Part shown: positions 1 to 64,000 of the stretch, piece after piece | How the letters are laid out: every line of letters begins with the position of its first letter | Position numbering within the stretch: the first letter of the stretch is position 1 | Assembly: GCA_043228905.1 (NCBI GenBank) | Contig: JBHGNT010000012.1 | Coordinates: 13,082,001 to 13,146,000, forward strand | Length of the DNA stretch: 64,000 bases | Reading direction: 5' to 3' | From: Azolla caroliniana | Lineage: Eukaryota; Plantae; Polypodiophyta | Translations under genes and position numbers: made by a program | Notes under the pieces: generated by a model | Database searches by the model: none | Told to the model about the DNA's origin: nothing | Seen by the model: the letters and a program-made list of their open reading frames with translations, nothing else

Positions 1-214
1 TTAGCCCCACGGTTTTGTGGACCTTTTACAGTCCTAAAACGCATTGGGTCATCAGCCTATCGTCTCGCTCTTCCCGATGGTGTCGGAATTAATCCAGTCT
101 TTCATGTGAGTCATCTAAAAGAACTTCTAGGTTCTAGCGACAACATAGTTACAATTGAAACTCTGGTTACTTCTGAAGATTTATCTTCGAAACCACATGT
201 ACCAGAAAGAATTC
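1..214 (+). mobile_element. Gypsy family A integrase C-terminal fragment
   Basis: Near-identical to 56767-56980 (LAPRFCGPF..RIGSSAYRL..PVFHVSHLK). Joins the albumin-like repeat through a shared 'attc'. Confidence 0.9.
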
Positions 215-846
215 GCCACTTTTAAAGAACGTACACAACTTTTTCAACTATACACTTTCTGAACATCGTAAATGGTGTGCTCTGTGGTGTCTTGACATTC
301 TCATAACCCTCTCAATCATATTTCTCCCATGCTCGCGCACAACACACACGCACGAACACACACACGATCAGGTCGCGTGCCCTCGCTCGCTCATTGCACA
401 AGCAAAATGAAACTCCACGCGCACGGTTTCTCACACACACATGCCCACAGGATCAGTACCCACTCCTACCCTACCTATATCTATCTCTATCCATCTATCG
501 CTATCTCTCTCACGAGCAACGCGAAACTCGTCAAATGTCGATGCCATCACAATGTTGTATTGAAGCCACCCTCATACAATGTCATGTCTCGCCATACCAT
601 GATGTGCGCAACAATAGTGCCTGATAGTAATTCCTACTACAAACATGATTCCACATGACATTCCCATGTCTATCTACCATTTTCATCATCGTGTGCACCA
701 GCCCACGCATGTTTCACCTAGAAATGTTGACCTTGAATGGTGCCACCTTCATATTACTCAAGTGTTGCAGCGTCCACAACGACGGCGGATCTTGTAATCA
801 CAATGAAAACGCATGTCGTCGTCCGTATGTTGGTCGCAATCGATTC
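211..846 (+). repeat. Fragment of the 2S-albumin-like tandem unit (last codons plus 3' spacer)
   Basis: Colinear and highly similar to 8466-9096 and 19421-20024. Confidence 0.9.
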
Positions 847-1197
847 AAATGCATCTGTTGGATAACGTGCGGGATGCATTTGAATCACCAACCGTACTTG
901 ATTCAAAAAACCTCGAAAATGCGCCCTCGACCCATCAAATTTAGCTGGGAGGCTAATTTTGGGCTCCTTGATAAGTCCCTGACCTTTAACCCTTTGTTGT
1001 TGTAACACGATGATTGTCGACTCTAACTGTTGCACTCGTCGCGTGAACTCCTCTTGTTGTTGTTGCTTCTCTATAGTAACCTTTTGTAGATCCCCAAGTA
1101 GACGTTGATTCTCTACTTCAAGAGATGCGAACTTGGATTTAAGGTTCTCCATTTCTGCATCAAGGGTGAGATATTCTTCTGAGTTAATGGCAACCAT
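843..1197 (-). pseudogene. gag: Truncated Gag of a Tf1/Tcn1-like Gypsy element
   Basis: MVAINSEE..coiled coil..EPKISLPAKFDGSRAHFRGFLNQVRLVIQMHPARYPTD, a capsid N-terminus typical of Ty3/sushi-type Gag. Confidence 0.8.
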
Positions 1198-1259
1198 GGT
1201 TTCAGGCTGGTTACAAAGGAGGATAAGAGAGAGAGAGAGAGAGAGAATTCGAATCAAAC

Positions 1260-1687
1260 TTTCAGAACCAAGGATAAAAGATAGAGTGATGGAAGAAGGA
1301 TATTAGAGAACCAAATACTAAGAGAAGAACGGATGTATAAGATAGAGAAAGAAAGAGAATGGATACAAGATATGTAATGAGAGCTAAAGACTGGTGTTGA
1401 TTCGAATTGATTTGAGAATACATGGATGCGCTTATTTATAGGTTCCTATAGAATAGCTTAGAGATTTCTAGAATGTTCTAGAATGTTCTAGACCTAGAAT
1501 GCTCTAGGACATTCTAGAACATTCTAGAATAATCTAGAGTTTTTACAATAATCAATGTAATATAAGAAGTAGCTTTTATTATTTCATATAACAATAAGCT
1601 ATCTTAATGGTTGAGGTTTTCAAGTATGGATTACAAGGTTCGAGGTTCAAGTCCGAGTGACGCCATAATGGTCATGTGTTCATGACA
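1260..1687 (-). mobile_element. 5' LTR of a putative self-priming Gypsy element
   Basis: Starts TGTCATG at 1687; TATAAATA at 1440-1433; internal ttctagaatg repeats; adjacent 12-nt PBS (1246-1257) is complementary to LTR 1397-1408. Confidence 0.75.
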
Positions 1688-1711
1688 CTCGGACGGTTGC
1701 CAATTCCTCTT

Positions 1712-4083
1712 TTAAGCATTGACCTCGGCCTGAAGCTTCTTTGCGAGTAGTTCATAGGTGGCTTGAGTGTTCTTTGTGTCCGCGGTTACGAGCTGGATAG
1801 ACTGCTCGTAATGCTTGGTGAGCTCTTCGGTAGCTTTCTCCCATTCTTTTTGACACGCGGCCCAGACTTGTTCCCGTTCGACGATTCTCTCTTCTTGGAG
1901 GGTGAAGTAGGAATCAGATAATTCGTCTTTTTGCTCCGAAAGTAGCTTGCATTTGATGAAAAACTCGTCAGCCATTTCTTTAAGGGTCGTACGTTGACTG
2001 TGCAGCTCGGCATTCTCCGCGATCATTCTCTCCTCCCGTTGGCGATTTCTTTCCTCTTGCCGGTGGTTCCAGTCTTTCGCATTGTCGAGCGCGGCCTGTA
2101 GGTCTAGGACCTCCTTCTCTTTCTCTGCCACTGTGGCCGCGTATTCCTCCAGCTTGCTTTTGAGTTATGCTTCTTTGCCCGCGGCTTGCGCTTGTACCTG
2201 GCCCAATGGTTCGTTCTGCTCGTGTATCCTTTGGTCGGCCTGGGCTCTAATCTCAGCCATCTGTTTGGAAGCTTTTTCTTTTAAGCGAGCCATGGCCTCT
2301 TGATGTCGTTGTTCGTGTCTCTCGGTCTGCCGTTGTTCTTCTTTAAGCTCCGCTCGGTAATCCCAGAGCGGGGGTTCTGTCTGGGTTGCCACCTCCTTGG
2401 GTGGACAAGGGGGTGGTATCTCGGTTTTCTCCATGGGCGTGGCCGCCTCGGTTGTTGTGCAGACATCGACCATTTGTAACGAGTCCGTTAGTGTGCTGGC
2501 CTGGATCGTCAGGATTGAATCCGTGACGGTGCTTTCATCTATCATTGTTATGCGTGGAGGGGCTGGGAGGGCCTCAGTGGTCGTGGCCGGAAGGCTCAAT
2601 ACTTGTTGTTCTGGCCGGTTTTGCTCCAAGGCTGCTAGTTTCCGTTTCGCAGCGTGCCATAATTCCGTAGCCACCTTAGCCTGTTTTTGGGCTGTTTTTA
2701 TCTTTCGGGCCATGTCTTTGGTTGCCCGCGTAGTGCGATCCAGGTCCCTATATGCCTCGATAAGGGCCGTGTTCAACTCGGGGACCTCCATGAGGAGAGT
2801 GGCCTGTTTTGCCTGCTTCTTCCTCCCTATTTTTTGTAAATCCATGTCGTCCTTGGGCTCAATTTCACCTTATAGCGCGCGTTGAATCATTTTTGTTTCG
2901 GCGTGCTCTTTCGCCATTTGAGCGGCTGCCGCGACTTGGGCTCTGGTGAGGAAATTGACCAGCTCGAATGTCGTACCGAGGCGTAGGAGCGCACTAAATT
3001 CGTATGCCTCCGCGGGGAGGTCTTTATAACCGAGGACTTCATCCTCCGAGATCTGCGTTGTCTGCCCATGCTCGATCTTTCCCTGGTTCAGCGATGCCTC
3101 CTCAAGGATGATGGCCAGGTTGCTCTGGCTGTCAACTAAGGCTTGCTCCTGTTGTGGCTCTTTCTGTTCTGTCGAGGACTCGTGGTTGAGTGGTCTTTTC
3201 TTCCTCGGTTGGGTTTGGGGTTCTGGGGCCGGTGGTGTCGTTTCCTCCGCCTACTTCCTTTTCTAGGGTCGTGGTGGTGCTGCCTGCTGTGTGTTAGGGC
3301 GTGGGCTGGGCTCTAGGGGAGTTACCGAGGGACGCGGTGTTGGCTGTCGAATGGTGACATCGTCTGCCGTGTTGTCCTCAGTGGCTATCTCCTCCTCCCA
3401 TTCTTGGCAGGTCTCGAAAACTACCCTTTTTTGTTGGGGTTGGGTGGGTGGTGGTGCGGATGTGGGGTTTTGGTCAGCGGCAGGAGGTGAAGGCGGTGGG
3501 GGCTCCTCCCATGCTTCGTGGCTGATGGCAACCAATTTCTCTCTCTGCCTTCGTGGTGGTGGTGGGGACGTGAGTGTCCGAGGGGAAGGAAGAGAAGAGG
3601 GTGGGTATAGAACCATCAAAAAGTGGGTAAGAACAAACAACATCTTCTTACCTGACTGGAATGAGGCTAAGGCGGCGCAGAGTCCTTCGCCTGTGATGAT
3701 TCCCCAATCGACTCTGTTTCCTTCATACGCGCTGATGATGATGGCTGCCTTGTTCTGCGGCATGCTTGTCGGGTTCGTATGCACGAACGCATACTCCATC
3801 AATATACGAGCAATCTCCCTGAAAGCTCTATTGGGACCGCCATACGTGCGATATGCCTTCCCTGAGGCTGAGTACTCACCGAAGTACTCTTTCAGCTTTG
3901 ATGCTGGCCCCATTGCAGGTCCAAAGCAGCCCGAAGCACGTTGTTGGTGATGGCTTCGGGACAAATACGTCTAGCCACTCCTTGGGCATCCAGGTGCGCG
4001 GGGGCATCGATGATCTTCAGGTAACCGCCCATTCCTCGTTCCTGGAGCCAGGCGCGAGTTTCTGTTGAAGCGGTAAGAGGCAT
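1712..4083 (-). pseudogene. Extra 3' ORF (env-position) of the Athila-like element: globular domain, Pro-rich linker, coiled coil
   Basis: ORF pieces 3892-4083, 3263-3964, 2165-2845, 1712-2131 lie on the pol strand, downstream of IN. Confidence 0.65.
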
Positions 4084-4599
4084 GGTGGAGATGGAGACGG
4101 GGTTTGACTGTGTGGAAGAGTGAGGAAGAGTGATGAGGCGAGGGCAAGATAGAGGAGGAATAGCAGGAAGGGGAACCTCGGTAGAGGGGCTATGAGAGCG
4201 AAAGAGGGCTTGAGAGCAAGAGCGTTTAGAGCGATGAGAGCGAGAAGGGGCTTCTGAGCTTGAGAACGATGGAGGTTGGAAGCAATAATGAACTTCTGTG
4301 TATGTGCTGTGTTTTGGAAACGGTTTTAGTAACTTACTCCTAGGGTTTTGTGCCTGAAGCGAATCCTGAAGATTCTGAGTCGTGGGTGCCATAATAAGTG
4401 ACTAGCGCCATGTGTCCTGAAGGTGCGTGGGGTGCTTCGAGTGCTTTGCATGTGCTTAAATAGGTACTAAATGAGAGGTGGCTAGGGGTGCTCCTAAATT
4501 GTGGGTGCCTAGGTGGGTGGTGTAAGTGTAGCTAATCGGCGGCTAAATTATGGTTAATCCTACCTACTTTATTAATTTCAAAAAAGTGGATGAGTCCTT

Positions 4600-7500
4600 A
4601 TTAAGGGGGACACGTGGCCTCCTCTGTGGTGGTCTCCGGAAACTCGTTTGTGCCGTGTGGCTCGGTAAACGGGTTGGGTGGTGTAGTGCCTCAATATGGT
4701 CGAAGTCGGAAACCATTGGCCCAGCTTTTGACAGTGTCGCCGGCGAGTGTGCCGAGCTGGAACGTCCCGTTGAACTCGTCGATAATCCAGAATGGACCGG
4801 TCCATCAAAATCTTAATTTACCCGGCATTGACCCGAGTCGTGTTTGAAAAAGAAGAACCGGTTTGCCGATGGTGAGCTCCTTCTCCAACCCGTTTCGATG
4901 ATGATCCACGAAAGCCTTGCGTTGTCGTTGGCGTTGTTCGAGCTGGGCCATACTCTCTATCCTATCTTCGCCGAGTTCGAGGAGTTGTTCCAGCTGGTAT
5001 TGCTCGGATTTGGCCTCGGAGAGCCGTGCTTTGACTTGAACTCGGAGGCTCGGCACTTGGAAATCGACGGGCATTACGGCTTCTAACCCGAATGCCATTC
5101 GAAAGGGGGTTGATTGGATGCTTGTTTTGAAAGTCGTACGATACGCCCACAGCGCGCTTTGGAGTTTGTCATCCCAATCGGTCTTGTTTTCATTGACGAT
5201 CTTCTTCAGTATGGTTTGGAGGATTTTATTGGTCGATTCCACCAAGCCGTTCGTCTACGGGTAGTATGGTGTGCTTTTCTTGTGCACCACCGCGTAGTGG
5301 TGTGTAAGCTCACGTATTATATGATTGATGAAGTGCCCACCTTGGTCACTAACGAGCTCAATTGGGCATCCATAACGGCACCAAAGATGTTCGTACACGA
5401 ATTTAGCCGTGGATGCCGCCGTGTTGTCTCGGAGTGCCTTAGCCTCGACCCATTTGGTGCAGTAGTCCGTGGCAACGATAATATACCTATTCCCTGTACG
5501 GGTCGCTAGTGGCTTGAAAGGGCCTACAAAATCCAAACCCCATTTTTGAAATGGGTCCAACGAAAGAATCGGCTGGTGTGGCATGCGTGACTATTCCATT
5601 GGTTGCCCCAATCGTTGGCACAAATCGCACTGCCGGCAAAACTCGTGAGCGTCTCCCTTCGTTGTCGGCCACCATAATCCGCTTTGCCAAACCTTCCTTG
5701 CCGTGGAATCCCCGGCGTAGTGCCCCCCAGCTACTGCCTGGTGGGCCTCCTGAAGAACGACGTTCTTCTCGAATTGCCGAATCGCTTGGCGCCATATGCC
5801 GTCCGAGCCTTTGTGGTAGAGAATGTCCGAGACGAGGCAAAAATTCCGGCGATGCACTGTTAGGCGTTTTCTCGTGTCAAGGGGTATGTGCTCGGGAGGT
5901 AAACCGGTAGTGAGAAAATGGGTCATCTCCGTGATCCATTCATCTTCGTTATCATCTGGCATCGTGGTCAGGTTAAATAGGCTGGCGTCCGGTAGCTCGT
6001 CGTACGTTGTTTTCGCCGGTTCCCCTGACTCAAGACGGCTCAAGTAGTCGGCGACGGCGTGTTGTACCCCGGGTCGATGCTGAATCTGGAAATCAAACTC
6101 TTGGAGTAGGAGCATCCACCGAGCCAACCGTCCGGTGAGGGCTTGTTTATTGACCAAATAAAGAAGGGCCGAGTGATCCACGTGAAAGGTAAACTTCCGG
6201 GCCAAGAGGTAATGCTAGAATTTATTGATGCTATAAATCATACCGAGGGCCTCCCGCTCGGTGGTGGAGTAATTCTTTTCCGCAGTCGAGAGCCATCGGT
6301 TGGCGTAGTACACGGGCCTATACCAATTCGGGGGTGTGCATTGCATCAGGGTACTTCCGATGGCGATGTCTGAAGCATCTACGAAGACATGAAACGGTTC
6401 GGACCAAACCGGAGGCTGGACCACCGGGGCATGTGAGAGCATTAGTTTCAGGGTCTGATAGGCCGTGTCCTCGATTGACTGCCGCGTGTAAAGGTGTCGC
6501 GAAATCGGCTAGGTGTCGTATCATTCGGCTGTGCCACCGGATCTGTCCCAAAAATCGGCTTAGTGCCTTTGTGTTCGAGGGTGCAGAGGCGGTTAGGATG
6601 GCCTTTACTTTATCCGGGTCCATAGCGATGTCTTCTTGACTGACAATGTGGCCGCTGGTGACTAAGAACGCTCATTTCGCCAGGTTTAAGCTCAATCGAG
6701 CTTGGCGACATTGGTCCAAGCAGAGTCATAATTGGGTCATGTGTTCCCGTTGATGGCCATACACGGCGAAATAGTCGAGAAAGACTTGCATGAACGCCGG
6801 GATGTAGTCATGAAAGATTTCGGTGATGATGCGCTGGAACGTAGCCGGCGTCGTTTTTAGACCGAACATCATTACTTCTGCCAAAAAAACACCCCATTCC
6901 GTGACGAAAGAGGTTTTCTCTTGATCCTCCGGGTGCATTCTTATCTGGTTATAGCTGCTGAACCCATTGAGGAAACTGTAGCATTCGTGGCCGGCTACCG
7001 TGTTGAGGACGTTGTCCGTGAAGGGGAGAGGGAAACCGTCGGTGACTATTGCCGCATTAAGCTTCCGATAGTCGACGCAGACGTGGATTTTTCCGTTCTT
7101 CTTTGGGACTACTACGATCGGGCTCAACCACGTGGCCCGTTTAACAGGGCGAATGTAGCCCACTTGGAGTAGTTTGTCGATTTCCTCTTTGACTTTAGCG
7201 GCGTAGTTGGGGTTCATCCTGTAGCGCCTCTGCTGAACCGGCCGAGTGTCGGGTAAGAGGTGGATTTGGTGTTGGTAGTATTGAGGATCCAGCCCCTTCA
7301 TATCGGTGTAAGACCAAGTGAAAACATCTTGGTAGTCGGTGAGCAATCGTACGAGGGATGCCCGTTCTCCGGTTGGTAGATTATTGGTAATTTGTAACGT
7401 ACGGGGATTCTCATCTGAGCCGAGGTTTATTGTTTCCAGGGTTGATGCTTTGACTCGTTGTGAAATGGCGAGTTCACGTTCGAAAGCATCCCGAGCATGG

Positions 7501-8285
7501 CGTAGCTCGACAACTGTGGTTGGATCTGGTTCATCTTGGGGTGGTGATTCCTCCGTCACTTCCTCGTCTTTAGGTTGCTCGATGGTTGGTATGGCACTGA
7601 TTTCGAGGAGAGGGATGATCGTGGGAGGATCATCTAGGAATACATCAACCTCCTCATCGGCCAAACCGTCAAGCATATGGACCCCTTCCGCGTATAATGG
7701 CGAAGTGTTGAGGGCCACGGGGACTCGTTCTTCAGTGATGATTCAGACTTTTGTCTTGCCTCTTCGGAACGAGATCATGTTGCGTTGCCAATGTTGCTTG
7801 ATATTCGTTGTACGCAACCATGGTCGATCTAGTAACATTGGGTAGGCGCCTTGTGTCTCCAGTCTTAGCACAACAGCCGAGATCGTGAACATGTGGCCTC
7901 CGAGTGTGAAGTCGAGATGGCGGATTAAACCAATGGGGCGAACGGAGCGAGTGTCGGCCATCCGAAGCCAAAAGGGGCATGGTTCCCATTGATTCAGGCC
8001 GAGGTTGTGACACGTTGACTCTCTAATAACGTTTACGGCGGATCCGCCGTCAATGATGCATCCATGCAGGTCTTGTCCCTTAATGATGATTCACACGGCT
8101 GGGTTTTGAGAATCCATGAGTGGTGGACCTGTGCCTGCTTCGGTGAGGTGTACCGGTGGCGTCACGGGCTTCGTATTGGCCTGGAGTGCCGCCAGGGTGT
8201 CCCGAAATCTCGGCATGAGTGGTAACAGTTTATGAAGGGGCAGCGAGATGCGGGAGTTTGTAAGAACATCCCATAGTTGGTCGTC
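4600..8285 (-). pseudogene. pol: pol pseudogene PR-RT-RH-IN
   Basis: ORF pieces 7743-7961, 6726-7718, 6215-6623, 5591-6205, 5255-5584, 4805-5245, broken by stops and frameshifts. Confidence 0.9.
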
Positions 8286-8480
8286 GAGGATGCCGAGCGA
8301 GAGAGACATAGTAGCGAGCGCGAGGAGAACGAACGCCGTTATCGCATGACGGGACGACAAGATGAGGAACAACGTCGTCGTTTCAAGGCCGGTGACGAGG
8401 AACAATTTCTAAGCGTGGCAACCTCTCGCCTTCTCCAACAACGTGATCTTCGCCCACGCGCTTGTATTCGCCACTTTTAA
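8285..8480 (+). pseudogene. 3' end of a 2S-albumin-like gene copy
   Basis: EDAERERHS..EEQFLSVATSRLLQQRDLRPRACIRHF*, paralogous to 10449-10643. Confidence 0.75.
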
Positions 8481-9475
8481 AGAACGTACATAACTTTTTC
8501 AACTATACACTTTCTGAACATCGTAAATGTAAATGGTGTGCTCTGTGGTGTCTTGGCGTTCTCATAACCCTCTCAATCATATTTCTCCCACGCTCGTGCA
8601 CAACACGCACGGACGCACGATCAGGTCGCGTGCCCTCGCTCGCTCATTGCACATGCAAAATGAAACTCCACGCACACATGATTAGGTAACGTGCCCACAC
8701 GCACCTTACCCACTCCCACCCTACCTATATCTATCTCTATCCTTCTATTGCTATCTCTCTCACGAGCAACGCGAAACTCGTCAAATGTCGATGCCATCAC
8801 AATGTTGTATTGAAGCCACCCTCATACAATGTCGTGTCTCACCGTACGATGATGTGCGCAATAGTAGTGGCTGATCGTAACTCCTACTACAAACATGATT
8901 CCACATGACATTCCCATGTCTATCTCCCATTTTAATCATCGTGTGAACCAGCCCACCCATGTTTCACCTAGAAATGGTGTCCTTGAATGGTGCCACCTTC
9001 ATATTCCTCGGGTATTGTAGCGTCCACAACGACGACGGATCTTGTAATCACAATGAAAACGCGTGTCGTCGTCCGTATGTTGGTCGCAATGGATTCTAAA
9101 CTCCCTCGTGGCCACAACCACCAAAAACGTATTCGTGGAGAGAACCAACACCCTCAAAACCTTTTCTCACCACCTTATCCTCGTTTTACGAGGCCCATAC
9201 GCACTCTACAACCTCAATGGCATCACATGTGTAGGTGGCTATCATGAGGTTACATACTGTCTACGTTGCAATATGGACGAAGCGTCCATAGGTTAGTAGA
9301 TTTGAAATGCCCAAGCGGATAATCCCACTCTTGTTGTGATGGAGGTGAGTATAGGGCTAATGATATGGTAGGTCGAAGCAGGAGGATCCTGGACATGTAA
9401 AGGGGGGTGGTGAAAAGTGAATGGTCTCTTCCGCGGCCCAAGTATGGATCATGCCATTAACGTCTATAGGAATGG

Positions 9476-9526
9476 ACGTGGGAAGGGACATGCATGTACT
9501 AGACATGCATGGCCTTGTGTATATAA
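9476..9526 (+). promoter_or_regulatory. Promoter: ACGTGG (9476-9481), RY boxes CATGCATG (9489-9496, 9504-9511), TATATAA (9520-9526)
   Basis: Motifs read directly, just upstream of the signal-peptide ORF, and identical in the second copy. Confidence 0.75.
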
Positions 9527-9591
9527 GGGTGGAGCAACCATGACACACTCAAATAGGCGTAGAGAGAACCGGGGTAGTTATCATATTCCTC

Positions 9592-10643
9592 ATGGCGGTT
9601 ATCATGCTAGCCGCCTGCGGCGCGGCCAATGCTAGATCTGTAGGACGGGATCGCGAAGAGGAGAGGCGCGATCAACCAAGAGAGGGAGACATTGACGAGG
9701 AGAGACGCGATCGACGTAGGGAGGAGGATGTCGACGAGAAGAGGCGCAACGGATGTCGTGAGGGATCCATCGATGAGAGGCGCTACAGAGACAACAAGAG
9801 AGAGTCGGATGAGGACCGGGATCGTCGCAGTTGCGATCGCGATGAGCCACGTGAGGAGAGGCGCGATCGACGCAGGGAGGTGGATCTCGATGAGGAGACG
9901 CGCGGGGGACGTCGCGAGGGGTCCATCGAGGAGGGCCGCTATGGAGACAACAAGAGAGAATCCGAAGAGAGGAATGGGATCGTCGCGGTCGCGATTGTGA
10001 TGAGTCACGTGACGAGAGGCGCGATCGACGTAGGGAGGAGGATGTCGAGCAGGAGAGTCACGACCAACGTCGTGAAGGATCCCTCGATCAAGGATGTCGC
10101 AGAGACAACCGGAGAGAGTCCGAAGAGGAACAGGATCGTCGCGGCCGCGATCGCGATGAGCCACGAGACCGAGAGTTGAGGCAAGAGTGCCAAAACTTCG
10201 TTGATAGGCAGGTCCGCCACCTACAAGAACATAATGAGAAGGAAGAACGTGGAGGAATCCGTCACACCTCTTGGGATGAAATCAGTCGATATGCAAGGCC
10301 CTCCGAAAGATGCTGCAGGAACGTGGAACAAATGCCTGTAGAAGAGCGTTGCAACCGCATCCGCGAGGCCTTATACATTAGCGGAGAAGAGGCACGCAAT
10401 GATGGTCACTTCCATAGCCAAGTGTCCAGGGAACGTCGTCAATGGGAAGAGGATGCCGAGTAAGAGAGAGACAATAGCGAGCGCAAGGAGGACGAGCGCC
10501 GTTATCACATGACCGGACGACAAGATGAGCAACAACGTTGTCGTTTCAAGGCCGGTGAGGAGGAACAACTTCTAAGCGTGGCAACCTCTTGCCTTCTCCA
10601 ACAATGTGATCTTCGCCCACGCGCTTGTATTTGCCACTTTTAA
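9592..10643 (+). pseudogene. 2S-albumin/prolamin-superfamily storage protein-like pseudogene (full length, intronless)
   Basis: Hydrophobic leader, three ~52-aa R/E/D repeats, then RQECQNFV..SERCCRNVEQMPVEERCNRIREAL..LLQQCDLRPRAC. Disabled by a 2-bp insertion at ~9970 and TAA at 10461. Confidence 0.75.
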
Positions 10644-10743
10644 AGAATGAACATAACTTTTTCAACTATACACTTTCTAAACATCGTAAATGGTGTGCTC
10701 TGTGGTGTCTTGACGTTCTCATAACCCTCTCAATTATATTTCT

Positions 10744-13700
10744 TGTAAAAAGTAACGTGCGGAAGCAAGTATGAAGACCGAACAGAAGGAAGAGCTTGAG
10801 CTCACTCAGTATACGTGGGAGAGACAGAGAGAGTGAGAGAGGAAAACACAACAGGGATATTCAAAAAAATACTCAATCTCTATTCACCACACTCTATACA
10901 TATGTGTGTTCAATGAACACTTTTATACATGTCCTAGAAGGACTTACCGAGGTACTGACAGTACTTCAATGCTCATTAAGAGCTCCTACACTAACTCCCA
11001 AATATATTCCTCACGGAATATCTTTTCTAGAGGCCTCCCGGTTTACGCACCGATCCGGCCCTACCTACACACCGGTCTGCGTACCGGTTTACGCATTCGG
11101 CCTAACCGATCGGTCCCAACCGTTCCGGTCCTTGGCTTCTTCAGCTGATCCGGCCGATGTTGAGCTTGTCTCTTAACACTCCCCCTGAAGCTCAACTTGA
11201 GGCTCTTTGGGATCTTCGGGCTCACAGCTCCGGTTCCTCCTGGCTTTACGCCTCGCTCGCACTCCACGACCTATTCGACTCCGCGCGATTCGACCCTTCC
11301 AGTCAGCTTTTCTGCTCATGTGGCCCTTATCAGCTCTTCTGCTATTGCGGTGTTGACGCTTCTCCTACTGCCTTTTCTTCCGCTTGGGCCTCAGTTGATT
11401 CAACGTATCTGAATCAAACATCTGAACCGACTCGGCTACCTCCAATCGGTTTCCGCTCTCGTCCGAGTTGGATGTCTCCAATTTGTCTTCGGTCTTCTCG
11501 CCCTCGATGGCGTCATCTTCCCCATGCGTGGTTGGCTTCGGCTCTCTCCTTTGGATGCTCCCCTTCTGTCCGCTTCCGGACTTTTCCGCGGGTCCGCCCT
11601 CGGCTTCTTCAGCCGATCCGAAGTCGAACTCGACAACCGAGTCAACCGACTCGGTGTCGCGGTCTCCACTCCTTTCCTGCTACCTTGCTTGGTCGGCTTG
11701 GTCGTTCGGGACTGTTCTCCCCCTGAAGTTTGGCACGTCGAGGTGACGCAATCCGAGTGCACCTGAGAATTGCCGCAACTTGTCCAGACCAAGAGGCTTG
11801 GTGAAGATGTCAGTAGTCTGCCGATCCGTCGGAACGTACTGATGTTCGACTTCACTGGAAAGTACACGCTCACGGACGAAATGGTAGTGCACCTCAATGT
11901 GCTTGGTCCGTGCGTGAAAAACGGGGTTTTTCGCGAGCTGGATGATGCTGAGGTTGTTGCAGTAGATCGTTGTCGGATCTGACACCTCCTCTTGCAGGTC
12001 CCTAAGCAGCTGTTTCAACCATATGGCTTCGCATGTCGCGACAACCGCTTCTCGGTACTCAGCTTCTATGCTCGACAGTGCAACTGTTGGCTGCTTCTTA
12101 CTGCTCCACGCGATTGCGGCACTCCCGAGGGAGAACGCGTATCCGGACGTGGATCGGCGATCGGCAGCGTTGCCAGCCCAATCAGCATCGGTGTAGCCGA
12201 CTAAGTGCGCGGCTGCACCGGTCCGATATAGCAGTCCCCGGTCCTTAGTGCCGTTGACATACCGAAGTATGCGTTGCGCACACTAGAGGTGCTCCTTGGT
12301 AGGTCGCGCCATGAACTGACTGATCACCCCGACCGGATAACTAAGGTCGGGTCAGGTGATGGTCAAGTATATGAGACTTCCGACAATTTGTCGGAACCTC
12401 GTCGGGTTGCATACCTTTCCTGTATCAGGACGAAACTTGACGGTTCTGTCCAGAGGAGTCGAGACGGACTTACAGTCGGCCATCCCGAATTTGAAGAGCA
12501 TACTCAACACGTAATGACGTTGGCTGATCAATATGCCTTCGAGGGTACGGATCACTTCGATCCCGAGGAAGTAATGAAGGTTCCCTAGATCGTTCATGTC
12601 GAATGGCGAGGACCAAGTCATCAACATATAGTAAAATACTAACTGGTCCGAGTCGACCTTTCCGGATGAACAGGGAAGAGTCCGATTTTGACGTGACGAA
12701 GCCCATCCGACGCAGTTGTTGCGTGATCTTCGCATTCCAGGCACGTTGGGCTTGCTTCAATCCGTAAAGGGACTTCTTCAGTCCGCATACTGTTGAGGAG
12801 TTCGTTCCAGAGTGAAATCCGGCGGGCTGTACCATGTACACATGTTCCTCAAGGTCGCCTTGCAGGAATGCATTCTTTACATCCATCTGATGTAAGTGCC
12901 ACCCCTTCACCACAACTACTGTGAGCAAAACACGGACGGTCGTCATTTTCGCGACCGGCGCAAACGTCTCATCGTAGTCGATGTCGTGTTTCTGCGCGTA
13001 GCCCTTTGCCACTAGCCGAGCCTTGTACCGGTTGACCAAGCCATCAGTGTTGTACTTGACCTTGTACACCCACCTACACCCGATCGGTTTTACCCCTGTT
13101 GGTGCGTCAACTAGGTCCCAGGTCTTTTTCCCTGCCAATGCGTGCATCTCTTCCTTCATCGCGGCACGCCAATTCGCGTCTTTAGCCGCTTCTGTGTAGC
13201 TCTCTGGCTCATGCACTTCCGCTACACGGGTCATGTACGCATAATGATGCGCCATGTACTTGTTGTATCCGAACCACAAAACAGGATTCTTCTGACGGGT
13301 AGATCGGCGTAATCTCACATTAGCCGATGTCGAGGCCTTCTCGGTCGACGCGGACTTCACCTTTAAAGACCCGTCACCAGTTTTCTCGGAGTCGAACTCG
13401 CGTCAGTCTGACTCGTTCCTATCCGTGCCGAAATCTGACACCTTCTTCTTCCCTTTCTCTTTGCACATAAGCCGTCTCCTTGACTTCCTACGCGGGGAAT
13501 GCACAGCCGAGTCTCCACTACTCGCCGGCTCTTCATTGGACTGATCGTGCCGACTCAGTTGTCCAATCGGTCCACTTAAACGGAGTGAAATCGGACTCTC
13601 TTCATGGGTCTCGATTTCGGGCTCATCCGGAGGCATCTCGGCCTCGCTGACCTCATCGTCAGAACTCAGATTGGAGTCGAGGTTCGGAGTCGGGGCCTGG

Positions 13701-16210
13701 TACCAGAACGCGGACTCGTCAACCACAACATCGTGGCTAACACGCACTTGTTTGGTGCGAGGGTTATAGCACTTATAACCCTTCTCCTCGTCCGAGTAAC
13801 TGACCAAGATGCATTTCTCGGCCTTTGCGTCTAGCTTCCTCCTTTTCTCCTTCGGTACATGCACATACGCAATGCTACCGAACAACCTCAAGTGTCGCAA
13901 GTTCGGCTTCGTTCCGAAATATAGCTCGTGCGCCGACACTTTGTCTCCGATCCGGTTCTGGATGTATACCGCGGTCCTTACCGCCTCGGCCCAGTAGAAC
14001 TTGGGCAAGCTCCTCTCCTCCAGCATTGCTCGTGCCGCTTCCACAACTGACCGATTCTTCCTCTCGGCCACGTCGTTCTGCTCTGGCGTGTATCTACAAT
14101 TGAATTCGCGCCGAATTCCCATTTGTTGTAGGTAACCGTTGAATTGACCAGAAAAGTACTCTTTCCTGCCATCCGACCGCAGGCACTTGATCTTTCGTCC
14201 CGTTTCCGTTTCCACGAACCCTTTGAGGTCCCGGAAACAGTCGAAGACTTCGCTCTTCCTCTCAATGAGGTAGATCCATGTGTGTCGCGTGTGGTCGTCG
14301 ATGAATGAGATGAAATATCGGCTCCCGGCAAGACTAACGTTTTGTGCCGGCCCCCATACATCGGAGAGTATAAGGTCGAGCTTGTTCCGGCTCCGGTTTA
14401 GCTCATTGGGGAAAGGAAGTCAGTGTTGCTTCCTGGGCTAGCAGGTTTCACAAATTTGTGCCTTTCGGCCACTAAATTTGGGTAATCCGAACACTACCTG
14501 TTTCGATTGGAGGTGTTGAAGCCGCTGATAGTTGACGTGGCCTATCCGCTCATGCCACAAGTCCATGTCCGACTCGGATTTATGTCCCTTTGCGAACATT
14601 GCGGTGCCGCCGTCAGTGGAATCGAGGATGAACATCCTCCCGTCTCTGCGCCCTTGCGCAATCACACGGCCTTCTTCCTCAATGAAGCACCCGAGGTGTG
14701 TAAACCGAACCTCCATCCCTTGGTCGACGATCTGTGCGACCGAGACCAAGTTCTTCGTGATTGTTGGAACGTGTAGTACGTTCATGAGTTTCCCTTTCTG
14801 CCCGACATGGCTAAGGGGAACTTCTCCGACATTTGCGATCGGATGCGGAGTGTCGTCTCCAGTTGCGACTACTCCAGGTTGTATCGGTTTTTCAAGGTAC
14901 GAGAACCACTCCTTATGGCTTGTCATGTGGTTTGACGCGCCGGAGTCTACGTACCACACCTCGTCCGATCTCTCGGTGGTCCGTTTCATTGAGTTTGCTT
15001 CGTGTCTCGTCACGAAGGCAGACCCTTCTCCGGCTCTCCCGGAGTCTTTGGCGTAGTGCGATCGCTGCCGATTTCCCTTGTCGGTATGTCCGGAGCCGTT
15101 TCCAGAACAGGTTCTTTCAGAATCGGTGAGCTTCTTCCAACACTCACTTTCCCTGTGGCCTTTCTTGCCACAGTACCAACACTCCACTATGACCTTCCCT
15201 TGCCGGTTCTCATCGCTTCGACTCCCCCTATTTCCGGAGGGTCCGGAGTTGCTGTCGGCATCACTTCGGTGCCTTCTTCCTTGATCTCGTCGGCCGCCTC
15301 CATTGCGTGCTGACTCGCATCTTCCTCCACGTCCATGGGGCCTATCTCCCTTCGTGTACAGCATTCTGCTATCGGTGTGTGTGCTTGTAGATGCACCCGC
15401 ATGGTTCTCCTCTACCAGGAGCATTGACTGTAAGTCGAAAAAGGATGGCGTATTCTCCCGGGTACACACAGCCGTTCGGAACGCTCCGAACTTCGACGCC
15501 AAACCTCCGAGACAGATCTGGACCATCTCGCTCTCCTCAATGTTCACCTCTATGGAGGCGAGGGAGTCGCAGATATCCTTGATCTTCGAGGTATAGTCCG
15601 CCACCGACAAGTCGCGTTGTCGTAGGTTGCTCAACTCCTGTCGGAGCTGAAGCTTCCTGGCTGTGGTGCTCGCGGCAAAAATCTTCTTCAGATTTTCCCA
15701 CGCACCCTTCGGCGTCTTTGCATCCCGAACATAGCTCAATAGTTGTTCGCCCACACACGACGCGAAGCAGTATAATACCCTGCTCGCCTATTGCTCCCAC
15801 GACGGGAAGTCTCTGTGTGTTTATTCGGGTGCCGCATCATTAGCTCCTTCGACATAACTCTAGTAGCCGTGCCCAAGCAGGTACTGGTGCATCTTGCAGG
15901 ACCAAGACGCGTAGTTGGTTCTGTCGAGCTTCTCTGTTGGAAACGAGCTCGCCATGCCTCTATCCATCGTTCTTCTTGTTCTTTTTCGTCAAGTTGTGTC
16001 GCCTGCAGAGAGGTTCTCAACCCTCGCGCTCTAATACCATGTAAAAAGTAACGTGCGGAAGCAACCATGAAGACCGAACAGAAGGAAAAAAACCCAGGTT
16101 TAATGGAGAGCTTGAGCTCACGCAGTATACGCGGGAGAGACAGAGAGAGTGAGAGAGGAAAACACCAGAGGCATATTCAAAAAAATACTCAATCTCTATT
16201 CACCACACTC
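10744..16210 (-). mobile_element. Ty1/Copia element, near complete and decayed
   Basis: 3' LTR 10744-11178 (TG..CA), PPT 11179-11186, PBS-Met 16028-16039, partial 5' LTR 16040-16210. Domain order gag-PR-IN-RT-RH. Confidence 0.95.
11700..15967 (-). pseudogene. gag-pol: Copia gag-pol pseudogene
   Basis: CWYCGKKGHRESEC zinc knuckle, VDSGASNHM, SDVWGP, YVDDL, HARTKHIEVHYHFVRE; multiple stops and frameshifts. Confidence 0.95.
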
Positions 16211-16902
16211 CTGGTGTGATAGAGGTGATATGATAGGTCGAAGTAGGAGGATCCTGGACACGTATAGGGCGGTGGTGAAAAGTGAATGGTCTCTTCTGTG
16301 GCCCAAGTATGGATCATGCCATTAACGTCTATAGGAATGGACGTGGGAAGGGACATGCATGTACTAGACATGCATGGCCTTGTGTATATAAGGGTGGATC
16401 AACCATGACACACTCAAATAGGCGTAGAGAGAACCGGGGTAGTTATCATATTCCTCATGGCGGTTATCATGCTAGCCGCCTGAGGCGCGGCCAATGCTAG
16501 ATCTGTATGACGGGATCGCGAAGAGGAGAGGCGCGATCGACAAAGAGAGGGAGACATTGACGAGGAGAGACGCGATCGACGTAGGGAGGAGGATGTCGAC
16601 GAGGAGAGGCGCAGCCGACGTCGTGAGGGATCCATCAATGAGAGGCGCTACAGAGACAACAAGAGAGAGTTGGATGAGGACTGGAATCGTTGTAGTCGCG
16701 ATCGCGATGAGCCACGTGAGGAGAGGCGCGATCGACGCAGGGAGGAGGATTTCGATGAGGAGAGGCACGAGCGACGTTGCGAGGGGTCCAGCGAGGAGGG
16801 GCGCTATGGAGACAACAAGAGAGCGTCCGAAGAGGAACGGGATCGTCGTGGTCGTGATCGTGATGAGTCACGTGACGAGAGGCGCGATCGGCGTAGGGAG
16901 GA
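16211..16902 (+). pseudogene. Promoter and 5' half of a second 2S-albumin-like copy
   Basis: RY boxes 16354-16361 and 16369-16376, TATA 16385, ATG 16457, early TGA stops at 16481 and 16508; cut by a family A LTR at 16903. Confidence 0.8.
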
Positions 16903-19329
16903 TATTAGAGATCTAAGTACTAAAGTAAGCTTAAGATAAGGATAAACAAATGATAGATAGAAAGGAGAAAGAGAAAGAAGGGTGCTGATCCACCCGACCA
17001 CCCCCGAGCGAAGGGATCGAGACAGACTCGAGCCTCGATCGGCGTCCCATACCACCGCCGTGGCGTCGAGTCGTACCTGGTGCTGGCACGCTCGCTACAA
17101 CAGTTGACGCACCACAAGAGCAGAGTCTCAATGTAGTAAAAAAGATGATCAAATGAGGGTAGCTAGGCCTCTTATTTATAGCGATACCCAAGGCCCCCAG
17201 GCAAGTTCACACTTGACCTAATGGGTTGTCTCAATCCCGAGGATTAAAAGTAATCCTCCCCTTCTTTACACTCTCGTTTAACCCTCACACTTATCCACGT
17301 GTATAGAATACTACGGTAAATTCTCACTACGGGATATTAAATGGTCATGCCCGTAACATACTCCCCCTCTTTAAAACATTGCACACTTGCAATGGAAAGT
17401 TAGGGAAATTAGTTCTGAGAGTATTTTCGCATTCCCATGTGACATCTTTTATTGATTTATCCATCCATTTTATTTTAAATTTTCGGATTTCTTTAGTACG
17501 TAATCTTTTTGTTTTAACATCGAGAATTCTTTCTGGTACATGTGGTTTAGAAGATAATTCTTTCGAAGTAACCAGAGTTTCAGTTGTAACTGTATTATCG
17601 CCAGAACCTAGAAGTTCTTTTAGATGACTCACATGGAAGACTAGATGAATTCCAACACCATCGGGAAGACCAAGACGATAGGTTGATGACCCAATGCGTT
17701 TGACGACTGTAAAAGGTCCACAAAACCATGGAGCTATCTTAGCGCACTTACCCGTAGACAATGTCTTAGAATTGTGAGGTACACGTAAAAATACCTTCTG
17801 TCCAGGGTTGAATACACGAGGTTGCCTATGATGATCGGCATAAAAACGCGCTCAATCTTGAGCTGTTTTTATATTATCTCGTGCAATATGCAACATATCT
17901 TGTATATCCTGAAGAAAGTTTTGCGTACTTCGCAACTCATCATGATGTATATTAACATCTATCAGGGCTCGTGGCTGAAAACCATACATCAACATAAAAG
18001 GACTATATCCCGTCAACGTATGCTTGGAGCTGTTATAAGCAAACTCCAAAATTGGGAGATAACGTTCCCATTTTGTTGGTTTTGCACTAATGTATGCTCG
18101 AAGCATGTCCTCAATAATTTGATGTACTCGTTCTGTCTGTCCATCGGATTGAGGATGATCCGTGCAGCTCATGCTCGACGTAGTTTCTAACTTCTTCAAG
18201 ACTTGCGTCCAGAAGTCACTAGTAAACTTTGGATCTCGATCACTCACGATATCCATCGGTAACCCATAAAAACGATACAATTCGTCAACGAATTGGTAAG
18301 CCAATTCAGGAGCTATTCCCGTGATTTTAGTAGCAATAAATCTGGTCATTTTAGTTAGTCGATCAACGACAACCCAGATGGCATCATGACCTTTTTGGGT
18401 GCGAGGAAGGCTAACAATAAAATCCATGGATATACTTTCCCACTTATTATTGGGAATATCCAAGGGATGTAAAAGTCCTGCGGCTTTAAGTCGCTCGGCT
18501 TTGTTAACCTGACACTGGTGATATTTAGTCACATAGCTATGTATGTCAGGACGCATCTTAGGCCAATAAAATTGAGTGGAGATGAGAACGAGTGTACGAT
18601 GTATTCCAGGGTGCCCTGCTGAGGGTGCATCATGGCATTCTAAAAGAATCCTCTTTTTGACCTCGGGTAAATCTGGACACAAACCTTCCCATTATGGTAG
18701 AGCAAACCGTTAGCAATGTGGAAGTATTCCTTCGAGGATGTGGTGGTGTCTGTTCCAGACACAACTCTTGCCCAGTATTTTGCAAAATAACTGTCATCAG
18801 GATACTTTCCTCGAAGGTGATCATAAAGATCTGATGTTATTTCAGTGAAGCTAAGCATGTTAACTTCACAGATGCGACTTAGTGCATCAACACCAGTGTT
18901 CATGGAACCTTTGCGATATCGTATGGAAAAATCAAAGTCCTGGATGAGATCAGCCCATCGTGCCTTACGACCTTTTAGGTCTTGTTGGTCACAAAAATAT
19001 TTCAAGGACTCGTGGTCCGTAGTTACTACAAAGCGATTTCCATAAAGATAATGGCGCCATGCTTTGAGCGCATGTATAACTGCAAATAATTCCTTTTCTT
19101 GAACGGTAGACCGACATTGAGGATAATGAAGTTTCTTACTCTCGAATGCTATTGGTTTACCATTTTGATACAAGACAGCACGTATAACATAATTGCTTGC
19201 ATCGGTTTCAACCTCAAAAGGTTTTGAAGGATCAGGTAAAAGAAGTGAAGGATCCTTGCAAACCAGGTCCTTGAGTTCCTTAAAGGCGAGGTCTAGTGTA
19301 GCATTCCACACATTAGGTTTTGTAGACTT
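16903..19329 (-). mobile_element. Gypsy family A 3' half: RH-IN-chromodomain, PPT, 3' LTR (16903-17358)
   Basis: VETDASNY, GHPG, ISMDFIVSLP, VPERILDVKTKRLRTKEIRKFKIKW..TWE chromodomain; PPT at 17359-17372. Confidence 0.95.
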
Positions 19330-19356
19330 CTTCAAGAAATCAATTACTTATCTTGG

Positions 19357-20024
19357 ACAACTTCTAAGCGTGACAACCTCTCGCCTTCTCCAACAATGTG
19401 ATCTTCGCGCACGCGCTTGTATTCGCCACTTTTAAAGAATGTATATAACTTTTTCAACTATACACTTTCTAAACATCGTAAATGTAAATGGTGTGCTCTG
19501 TGGTGTCTTGACGTTCTCATAACCCTCTCAATGATATTTCTCCCACGCTCGCGCACAACACGCACGCACGCACGCACGATCAGGTCGCGTGCCCTCGCTC
19601 GCTCATTGCACAAGCAAAATGAAACTCCACGCACACATGATTAGGTAACGTGCCCACACGCACACTACCCACTCCCACCCTACCTATATCTATCTCTTTC
19701 CATCTATCGCTATCTCTCTCACGAGCAACGTGAAACTCGTCAAACGTCGATGCCATCACAATGTTGTATTGAAGCCACCCTCATACAATGCCGTGTCTCG
19801 CCGTACCATGATGTGCGCAATAGTAGTGGTTGATCGTAACTCCTACTACAAACATGATTCCACATGACATTCCCATGTCTATCTACCATTTTCATGATCG
19901 TGTGAACCAGCCCACGCATGTTTCACCTAGAAATGTTGTTCTTGAATGGTGCCACCTTCATATTCCTCGGGTGTTGCAACGTCCACAACGACGACGGATC
20001 TTGTAATCACAATGAAAACGCGTG
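19357..20024 (+). pseudogene. 3' end and spacer of another albumin-like copy
   Basis: QLLSVTTSRLLQQCDLRARACIRHF* followed by the spacer; interrupted by a Copia LTR at 20025. Confidence 0.8.
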
Positions 20025-20362
20025 TGTTGAGCGGCAAGCTCAACCGGAGCCGGATCGGCTGAATAAGTCGGAGCCGGTAAGCGAGACGGATCGGGCGAAA
20101 CAGATCGGTATGACGGCGAGCAACCGAACTGGCAAGCAGTGGAGGCCAGGTGCAATCCGTAACCGGAAGTCCAATCGGAAGCCTAGTATAGGATAGACTA
20201 CTAGGTAGCTATAGTCTCGTAGTAAGTGTCAGATGCCTGTGTGAGCATTGAAGTACATGGTACTTCTGTCAGTCCCAAGAGGACTTGTATAAATAGTGCT
20301 ACTTAGCACAGTGTATAGATAGAGAGTCTTGATATAATTTTGAGTGTGTTCTGCTCTCTCTG

Positions 20363-20397
<35 letters not shown>

Positions 20398-23300
20398 GTT
20401 GTTCTCTGTTTTACACTTCCGGAAACATTTACGTTTACATGGTATCAGAGCACGAGGGTTGAGAACCTCTGCTGCAGACATCTACTCTTGAGAAGAAAAC
20501 CCTAACAGGTCGAAAACAGACACAGGAGAAGACATGGATAGAGGCATGGCTACGTCGCTCCCGGTGGAGAAGCTCGACAGGAGCAACTACGCATCCTGGT
20601 CTTACAAGATGCACCAGTACCTGTTTGGACACGGGTACTGGAGTTATGTCGAAGGAGCGAATGATGCGGCGCCAGACTCGGCACACAAGGACTTCCCGGT
20701 ATGGGAACAGGCGGCAAGCAGGGTGATGTACTGCTTCGCGTCCAGTGTCGGCGATCAGCTGCTCAGCCACATCCGTGACGCCAAGACACCGAAGGATGCT
20801 TGGGGGAACCTAAAAAAGGTTTTCGCCGCAAGCACCACTGCCCGGAAGCTGCAACTCAGACAGGAGTTGAGCAATGTTCGACAGAAGAACATGTCCGTGG
20901 CAGACTACACGGGCCGGAAAAAGGAGATCTGCGACTCGCTCGCCTCTATCAATGTTACCATAGAGGAAGACGAGATGGTGCAGGTATGTCTCAGAGGCCT
21001 GGCATCCAAGTTCGGAGCGTTCCGGACTGCGGTGTGTACAAGGGAGAATACCCCCTTATTCTTCGACTTACAGTTGATGCTCCTTGTAGAGGAGAACCAC
21101 GCCGGTGCACCTACCAGTGCATCCCCGGATAGCCGAATGTTGTACACGGGAACGGATCTGTTCCGTGGGCTTGGTGGAAGAGGTGGGTCGGCACGCAATG
21201 GAGGCGGCCGGCAAGAGCAGGAACGGAGGCACTATGAGCGTGCCGACAGCAGTTCCGGGACTTCCACAAGCAGGGGGAGTCAAGGCGGTGCCGGAGGCCG
21301 GCAAGACAAATCCGCTACGGAATGCTGGTACTGTGGCAAAAAAGACCATAGGGAAAGCGAGTGCTGGAGAAAGCATGCCGATTCGGACAAATCCGGATCC
21401 GGCAAGACCAGTAAGGATGACCGACAAAACTCGCACTACGCAAACGGATCAGGAGGATCCGGAACCGGAAAGGCGGGTAAGGGGCCAACCTTGGTGATGA
21501 ATCACAAGGCAAACTAAATGAAGAAGACCACTTCCATAACGGAGGAAGTGTGGTATGTTGATTCTGGCGCGTCGAACCACATGACGAGCCACAAAGAGTG
21601 GTTCTCCTTTCTGGAGAAACCGGATCAACCAGGAGTAGTCGAAACCGGAGACGACACTGCTCACCCAATCGTGCACGTCGGAGAAGTCCCTCTAAGCCAC
21701 GTCGGACAGAAAGGGAAGCTGATGAACGTATTACACGTTCCGACAATCACAAAGAACCTGGTGTCCATCGGTCAGATTGTCGACCAGGGGATGCAGGTGT
21801 GGTTTACGCACCTCGGGTGGTTCATTGAGGATGAGGGCGAAGTCATTGCGCAAGGGCGCAGAGACGGGAGGATGTTTATCCTCAACACCAATGACTTTGG
21901 CACCGCTCTGTTCGCGAAACGACAGAAGGTCAAGTCGGACATCGACTTGTGGCACAAGCGGATAGGCCACGTCAACTACCGGAGGCTTCAAGATCTGCAA
22001 ACGAAACAAGTCGTTTTCGGTTTGCCGAAGTTCAGTGGCCGGAGAGCCAAAATTTGTGAAGCCTACCAACTTGGGAAGCAACACCGGCTTCCATTCCCCA
22101 CCGAACGGAACCGGAGCCGTAACAAGCTCGATCTCATCCATTCAGATGTGTGGGGACTGGCACAAAGTGTAAGCCTTGGCGGGAGCCGATACTTCGTCTC
22201 CTTCATCGACGACTATACTCGACATACTTGGATCTACCTCATTGAGCGGAAGAGCGAAGTCTTCGACTGTTTCCGGAACCTCCAGAAGATGGTGGAACGG
22301 GAATCGGAGAGAAGATCAAATGCCTTCGGTCGGATGGCGGAAAGGAATATTTTTCCGGCCAATTCACTAGTTATCTGCAGCAGAAGGGAATTCGGCGAGA
22401 GTTCAGCTGCAGCTACACACCGGAGCAAAACGGTGTGGCCGAAAGGAAGAACCGGACACTCGTTGAAGCGGCAAGAGCAATGCTGGAGGAAAAGAGCATG
22501 CCCCGGTTCTACTGGGCGGAGGCGGTTCAGACGACCGTCTACATACAAAACCGCATTGGTGACAAGGTGTCAGCTCATGAGTTGTATTTCGGGCGCAAGC
22601 CGAACTTAAGACACCTTTGGATATTCGGCAGCATAGCGTATGTGCATGTGCCGGGTCAGAAGCGGAGAAAGTTGGATGCAAAATCGGAAAAATGCATCCT
22701 AGTCGGCTATGCTCAAGAGCAAAAGGGGTATAAGTGCTATAACACCCCCGGACGAAGGAAGTCTGAGTTAGCCGGGATGTCGAGTTCGACGAATCGGCAT
22801 CCTGGTACTCCGTACCGACACCGACTTCCGATCCCGACCCAATGCCGGAAGATCAGGCCAGTGAGCCTGAATCAGCCCTAGCAGAGGATCATGAAGCCGT
22901 GACTCAAGATGAGAGTGTGGAATCGTTACGGTTGAGTGGACCGAACAAGCGACTGAGTCAGCTGGACCAGTCGGATGAAGAGACGGCAAGTGGTGGAGAC
23001 TCTGTCATGCTCTCCCCGCGCAAGGAACCAAGGAAACGGTTCACGCGCAAAGATAAGGGGAAAAGGAAGATGCCGGAATTCGAAACCGGCAACGATGAGT
23101 CGGATCAGTGCGTATCCGACTCCGGAAAGGAGAAAGGCGGATCTTCGGCAACGAAGACCAAACTGGCCAAGAAGGGCCTCAAATCAGGTGACGGTGCGTT
23201 GCGCCGATCAACCCGCCAGAAGGATCCCGTCATACGGTACGGGTACAATGAATACATAGCGCATCATTATGCGTACATGTCTAAGGTGACAGAAGTGCGT

Positions 23301-23693
23301 GAGCCGGAGAGCTACGCAGAAGCGGCAAAGGCCGCAAATTGGCGTGCCGCTATGGACGAAGAAATGCGGGCACTCGATGCCAACGAAACATGGGACCTAG
23401 TTGATCCTCCCCGTCACTGTAAACCGATCGGATGCAAGTGGGTGTACAAGGTCAAGTACAACGCCGACGGTTCTGTTAACTGGTACAAAGCCCGGTTAGT
23501 GGCCAAGGGATACGCACAGACCGACGGAATCGACTACGATGAGACCTTCGCTCCTGTGGCGAAGATGACGACGGTTCGTGTGGTACTGGCGGTTGCTGCG
23601 GCAAGGGGGTGGCATCTTCACCAGATGGATGTGAAGAACACCTTCCTTCAAGGAGAGCTTGAAGAAGAAGTCTTTATGACTCAGCCCCCCGGA
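20025..23693 (+). mobile_element. Ty1/Copia element, 3'-truncated
   Basis: LTR 20025-20439 (TG..CA), PBS-Met TGGTATCAGAGC 20440-20451, gag 20534-21517, then PR, IN and RT N-terminus. Confidence 0.95.
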
Positions 23694-26066
23694 TTTGTCG
23701 GAACCTCGTTGGGCCGCATACCTTTCCCGTATCAGGACGAAGCTTGACGGTTCTGTCCAGAGGAGTCGAGACGGACTTACAGTCGGCCATCCTGAATTTG
23801 AAGAGCATACTCAGCACGTAATGACGTTGGCTGATCAATATGCCTTCGGGGGTACGGATCACTTCGATCCCGAGGAAGTAATCAAGGTCCCCCAGTTCCT
23901 TCATGTCGAACGATGCCACAAGCTGGAGCTTCACGCGGTCGATTTCACCTAGGTCGGCGCCGGTGATGACCAAGTCATCAACATATAGTAAAATACTAAT
24001 CGGGCCGAGTCGACCTTTCCGAATGAATATGGAAGAGTCCGATTTTGACGTCACGAAGCCCATCCGACGCAGTTGTTGCGTGATCTTCACGTTCCAGGCA
24101 CGCGGGGCTTGCTTCAGTCCGTAAAGGGACTTCTTCAGTCGGCATATTGCCGAGGAGTTCGTTCCAGAGTGAAATCAGGGGGGTTGTAACATGTACACCT
24201 GTTCCTCAAGGTCACCTTGCAGGAACGCATTCCTTACATCCATCTGATGTAGGTGCCACCCCTTGGCTGCAGCTACAGCGAGCAAAACTGGACGGTCGTC
24301 ATTTTCGCGACCGACGCAAATGTCTCATCGTAGTCGATGCCGTGTTTCTGCGCGTAGCCCTTTGCCACTAGCCGAGCCTTGTACCAGTTGACCGAGCCAT
24401 CGGTGTTGTACTTGACCTTGTACAGCCACCTACACCCGATTGGTTTTACCCCTCTTGGTGCGTCAACCAAGTCCCAGGTCTCGTTCTCCGCCAATGCGTG
24501 CATCTCTTCATCCATCGCGGCACGCCAATTCGCGTCTTTACCCGCTTCTACGTAGCTCTCCGGCTCACGCACTTCCGCTACACGGGTCATGTACGCATAA
24601 TGATGCGCCATGTACTTGTTGTATCCAAACCGCAAAACAGGGTTCTTCTAGCGGGTAGATCGCCGTAATCTCGCATTAGCCAATGTCGAGGCCTTCTCAA
24701 TCGACGCGGTCTTCATCTTTAAAGACCCGTCACCGGCTCCCTCGAAGTTGGACTCGCGTCGGTCTGACTCGTTCCTTTCCGTGCCGGAATCCGACACCTT
24801 CTTCTTCCCTTTCTCTCTTCGCGTAAGCTGTCTCCTTGGCTTCCTGCGCGGGGAATGCACGGCAGAGTCTCCACTACTCGCCGACTCTTCATCGGACTGG
24901 TCGTACCGACTCAGTCGTCCAATCGGTCCACTTAAGCGGAGTGAAATCAGATTCTCTTCGCAGGTCTCGATTTCGGGCTCACCCGGAGGCATCTCGGCCT
25001 CGCTGACCTCATCGTCAGAACACGGATTGGAGTCGGGGTTCGGAGTCGGGGGCTGGTACCAGGACGCGGACTCGTCAACCACAACGTCGTGGCTAACACG
25101 CGTTTGTTTGGTGCGAGGGTTATAGCACTTATAACCCTTCTACTGGTTCGAGTAACCGACCAAGATGCATTTCTCGGCCTTTGCGTCCAGCTTCCTCCTT
25201 TTCTCCTTCGGTACATGCACATACGCAATGCTACCGAACACCCTCAAGTGTCGCAAGTTCGGCTTCGTTCCGAAATATAGCTCGTGCGCCGACACTTGGT
25301 CTCCGATCCGGTTCTAGATGTATACTGCGGTCCTTACCGGCTCGGCCTAGTAGAACTTGGGCAAGGTCTTCTCTTCCAGCATTGCCCATGCCGCTTCCAC
25401 AACTGACCGATTCTTCCTCTCGGCCACGCCATTCTGCTCCGGCGTGTATCTACAACTGAATTCGCGGCGAATTCCCATTTGTTGTAGGTAACCGTTGAAT
25501 TGACCGGAAAAGTACTCTTTTCCGCCATCCGACCGCAGGCACTTGATCTTTCGTCTCGTTTCTGTTTCCACGAACCCTTTGAGGTCCCGGAAACAGTCGA
25601 AGACTTCGCTCTTCCTCTCAATGAGGTAGATCCACGTGTGCCGTGTGTGGTCATCAATGAAGGAGACAAAAAGGAAGTCGGTGTTGCTTCCCGAGCTGGC
25701 AGGCTTCATAAATTTGTGCCTTTCGGCCACTAAATTTGGGCAATCCAAATATTACCTGTTTCGATTGCAGATCTTGAAGCCGCTGGTAGTTGACGTGGCC
25801 TATCCGCTTGTGCCACAACTCGATGTCCGACTCGGATTTTTTTTCCTTCGCAGACATTGCGGTGCCGCCGTCAGTGGAGTCGAGGATGAACATCCTGCCG
25901 TCTCTGCGCCCTTGCGCAATCACACGACCTTCTTCCTCAATGAAGCACCCGAGGTGTGTAAACCAAACCTCCATCCCTTGGTCGACGATCTGTCTGACCG
26001 AGACCAAGTTTTTCGTGATTGTCGGAACGTGCAACACGTTCATGAGTTTCCCTTTCTGCCCGACAT
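23694..26066 (-). mobile_element. Copia internal fragment (PR-IN-RT), same family as 10744-16210
   Basis: High similarity to 12385-14808 with small deletions; YVDDL motif. Confidence 0.92.
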
Positions 26067-29000
26067 TGTTACGGGCATGACCATATAATATCCCGTGGTA
26101 AGAATTTACCGTAGTATTCTATACACGTGGATAAGTGTGAGGGTTAAATGAGAGTGTAAAGAAGGGGAGGATTACTTTTAATCCTCGGGATTGAGACAAC
26201 CCATTAGGTCAAGTGTGAACTTGCCTGGGGGCCTTGGGTATCGCTATAAATAAGAGGCCTAGCTACCCTCATTTGATGATCTTTTGACTACATCGAGACT
26301 CTGCTTGTGTGGTGGGTCAACTCTTGTAGCGAGCGCGCCAGCACCAGGTACGACTCGACGCCACGGCGGTGGTATGGGACGCCGATCGAGGCTCGAGTCC
26401 GTCTCGATCCCTTCGCTCGGGGGTGGTCGGGTGGATCGGCACCCTTCTTTCTCTTTCTCCTTTCTATCTTTCATTTCTTTATCCTTATCTTAAGCTTTCT
26501 TTAGTACCTAGATCTATAATATTTGGTATCAGATTTTTGTACTAATGTTTCTTTGTTTTTCATTTGTCTTTTGATTGATGCTGATCGATCGTTGTGCGGT
26601 TGGCCTTGATCCAGACAACGATCAACAAAGAACTTCGGTAACTCTTTCCAGAATTTTTCTTTCTATTCTCTCTTCTCCCATCTAATCATGTGTTTAGTTT
26701 ATATGTAATTTTTTTCCTTAAGTCAATGATGTTGTAGTGGTCTTTAATTGATTATCTAAAACGTTTACATATGTGCATGACGTCAATACCTCGTTTGACA
26801 TATTAATAATATGTGATGAGTGTCGTATGCGTACGAGGTTAATACCTCAATTACGTATTACGTTCACGAACATATGTTACGTTTGCGTATGAGTTTAATA
26901 CCTTGACTTGTTGTAAACGATATGCGTTTGGTCTCGTATGCGTAAGAGGTCAATACCTCCATTGCGTATTACGATGATCTCTTATTTGTGGATGTTTCGT
27001 GTGCATAGAGGTATATACCTCGATTACGTATCTCGATCACATCATTTGTGGCTATTTACTATAACGATATGTTTAATATAGGCATATGTGGTCACATATA
27101 TACGTATTTGATCGTATATATGTGATAAGTAAACATATGTGTATATTCGTTATTACGTGATTATATCGAAAGTTGTCATGGTCGGGAAAACGATGTTGGT
27201 GGCCGTCCTCACATTTTTGTGAGAATGGCGTTGTCACCATCCCTTTTTCAACATTTTTTTTATTGTTGATAACCTCGTTGACGACCTCGATTTCGTTACG
27301 TAAAGAAACGCCAATAGCCAAAATGATGTTGAGTACGTAGGGCTTGACCCACTTCAAGTGAGGTCGCTCCAATGACGCACGTATCCAACATCCCTCCCTC
27401 GTTACATGGATACGATGCCACCATGAGCTCGTTCTTACGAGAGGCATTCGTAATGACGTGACCATGTGATGGCCCACGTGAGCCTACTACGAAACAAGGG
27501 CTCATTTGGCTTGAACATTAGGTTGCACTTTGGCGTATGCCATCGTAATTACGAGACTTGAGGTTAGGTAACGTACCAACATAGTTTTGGTAAATGAGGG
27601 CGAAATAAGGACCCTTGACATATATGTTCTTTTAAAAAAACATATATAATCAATTGCCTCGCATATCTCTTATACGCATCAAACATTAAGCATTCGAGAA
27701 GAGCAATTTACTTGGTTGGGTCAAGTGTTTAATGTATTTGTTCTCGAGGTCTCGAGTTCAAATATGACAAAGACCATACAACATCCTTGATACATATGAC
27801 TATAACACATGTTTAGACTTAAGGTCTAAGTGCACCTCGGGGTCCTCGTAATAGGACTTAAAGAGCCGAAACCACATATGTGGGCACCGAAACATAGTTT
27901 ATTATTAACATTTTTTTCGTGTATAAACTATTCATGACGCGAACATACATGGTTGAGCCTCGGGGAGCCACCATGAAAAAATCGATATAGAGATCAGGGA
28001 AAGACATTTATTTGTCACCCCCATGGTTTTTAAAACACCTTTGTGTTACCATAGTAACCTGATCTTGAATCTCATCTCATACGTCTAGAGGGGTATTGAC
28101 GTGAGATAATGATATCGATTAATGCTCGCCCATGATATGTTTACATCACGACATGATGTTATGAGTATATCTCTTACCTTGTCCTATTTCTTTTCCAGAA
28201 ATAATCTTTAATGGCTCAAATTAACGACCCCATGTCATCCGCTCAAGCGGAAGGAACTCAAGGGAATCCTCCTGGACAAATGTCCACTGAGATGTATTTG
28301 GCACAAATAACCCAATACCTTAGTTTCACCGCTCAACAGATGACCGAACTTCGGCAATCTCAGAGTGCTCTTGAGGCATGTGTCATTAGTCTACAACGTG
28401 AGACTAATAGACCTGATGAGCGACAAGGTGAACCATCATTTGTCGTTAAGCCATTTACGAGAGACAAAAAGGAAAGAACCGAAGAAGCAATCTGCACATG
28501 GCTGGGACGATGGGAGTCTCATTTTGAGCTCTATCCCACGCTAGATAGTACGAAGATTGCATATGTCGGCCGAGAACTCGGGGGTAAGGCCGCCGCCTAG
28601 TGGCGTGGGCTCCGTACAATGGGGAAATTGCCCGATACCTGGACAGATTTTGTCACGGTTTTTAAGGGCCAATTTCTGCCATCTCCCTCTCGAACCGAGG
28701 CCGCACAAGCTTTAATGAACCTGTCTAGCAGGAAATTTTCCTCGCTAGAAGACTATGTTCACCATGCTAGAACCCAAATCCAAAAATCGGGTCTAGAAGG
28801 GGACAATTGATTGATAGCTTTGTTTGTCAATGGCATCCCCAATTTGGACTATCACTGGATAGTGCACGATAAGGATTCAAAATCCTTCGAAGAGGCCGTT
28901 GAAATAGTTCTTCGCTATCAACGCACTTCGAAGAAGGACCATAACAAACTCAACGAAGTGCCCGGGACTAAGCAGTCGCAATTTGTTGGGAAACGCAAGA

Positions 29001-29233
29001 CACCCAACGAATTCCTGGATCGCGATTGTAAGCGACAACATCCTTTTTGTGTATTCTGCAAAAAGAAGGGTCATACAAAAGATCAATGTCGAAAGCTCCA
29101 ACGGAAAGAGCACGACAACAAAGCTAATGTTGCAGACCATAAAGGTCAGATTCCTAATGTCCTTCACGTCTATACACATCATTTAAGTAATTGTCAATGT
29201 TCTTTCCCTCACTATGTATTGGGTCCCAATGAT
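26067..29233 (+). mobile_element. Gypsy family A 5' part: LTR 26067-26521, PBS-Met 26524-26533, ~1.7-kb leader, gag from 28211
   Basis: LTR matches other copies; gag [24 protein letters not shown] with stops. Confidence 0.95.
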
Positions 29234-32204
29234 TGTCAATCCTCTTTTTGACCTCGGGTAAATCTCGAACACAAACCTTGCCATTACGGTAGAGAAAACC
29301 GTTAGCAATGTGGAAGTATTCCTTCGAGGACGTGCTGGTGTCTGTTCCAGACTCAACTCTTGCCCAGTATTTTGCAAAATAACTGTCATCAGGATACTTT
29401 CCTCGAAGGTGATCATAAAGATCTGATGTTATTTCAGTGAAGATAAGCATGTTAACTTCACGGATGTGACGTAGTGCATCAGCGACAGTGTTCATGGAAC
29501 CTTTACGATATCGTATGGAAAAATCAAAGTCCTGGATGAGATCAGCCCATCGTGCCTTACGAACTTTCAGTAAACGGCGTCGTCAATGGGGAGTAATTAC
29601 GAAGAGACTTTCCCAAAAACCCCTCAAAACCAAGGAATGATCGAACTTCTCAAATATTCCGAAGAGTGGGCCAATGCTTGATTTTCTCAATGCGAGAAGG
29701 ATCAATTTCACCTACTCGTTCGGTTATGAGATGTCCAAGATAAGTAATTGATTTCTTGAAGAACTCACATTTTGAGATCTTCGCATAAAACTGTTTGTCA
29801 CGCAATGTTTGTAAAACAAAGCGGACATGTCTAGCATGTTCTTGTAATGTACGGCTATAAACTAAAATATCATCCAAGAAAATAACAACAAATTTTCCAT
29901 CAGGTAGTTCACTTGGAAAAACATCATGAAAATCATTTAAGATTTCATCAAGTTGTTGTTGTTCAAAATATGTTAATTGAACCGGGACATTATTGATATT
30001 GTAAACGTGAATGTCCGGATCAAGTATACACTAAAATAACGTAGAACAAGACAACTCGGATATTGATGGACACGAGGTAACAATCGAGAGGGATTGTGTT
30101 TTTACACATTGAATAAAATGCGTACAATTGTTCAGTACAAAAGAAATGGAATGGCGAACCCAAACAATAAATAAAGAAGAGTTTTTATTATAAAACCAGG
30201 GATAACCCAGTATTACATCGGTGGTACAAAGATTCATTACATGGAAGTCTACTTCCTCTATATAAGTATCAATAGAAATTCCTAATGAATGAATCACCCT
30301 GTTGATGTATTGTACTCTTCCATCAGCCAAGTGGACCGTGTAGGTGTGATCACTTACAGTGGGCTGAATTCCCCATATCTAAACCAAACGATCATTCACA
30401 AAATTGTGTGAGCTTCCCGAATCAAATAAAAATTGTACGGGAGATCCATTGATATACCCGTTTGCACGTAGTAAATCATTGGGACCCAATACATAGTGAG
30501 GGAAACAACATTGACAATAACTTAAATGATGTGTATAGACCTGAAGGACATTAGGAATCTGACCTTTATGGTCTACAGCTTTAGCTTTGTTGTCGTGCTC
30601 TTTCCGTTGGAGCTTTCGACATTGATCTTTTGTATGACCCTTCTTTTTGCAAAATACGCAAAAAGGATGTTGTCGCTTACAATCGCGATCCAGGAATTCG
30701 TTGGGTGTCTTGCGTTTCCCAACAAATTGCGACTGCTTAGTCCGGGGCGCTTCGTTGGGTTTGTTGTGGTCCTTCTTCGAAGTGCGTTTATAGCGAAGAA
30801 CTATTTCAATGGCCTCTTCGAAGGATTTTGGATCCTTATCGTGCACTATCCAGTGATAGTCCGAATTGGGGATGCCATTGACAAAACAAGCTATCAACCA
30901 ATTGTCCCTTTCTAGACCCGATTTTTGGATTTGGGTTCTAGCATGGTGAACATAGTCTTCTAGAGAGGAAAATTTCCTTCTAGAGAGGTTCATTAAAGCT
31001 TGTGCTGCCTCGGTTCCAGAGGGAGGTTGCAGAAATTGGCCCTTAAAAACCGTGACAAAATCTGTCCAGGTACGGAGCCCATGCCACCAGGCGGCGGCCT
31101 TACCCCCGAGTTCCCGGCCGACATATGCAATCTTCGTACTATCTGGCGTGGGATAGAACTCAAAATGAGACTCCCATCGTCCCACTCATGTGCAGATTGC
31201 TTCTTCGGTTCTTTCCTTTTTGTCTCCCGTAAATGGCTTAACGACAAATGATGGTTCACCTTGTCGCTCATCAGGTCTATTAGTCTCACGTTATAGACAA
31301 ATGACACGTGCCTCAAGAGCACTCTGAGATTGCCGAAGTTCGGTCATCTGTTGAACGGTGAAACTAAGGTATTGGGTTATTTGTGCCAAATACATCTTAG
31401 TGGACATTTGTCCAGGAGGTTTCCCTTGAGTTCCTTCCGCTTGAGCGGATGACATCGGGTCGTTAATTTGAGCCATTAAACATCGGGTCGTTAATTTGAG
31501 CCATCGGGTCGTTAATTTGAGCCATTAATTTGAGCCAACCAAGTAAGTTGCTCTTCTTGAATGCTTAATGTTTGATGCGTATAAGTGATATGGGAGGCAA
31601 TTGATCATATATGTTTTTTTTAAAAGAACATATATGTCAAAGGTCCTTATTTCGCCCTCATTTACCAAAACTATGTTGGTACGTTACCTAACCTCAAGTC
31701 TCGTAACTATGTTGGTACGTTACCAAAACTATGTTGGTGCAACCTAATGGTCAAGCCAAATGAGCCCTCGTTTCGTAGTAGGCTCACGCGGGCCATCACA
31801 TGGTCACGTCATTACGAATGCCTCTCATAAGAACGAGCTCATGGTGGCATCGTATCCATGTAATGAGGGAGGGATGTTGGATACGTGCGTCATTGGAGCG
31901 ACCTCACTTGAAGTGGGTCAAGCCCTACGTACTCAACATCATTATGGCTATTGGCGTTTCTTTACGTAACGAAATCGAGGTCATCAACGGGGTTGTCAAC
32001 AATAAAAAACTGTTGAAAAAGGGATGGTGACAACGCCATTCTCACAAAAATGTGAGGACGGCCACCAAAATCCTTTTCCCGACAAGGACAACTTTCGATA
32101 TAATCACGTAATAACGAATATACACATATGTTTACTTATCACATATATACGATCAAATACGTATAAATGTGACCACATATGCCTATATTAAACAAATCGT
32201 TATA
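29234..32204 (-). mobile_element. Gypsy family A internally deleted copy (leader, gag, PR, RT/RH pieces)
   Basis: ORFs 31291-31476, 30379-31185, 29650-29877 (DDILVYS), 29154-29495. Confidence 0.92.
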
Positions 32205-32289
32205 TCCCATGTCTATCGCTATCTCTCCTTTCTATCTTTCATTTCTTTATCCTTATCTTAAGCTTACTTTAGTACCTAGATCTATAATA

Positions 32290-32463
32290 GCATGACCGGA
32301 CGACAAGATGAGGAACAACGTCATCGTTTCAAGGCCGGTGAGGAGCAACAACTTCTAAGCGTGGCAACCTCTCGCCTTCTCCAACAATGTGATCTTCGCC
32401 CACGCGCTTGTATTTGCCACTTTTAAAGAACGTATATAACTTTTTCAACTATACACTTTCTGA
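32290..32463 (+). pseudogene. 3' end of another albumin-like copy
   Basis: MTGRQDEEQRHRFKAGEEQQLLSVATSRLLQQCDLRPRACICHF*, preceded by a family A LTR end. Confidence 0.8.
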
Positions 32464-32563
32464 NNNNNNNNNNNNNNNNNNNNNNNNNNNNNNNNNNNNN
32501 NNNNNNNNNNNNNNNNNNNNNNNNNNNNNNNNNNNNNNNNNNNNNNNNNNNNNNNNNNNNNNN
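32464..32563. other. Assembly gap (100 N)
   Basis: Run of n. Confidence 1.
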
Positions 32564-35500
32564 ACGTATATGATCAATTGCCTCGCATATCTCTTATACG
32601 CATCAAACATTAAGCATTCGAGAAGAGCAACTTACTTGGTTGGCTCAAGTGTTTAATGTATTTGTTCTCGAGGTCTCGAGTTCAAATATGACCAAGACCA
32701 TACAACATCCTTGATACATATGACTATAACACATGTTTAGACTTAAGGTCTAAGTGCGCCTCGGGGTCCTCGTAATAGGACTTAAAGAGCCGAAACCACA
32801 TATGTGGGCACCGAAACATAGTTTATTATTAACATTTTTTTCGTGTATAAACTATTCATGACGCGAACATACATGGTTGAGCCTCGGGGAGCCACCATGA
32901 AAAAATCGATATAGAGATCAGGGAAAGACATTTATTTATCACCGCCATGGTTTCTAAAACACCTTTGTGTTCCCATAGTAACCTGATCTTGAACCTCATC
33001 TCATACGTCTAGAGGGGTATTGACGTGAGATAATGATATCGATTAATGCTCGCCCATGATATGTTTACATCACGACATGATGTTATGACTATATCTCTGA
33101 CCTTATCCTATTTCTTTTCTAGAAATAATCTTTCTTGGCTTACATTAACGACCCGATGTCATCCGCTCAAGCGGAAGGAACTCAAGGGAGTCCTCTTGGA
33201 CAAATGTCCACTAAGATGTATTTGGCACAAATAAGCCAATACCTTAGTTTCACCGCTCAACAGATGACCAAACTTCGGCAATCTCAGAGTGCTCTCTAGG
33301 CACGTGTCATTAGTCTACAACGTGAGACTAATAGACCTGATGAGCGACAAGGTGAACCATCATTTGTCGTTAAGCCATTTACGGGAGACAAAAAGGAAAG
33401 AACCGAAGAAGCAATCTGCACATGGCTGGGACGATGGGAGTCTCATTTTGAGCTCTATCCCACGCCAGATAGTACGAAGATTGCATATGTCGGCCGAGAA
33501 CTCGGGGGTAAGGCCGCCGCTTGGTGGCGTGGCCTCCGTACTATGGGGAAATTGCCCGATACCTGGACAGATTTTGTCACGGTTTTTAAGGGCCAATTTC
33601 TGCAACCTCCCTCTCGGACCGAGGCAGCACAAGCTTTAATGAACCTCTCTAGCAGGAAATTTTCCTCGCTAGAAGAGTATGTTCACCATGCTAGAACCCA
33701 AATCCAGAAATCGGGTCTAGAAGGGGACAATTGGTTGATAGCTTGTTTTGTCAATGGCATCCCCAATTCGGACTATCACTGGATAGTGCACGATAAGGAT
33801 CCAAAATCCTTCGAAGAGGCCGTTGAAATAGTTCTTCGCTATCAACGCACTTCGAGGAAGGACCATAACAAACCCAACGAAGCGCCCGGGACTAAGCAGT
33901 CGCAATTTGTTGGGAAACGCAAGACACCCAACGAATTCCTGGATCGCGATTGTAAGCGACAACATCCTTTTTGTGTATTCTGCAAAAAGAAGGGTCATAC
34001 AAAAGATCAATGTCGAAAGCTCCAACGGAAAGAGCACGACAACAAAGCTAAAGCTGCAGACCATAAAGGTCAGATTCCTAATGTCCTTCAGGTCTATACA
34101 CATCATTTAAGTAATTGTCAATCTTCTTTCCCTCACTATGTATTGGGTCCCAATGATTTATTACGTGCAAACGGGTATATCAATGGATCTCCCGTACAAT
34201 TTTTATTTGATTCGGGAAGCTCACACAATTTTGTGAATGATCGTTTGGTTCAGATATGGGGAATCCAACCCACCGTAAGTGATCACACCTACACGGTGCA
34301 CTTGGTTGATGGAAGAGTACAATACGTCAACGGGGCGATTCATTCATTAGGAATTTCTATTGATACTTATATAGAGGAAGTAGACTTCCATGTAATGAAT
34401 CTTTGTACCACCGATGTAATACTGGGTTATCCCTGGTTTTATAATAAAAACTCTTCTTTATTTATTGATTGGGTTCGTCATTCCATTTCTTTTGTACTGA
34501 ACGATTGTACGCATTTTATTCAATGTGTAAAAAAACAATCGCTCTCGATTGTTTCCTCGTGTCCATCAATATCCGAGTTGTCTTGTTCTACGTTATTTTA
34601 TTGTGTACTTGATCCGGACATTCACGTTTACAATATCGATAACGTCTCGATTCAATTAACATATTTTGAACAACAACAACTTCATGAAATCTTAAATGAT
34701 TTTCATGATGTTTTTCCAAGTGAACTACCTGATGGGTTACCTCCTAAACGTAATATAGACCATCGTATAGATATTGTTCCTGGTGTTGCACCAATAAGTA
34801 TACCTCCGTATCGCTTAAGTCGATCCGAAGAAGATGAGGTATCTAAGCAACTCAAGGACTATTTACGAATGGGTTATATACGTTATAGTAAATCTCCATG
34901 GGGTACACCAGTTCTCTTGGTTAAAAAGAAAGAGGGCACATGGCGTATGTGTATTAATTACCGACGCTTGAATAAAGTGACGATCAAGAATTCGTATCCA
35001 TTGCCCCGGGCTGACGATCTAATTGACCGTCTCCAAGGAGCTCGGTATTTTACGAAACTTCATCTCCGTACTGGCTACCATCAAATACAAATAAGTGAGG
35101 ACGATGTTCCTAAAACGGCATTTCGTACGCGTTATGGCGATTACGAGTTTTTGGTTATGCCTTTTGGTTTGACCAATGCTCCGGCTACTTTTCAACAAGA
35201 AATGAATGACATTTTCCGAGAACAACTTGGAAAATTTGTCGTTATTTTCTTGGATGATATTTTAGTTTATAGCCGTACATTACAAGAACATGCTAGACAT
35301 GTCCGCTTTCTTTTACAAACATTGCGTGACAAACAGTTTTATGCGAAGATCTCAAAATGTGAGTTCTTCAAGAAATCAATTACTTATCTAGGACATCTCA
35401 TAACCGAACGAGGAGTTGAAATTGATCCTTCTCGAATTGAGAAAATCAAGCTTTGGCCCACTCTTCGGAATATTCGAGAAGTTTGATCATTCCTTGGTTT

Positions 35501-36283
35501 TGTGCGGTTTTTGCGAAAGTCTCTTCGTAATTACTCCTAATTGACGACGCCGTTTACTGATCTTTTAAAATGTCAAACGCGTAAGTCTACAAAACCTATT
35601 GTGTGGAATGCCACACTAGACCTTGCCTTTAAGGAACTCAAGGACTTGGTTTGCAAGACTCCTTCACTTCTTTTACCCGATCCTTCAAAACCTTTTGAGG
35701 TTGAAACCGGTGCAAGCGATTATGCTATAGGTGTTGTCTTGTATCAAGATGGTAAACCAATAGCATTCGAGAGTAAGAAACTTGATTCTGCTCAATGTCG
35801 GTATACCGTTGAAGAAAAGGAATTATTTGCAGTTATACATGCGCTCAAAACATGGCGCCATTATCTTTATGGAAATCACTTTGTAGTAACTACGGACCAC
35901 GAGTCCTTCAAATATTTTTGTGACCAACAAGACCTAAAAGGTCGTAAGGCACGATGGGCTGATCTCATCCAGGACTTTGATTTTTCCATACGATATCGTA
36001 AAGGTTCCATGAACAGTGTCACTGATGCACTAAGTCGCATCCGTGAAGTTAACATGCTTAGCTTCACTGCAATATCATTAGATCTTTATGATCACCTTCG
36101 AGGAAAGTATCCTGATGACAGTTATTTCGCAAAATACTGGGCAAGAGTTGAGTCTGGAACAAACACCACCACATCCTCGAAGGAATACTTCCACATTGCT
36201 AACGGTTTGCTCTACCGTAATGGGAAGGTTTGTGTTCCAGATTTACCCGAGGTCAAAAAGAGGATTCTTTTTGAATGCCATGA
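32564..36283 (+). mobile_element. Gypsy family A leader-gag-PR-RT-RH fragment
   Basis: ORF 33543-35486 ([32 protein letters not shown]) and ORF 35541-36314. Confidence 0.95.
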
Positions 36284-39200
36284 CGAACCCAATCAACACG
36301 AACCCAATCAATAAATAAAGAAGAGTTTTTATTATAAAACCAGGGATAACCCAGTATTACATCGGTGGTACAAAGATTCATTACATGGAAGTCTACTTCC
36401 TCTATATAAGTATCAATAGAAATTCCTAATGAATGAATCGCCCCGTTGATGTATTGTACTCTTCCATCGGCCAAGTGCACCGTGTAGGTGTGATCACTTA
36501 CGGTGGGTTGGATTCCCCATATCTGAACCAAACGATCATTCACAAAATTGTGTGAGCATCCCGAATCAAATAAAAATTGTACGGGAGATCCATTGATATA
36601 CCCGTTTGCACGTAGTAAATCATTGGGACCCAATACATAGTGAGGGAAAGAACATTCACAATTACTTAAATGGTGTGTATAGACCTGAAGGACATTAGGA
36701 ATCTGACCTTTATGGTCTGCAACTTTAGCTTTGTTGTCGTGCTCTTTCCGTTGGAGCTTTCGACATTGATCTTTTGTATGCCCCTTCTTTTTGTAGAATA
36801 CACAAAAAGGATGTTGTTGCTTACAATCGCGATCCAGGAATTCGTTGGGTGTCTTGCGTTTCCCAACAAATTGCGACTGCTTAGTACCGGGCGCTTCGTT
36901 GGGTTTGTTATGGTCCTTCTTCGAAGTGCGTTGATAGCGAAGAACTATTTCAACGGCCTCTTCGAAGGATTTTGGATCCTTATCGTGCACTATCCAGTGA
37001 TAGTCCGAATTGGGGATGCCATTGACAAAACAAGCTATCAACCAATTGTCCCCTTCTAGACCCGATTTTTGGATTTGGGTTCTAGCATGGTGAACATACT
37101 CTTCTAGCGAGGAAAATTTCCTGCTAGAGAGGTTCATTAAAGCTTGTGCTGCCTCGGTTCGAGAGGGAGGTTGCAGAAATTGGCTCTTAAAAACCGTGAC
37201 AAAATCTGTCCAGGTATCGGGCAATTTCCCCATAGTACGGAGGCCAGGCCATCAGGCGGCGGCCTTACCCCCGAGTTCTCGACCGACATATGCAATCTTC
37301 GTACTATCTGGCGTGGGATAGAGCTCAAAATGAGACTCCCATCGTCCCAGCCATGTGCAGATTGCTTCTTCGGTTCTTTCCTTTTTGTCTCCCATAAATG
37401 GCTTAACGACAAATGATGGTTCACCTTGTCGCTCATCAGGTCTATTAGTCTCACGTTGTAGACTAATGACACGTGCCTCAAGAGCACTCTGAGATTGCCG
37501 AAGTTCGGTCATCTGTTGAGCGGTGAAACTAAGGTATTGGGTTATTTGTGCCAAATACATCTCAGTGGACATTTGTCCAGGAGGATTCCCTTGAGTTCCT
37601 TCCGCTTGAGCGGATGACATCGGGTCGTTAATTTGAGCCATTAAAGATTATTTCTAGAAAAGAAATAGGATAAGGTCAGAGATATAGTCATAACATCATG
37701 TCGTGATGTAAACATATCATGGGCGAGCATTAATCGATATCATTATCTCACGTCAATACCCCTCTAGACGTATGAGATGAGGTTCAAGATCAGGTTACTA
37801 TGGTAACACAAAGGTGTTTTAAAAACCATGGGGGTGACAAATAAATGTCTTTCCCTGATCTCTATATCGATTTTTTCATGGTGGCTCCACGAGGCTCAAC
37901 CATGTATGTTCGCGTCATGAATAGTTTATACACGAAAAAAATGTTAATAATAAACTATGTTTCGGTGCCCACATATGTGGTTTCGGCTCTTTAAGTCCTA
38001 TTACGAGGACCCCGAGGCGCACTTAGACCTTAAGTCTAAACATGTGTTATAGTCATATGTATCAAGGATGTTGTATGGTCTTGGTCATATTTGAACTCGA
38101 GACCTCGAGAACAAATACATTAAACACTTGAGCCAACCAAGTAAGTTGCTCTTCTCGAATGCTTAATGTTTGATGCGTATAAGAGATATGCGAGGCAATT
38201 GATCATATACGTTTTTTTAAAAGAACATATATGTCAAGGGTCCTTATTTCGCCCTCATTTACCAAAACTATGTTGGTACGTTACCTAACCTCAAGTCTCG
38301 TAATTACGATGGCATACGCCAAAGTGCAACCTAATGGTCAAGCCAAATGAGCCCTCGTTTCGTAGTACGCTCACGTGGGCCATCACATGGTCACATCATT
38401 ACGAATGCCTCTCGTAAGAACGAGCTCATGGTGGCATCGTATCCATGTAACGAGGGAGGGATGTTGGATACGTGCGTCATTGGAGCGACCTTACTTGAAG
38501 TGGGTCAAGCCCTACGTACTCAACATCATTTTGGCTATTGGCGCTTCTATACGTAACGAAATCGAGGTCCTCAACGGGGTTATCAACAATAAAAAAATGT
38601 TGAAAAAGGGATGGTGACAACGCCATTCTCACAAAAATGTGAGGACGGCCACCAACATCCTTTTCCCGACCATGACAATTTTCGATATAATCACGTAATA
38701 ACGAATATACACATATGTTTACTTATCACATATATACGATCAAATACGTATATATGTGACCACATATGCCTATATTAAACATATCGTTATAGTAAATAGC
38801 AACAAATGATGTGATCGAGATACGTAATCGAGGTATATACCTCTACGCACACGAAACATCCACAAATAAGAGATCATCGTAATACGCAATGGAGGTATTG
38901 ACCTCTTACGCATACGAGACCAAACGCATATCGTTTACAACAAATTAAGGTATTAAACTCATACGCAAACGTAACATATGTTCGTGAATGTAATACGTAA
39001 TTGAGGTATTAACCTCGTACGCATACGACACTCATCACATATTATTAATATGTCAAACGAGGTATTGACCTCGTGCACATATGTAAACGTTTTAGATAAT
39101 CAATTAAAGACCACTACAACATCATTGACTTAATGAAAAAAAATTACGTATAAACTAAACACATGATTAGATGGGAGAAGAGAGAATAGAAAGAAAAATT

Positions 39201-39785
39201 ATGGAAAGAGTTACCGAAGTTCTTTGTTGATCGTTGTCTGGATCAAGGCCAACCGCACAACGATCGATCAGCATCAATCAAAAGACAAATGAAAAACATA
39301 GAAACATTAGTACAAAAATCTGATACCAAATATTATAGATCTAGGTACTAAAGTAAGCTTAAGATAAGGATAAAGAAATGAAAGATAGAAAGGAGAAAGA
39401 GAAAGAAGGGTGCCGATCCACCCGACCACCCCCGAGCGAAGGGATCGAGACGGACTCGAGCCTCGATCGGCGTCCCATACCACCGTCGTGGCGTCGAGTC
39501 GTACCTGGTGCTGGCGCACTCGCTACAAGAGTTGACCCACCACACGAGCAGAGTCTCGATGTAGTACCAAGATGATCAAATGAGGGTAGCTAGGCCTCTT
39601 ATTTATAGCGATACCCAAGGCCCCCAGGCAAGTTCACACTTGACCTAATGGGTTGTCTCAATCCCGAGGATTCAAAGTAATCCTCCCCTTCTTTACACTC
39701 TCGTTTAACCCTCACACTTATCCACGTGTATAGAATAGTACGGTAAATTCTTACCACAGGATATTATATGGTCATGCCCGTAACA
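36284..39785 (-). mobile_element. Gypsy family A 5' part, inverted: LTR 39331-39785, PBS-Met, leader, gag-PR
   Basis: ORFs 37252-37641 and 36253-37233; tctgatacca at 39319-39328. Confidence 0.95.
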
Positions 39786-39944
39786 GAGAGGACCCGAGGT
39801 TTGCTTTACGACAAGACTACTTCTCGGGCAAGGGCTGGTCACCCCTTTTTTGGGGCCGGTGACTTTCGTTGATCACCACATGAGCCAAGTGATCAAATGG
39901 GTACAAGCAAAGATGAGCACGCAAAATGAATGCACAAGGGGATG

Positions 39945-40497
39945 AGAACACAAACACGAATGCTCGTATGTCTTTATGAGGAGGAGAGGTGCATGGGGAT
40001 GCCGGAGAGCTCCCTCGTCACAAGACACCGAACGTACAAGGAAAGGGACGAGAATACAAACACGAATGCTCGTACGTCTTTATGAGGAGGAGAAATGCAT
40101 GGGCATGCCCGAACACTCCCTCATCACAAGACACCGAACGTACAAGGAAAGGGACAAAACACATGCACGAATGGTCGTACGCCTTTATGAGGAGGAGAGG
40201 TGCATGGGCAAGCCCGAACGCTCCCTCGTCACAAGACACCGAACGTACAAGGAAAGGGACAAAACACATGCACGAATGGTCGTACGCCTTTATGAGGAGG
40301 AGAGGTGCATGGGCAAGCCCGAACACTCCCTCGTTACAAGAAGGACAAACGTACAAGGAACACGCAAAACACACACACGAATGCTTGTACGCCTTTATGA
40401 GGAGGAGAGGTGCATGGGCACACCTGAAACACTCCCACATCACAAGATGGCCGAACGTACAAGGAGATGAGAATTAAAGAAAGAAAACACGAATGAC
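39945..40497. repeat. ~105-bp tandem repeat, about 5 units
   Basis: cacgaatg..tttatgaggaggaga..caagacaccgaacgtacaagg recurs at ~39955, 40061, 40166, 40271, 40376. Confidence 0.9.
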
Positions 40498-40687
40498 ATT
40501 GGCTAAAGAAGTAGATATGTAAGTTCGATTGCAATGCAAGAGTGCCCTTTATAAAATAGGGTTTGATTACAATGTGGCAACTTCTAGTTGACCACAAGCT
40601 CAACACAACAGAAATAATTAAATGCCCTTAGAGACAAGAGTGAATCTGAACATTGACCACGAACACGAAGAAGACGAGCACTTGAGT

Positions 40688-41053
40688 TGTTACGGGCATG
40701 ATCATATAATATCCCGTGGTGAGAATTTACCGTAGTATTCTATACACGTGGATAAGTGTGAGGGTTAAACGAGAGTGTAAAGAAGGGGAGGATTACTTTT
40801 AATCCTCAGGATTGAGACAACCCATTAGGCCAAGTGTGAACTTGCCTGGGGGCCTTGGGTATCGCTATAAATAAGAGGCCTAGCTACCCTCATTTGATCA
40901 TCTTGTTGACTACGTCGAGACTCTGTCTTGTGGTGGGTCAACTCTTGTAGCGAGCGCGCCAGCACCAGGTATGACTCGACGCCACGACGGTGGTATGGGA
41001 GGCCGATTGAGGCTCGAGTCCGTCTCGATCCCTTCGCTCACGGGTGGTCAGGT
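40688..41053 (+). mobile_element. Truncated Gypsy family A LTR
   Basis: TGTTACGGGCATG start; matches 26067-26430. Confidence 0.92.
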
Positions 41054-41292
41054 GACTCGATGAAATCAGCCGAGTCAAGTCCCAGCTGTCAGACGCATTT
41101 GAGATGAAGGACCTGGGGGACCTTCACTATTTCCTTGGGATCGAAGTGATCCGAACCCCCGACGCCATACTGCTCTCATAAAGACACTATGTGTTGACTA
41201 TGTTGTACAAGTTCGGCATGACGGAATGCCGACCGATCTCCACACCCCTGGACCGGAACTAGAAGCTCCGTCCCGACTCCGGACCAGACTGC

Positions 41293-43633
41293 TGTCACGG
41301 ACACACCAAGTACGGACTAAGACGGAGCACGGATGATGAGGCTACGACGGAGCGATGACGGAATGACACAAGAGCATAAAGATAGAGATGAAGATTAAGG
41401 AGACAAGATTGGGCGAAATGAGAATACTAGATTGATATGTCCATGACTGGCGTTGTTCACCTTGAATTCCTTCAAGGTGAACTCAACTATTTATACTAAG
41501 TGGCATGCATACTTGTTGCACGCATGTGATACAATAGAGTATGTAGGCAATAGGTACGCATGCATGTGCCAAGTGTTAATAATACAAGGGAGAAATTATG
41601 CACATGATGCTAGCTAAAACCTACAATGAGGAAGTATATACATGATTATATGCTAGATGTGTGGTTAACACATAACACTCGATTATAACATGGTCATGCA
41701 AGAGTCGAATCTTGACATTATCCCCCCTTCAACGATGCCTTCCCAGATCGTTTGTCGGCTTAAGGGGATATTGTTAATGAAAATCTTAGATCACCTCCAA
41801 AGTATTTTGTAAATCCTAGACAAGGAGTAACCCTTCCACAAGACGAGGTATTTTACGCCAACGGGCATGAGCGACCATGTGTGGTCCTCGTCTAGAACTG
41901 GAACACAAATATCAACGGGTGTGAGCGACCATGTGCGGTCCTCACGGGGAGCATGAACACCAAGGGGCATGAGTAACCATGTGAGGTCCTTGCCGGGAAC
42001 TAGAACGGTCCTCGTTGAGAGTTGGAACACAAACACCAACAGGCGTGAGCAGCCATGTTGTCCTCACCGAGAAATGGAACACGAACGGGATTAATCGACC
42101 ATGTGTGGTCCTCACCAGGAACTGGAACATGAACAACAATGAGCATGAGCGACCATGTCGGTCCTCACCGGGATCTAGAACACGAACAATAGTTGGAGTG
42201 ACCGACGGTGTGTGGTCCTCACCGGAGACTAGAACACGAACGGAAGTGAGCGACCATGCGGCCCTCACCGGGAACATGAACACGAACGGGAGTGAGCGGT
42301 CATGTGCGGCCCTCACCGGGAACAGGAACACGAACGGGCGTGAGCAACCATGCGGCCCTCACTCGAACACGAACACCAACGGGAGTGAGTGACCATGTGC
42401 GGTCCTCACCTGAGACTAGAACATGAACGAGAGTAAGCGACCATGCAGCCCTCACCGGGAACAAGAACACGAACAAGAGTGAGAGACCATGCAGCCCTCA
42501 CCGGGAACAAGAACACGAACAAGAGTGAGAGACCATGCAGCCCTCACCGGGAACTCGAACACGAACGGGCGTGAGCGACCATGCGGCCCTCATCGGAAAC
42601 TCGAACACGAACATGCATGAGTGAACATACGGCCCTCACTGGGAACTCGAACATGAACACCAATGGGAGTGAGCGACCATGTGCGGTCCTCATCGGACAC
42701 TGGAACACGAACGGGAGTGAGCGACCATGTGGCCCTCACACGGAACTCGAACACGAACGGGCGTGAGCGACCATGCGTCCCTCACCAGGAACTTGAACAC
42801 AAACACCAACAAGAGTGAGCGGCCTTGTGCAGACCTCACCGGGAACTGGAACACGAACACCAACAGGAGTGAGAACTGGAACACGAACACCAACGGGAGT
42901 GAGCGGCCTTGTGTGGCCCTCACCGGGAACTGGAACACGAACACGAATGGGAAAGAAACTAAAAAATAGAGACAATGATGAGGAGAAACTAAAAGGCAAT
43001 GAAAATGATGAGAAGAAACTAGGAGATAGAAATGGCAAGGAAGATAGGAAATGAAGCGATGTTGATGATGGTACGGTGACGATGGTAACTCTAGAAGCAA
43101 GGTCGATGATGGAGACGGGTGATGCTTCTAGTTGGAAGGTGAACAAATTGTCACGGACACACCAAGCGTGGACTAAGACGGAGCACGGATGATGAGGCTA
43201 CGACGGAGCGGTCACGGACACACCAAGCGTGGACTAAGACGGAGCACGGATGATGAGGCTACGATGGAGCAATGACGGAATGACACAAGAGCATAAAGAT
43301 AGAGATGAAGATCAAGGAGAGAGGATGGGCGAAACGAGAATACTAGATTGATATGTCCATGACTGGCGTTGTTCACCTTGAATTCCTTCAAGGTGAACTC
43401 AACTATTTATACTAAGTGGCATGCATACTTGTTGCACGCATGTGATACAATAGAGTATGTAGGCAATAGGTACGCATGCATGTGCCAAGTGTTAATAATA
43501 CAAGGGAGAAATTATGCACATGATGCTAGCTAAAACCTACAATGAGGAAGTATATACATGATTATATGCTAGATGTGTGGTTAACACATAACACTCGATT
43601 ATAACATGGTCATGCAAGAGTCGAATCTTGACA
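41293..43633 (-). mobile_element. Complete 2.3-kb non-autonomous LTR element, putatively self-priming
   Basis: LTRs 41293-41717 and 43149-43633 (TG..CA), perfect TSD ACTGC, PPT 41718-41729, chromodomain remnant VKYLVLWKGY, interior of tandem repeats. Confidence 0.92.
41860..42950. repeat. ~55-65-bp tandem repeat array inside the non-autonomous element
   Basis: gagcgaccatg(tg)cggccctcaccgggaact.gaacacgaac recurs roughly 17-18 times. Confidence 0.9.
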
Positions 43634-44366
43634 ACTGCGATGAGAAGCGGTTCTGACAAATCGTTGGAAGCCTTATATATTTGACAATCACCCGACCCGA
43701 CATCAGTTATCCGGTCGGCGTGATCAGCCAATATATGCAGAAGCTGACCGTGGAGCACCTTCTGTGTGCGCATCGAATTTTGCGATATGTGAGCGGCACA
43801 AAGGAATGGGGACTGTTATACCAGCATGGTATAACCGAAGAGCTATTCGGCTACACTGATGCCGACTGGGCCGGCGATGCTTCGGATCGCCGATCCACCT
43901 CCGGCTATATGTTTTCCCTTGGTAGTGCGGTTGTTGCGTGGAGCAGCAAAAAGCAGCCAACAATGGCCCTTTCGAGCACTGAGGCTGAATACTAGGGCAC
44001 TACCATTGCCACTTGTGAAGCCATTTGGCTTCGACGACTGCTGTAAAACTTGCAGATCGAGGTACCGACCCCGATCCTGATCTACTGTGACAACATCAGC
44101 AGCATGCAACTCGCCAAGAACCCTGTATTCCATGCTCACACAAAGCACATAGAGGTGCACTACCACTTTCGTGCATGAGCGTGTCTTGAGTGGTGAAGTC
44201 GAACTTCGGTATGTTCATATGGATCGGCAAGTTGCCGACATCTTCACCAAACCGCTCGGATCGGACAAGTTGCAGCCCTGCACCGAAATGCTTGGTGTTC
44301 AGCATCTCGACGTGCCACACTTGAGGGGGAGAACGGGCAAAGGCAAAGAAACTGCCGATTGCGCCG

Positions 44367-44678
44367 GTGAGACAAAGAGAGAAGGCACAAAAACTCTATT
44401 TTGAAAATAACAATTCTCTGTAATGCTCTGTACATCGTATGTGTTCAGTGAACACTTTTATACAAGTCCATATGGACTAACAGAAGTACGGTGTACTTCA
44501 ATGCTCACACAGGCGTCTGACACTAACTATGAGACATTAACTACCTAGTAGTCTAGGCTGCTACTAGGCTTTTGGTTACTGATGGATTCGGCTAACCGGC
44601 TCCCTAGCTCACCGGCTTACCGATCTAGCTCATCCTTTCGGATGCCGATCCGGATCCGGTTGAGCTTGCCGCTCAACA
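44367..44678 (-). mobile_element. Partial Copia LTR related to 20025-20439
   Basis: Reverse complement begins TGTTGAGCGGCAAGCTCAACCGGA. Confidence 0.8.
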
Positions 44679-44884
44679 AATCAAATAGCGGTTTATTAAT
44701 GAAAGTGTTGTTGTTTTACCTCTTGTTTAATCTTTGAAGCTTTGGTTAATTACCGTTATGTGCATAATAGAATCTATTTTACGCATGTATTACGATCCTT
44801 AACCACACCGGTTAGTAACCGGTTAGGAATACGTTTGTATCACGGTCTACGCCTACCCCATTTGCACCACCCCTTTGGTGAAGT

Positions 44885-47380
44885 GTCCTAGAGGGACACT
44901 CTGTGTTAGGGTCAGTCCTGCCCCAAGGAGTAGGTTCAACGTTAAGGGGAGGGAAGAGAGAGAGGGAGAGAGAGATGACAAGAGAGAGATTGAGAGAGAA
45001 ATGGTTATTGTATTCATTCATTCCCCATAAGGGGTTAAATAGGTACACAAGGGTAGATACACAAGGGTGCAAGCCCCTTGGGCATTCACACCTAACCACT
45101 CACTCACACCTCTTTGTATCCACCACACTCACACTTACATTCACACTCATAATCATATAACATTACACATACATATCAACACATTACATCTTTCACCCTC
45201 ACTTATCACAGTTATCAATCTCCTGTACATCTCATACGGTAACACAACATGGCACGCCCGTGGGAGAGTGCCTTGCACGTCAATCCCACATGCCTTGATC
45301 ATAATCTTTCTTCGACCGGAACTTCATCGGTCCTCTCAACGATCGACTCCCTCGATCGGAGCGCTTGACTCTAACATCTTTGTCGGTCAACGAATCTTCA
45401 TTGACACGAACATTCTCGTTCTGTTGTTCATGAACTTTGGTAACATCAATGATCGACTCCCTCAATCGGAACGCTTGACTCGAACATCTCCGTCGGTCAG
45501 TGTGTATGTGTGTTCTTCTTTGTATCTTGTGAGTCGCGCGTGGATCGCATCCATTTCTTTTAGGTTCATGAGTTTTTCAAATTCCGTAGGTGCCCTTTAA
45601 TTTTTTAAATTTTAATTTTGTACCCTTATGTTTATGAAATCTGTTCGTTATACCCTCATGTATCTAGAATTCCAATAATGCCCTTAGGTTTGTTTTTTGA
45701 AATTTCTTGGATGTCCTCAGTTTCTAAATTCCTAGGATGTTGTCTTTTTCCCTCCCTCTTTTTAGTTTCGTCTTCTTTCTTTCCTCATTTTTTTTCTTTT
45801 CGTGTCTGCCGGTCTTTTTCTGCCTACCTGTGTCATATTATGATTTCTTCTTCTTTTCCTCTGTCTTTCTCTTTGACTCCATCTTCTTGTCTATCTATCT
45901 CTCTCTGGCCACTCCGACCACTGTTGTCGTCCTTGTCTAGCCGTCTCCATTTTCCATGGTTGTGTATTTCGGTTGTCATCCCCATCGTTGTCTGGATGTC
46001 ATACCGGCATTTGTCCGGCCATTGGCTGTTGTTTAGCCACTATCTAGCCACTCCAACCGCTCCAACTGTTGTCTGGCTGCTCTTCAGCCGTTGTACGGCC
46101 ATCCCGACTACTCTTCAGCCATTATCTGGCCATTCCGACCGCACTCCGGCCACTCTGACTGTTGGTTCGTTTTTCTGGCCATTGTTCATTTTTTCCACCA
46201 CCCTTTCTCTTTGTCACCATCATCTCTAGCGGACACTTCGTTTTTCCGTCTTGTTGTCCGGTCCTCCTTGTTCTTCTTTGGTGTTCTCTCGTCTCCTTCT
46301 ATTTGTTGTTGATGATTTTAGCAATGGTGACCCTAATGATTATGATTACAACGAAGAATGACCGCACATTCTAATTCCTTCATATGCATCATCTTGGAGA
46401 TCATGGTTTATGAACAAACGATGCTTATTATGAATCATGCTCACATGTGTTATGGCGGTTAATGTAGGTGTTAATATCAAGGTTAGTATAAGGGCTAGAG
46501 GCACACACTTAGGGTTAGTACACAAAGAGTTTGGGCTAAACTTATAAGGCCCATGGGTGTAGGAGAAACTAGGACTAGGGTATCTAGTGCAAGGAATGGT
46601 AGAGGAGTTAGGGTTAGTAAAACAGGAACAGAAAATGGGGTTAGGGTTACAGGAGTAGTGATTATCCAAAGACCAAAAATGATGATAATGATGATGATAA
46701 TGCTCGGAGACATCATCAATCTACCATCTTCATCATTTCTCGCACATTTCTTGTACATTGTCGGTTTGATTTCTTGCTCTCTCACACATACTTCTACCGC
46801 ATATCATTCCGTGAGTTCCTCTCGCACATCATACTGTTGTGGATCATTCATCGACTCCATCTCCAAAGGGAAGTCGCCTTAGTGGTCGCCAAAAGGTGTT
46901 GTACGTTTTAGGGTTAGGGTTAGGGTTAATGGTAATAATGAATATCGATGACGAAGATAGACATGGTGTAATAATGAAGATGATGGAGAGTATGATGGTG
47001 AGAGAGATCATGAAGATGTTGACAAGCATTGAGAAGCATTGCGGGGTGGGGGGTGGTGCCTAGAATGGCTCCAGCCCCCCTCCCAAGGGGGTTCAACATT
47101 AAGGGGAGGGAAGAGAGAGAGGGAGAGAGAGATGACAAGAGAGAGATTGAGAGAGAAATGGTTATTGTATACATTCATTCCCCATAAGGGGTTAAATAGG
47201 TACAAAAGGGTAGATACACTAGGGTGCAAGCCCCTTGGGCATTCACATCTAACCACTCACTCACACATCTTTGTATCCACCACACTCACACTTACATTCA
47301 CACTCATAATCATATAACATTACATCTTTCACCCTCACTTATCACAGTTATCAATCACTCGCACATCTCGTATGGTAACA
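44885..47380 (+). mobile_element. Non-coding LTR element (LARD/TRIM-like); left boundary uncertain
   Basis: Direct repeats ~44930-45244 and ~47090-47380, both ending GGTAACA; PBS-like TGGCACGCCCGTGGGA at 45250; G-rich PPT-like tract 47041-47056. Confidence 0.7.
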
Positions 47381-47977
47381 GTTTCGGTGCCCAAACATGT
47401 GGTTTCGGCTCTTTAAGTCCTATTACGAGGACCCCGAAGTGTGCTTAGACCTCAATTCTAAACATGTGTTATAGTCATATGTATCAACGATGTTGTATGG
47501 TCTTGGGCATATTTGAACTCGAGACCTCCAGAACAAATGCATTAAACACTTGAGCCAACCAAGTAGGTTGCTCTTCTTGACTATTTAATATTTAATGCGT
47601 ATAAGACATATGCGAGGCATTTGCCCATATATGTCCTTTTAAAAGAAACATGTATGTCAAGAGTCCTTATTTCCCCCTTGTTTACCACAAACTTTGTTGG
47701 TACATTACCTAACCTCAAGTCTCGTAATTACAATGGCATACGCCAAAGTGCAACCTAATGGTCAAGCAAATGAGCCCTCTTTTCGTAGTAGGCCCATGTG
47801 GCCCATCACATGGTTACGTCATTATGAATGCCTTTCGTAAGAATGATCTCATGGTGGCATCGTATCCATGTAATGAGGGAGGGATGTTCGATATGTGTGT
47901 CATAAGAGCGACCTCACATAAACTGGGTCAAGCCCTACATTCTCAACACCATTGTGGCTAAGATTGTTTCATTACAT
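47381..47977 (-). mobile_element. Older, diverged family A leader fragment (continues at 61521-61775)
   Basis: Diverged match to 37959-38553. Confidence 0.85.
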
Positions 47978-50900
47978 TGTCGTGGAGAAAACCGTCCCTA
48001 GGAGGAATCAGTGGATAGTGTGCGTGAACCGGCCCTTACACACGGGCACATGTTTTGATATATTTACATACATGGTTAAGTACAGGTTGGCAATATAATT
48101 ATCCTGGGTAGCACGAATTCTTTAACTAGAGAATAACAATGATTTAACAGTCGGTAAACGGCTCTCTCTCCTTGTGCTATAAAAGGAGGGGGAAAGAGCT
48201 GAGTAAGCATCATGCGTTTTGAGAGGACGAAGTGCTGTCGAACTGGGTACTGAGCTCTCTCCTCCACCATCGTTGTTGCAGGGTTTCTTTTTTGGGTTAG
48301 GTTGGCTGCCTCTGCTGCGTGAAAGCCCGCGTGCTTCCGGTAGAGGCTCCACCATGTACTAGTGCGTGTGTTTGTTTGTGTTGAGTCTGTCACCGGCTTG
48401 CCGGTTGTAACATTGCAAGTTGTAATCTATATTGTTATTGGAATTAATTCTTTTGTGTCTGTCTCTCTGTGTTTCTGCGAATCTCTCTTTCTCCTCTCTG
48501 TCACGCTCCTCAGTTCAGGGCCCCTGCGGACTTGCCTTATTTCATACGCGTGAGCGTAACAACACGACATTAATTTGGTGAACCTGACGTGAATTAAGGC
48601 GGTAGAGGAATAAAAAATGAGGGGATCAGAGCTCGTCGAAGCCATGGTGACAGCAGTCGATTGGGTAGTAAGTGCTCGCGAGGGCACGGGCGCCCTCGAC
48701 AGGGCCATCGAAGCAATTGTCGGCACAATAGGCCAGTTCGATGAGAAGGACGCCACGAGTTATTTGGTGGCCTACCGGGCTGAAATGGTGATGAGGGACA
48801 TCTCGGAGGAGAGGCGTCTGGTTGGGTTCCCTTGGGTAGCGACACCGAGCATCCACGCATAGGTGCTCGAGGTGCAGGCTGGATGCCGGACCTGGGGGGA
48901 ATTCGAAGCGTGGCTCCTCGAACGGTACGGGCTTGATGACACGCTTCGGTTGTCAAAGCAGGACTTTATGGATTGGGTGGAGACCCCGGGAAAGGGGAGG
49001 AATGCGTCGGCGCTCCTCTGGAAATTTGAGGAACACTTCGCACGCCTCTCAGCAATGGACAAGACCGTACTGGACACGAGCCGGGTCCTTTTATTCGTCA
49101 AAGCTGTGGACGTGCGGGATCGGGAGCAAGTGGGTCTCTTGTTGGAGACAGACGATGGGCTGACGACCGACTAGGCCGTGGTAAAAGGGGTCTGTGGCCG
49201 TTTCGACAAACAGCGTGAGTGGTTCGACAAGGGCTCGTCGGGGGCAGGAGCGGTTGCGGCAAGAAACCTCGAGGGACCCCCGCCGGCGCGCAAGGAGGAA
49301 ACTCAGGATAGGCTTGAGACAGGCACGTCCAGTGTGGTCAAGGGCCCGTCCGACGGAGCGGCTTTGGAAGAACTGAGACAGATGGTACGAGACCTCTAGA
49401 TTGCACGGAGGGACGGCGGCGAGCAGTCTCGCGACCGAAGGCCTTCGGGTGGGCATCAATGTTTGTGGTGTGACTAAGTCGGTCACGTCCGGAAGGACTT
49501 CGTGGACTTCGCGGAAGCAATAAGGGCTAATGTGGTATACCTATGGAACGGGAGGGTGCACGCTAGCGAGACCCAGAGAGGCCTGGAGCTGAATATCGGA
49601 CGGGGAGGGATGATGACGCTGATGGAAGAAGCGGCGGCGTGCCACATAGAGACCATCCACTACTCGGCGTCGGTAGGAATCTGGGTCGGGAGTGACAAAG
49701 GCCGAAAGACAAAAGACTCCGGGTTCTAGCCGGTGGTGTTAGAAGGCCTCGCCGGCATGCGGTTGAGAAGGGAGGAAGTGGACCGTGCGGAAAGACGGGT
49801 CCGGGAGGTCATCGGGTGGAGCGATCCGGTCAAAGAAAAGACCAGCTTTGTGGAAGTCACGTGCCAGAACTACGAAGTTCTGGTAGAAGACAAGCATGTG
49901 GGAAAAGCCGGAGGGCCCGGACCCTCACAACAGTACGAGACCCGATCCGGGCCAAAGCAGAATGACGTCGGTGCTGCCAGCACACCGGATAAAGCAAAGA
50001 AAGCCGGTTACCGATTGAGTACCAAGATAGAAAGAACGACAGACCTGCGGAAGGTCCTTGAGGAACGGATCCTCGATAGCAAGGTGGAGTTGTCGCTGAG
50101 GGAAGTGCTTGGGATCGCCAAGAAAGAATTCCATGACTCCATCGTGGACTTGGTGAAGCGAAAAAGGCTTTCGACGGAGCCGGAGACGGAGAAGTCGGTG
50201 GAGGTGCAAACAACACACCTAGAAGACATGGCCCTAGAAGACGAGTTGGCAGAAAGTCACTATTCAAAGCTGTAGTGGGCAAGACCCATTATGGAGACCC
50301 CGGTTAGGATCGGGGACGTCCAGGAGCCGGCGGTGGCATTGGTGGACCACAGTTTGGAAATCAACCTAATGTCTATGGACTTCTACAAGAAGGGCAAGTG
50401 GCCGATCAACACCAAGCACGGTGGAAAATACGAGCAATGACACGCGCCACAGAGGAGCTACATGAGGCATGCCCGAATGTACGGGTAAAAATTGGTGATG
50501 ATGAGATTGACCAGCATTTCTTCGTGTAGGAGACATCCTCGCATCCAATGATACTCAGAAAACCGTACATTACGACAGCATGCATGGAGACAAAGGTGCT
50601 AGATAACAGTTCGGTGTGTGCGCGTGTGAAGAGCCAAGATGGGAGACACTTCGTCCAATTTCTGACGGAGCGACCGAACCATGAGCGCAAGAGGGCTATC
50701 AAGGCCTGGGGCCGAGATAGTCCGGACTCCCCAGAAACACCCCACACGTGTATCATAGCAAGGAAGCCTTGTACGATAGATAGGAAATTTTGGTTCTTCG
50801 ACAACGGAGGCTGTACGATAACCGGCATTAACGGCCGGGAGAACAAATATTACGATCATGACCATTTAATATCCGATGGTGAGAATTTACCGTAGTATTC

Positions 50901-53900
50901 TATACACGTGGATAAGTGTGAGGGTTAAACGAGAGTGTAAAGAAGGGGAGGATTACATTTAATCCTCGGGATTGAGACAACCCATTAGGTCAAGTGTGAA
51001 CTTGCCTGGGGGCCTTGGGTATCGCTATAAATAAGAGGCCTAGCTACCCTCATTTGATCATCTTTTTGACTACATCGAGACTCTGCTCTTGTCGTGGGTC
51101 AACTCTTGTAGCGAGCGCACCAGCACCATGTACAACTCGACGCCACGGCGGTGGTATGGGACGCCGATCGAGCCTCGAGTCCATCTAGATCCCTTCGCTC
51201 GGGGGTGGTCAACTCTTGTAGCGAGCGCGCCAGCACCAGGTACGACTCGACGCCACGACGGTGGTATGGGACGCCGATCGAGGCTCGAGTCTGTCTCGAT
51301 CCCTTCGCTCGGGGGTGGTCGGGTGGATCGGCACCCTTCTCTCTCTTTCTCCTTTCTATCTATCATTACTTTATCCTTATCTTAAGCTTACTTTAGTACC
51401 TAGATCTCTAATATTTGGTATCAGATTTATGTACTAATGTTTCTTTGTTTTTCATTTGTCTTTTGATTGATGCTGATCGATCGATGTGCGGTCAGCCTTG
51501 ATCCAGACAACGATCAACAAAGAACTTCGGTAACTCTTTCCATAATTTTGTTTTTCTATTCTCTCTTCTCCCATCTAATCCTGTGTTTAGTTTATATGTC
51601 ATTTTTTTATATTAACTCAATGATGTTGTAGTCGTCTTTAATTAATTATCTAAAACGTTTACATATGTGCACGAGGTCAAAACCTCGTTTGACATATTAA
51701 TAATATGTGATGAGTGTCGTATGCGTACGAGGTTAATACGTCAATTACGTATTACGTTCACGAACATATGTTACGTATGCGTATGAGTTTAATACCTTGA
51801 TTTGTTGTAATCTATATGCGGTTGGTCTCGTATGCGTAAGAGGTCAATACCTCAATTGCGTATTACGATGATCTCTTATTTGTGGATGTTTCGTGTGCGT
51901 AGAGGTATATACCTCGATTACGTATCTCGATCACATCATTTGTGGCTATTTAATATAACGATATGTTTAATATAGGCATATGTGGTCACGTATATACGTA
52001 TTTGATCGTATATATGTCATAAGTAAACATATGTGTATATTCGTTATTACGTGATTATATCGAAAGTTGTCCTTGTCGGGAAAAGGATGTTGGTGGCCAT
52101 CCTCACATTTTTGTGAGAATGGCGTTGTCACCATCCCTTTTTCAACAATTTTTTATTGTTGACAACCCCATTGATGACCTCGATTTCGTTACGTAAAGAA
52201 ACGCCAATAGCCATAATGATGTTGAGTACGTAGGGCTTGACCCACTTCAAGTGAGGTCGCTCCAATGACACACGTATCCAACATCCCTCCCTCGTTACAT
52301 GGATACGATGCCACCATAAGCTCGTTCTTACGAGAGGCATTCGTAATGACTTGACCATGTGATGGGCCACGTTGGCCTACTACAAAACGAGGGCTCATTT
52401 GGCTTGACCATTAGGTTGCAATTTGGCGTATGCCATCGTAATTACGAGACTTGAGGTTAGGTAACGTACCAACATAGTTTTGGTAAATGAGGGCGAAATA
52501 AGGACCCTTGAAATATACGTTCTTTTAAAAAAAAACATATATGATCAATTGCCTCGCATATCTCTTATACGCATCAAACATTAAGCATTTGAGAAGAGCA
52601 ACTTACTTGGTTGGCTCAAGTGTTTAATGTATTTGTTCTCGAGGTCTCGATTTCAAATATGACCAAGACCATACAACATGCTTGATACATATGACTATAA
52701 CACATGTTTAGACTTGAGGTCTAAGTGCACCTCGGGGTCCTCGTAATAGGACTTAAAGAGCCGAAACCACATATGTGGGCATCGAAACATAGTTTATTGT
52801 TAACATTTTTTTCGTGTATAAACTATTCATGACGCGAACATACATGGTTGAGCCTCGGGGAGCCACCATGAAAAAATCGATATAGAGATCAGGGAAAGAC
52901 ATTAAATTGTCACCCCCATGGTTTTTAAAACACCTTTGTGTTACCATAGTAACCTGCTCTTCAACCTCATCTCATACGTCTAGAGGGGTATTGACGTGAG
53001 ATAATGATATCGATTAATGCTCGCCCATGATATGTTTACATCACGACATGATGTTATGACTATATCTCTGACCTTATCCTATTTCTTTTCCAGAAATAAT
53101 CTTTAATGGCAGCACAAGCTTTAATGAACCTCTCTAGCAGGAAATTTTCCTCGCTAGAAGACTATGTTCACCAATGGACAATTGGTTGATAGCTTGTTTT
53201 GTCAATGGCATCCCCAATTCGAACTATCACTGGATAGTGCACGATAAGGATCCAAAATCCTTTGAAGACGTCGTTGAAATAGTTCTTCGCTATCAACGCA
53301 CTTCGAAGAAGGACCACAACAAACCCAACGAAGCACCCGGGACTAAGCAGTCGCAATTTGTTGGGAAACGCAAGACATCCAACTAATTCATGGATCGCGA
53401 TTGTAAGCGACAACATCCTTTTTGCGTATTCTGCAAAAAGAAGGGTCATACAAAAGATCAATGTCGAAAGCTCCAACGGAAAGAGCACGACAACAAAGTT
53501 AAAGCTACAGACCATAAAGGTCAGATTCCTAATGTCCTTCTGGTCTATACACATCATTTAAGTAATTGTCAATGTTCTTTCCCTCACTATGTATTGGGTC
53601 CCAATGATTTACTACATGCAAACGGGTATATCAATGGATCTCCCGTACAATTTTTATTTAATTCGGGAAGCTCACACAATTTTGTGAATGATCGTTTGGT
53701 TCAGATATGGGGAATCCAACCAACTGTAAGTGATCACACCTACACGGTGCACATGGCTGATGGAAGAGTACAATACATCAACGGGGCGATTCATTCATTA
53801 GTAATTTCTATTGATACTTATATAGAGGAAGTAGACTTCCATGTAATGAATCTTTGTACCACCGATGTAATACTGGGTTATCCTTGGTTTTATAATAAAA

Positions 53901-56900
53901 ATTCTTCTTTATTTATTGATTGGGTTCGCCATTCCATTTCTTTTGTATTGAACGATTGTACGCATTTTTGGCTATTTTATATTACGATTTCTTTTATATA
54001 TGCATATGTGGTCACGTGTATACGTATCTGATCGTATATATGTGATAATATACATATGTGTATATAAGTTATTACGTGATTTCAATATCGAATGTTTTCC
54101 TTTTTCGGGGAAAGGATCTTGGTGGCCGTCCTAACATTTTTGTAACAATGGTGTTGTCACCATCCCATTTTCAACAAATTTTTATTTAATGTGTAAAAAA
54201 ACAATCCCTCTCGATTGTTTCCTCGTGTCCATCAATATCCGAGTTGTCTTGGTCTACGTTATTTTATTGTGTACTTGATCCGGACATTCACGTTTACAAT
54301 ATCGATAATGTCCCGGTTCAATTAACATATTTTGAACAACAACAACTTGATGAAATCTTAAATGATTTTCATGATGTTTTTCCAAGTGAACTACCTGATG
54401 GGTTACCTCCTAAACGTAATATAGACCATGGTATAAATATTGTACCTAGTGTTGCACCAATATGTATACCTCCGTATCGCTTAAGTCGATCCGAAGAAGA
54501 TGAGGTATCTAAGCAACTCAAGGACTATTTACGAATGGGTTATATACGTTATAGTAAATCTCCATGGGGTGCACCAGTTCTCTTGGTTAAAAAGAAAGAG
54601 GGCACATGGCGTATGTGTATTAATTACCGACGCTTGAATAAAGTGACGATCAAGAATTCGTATCCATTGCCCCGGGATGACGATCTAATTGACCGTCTCC
54701 AAGGAGCTCGGTATTTTACGAAACTTGATCTCCGTACTGGCTACCATCAAATACGAATAAGTGAGGACGATGTTCCTAAAACGGCATTTCGTATGCGCTA
54801 TGGCCATTACGAGTTTTTGGTTATGCCTTTTGGTTTGACCAATGCTCCGGCTACTTTTCAACAAGAAATGAATGACATTTTCCAAGAACAACTTGGAAAA
54901 TTTGTTGTTATTTTCTTTGATGATATTTTAGTTTATAGCCGTACATTACAAGAACATGTTAGAAATGTCCGCTTTGTTTTACAAATATTGCGTGACAAAC
55001 AGTTTTATGCAAAGATCTCAAAATGTGAGTTCTTCAAGAAATCAATTACTTATCTAGGACATCTCATAACCGAACGAGGAGTTGAAATTGATCCTTCTCG
55101 CATTCAGAAAATCAAGCTTTGGCCCACTCTTCGGAATATTCGGGAAGTTCGATCATTCCTTGGTTTTGTGGGGTTTTTGCGAAAGTCTCTTCGTAATTAC
55201 TCCCAATTGACGACGCCGTTTACTGATCTTTTAAAAGGTCAAACGCGTAAGTCTACAAAACCTATTGTGTGGAATGCTACACTAGACCTCGGCTTTAAGG
55301 AACTCAAGGACCTTGTTTGCAAGGCTCCTTCACTTCTTTTACCTGGTCCTTCAAAACCTTTTGAGGTTGAAATTGATGCAAGCGATTATGCTATAGGTGT
55401 TGTCTTGTATCAAGATGGTAAACCAATAGCATTCGAGAGTAAGAAACTTGATTCTGCTCAATGTCGGTATACCGTTCTAGAAAAGGAATTATTTGTAGTT
55501 ATACATGCGCTCAAAACATGGTGCCATTATCTTTATGGAAATCGCTATGTGGTAACTACAGACCACGAGTCCTTGAAATATTTTTGTGACCAACAAGACC
55601 TGAAAGGTCGTAAGGCACGATGGGCTGATCTCATCCAGGACTTTGATTTTTCCATACGATATCGTAAAGGTTCCATGAACACTGTCGCTGATGCACTAAG
55701 TCGCATCCGTGAAGTTAACATGCTTAGCTTCATTGAAATACTGGGCAAGAGTTGAGTCTGGAATAGACACCATCACATCCTCGAAGGAATACTTCCACAT
55801 TGCTAACGGTTTGCTCTACCATAATGGGAAGGTTTGTGTTCCAGATTTACCCGAGGTCAAAAAGAGGATTCTTTTTTAATGCCATGATGCACCCTCAACA
55901 GGGCACCCTGGAACACATCGTACACTCGTTCTCATCTCCACTCAATTTTATTGGCCTAAGATGCGTCCTGACATACATAGCTATCTGACTAAATGTCACC
56001 AGTGTCAGGTTAACAAAGCCGAGCGACTTAAAGCCGCAGGACTTTTACATCCCTTGGACATTCCCAATAATAAGTGGGAAAGTATATCCATGGATTTTAT
56101 TGTTAGCCTTCCTTGCACCCAAAAAGGTCATGATGCCATCTGGGTTGTCATTGATCGAATAACTAAAATGGCTAGATTTATTGCTACTAAAACCACGGTA
56201 ACAGCTCCTGAATTGGCTTACCAATTCGTTGACGAATTGTTTCATTTTTATGGGTTACCGATGGATATCATGAGTGATCGAGATCCAAAGTTTACTCGTG
56301 ACTTCTGGACACAAGTTTTTAAGAAGTTAGAAATTGCGTTGAGCATGAGCTCCACGGATCATCCTCAATCCGATGGACAGACAGAACGAGTAAATCGAGC
56401 TTCAAGCATACGTTGGTGTAAAACAAACAAAATGGGAACGTTATCTCCCAATTTTGGAGTTTGCTTATAACAGCTCGAAGCATACGTCGACAGGATATAG
56501 TCCTTTTTTGTTGATGTAGGGTTTTTAGCCACGAGCCCCGATTGATGTTAATATACATCATGATGAATTGCGAAGTATGCAAAACTTTGTTCGGGATATG
56601 CAAGATATGTTGCATATTGCACGAGATAATATAAAAACAGCTCAAGATAGAGTGTGTTTTTATGCCGACCATCATAGGCAACCTCGTGTATTCATCCCTG
56701 GACAGAAGGTATTTTTACGTGTACCTCAGAATTCTAAGACATTGTCTACGGGTAAGTGCGCTAAGTTAGCCCCACGGTTTTGTGGACCTTTTATAGTTCT
56801 CAAAAGCATTGGGTCATCAGCCTATCGTCTCGCTCTTCCCGATGCTGTGGGAATTCATCTAGTCTTCCATGTGAGTCATCTAAAAGAACTTCTAGGTTCT

Positions 56901-59900
56901 GGCGACAATACAGTTACAACTGAAACTCTGGTTACTTCTGAAGAATTATCTTCTAAACCACATGTACCATAAAGAATTCTCGATGTTAAAACAAAAAAAT
57001 TACGTACTAAAGAAATCCGAGAATTTAAAATAAAATGGATGGATAAATCAATAAAAGATGCCACATGGGAACGCGAAAATACTCTCAGAACTAATTTCCC
57101 TAACTTTCCATTGCAAGAGTGCAATGTTATAAAGAGGGGGAGTATGTTACGAGCATGACCATTTAATATCCCGTGGTGAGAATTTACCGTAGTATTCTAT
57201 ACACGTGGATAAGTGTGAGGGTTAAACGAGAGTGTAAAGAAGGGGAGGATTACTTTTAATCCTCGGGATTGAGACAACCCATTAGGTCAAGTGTGAACTT
57301 GCCTGGGGGCCTTGGGTATCGCTATAAATAAGAGGCCTAGCTACTCTCATTTGATCATCTTTTGACTACATCAAGACTGTGCTCTTGTGGTGGGTCAACT
57401 CTTGTAGCGAGCGCGCCAGCACTAGGTACGACTCAACGCCACGACGGTGGTATGGGACGCCGATCGAGGCTCGAGTCCGTCTTGATCCCTTCGGTCGGGG
57501 GTGGTCGGGTGGATCGGCACCCTTCTTTCTCTTTCTCCTTTCTATCTATCATTTGCTTATCCTTATCTTAAGCTTACTTTAGTACTTAGATCTCTAATAA
57601 GAAATGGGCAGAGGAACGTCTCAAGGTGTGCGGGGTCCTAGGCCTCGACGATGAGATTGGTGGAGCCGTGGAGGCGGTCTCTTTCGACGACGCCTTGGGG
57701 GAATTAAAGAAGGTGTTCAAAGAAGGGCTTCGCGAAGACCCGACGATTCCGGTTAATTCAAAAAGGATGTACTAGGTCATCGCGGAGACCCGACTTCGGG
57801 GAGAGGGTCGAGTTGGATCAGACGGACCATGTGCATACGAAGTACAAGACTGTGTACCGGAAGGTGAGGCCGGTCGCGGCACCCTTGCCGGAGGGCAGCG
57901 GGTTACGGATGAAAGGGGTCGCGTCGGACCCAAGTCTACGGGATCCGATCGGCATAGGAGACCGGTTCACCAACATAACACTACGGGAGCTCAAGGTTGG
58001 TGGGGGTGGCTTCCTACTGCCAGAGGAGAAGGAACGGTTTCAGAGAATGCTCAGGAGGCACGGGAAGACCTTCGCATTCTCGCCAGAAGAGATCGGTTGC
58101 GCGGACTCGACGGTCGTTGAGCCGATGGTTATCTTTATGGTACCGTATGTACCGTGGAACCTCAAACCGATTCCGGTACCCAGAGCTCACATTCCGAAGC
58201 TGATGGAGCTGCTGAAACAGAAGGTGGAGATGGGCATCCTCGAACCGTCGAGTGCCCCATACTCGAATCGATGGTTTATCGTGCCAAAGAAGAACGACAT
58301 GTTGCGCTTTATTCAGGACCTACAGTCGGTCAACAAGGTGACCATTCGGAACGCAGGAATCGAACCGACCATTGACGAGTTCGCGGAAGCCTTCGCTGGA
58401 AGGTCGATTTACTCTATTAGGGATCTGTACTCAGGGTATGACCAATTCTAACTAGCCGTAGAGAGCAGGGATATTATGACAATGTGGACTCCTCTCGGCC
58501 TAGTATGGATGTGTACCCTCCCGCAAGGGGGGACAAACTCAGTAGCGCACATGGTGAATGCAATGAATAAGGTGCTAAGGGATTGGATTCCGGACATCAC
58601 CATGCCATTTTTGGATGACATTCCGATCAAGGGATGTCCAGTGGAGGGTATGGACGAAACGGTCGGACCGGACGGGTGTCGAAGATTCGTCTTGGACCAC
58701 ATCGGAGACTACGAGAAGGTGCTACAAAGGCTGGAAGACGTGCAACTCACCTTTTCCGGGGAGAAGTCAGCTTTTAGACAATCGGAAATCATGGTCGTCG
58801 GTCATTTGTGTGGGCCTTATGGTCGGAAGCTGTCTCTGGCAAAGGTCGAAGCCATTTCTATGATGAAAGAAGAATGCAAGTCGGTAACGGAAGTCCGGAG
58901 ATTCTTGGGAGCTTGCGCGTTCTACCACATTTGGATCCCGCATTACGCACACATCGCGGAGCCGCTCTACGAGTTGTTGAAGAAAGGAGTCGGTCCGGAA
59001 AATGAAAGAAGTGCTTACTGCAGCGCCGACATTCCGGAAAGCAGTCTACGATAAACGCGCTCTGATTTATGTAACTGTAGACACGAGTTCGACCGGGATC
59101 GGATGGGTGATCAACCAGGAGGATGAGAACGGTGCGAGGTTCCCTGTCCGATTCAGTGCGAAAGTACTTTGCACGCGACAACGAGGGTACGCCCAAGTTA
59201 AATGCAAACTCTGGGGTATTGTTTCGGCAGTCAAGGCCGACAAAGACTACCTGATCGGGACAAATGCCGATTCTCGGTATGGTTTCCGGATGCGTGACGC
59301 CAGACCTGGCAATGCTTAGGTGGATAGCGTACATTAACTCCCTGAATCCGGAGATACGGCACGTTTCCGGGAAAGACAACGCCATGGCCGACATGCTTTC
59401 AAGAGCAAGGTTTGATGACAAAAACCGCATGGTTTCAGAGCACGAGGAAGTCGGCGTGGACTTCTTCGAGACAGCTTACGTGACGATGAGAAGGGAGGGC
59501 ACCTTGGCATTTAACGAGTTTGACGAGAGTAAGTACGAGGGGGAGTGGCTCTAGATCGGTGGGTTCCTGAGAACGATGGCGCCGAACGCGGCATGGACAA
59601 AGGAAGAGGCTAACCGGATCCGGAAGAAAGCGTACCGATTCTTCCTACGGGACAGGAGCATATGGAAGCACCCGAAGAAGCGAGACGGCGTCCCACTCCG
59701 GGTGGTGGCAAAGAAGGAGGAGCAGGAAGCCTTGCTAACGGCGTACCACGAGAGTCCTTGGACTAGACATCGGAGAAGTACTGGTGGTCGGGACTGTATC
59801 GAGACATGCATCAGTTCGTGACGGCTTGCAAAAGCTATCAGATGCATTCTGTAGTCCAACATCGAGACGAGTTGCACCTAACTTACCCGCCGACTGTCCA

Positions 59901-61520
59901 CTTCAAGTGGATGGTGGATTTGGGGACAATGCCGATGGGGGTAGGGCAGTTGCGATACCTGGTGCTAGCACGAGAAGATCTGACGAACCAAGTGGAGGGC
60001 CGAGCATTACCAAACAAGACGACCGTGGCAGTGTGCCGGTTCCTAATCGAGGAGGTGGTGTGTCGGTACGGGTGCGTAGGGAAGATCGTTACAGCAAACC
60101 GTGGAGAACTGGATGCACAAGAGGCCGAAGAACTATTTGAACGGTTAGGGGTTAAACTCTCGCTCACCATGGCGTACAATCCGGAGGCAAACGGGAAGGT
60201 GGAACACGGACACGGGCCAATTGTAAAATTATTGGTACGGGCCTGTGGAGGCCAAGTCGGGAATTGGTCGCGGCTCCTACCCTACACGTTGTGGGCGGAC
60301 CGAACTACACACAGTTCGGCGACCGGGTTCATGCCGGTGGAGCTGATGTACGGGCAGAAGCCAATCATGCCGATGGAGAGGACAATCTCCTCGTGGGTTG
60401 CGGTGGACTAGAGACACGAGATGAGCCAAGAATAGTTGTTAGCGGCGCGGATCTAACAGCTCGAGCGAAGACCGGAGGACGTGGAATGAGCAACGGCGAA
60501 GCTGCGTGCAGCGAGGACAAAGAACAAGGGGAAATTCGACCAGACTCACCGACTACGACCGAGGAAAATCGAGGAAGGCGACTCGGTTCTGGTCTACGAC
60601 AGCAGCCTCGACAACTAGCACAAGGCAATGCGAAAGTTTGCAAGGAGGTGGTTCGGGCCTTATGCGGTTACAAGCACCAACGACAACAGCACCTACCACC
60701 TCGTGAAACTCGACGGAATGAGAATACTTGTGCCGGTGGTTGGGAAGAGGATCAAGGCGTTCAAGAAGCGGCACGAGGACAAACCGGACCTAGAGGACAT
60801 GGATGGCGACGATGACTAGTGTGAAGCGGGTGGCGAACTGGAGAGCAAAAGATAATCACGGGCCGGTCTTCTCCAGAAGAAGTCTATTCTGGCGCATACC
60901 GGAGGATGCGCGGTTAGGTGGGGGCGGATGTCGTGGAGAAAACCGTCCCTACGAGGAATCAGTGGATAGTGTGCGTGAACCGGCCCTTACACACGGGCAC
61001 ATGTTTTGATATATTTACATACATGGTTAAGTACAGGTCGGCGATATAATTATCCTGGGTAGCACGAATTCTTTAAGTAGAGAATAACAGTGATTTAATA
61101 GTCGGTAAACAGCTCTCTCTCCTTTTGCTATAAAAGGAGGGAGAAAGAGCTGAGTAAGCATCGCGCATTTTGAGAGGATGAAGTGTTGTTGGACTGGGTA
61201 CCAAGCTCTCTCCTCCACCATCGTTGTTGCAGGATTTTTCTTTTCAGTTAGGTTGGCTGCCTCTACTGTGTGAAAGCTCGCATGCTTCCGGTAGAGGCTC
61301 CACCACATACTAGTGCGTGTGTTTGTCTATGTTGAGTCTGTCACTAGCTTTCCAGTTGTAACATTGCAAGCTGTAATCTATATTGTTATTGGAATTGATT
61401 CTTTCGTGTCTGTCTCTCTATGTTTCTGCGAATCTCTCTTCCTCCTCTCTCTCACGCTCCTCGGTTCAGGGCCCCCGCAGTTCCACCTTATTTCATACGC
61501 GTGAGCGTAACAACATGACA
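47978..61520 (+). mobile_element. Full-length decayed Gypsy element 'C' with a nested family A copy
   Basis: 592-bp LTRs 47978-48569 and 60929-61520, PBS 48576-48594, PPT ~60915-60928, gag from 48617, RT (DLYSGYDQF, LPQGGTNS, FLDDIPIKG), RH (VTVDTS), IN (WMVDL, YNPEANGKVE). Confidence 0.93.
50848..57599 (+). mobile_element. Near full-length Gypsy family A chromovirus
   Basis: LTRs 50848-51413 (with ~112-bp internal duplication) and 57145-57599, PBS-Met 51416, PPT 57131-57144, probable TSD ACAAA/AGAAA; gag 5' deleted, RT-RH 54244-55755, IN and chromodomain to ~57110. Confidence 0.93.
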
Positions 61521-61775
61521 AAGTAACGAAATTGAAGTCATTAACAGGGATGTCAACAATAAAAATTTGTTGAAAATGGGATGGTGACAACACCATTGTT
61601 ACAAAAATGTTAGGACGGCCACCAAGATCCTTTCCCCGAAAAAGGAAAACATTCGATATTGAAATCACGTAATAACTTATATACACATATGTATATTATC
61701 ACATATATACGATCAGATACGTATACACGTGACCACATATGCATATATAAAAGAAATCGTAATATAAAATAGCCA

Positions 61776-64000
61776 AAAATGCGTACAATCGTTCAATACA
61801 AAAGAAATGGAATGGCGAACCCAATCAATAAATAAAGAAGAGTTTTTATTATAAAACCAAGGCTAAGCCAGTATTACATCGGTGGTACAGATATTCATTA
61901 CATGGAAGCCTACTTCCTCTATATAAGTATCAATAGAAATTCCAAATGAATGAATCGCCATGTTGATGTATTGTACTCTTCCATCAGCCAAGTGCACCGT
62001 GTAGGTGTGATCACTTACAGTGGGTTGGATTCCCCATATCTGAACCAAACGATCATTCACAAAATTGTGTGAGCTTCCCGAATCAAATAAAAATTGTACG
62101 GGAGATCCATTGATATACCCATTTGCACATAGTAAATCATTGGGACCCAATACATAGTGAGGGAAAGAACATTGACAATTACTTAAATGATGTGTATAGA
62201 CCAGAAGGACATTAGGAATCTGACCTTTATGGTCTGTAGCTTTAGCTTTGTTGTCGTGCTCTTTCCGTTGGAGCTTTCGACATTGATCTTTTCTATGACC
62301 CTTCTTTTTGCAGAATACGCAAAAAGGATGTTGTCGCTTACAATCCCGATCCATGAATTCGTTGGATGTCTTGCGTTTCCCAACAAATTGTGACTGCTTA
62401 GTCCCGGGCGCTTCGTTGGGTTTGTTGTGGTCCTTCTTCGAAGTGCGTTGATAGCGAAGAAATCTTTCAACGGCGTCTTCGAAGGATTTTGGATCCTTAT
62501 CGTGCACTATCCAGTAATAGTTCGAATTGGGGATGCCATTGACAAAACAAGCTATCAACCAATTGTCCCCTTCTAGACCCGATTTTTGGATTTGGGTTCT
62601 AGCATGGTGAACATAGTCTTCTAGCGAGGAAAATTTCCTGCTAGAGAGGTTCATTAAAGCTTGTGCTGCCTCGGTTCGAGAGGGAGGTTGCAGAAATTGG
62701 CCCTTAAAAACCGTGACAAAATCTGTCCAGGTATCGAGCAATTTCCCCATAGTACGGAGGCCACGCCACCAGGCGGCGACCTTACCCCCGAGTTCTCGGC
62801 CGACATATGCAATCTTCGTACTATCTGGCGTGGGATAGAGCTCAAAATGAGACTCCCATCGTCCCAGCCATGTGTAGATTGCTTCTTCGGTTCTTTCCTT
62901 TTTGTCTCCTGTAAATGGCTTAACGACAAATGATGGTTCACCTTGTCGCTCTTCAGGTCTATTAGTCTCACGTTGTAGACGAATGACACGTGCCTCAAGA
63001 GCACTCTGAGATTGCCAAAGTTCGGTCATCTGTTGAGCGGTGAAACTAAGGTATTGGGTTATTTGTGCCAAATACATCTCAGTGGACATTTGTCTAGGAG
63101 GATTCCCTTGAGTTCCTTCCGCTTGAGTGGATGACATCAGGTCGTTAATTTGAGCCATTAAAGATAATTTTTTGGAAAAGAAATAGGATAAGGTCAAAGA
63201 GATAGTCATAACATCATGTCGTGATGTAAACATACCATGGTCAAACATTAATCGATATCATGATCTCACGTCAATACCCCTCTAGACGTATGAGATGAGG
63301 TTCAAGATCAGGTTACTATGGTAACACAAAGGTGTTTTAAAAACCATGGGGGTGACAATTTAATGTCTTTCCCTGATCTCTATATCGATTTTTTCATGGT
63401 GGCTCCCCGAGGCTCAACCATGTATGTTCGCGTCATGAATAGTTTATACTTGAAAAAAATGTTAACAATAAACTATGTTTCGGTGCCCACATATGTGGTT
63501 TCGGCTCTTTAAGTCCTATTATGAGGACCCCGAGGTGCACTTAGACCTCAAGTCTAAACATGTGTTATAGTCACATATGTATAAAGGATGTTGTATGGTC
63601 TTGGTCATATTTGAACTCGAGACCTTGAGAACAAATACATTAAACACTTGAGCCAACCAAGTAAGTTGCTCTTCTCAAATGCTTAATGTTTGATGCGTAT
63701 AAGAGATATGCGAGATCATATATGTTTTTTTTCAAAGAACATATATGTCAAGGGTCCTTATTTCGCCCTATTTTACCAAAACTATGTTGGTACGTTACCT
63801 ATCCTCAAGTCTCGTAATTACGATGGCATACGCCAAAGTGCAACCTAATGGTGAAGCCAAATGAGCCCTTGTTTCGTAGTAGGCTCACGTGGGCCATCAC
63901 ATGGTCACGTCATTACGAATGCGTCTTGTAAGAACGAGCTCATGGTGGCATCGTATCCATGTAACGAGGGAGGGATGTTGGATACGTGCGTCATTGAAGC
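61776..64000 (-). mobile_element. Gypsy family A leader-gag-PR, runs off the window
   Basis: ORF 61863-63248 contains uninterrupted gag (MAQINDL..CCHC) and PR (DSGSSHNF). Confidence 0.95.

Follow-up and report, generated by a model that had tools for sequence, protein, structure and literature searches.

The window, meaning the whole stretch of 64,000 nucleotides that was analysed, contains at 9592–10643 a decayed gene copy (copy A) with a deleted start codon, a 2-bp insertion and a premature TAA. The insertion (9966..9967, forward strand), which shifts the reading frame, was recognized by comparison with a second copy in the window (copy B) and with the intact relative L001, and the TAA (10461..10463, +) stands at an Arg codon of the relatives and of contigs from sequencing runs, so both lesions postulated in the original prediction exist. 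The gene does not begin at 9592, as had been assumed. Alignment with relatives and run contigs locates a deletion of ~28 bp at 9578..9579 (+), common to copies A and B, which removed the initiator ATG and the first nine codons; this piece is present in all seven relatives with a promoter, whose start lies nine codons upstream of the ATG at 9592, and in contigs from two sequencing runs aligned to the window it appears as a loose end at 9579. What is left of the copy comprises the remnant of a predicted signal peptide from the internal Met10 (9592..9633, +; alignment and hydropathy of intact relatives), an Arg/Glu/Asp pro-region (9634..10172, +; alignment and repeat analysis) in which a 156-bp (52-aa) unit occurs three times, at 9700–10175, and a prolamin-superfamily domain (10173..10643, +; Pfam and PDB matches and alignment). 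The 195-aa open reading frame from 9592 and an overlapping second frame were set aside, since both arise from the frameshift and the repeat.

The conserved Cys codons of copy A are located at 10188, 10311, 10314, 10350, 10605 and 10626. Eleven residues separate the second Cys of the CC pair from the next Cys, just as predicted, and an Arg/Glu loop of about 84 residues lies between the fourth and the fifth. The predicted number of six holds for the conserved cysteines, but the domain of copy A actually has nine Cys codons, and the extra ones (10539, 10590 and 10632) are Arg codons in all six intact domains and in the four runs compared. CpG transitions make up 20 of the 44 coding substitutions in copy A (1 of 44 in the reverse direction), and this CpG decay explains the three extra Cys codons, which had rightly been ignored, as well as the TAA. 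Between copy A and L001 the domain differs by 4 silent and 16 replacement changes (dN/dS 1.02).

The array and its remains

The original prediction had missed the tandem arrangement: the gene belongs to a head-to-tail array, with a stop-to-stop period of 2163 bp in the window. Positions 742–2171 of L001 match 8286–9676 of the window in a single continuous alignment (94%) running from a gene end through the spacer to the next gene start. The 3′ end of the preceding gene copy (8286..8480, +), cut upstream by a Gypsy element, is identified by this match and by 80% protein identity to the C-terminus of copy A, and 8481..9470 (+), also within the continuous L001 match, is the 3′ UTR of the unit together with the spacer to the next gene. 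After copy A, a Copia LTR retrotransposon (10744..16225, −; LTRs near 10744–10894 and 16040–16210) takes the place of the spacer. Copy B (16226..16902, +) retains the promoter and the 5′ half of the gene with two early stops and is cut at 16903 by a Gypsy LTR; it is 94% identical to copy A and free of the 2-bp insertion. Besides copies A and B, the window contains four 3′-end fragments of the gene, at 211, 8286, 19357 and 32287. In sequence comparison, 211..849 (+) proved to be the last codons of another copy followed by its 3′ UTR and spacer, 19357..20025 (+) the 3′ end of another copy with its spacer, and 32287..32463 (+) a fragment of a further 3′ end, flanked by the end of a Gypsy LTR on one side and by an assembly gap (100 N, 32464–32563) on the other. 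Because the start-codon deletion is common to copy A (9578–9579) and copy B (near 16443), a dead unit must itself have been duplicated within the array before the transposons broke it up.

The window consists almost wholly of nested Gypsy and Copia elements, and the array here has been shredded by transposons. The array pieces at 211–849, 8286, 10744, 16903, 19357, 20026 and 32287 adjoin LTR elements, with the other half of the unit absent beyond, and such split units at LTR borders suggest deletion or recombination after insertion, or else assembly joins. One Gypsy family has several copies of 94–98% identity in both orientations in 26067–39785 and 51200–64000, and a 3.2-kb inverted Gypsy pair is formed by 26067–29234 and 36618–39785. 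Two tandem arrays (105 bp, 4.9 copies, at 39947–40465; about 46 bp, 16 copies, at 41883–42952) probably sit inside untranslated regions of retroelements. The closest relatives of a Copia protein of the window, up to 83%, are on short metagenome contigs (120 of 134 matches listed); the nearest named relative among the matches listed is the fern Adiantum nelumboides (37–50%), and seed plants reach 29–36%. These relationships suggest that the host is a seed-free land plant.

Promoter

Upstream of the deletion site lie an ACGT-core box (9476..9481, +), two RY boxes, CATGCATG at 9489..9496 (+) and CATGCATG at 9504..9511 (+), and a TATA box (9520..9526, +). Like the lost start codon, this RY promoter had been missed in the original prediction. 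In the alignment of nine promoters, the 5-letter core of the first RY box, the TGCATG of the second and the TATA core were found in all nine, and the ACGT-core box is kept in one subfamily of the relatives (subfamily I) and not in the other (subfamily II). Ten RY hexamers occur in 330 nt of six proximal promoters, a region chosen after alignment, compared with three in the other 12,015 nt. The spacers are about 70% identical within a subfamily and do not align between subfamilies, and the RY and TATA boxes are nonetheless in place. Judged by its boxes, the promoter bears the RY-plus-TATA signature of seed-storage genes. LEA genes, among others active in maturation, are under RY-box control as well.

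Intact relatives and selection

A metagenome scan identified eight related loci (L001–L008) out of 175 candidate stretches. L003 and L004 are complete open frames of 374 aa and L007 is a complete frame of 295 aa, while in L001, L002 and L005 the frame is open across the domain. Intact copies, whose absence from every relative was to count against the original prediction, therefore exist. These frames are continuous in genomic contigs, which shows that the genes are intronless. Five of the eight loci are self-closing, with terminal overlaps of 37–77 nt and units of 1.7–2.2 kb (an 11-nt overlap between the ends of L001, caused by a repeat, was left out as an artefact), and in L005 the end, spacer and start of successive units are seen directly. 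The stated contig coverage of the metagenome loci is 56–657 and the depth of a 1987-nt contig from the DNA run X1 is 588, figures that point to many copies but have no single-copy reference behind them. In L008 (144–1317) the gene end and a short spacer piece are followed by AT-rich unrelated DNA, possibly an array end or a dispersed copy.

The relatives split into the two subfamilies, about 63–71% identical, and two assemblies contain both. Among the six intact domains, dN/dS is 0.12–0.21 in 14 of the 15 pairs, the 15th being without amino-acid change; the values are 0.04–0.15 for 62 core codons and 0.16–0.25 for the loops, and dS is near 1 between subfamilies. The intact relatives are under purifying selection.

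Contigs with relatives at about 90% identity were also obtained from runs X17, X18 and X19 (guessed to be RNA; two studies and two other organisms), and those of X17 and X19 have the start codon and lack the stop. The depth of X18 reaches about 150,000, and X18 and X19 give no cover outside 9555–10676; contig depth is no measure of expression, and these limits of cover were not read as transcript ends. None of the 24 sequencing runs listed is on record as RNA. We take the contigs of these three runs to show that intact relatives exist and nothing beyond.

In protein collections the family is present only as fragments of 45–46 aa. Word-indexed searches with the decayed domain (E 0.01) recovered none of 152 candidates of 278–2000 aa and none of 11 candidates of 86–277 aa, and an exact look-up found none of ten family sequences, the intact L004 and L007 included. 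HMMER against 1.84 billion representative proteins gave two matches, of which P0003 is a true 45-aa fragment and P0004, an unrelated repeat protein, was dropped. The family is thus nearly absent from these collections and is probably a blind spot of annotation.

Cysteine scaffold and superfamily membership

All six contiguous intact domains, from both subfamilies, have exactly six cysteines in the pattern C..CC-x11-C..C-x6-C (spacing of 40, 0, 11, 84–124 and 6 residues), and the same pattern is found in L006, whose domain is in two pieces; conservation of the Cys positions among relatives is thereby established. PF00234, the family named in the original prediction, is the only Pfam family matched. 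It was hit by eight of the ten alignment members (best E 4.4e-05), the intact L005 domain scoring 23.3 bits against a cut-off of 21.7, with the decayed copy A below the cut-off (17.2 bits, E 0.006). By the Pfam matches, the family is placed in the prolamin superfamily, and none of the three outcomes named as refuting the original prediction occurred.

Three sequence searches of the PDB returned weak matches to prolamin-superfamily proteins (4 of 4, 5 of 5 and 4 of 5 matches), among them RATI (1b1u), limit dextrinase inhibitor (4cvw) and the 2S albumin 1psy, aligned ungapped from CC to CxC. These matches are individually insignificant (E 0.09–3.2) and cover the CC block only, and the best are amylase/trypsin inhibitors, not storage albumins; the sole PDB match of the decayed copy was an unrelated protein. 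Alignment to 1psy, 1b1u and 4cvw shows the register of 11 residues from CC to C6 and the C-x-x-L after C6. In the ungapped alignments a Glu or Asp occupies the first Cys of CxC, which means that C5 is missing. An alternative register, with the Cys after CC as C5 and C6 lost, was rejected, as it needs a gap absent from the alignments.

The cysteines of 2S albumins pair as C1-C5, C2-C3, C4-C7 and C6-C8, and C-x-x-F-I is a context motif of C2. No Cys was found at the C1 position, and the pro-regions of all three complete frames are Cys-free; a single Cys of L005, about 43 residues upstream of the domain, is not conserved. Context and parsimony favour C2 over C1 for the first Cys: it stands in C-x-x-F-I, and this reading leaves three complete pairs. 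The claim that C1 and C5 are both absent is thus borne out by alignment for C5, and for C1 it agrees with the empty position but depends on this numbering. The eight-Cys motif C-C-CC-CxC-C-C of 2S albumins is not present, so the family is not classed as a member of the 2S albumins, although the reading as a six-Cys 2S-albumin-like protein is supported at the level of sequence.

[quoted passage not shown] Assignment to this group was ruled out by the length of 295–374 aa, the near-neutral charge, the six cysteines and the Arg at x of CxC. PMC9832785 gives a size of 6–10 kDa for these small proteins and a C1-C5, C2-C3, C4-C7, C6-C8 pairing for type II nsLTPs, and for napin the inter-chain bridges Cys10-Cys62 and Cys23-Cys51 appear in a model in PMC8674280. 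Structure prediction was uninformative about the disulfide-held bundle of four to five helices that characterizes the prolamin superfamily: AlphaFold2 yielded two poor models, with pTM 0.23 and 0.30, of which the latter makes one long helix of the loop and C-terminal block, Foldseek with a poor model gave no matches, and a two-piece fold with the N-terminal and C-terminal blocks scored 0.25 against a mark of 0.34.

Composition and function

The mature proteins contain 31% Arg, 20–23% Glu, 11–14% Asp and about 1% Lys. Nitrogen accounts for 22.3% of their mass, compared with 17.1–18.8% in three retroelement proteins of the window, and the residues of L004 are near neutral in sum (111 basic and 116 acidic). 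This agrees with the very high Arg content of the original prediction. In L004 and L007, a hydropathy peak of 3.0 over residues 7–17 marks a predicted signal peptide, with the hydrophilic pro-region downstream. The pro-region varies from 75 to 194 aa among relatives, and its repeats contain a recurring Asn-containing motif, a candidate cut site of vacuolar processing enzyme. Arg has been gained along two separate routes: subfamily I enlarges its pro-region with 52-aa repeats, and subfamily II enlarges the loop that separates Cys four from Cys five with short ERR-type repeats (L006 1–318, L007 about 800–940).

The family is probably a 2S-albumin-like nitrogen store of maturing spores. ABI3/LEC2-type B3 factors would bind the RY boxes when spores mature and activate many copies together, and the signal peptide would direct the precursor into the ER and then to storage vacuoles. 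A reduced albumin core may be formed by the three short conserved blocks, with C2-C3, C4-C7 and C6-C8 as its disulfides; the C1-C5 bridge would have gone together with the first helix. This core would be a compact handle for two long, charge-balanced Arg/Glu/Asp tracts carrying the bulk of the nitrogen, and the tracts would be cut and degraded at germination. The array, the selection, the Cys pattern, the composition and the promoter boxes are observed; for the regulation, fold, sorting, processing and tissue we infer the above. In a more specific form, the protein would be a spore albumin of the moss lineage, with a prolamin core minus one disulfide and a helix and a ribosome-made, cyanophycin-like Arg/Glu/Asp polymer, encoded in rDNA-like 2-kb arrays under RY control; this version we consider tentative, with the chances rather against it.

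A maturation-specific protective protein seems unlikely, though it is the strongest competitor of the storage reading; as spores dry, its tracts would work in the manner of a hydrophilin or LEA protein, or its core would inhibit enzymes or fungi. RY boxes suit any maturation gene, the best PDB matches are RATI and limit dextrinase inhibitor, and even the loops are under purifying selection (dN/dS 0.16–0.25); besides, PMC4366206 mentions antifungal 2S albumins, and storage-like proteins of fern spores are tied to desiccation in PMC12598765. However, 31% Arg with about 1% Lys looks like a choice for nitrogen beyond charge alone, the near-neutral net charge is unlike that of cationic antimicrobials, tract length is free to vary (pro-region 75–194 aa), and amplification in an array fits a bulk product.

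Still less probable is a polyprotein precursor that releases the 52-aa repeats as bioactive peptides and uses the albumin core as a carrier. Sunflower albumin precursors carry buried peptides, and the three copies of the 156-bp unit and the Asn-containing motif, as a candidate processing site, would accord with this idea; yet the repeats have neither Cys nor a hydrophobic core, and their number and borders differ between relatives. The high copy number, the broken state of every copy in the window and the nested LTR surroundings could finally suggest a satellite or transposon-borne repeat with a functionless open frame and Cys pattern, but we give this hardly any credence, as it is largely refuted by dN/dS of 0.12–0.21 at dS near 1, the Cys and promoter boxes are kept while spacers diverge, and no transposon gene occurs within the array unit of the metagenome loci.

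The gene, promoter and protein of this family make two questions testable: whether seeds took their maturation programme (RY boxes, ABI3/LEC2) from spores, and whether a 2S albumin core stands without the C1-C5 bridge. Were the host a moss, 2S-type storage would be older or more widespread than the fern-plus-seed-plant range in the literature, LAFL-type regulation would exist outside vascular plants, and the family would have escaped notice because annotation treats the array as a repeat and masks it. A protein that is soluble, charge-neutral and 22% nitrogen has practical interest too.

Comparison with known systems

Our literature search, weak in subscription journals, found no six-Cys or moss 2S albumin, no clean C1-C5 loss, no polyampholyte load with 31% Arg and no such array. 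The 2S albumins (napin, Ric c 3, mabinlin, Mo-CBP3; PF00234) resemble the family in many respects. According to PMC4366206 and PMC2770497, they share with it a signal peptide and hydrophilic pro-region, the CC-x11-C register, an organization in three conserved blocks plus linker and hypervariable loop, and an RY/ACGT/TATA promoter; like it, they usually have intronless tandem genes, as the former source states. 2S albumins are processed in storage vacuoles to a small and a large chain, or to one chain, of about 12–15 kDa. In contrast, 2S albumins have eight cysteines and the family has six, and the loss of C1 and C5 would remove one of the two disulfides that join the small chain to the large (PMC8674280). 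The precursor has 295–374 aa here and about 155–163 aa in 2S albumins, and the pro-region 75–194 aa compared with 15 aa in mabinlin II; the loop of 84–124 aa and the array units of only about 2 kb are likewise unlike 2S albumins. Arg amounts to 31% here and to 12–13% in Mo-CBP3, which PMC4366206 already terms Arg-rich.

Among cereal proteins, the alpha-amylase/trypsin inhibitors (RATI 1b1u, limit dextrinase inhibitor 4cvw) give the best ungapped match over the block from CC to CxC (E 0.09–0.8), but they differ from the family in being compact, at about 120 aa, in having the complete CxC and in lacking Arg/Glu tracts. A long stretch of repeats inserted between blocks B and C, and Cys loss, both have a precedent in HMW glutenins and 13-kDa rice prolamins among the cereal prolamins (PMC4973428); their repeats are rich in Pro and Gln and their cysteines are freed for inter-chain polymers, whereas here the repeats are charged and the six cysteines are even in number and would be paired.

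Matteuccin, which is arginine-rich and consists of two disulfide-linked chains, is likewise a 2S-type protein of a seed-free plant. Rodin and Rask reportedly described it in 1990 as the 2.2S spore storage protein of ostrich fern. It was not matched in the protein searches with the decayed domain (86–2000 aa) or by HMMER over the 1.84 billion representatives. If the host is a fern, the family may be the gene family behind matteuccin. Cyanophycin is a non-ribosomal Arg-Asp polymer of cyanobacteria. Its computed nitrogen content is 25.8%, compared with 23% in the pro-region, and both balance the charge of Arg with acidic residues in what would be a nitrogen store, a likeness by analogy and not by homology.
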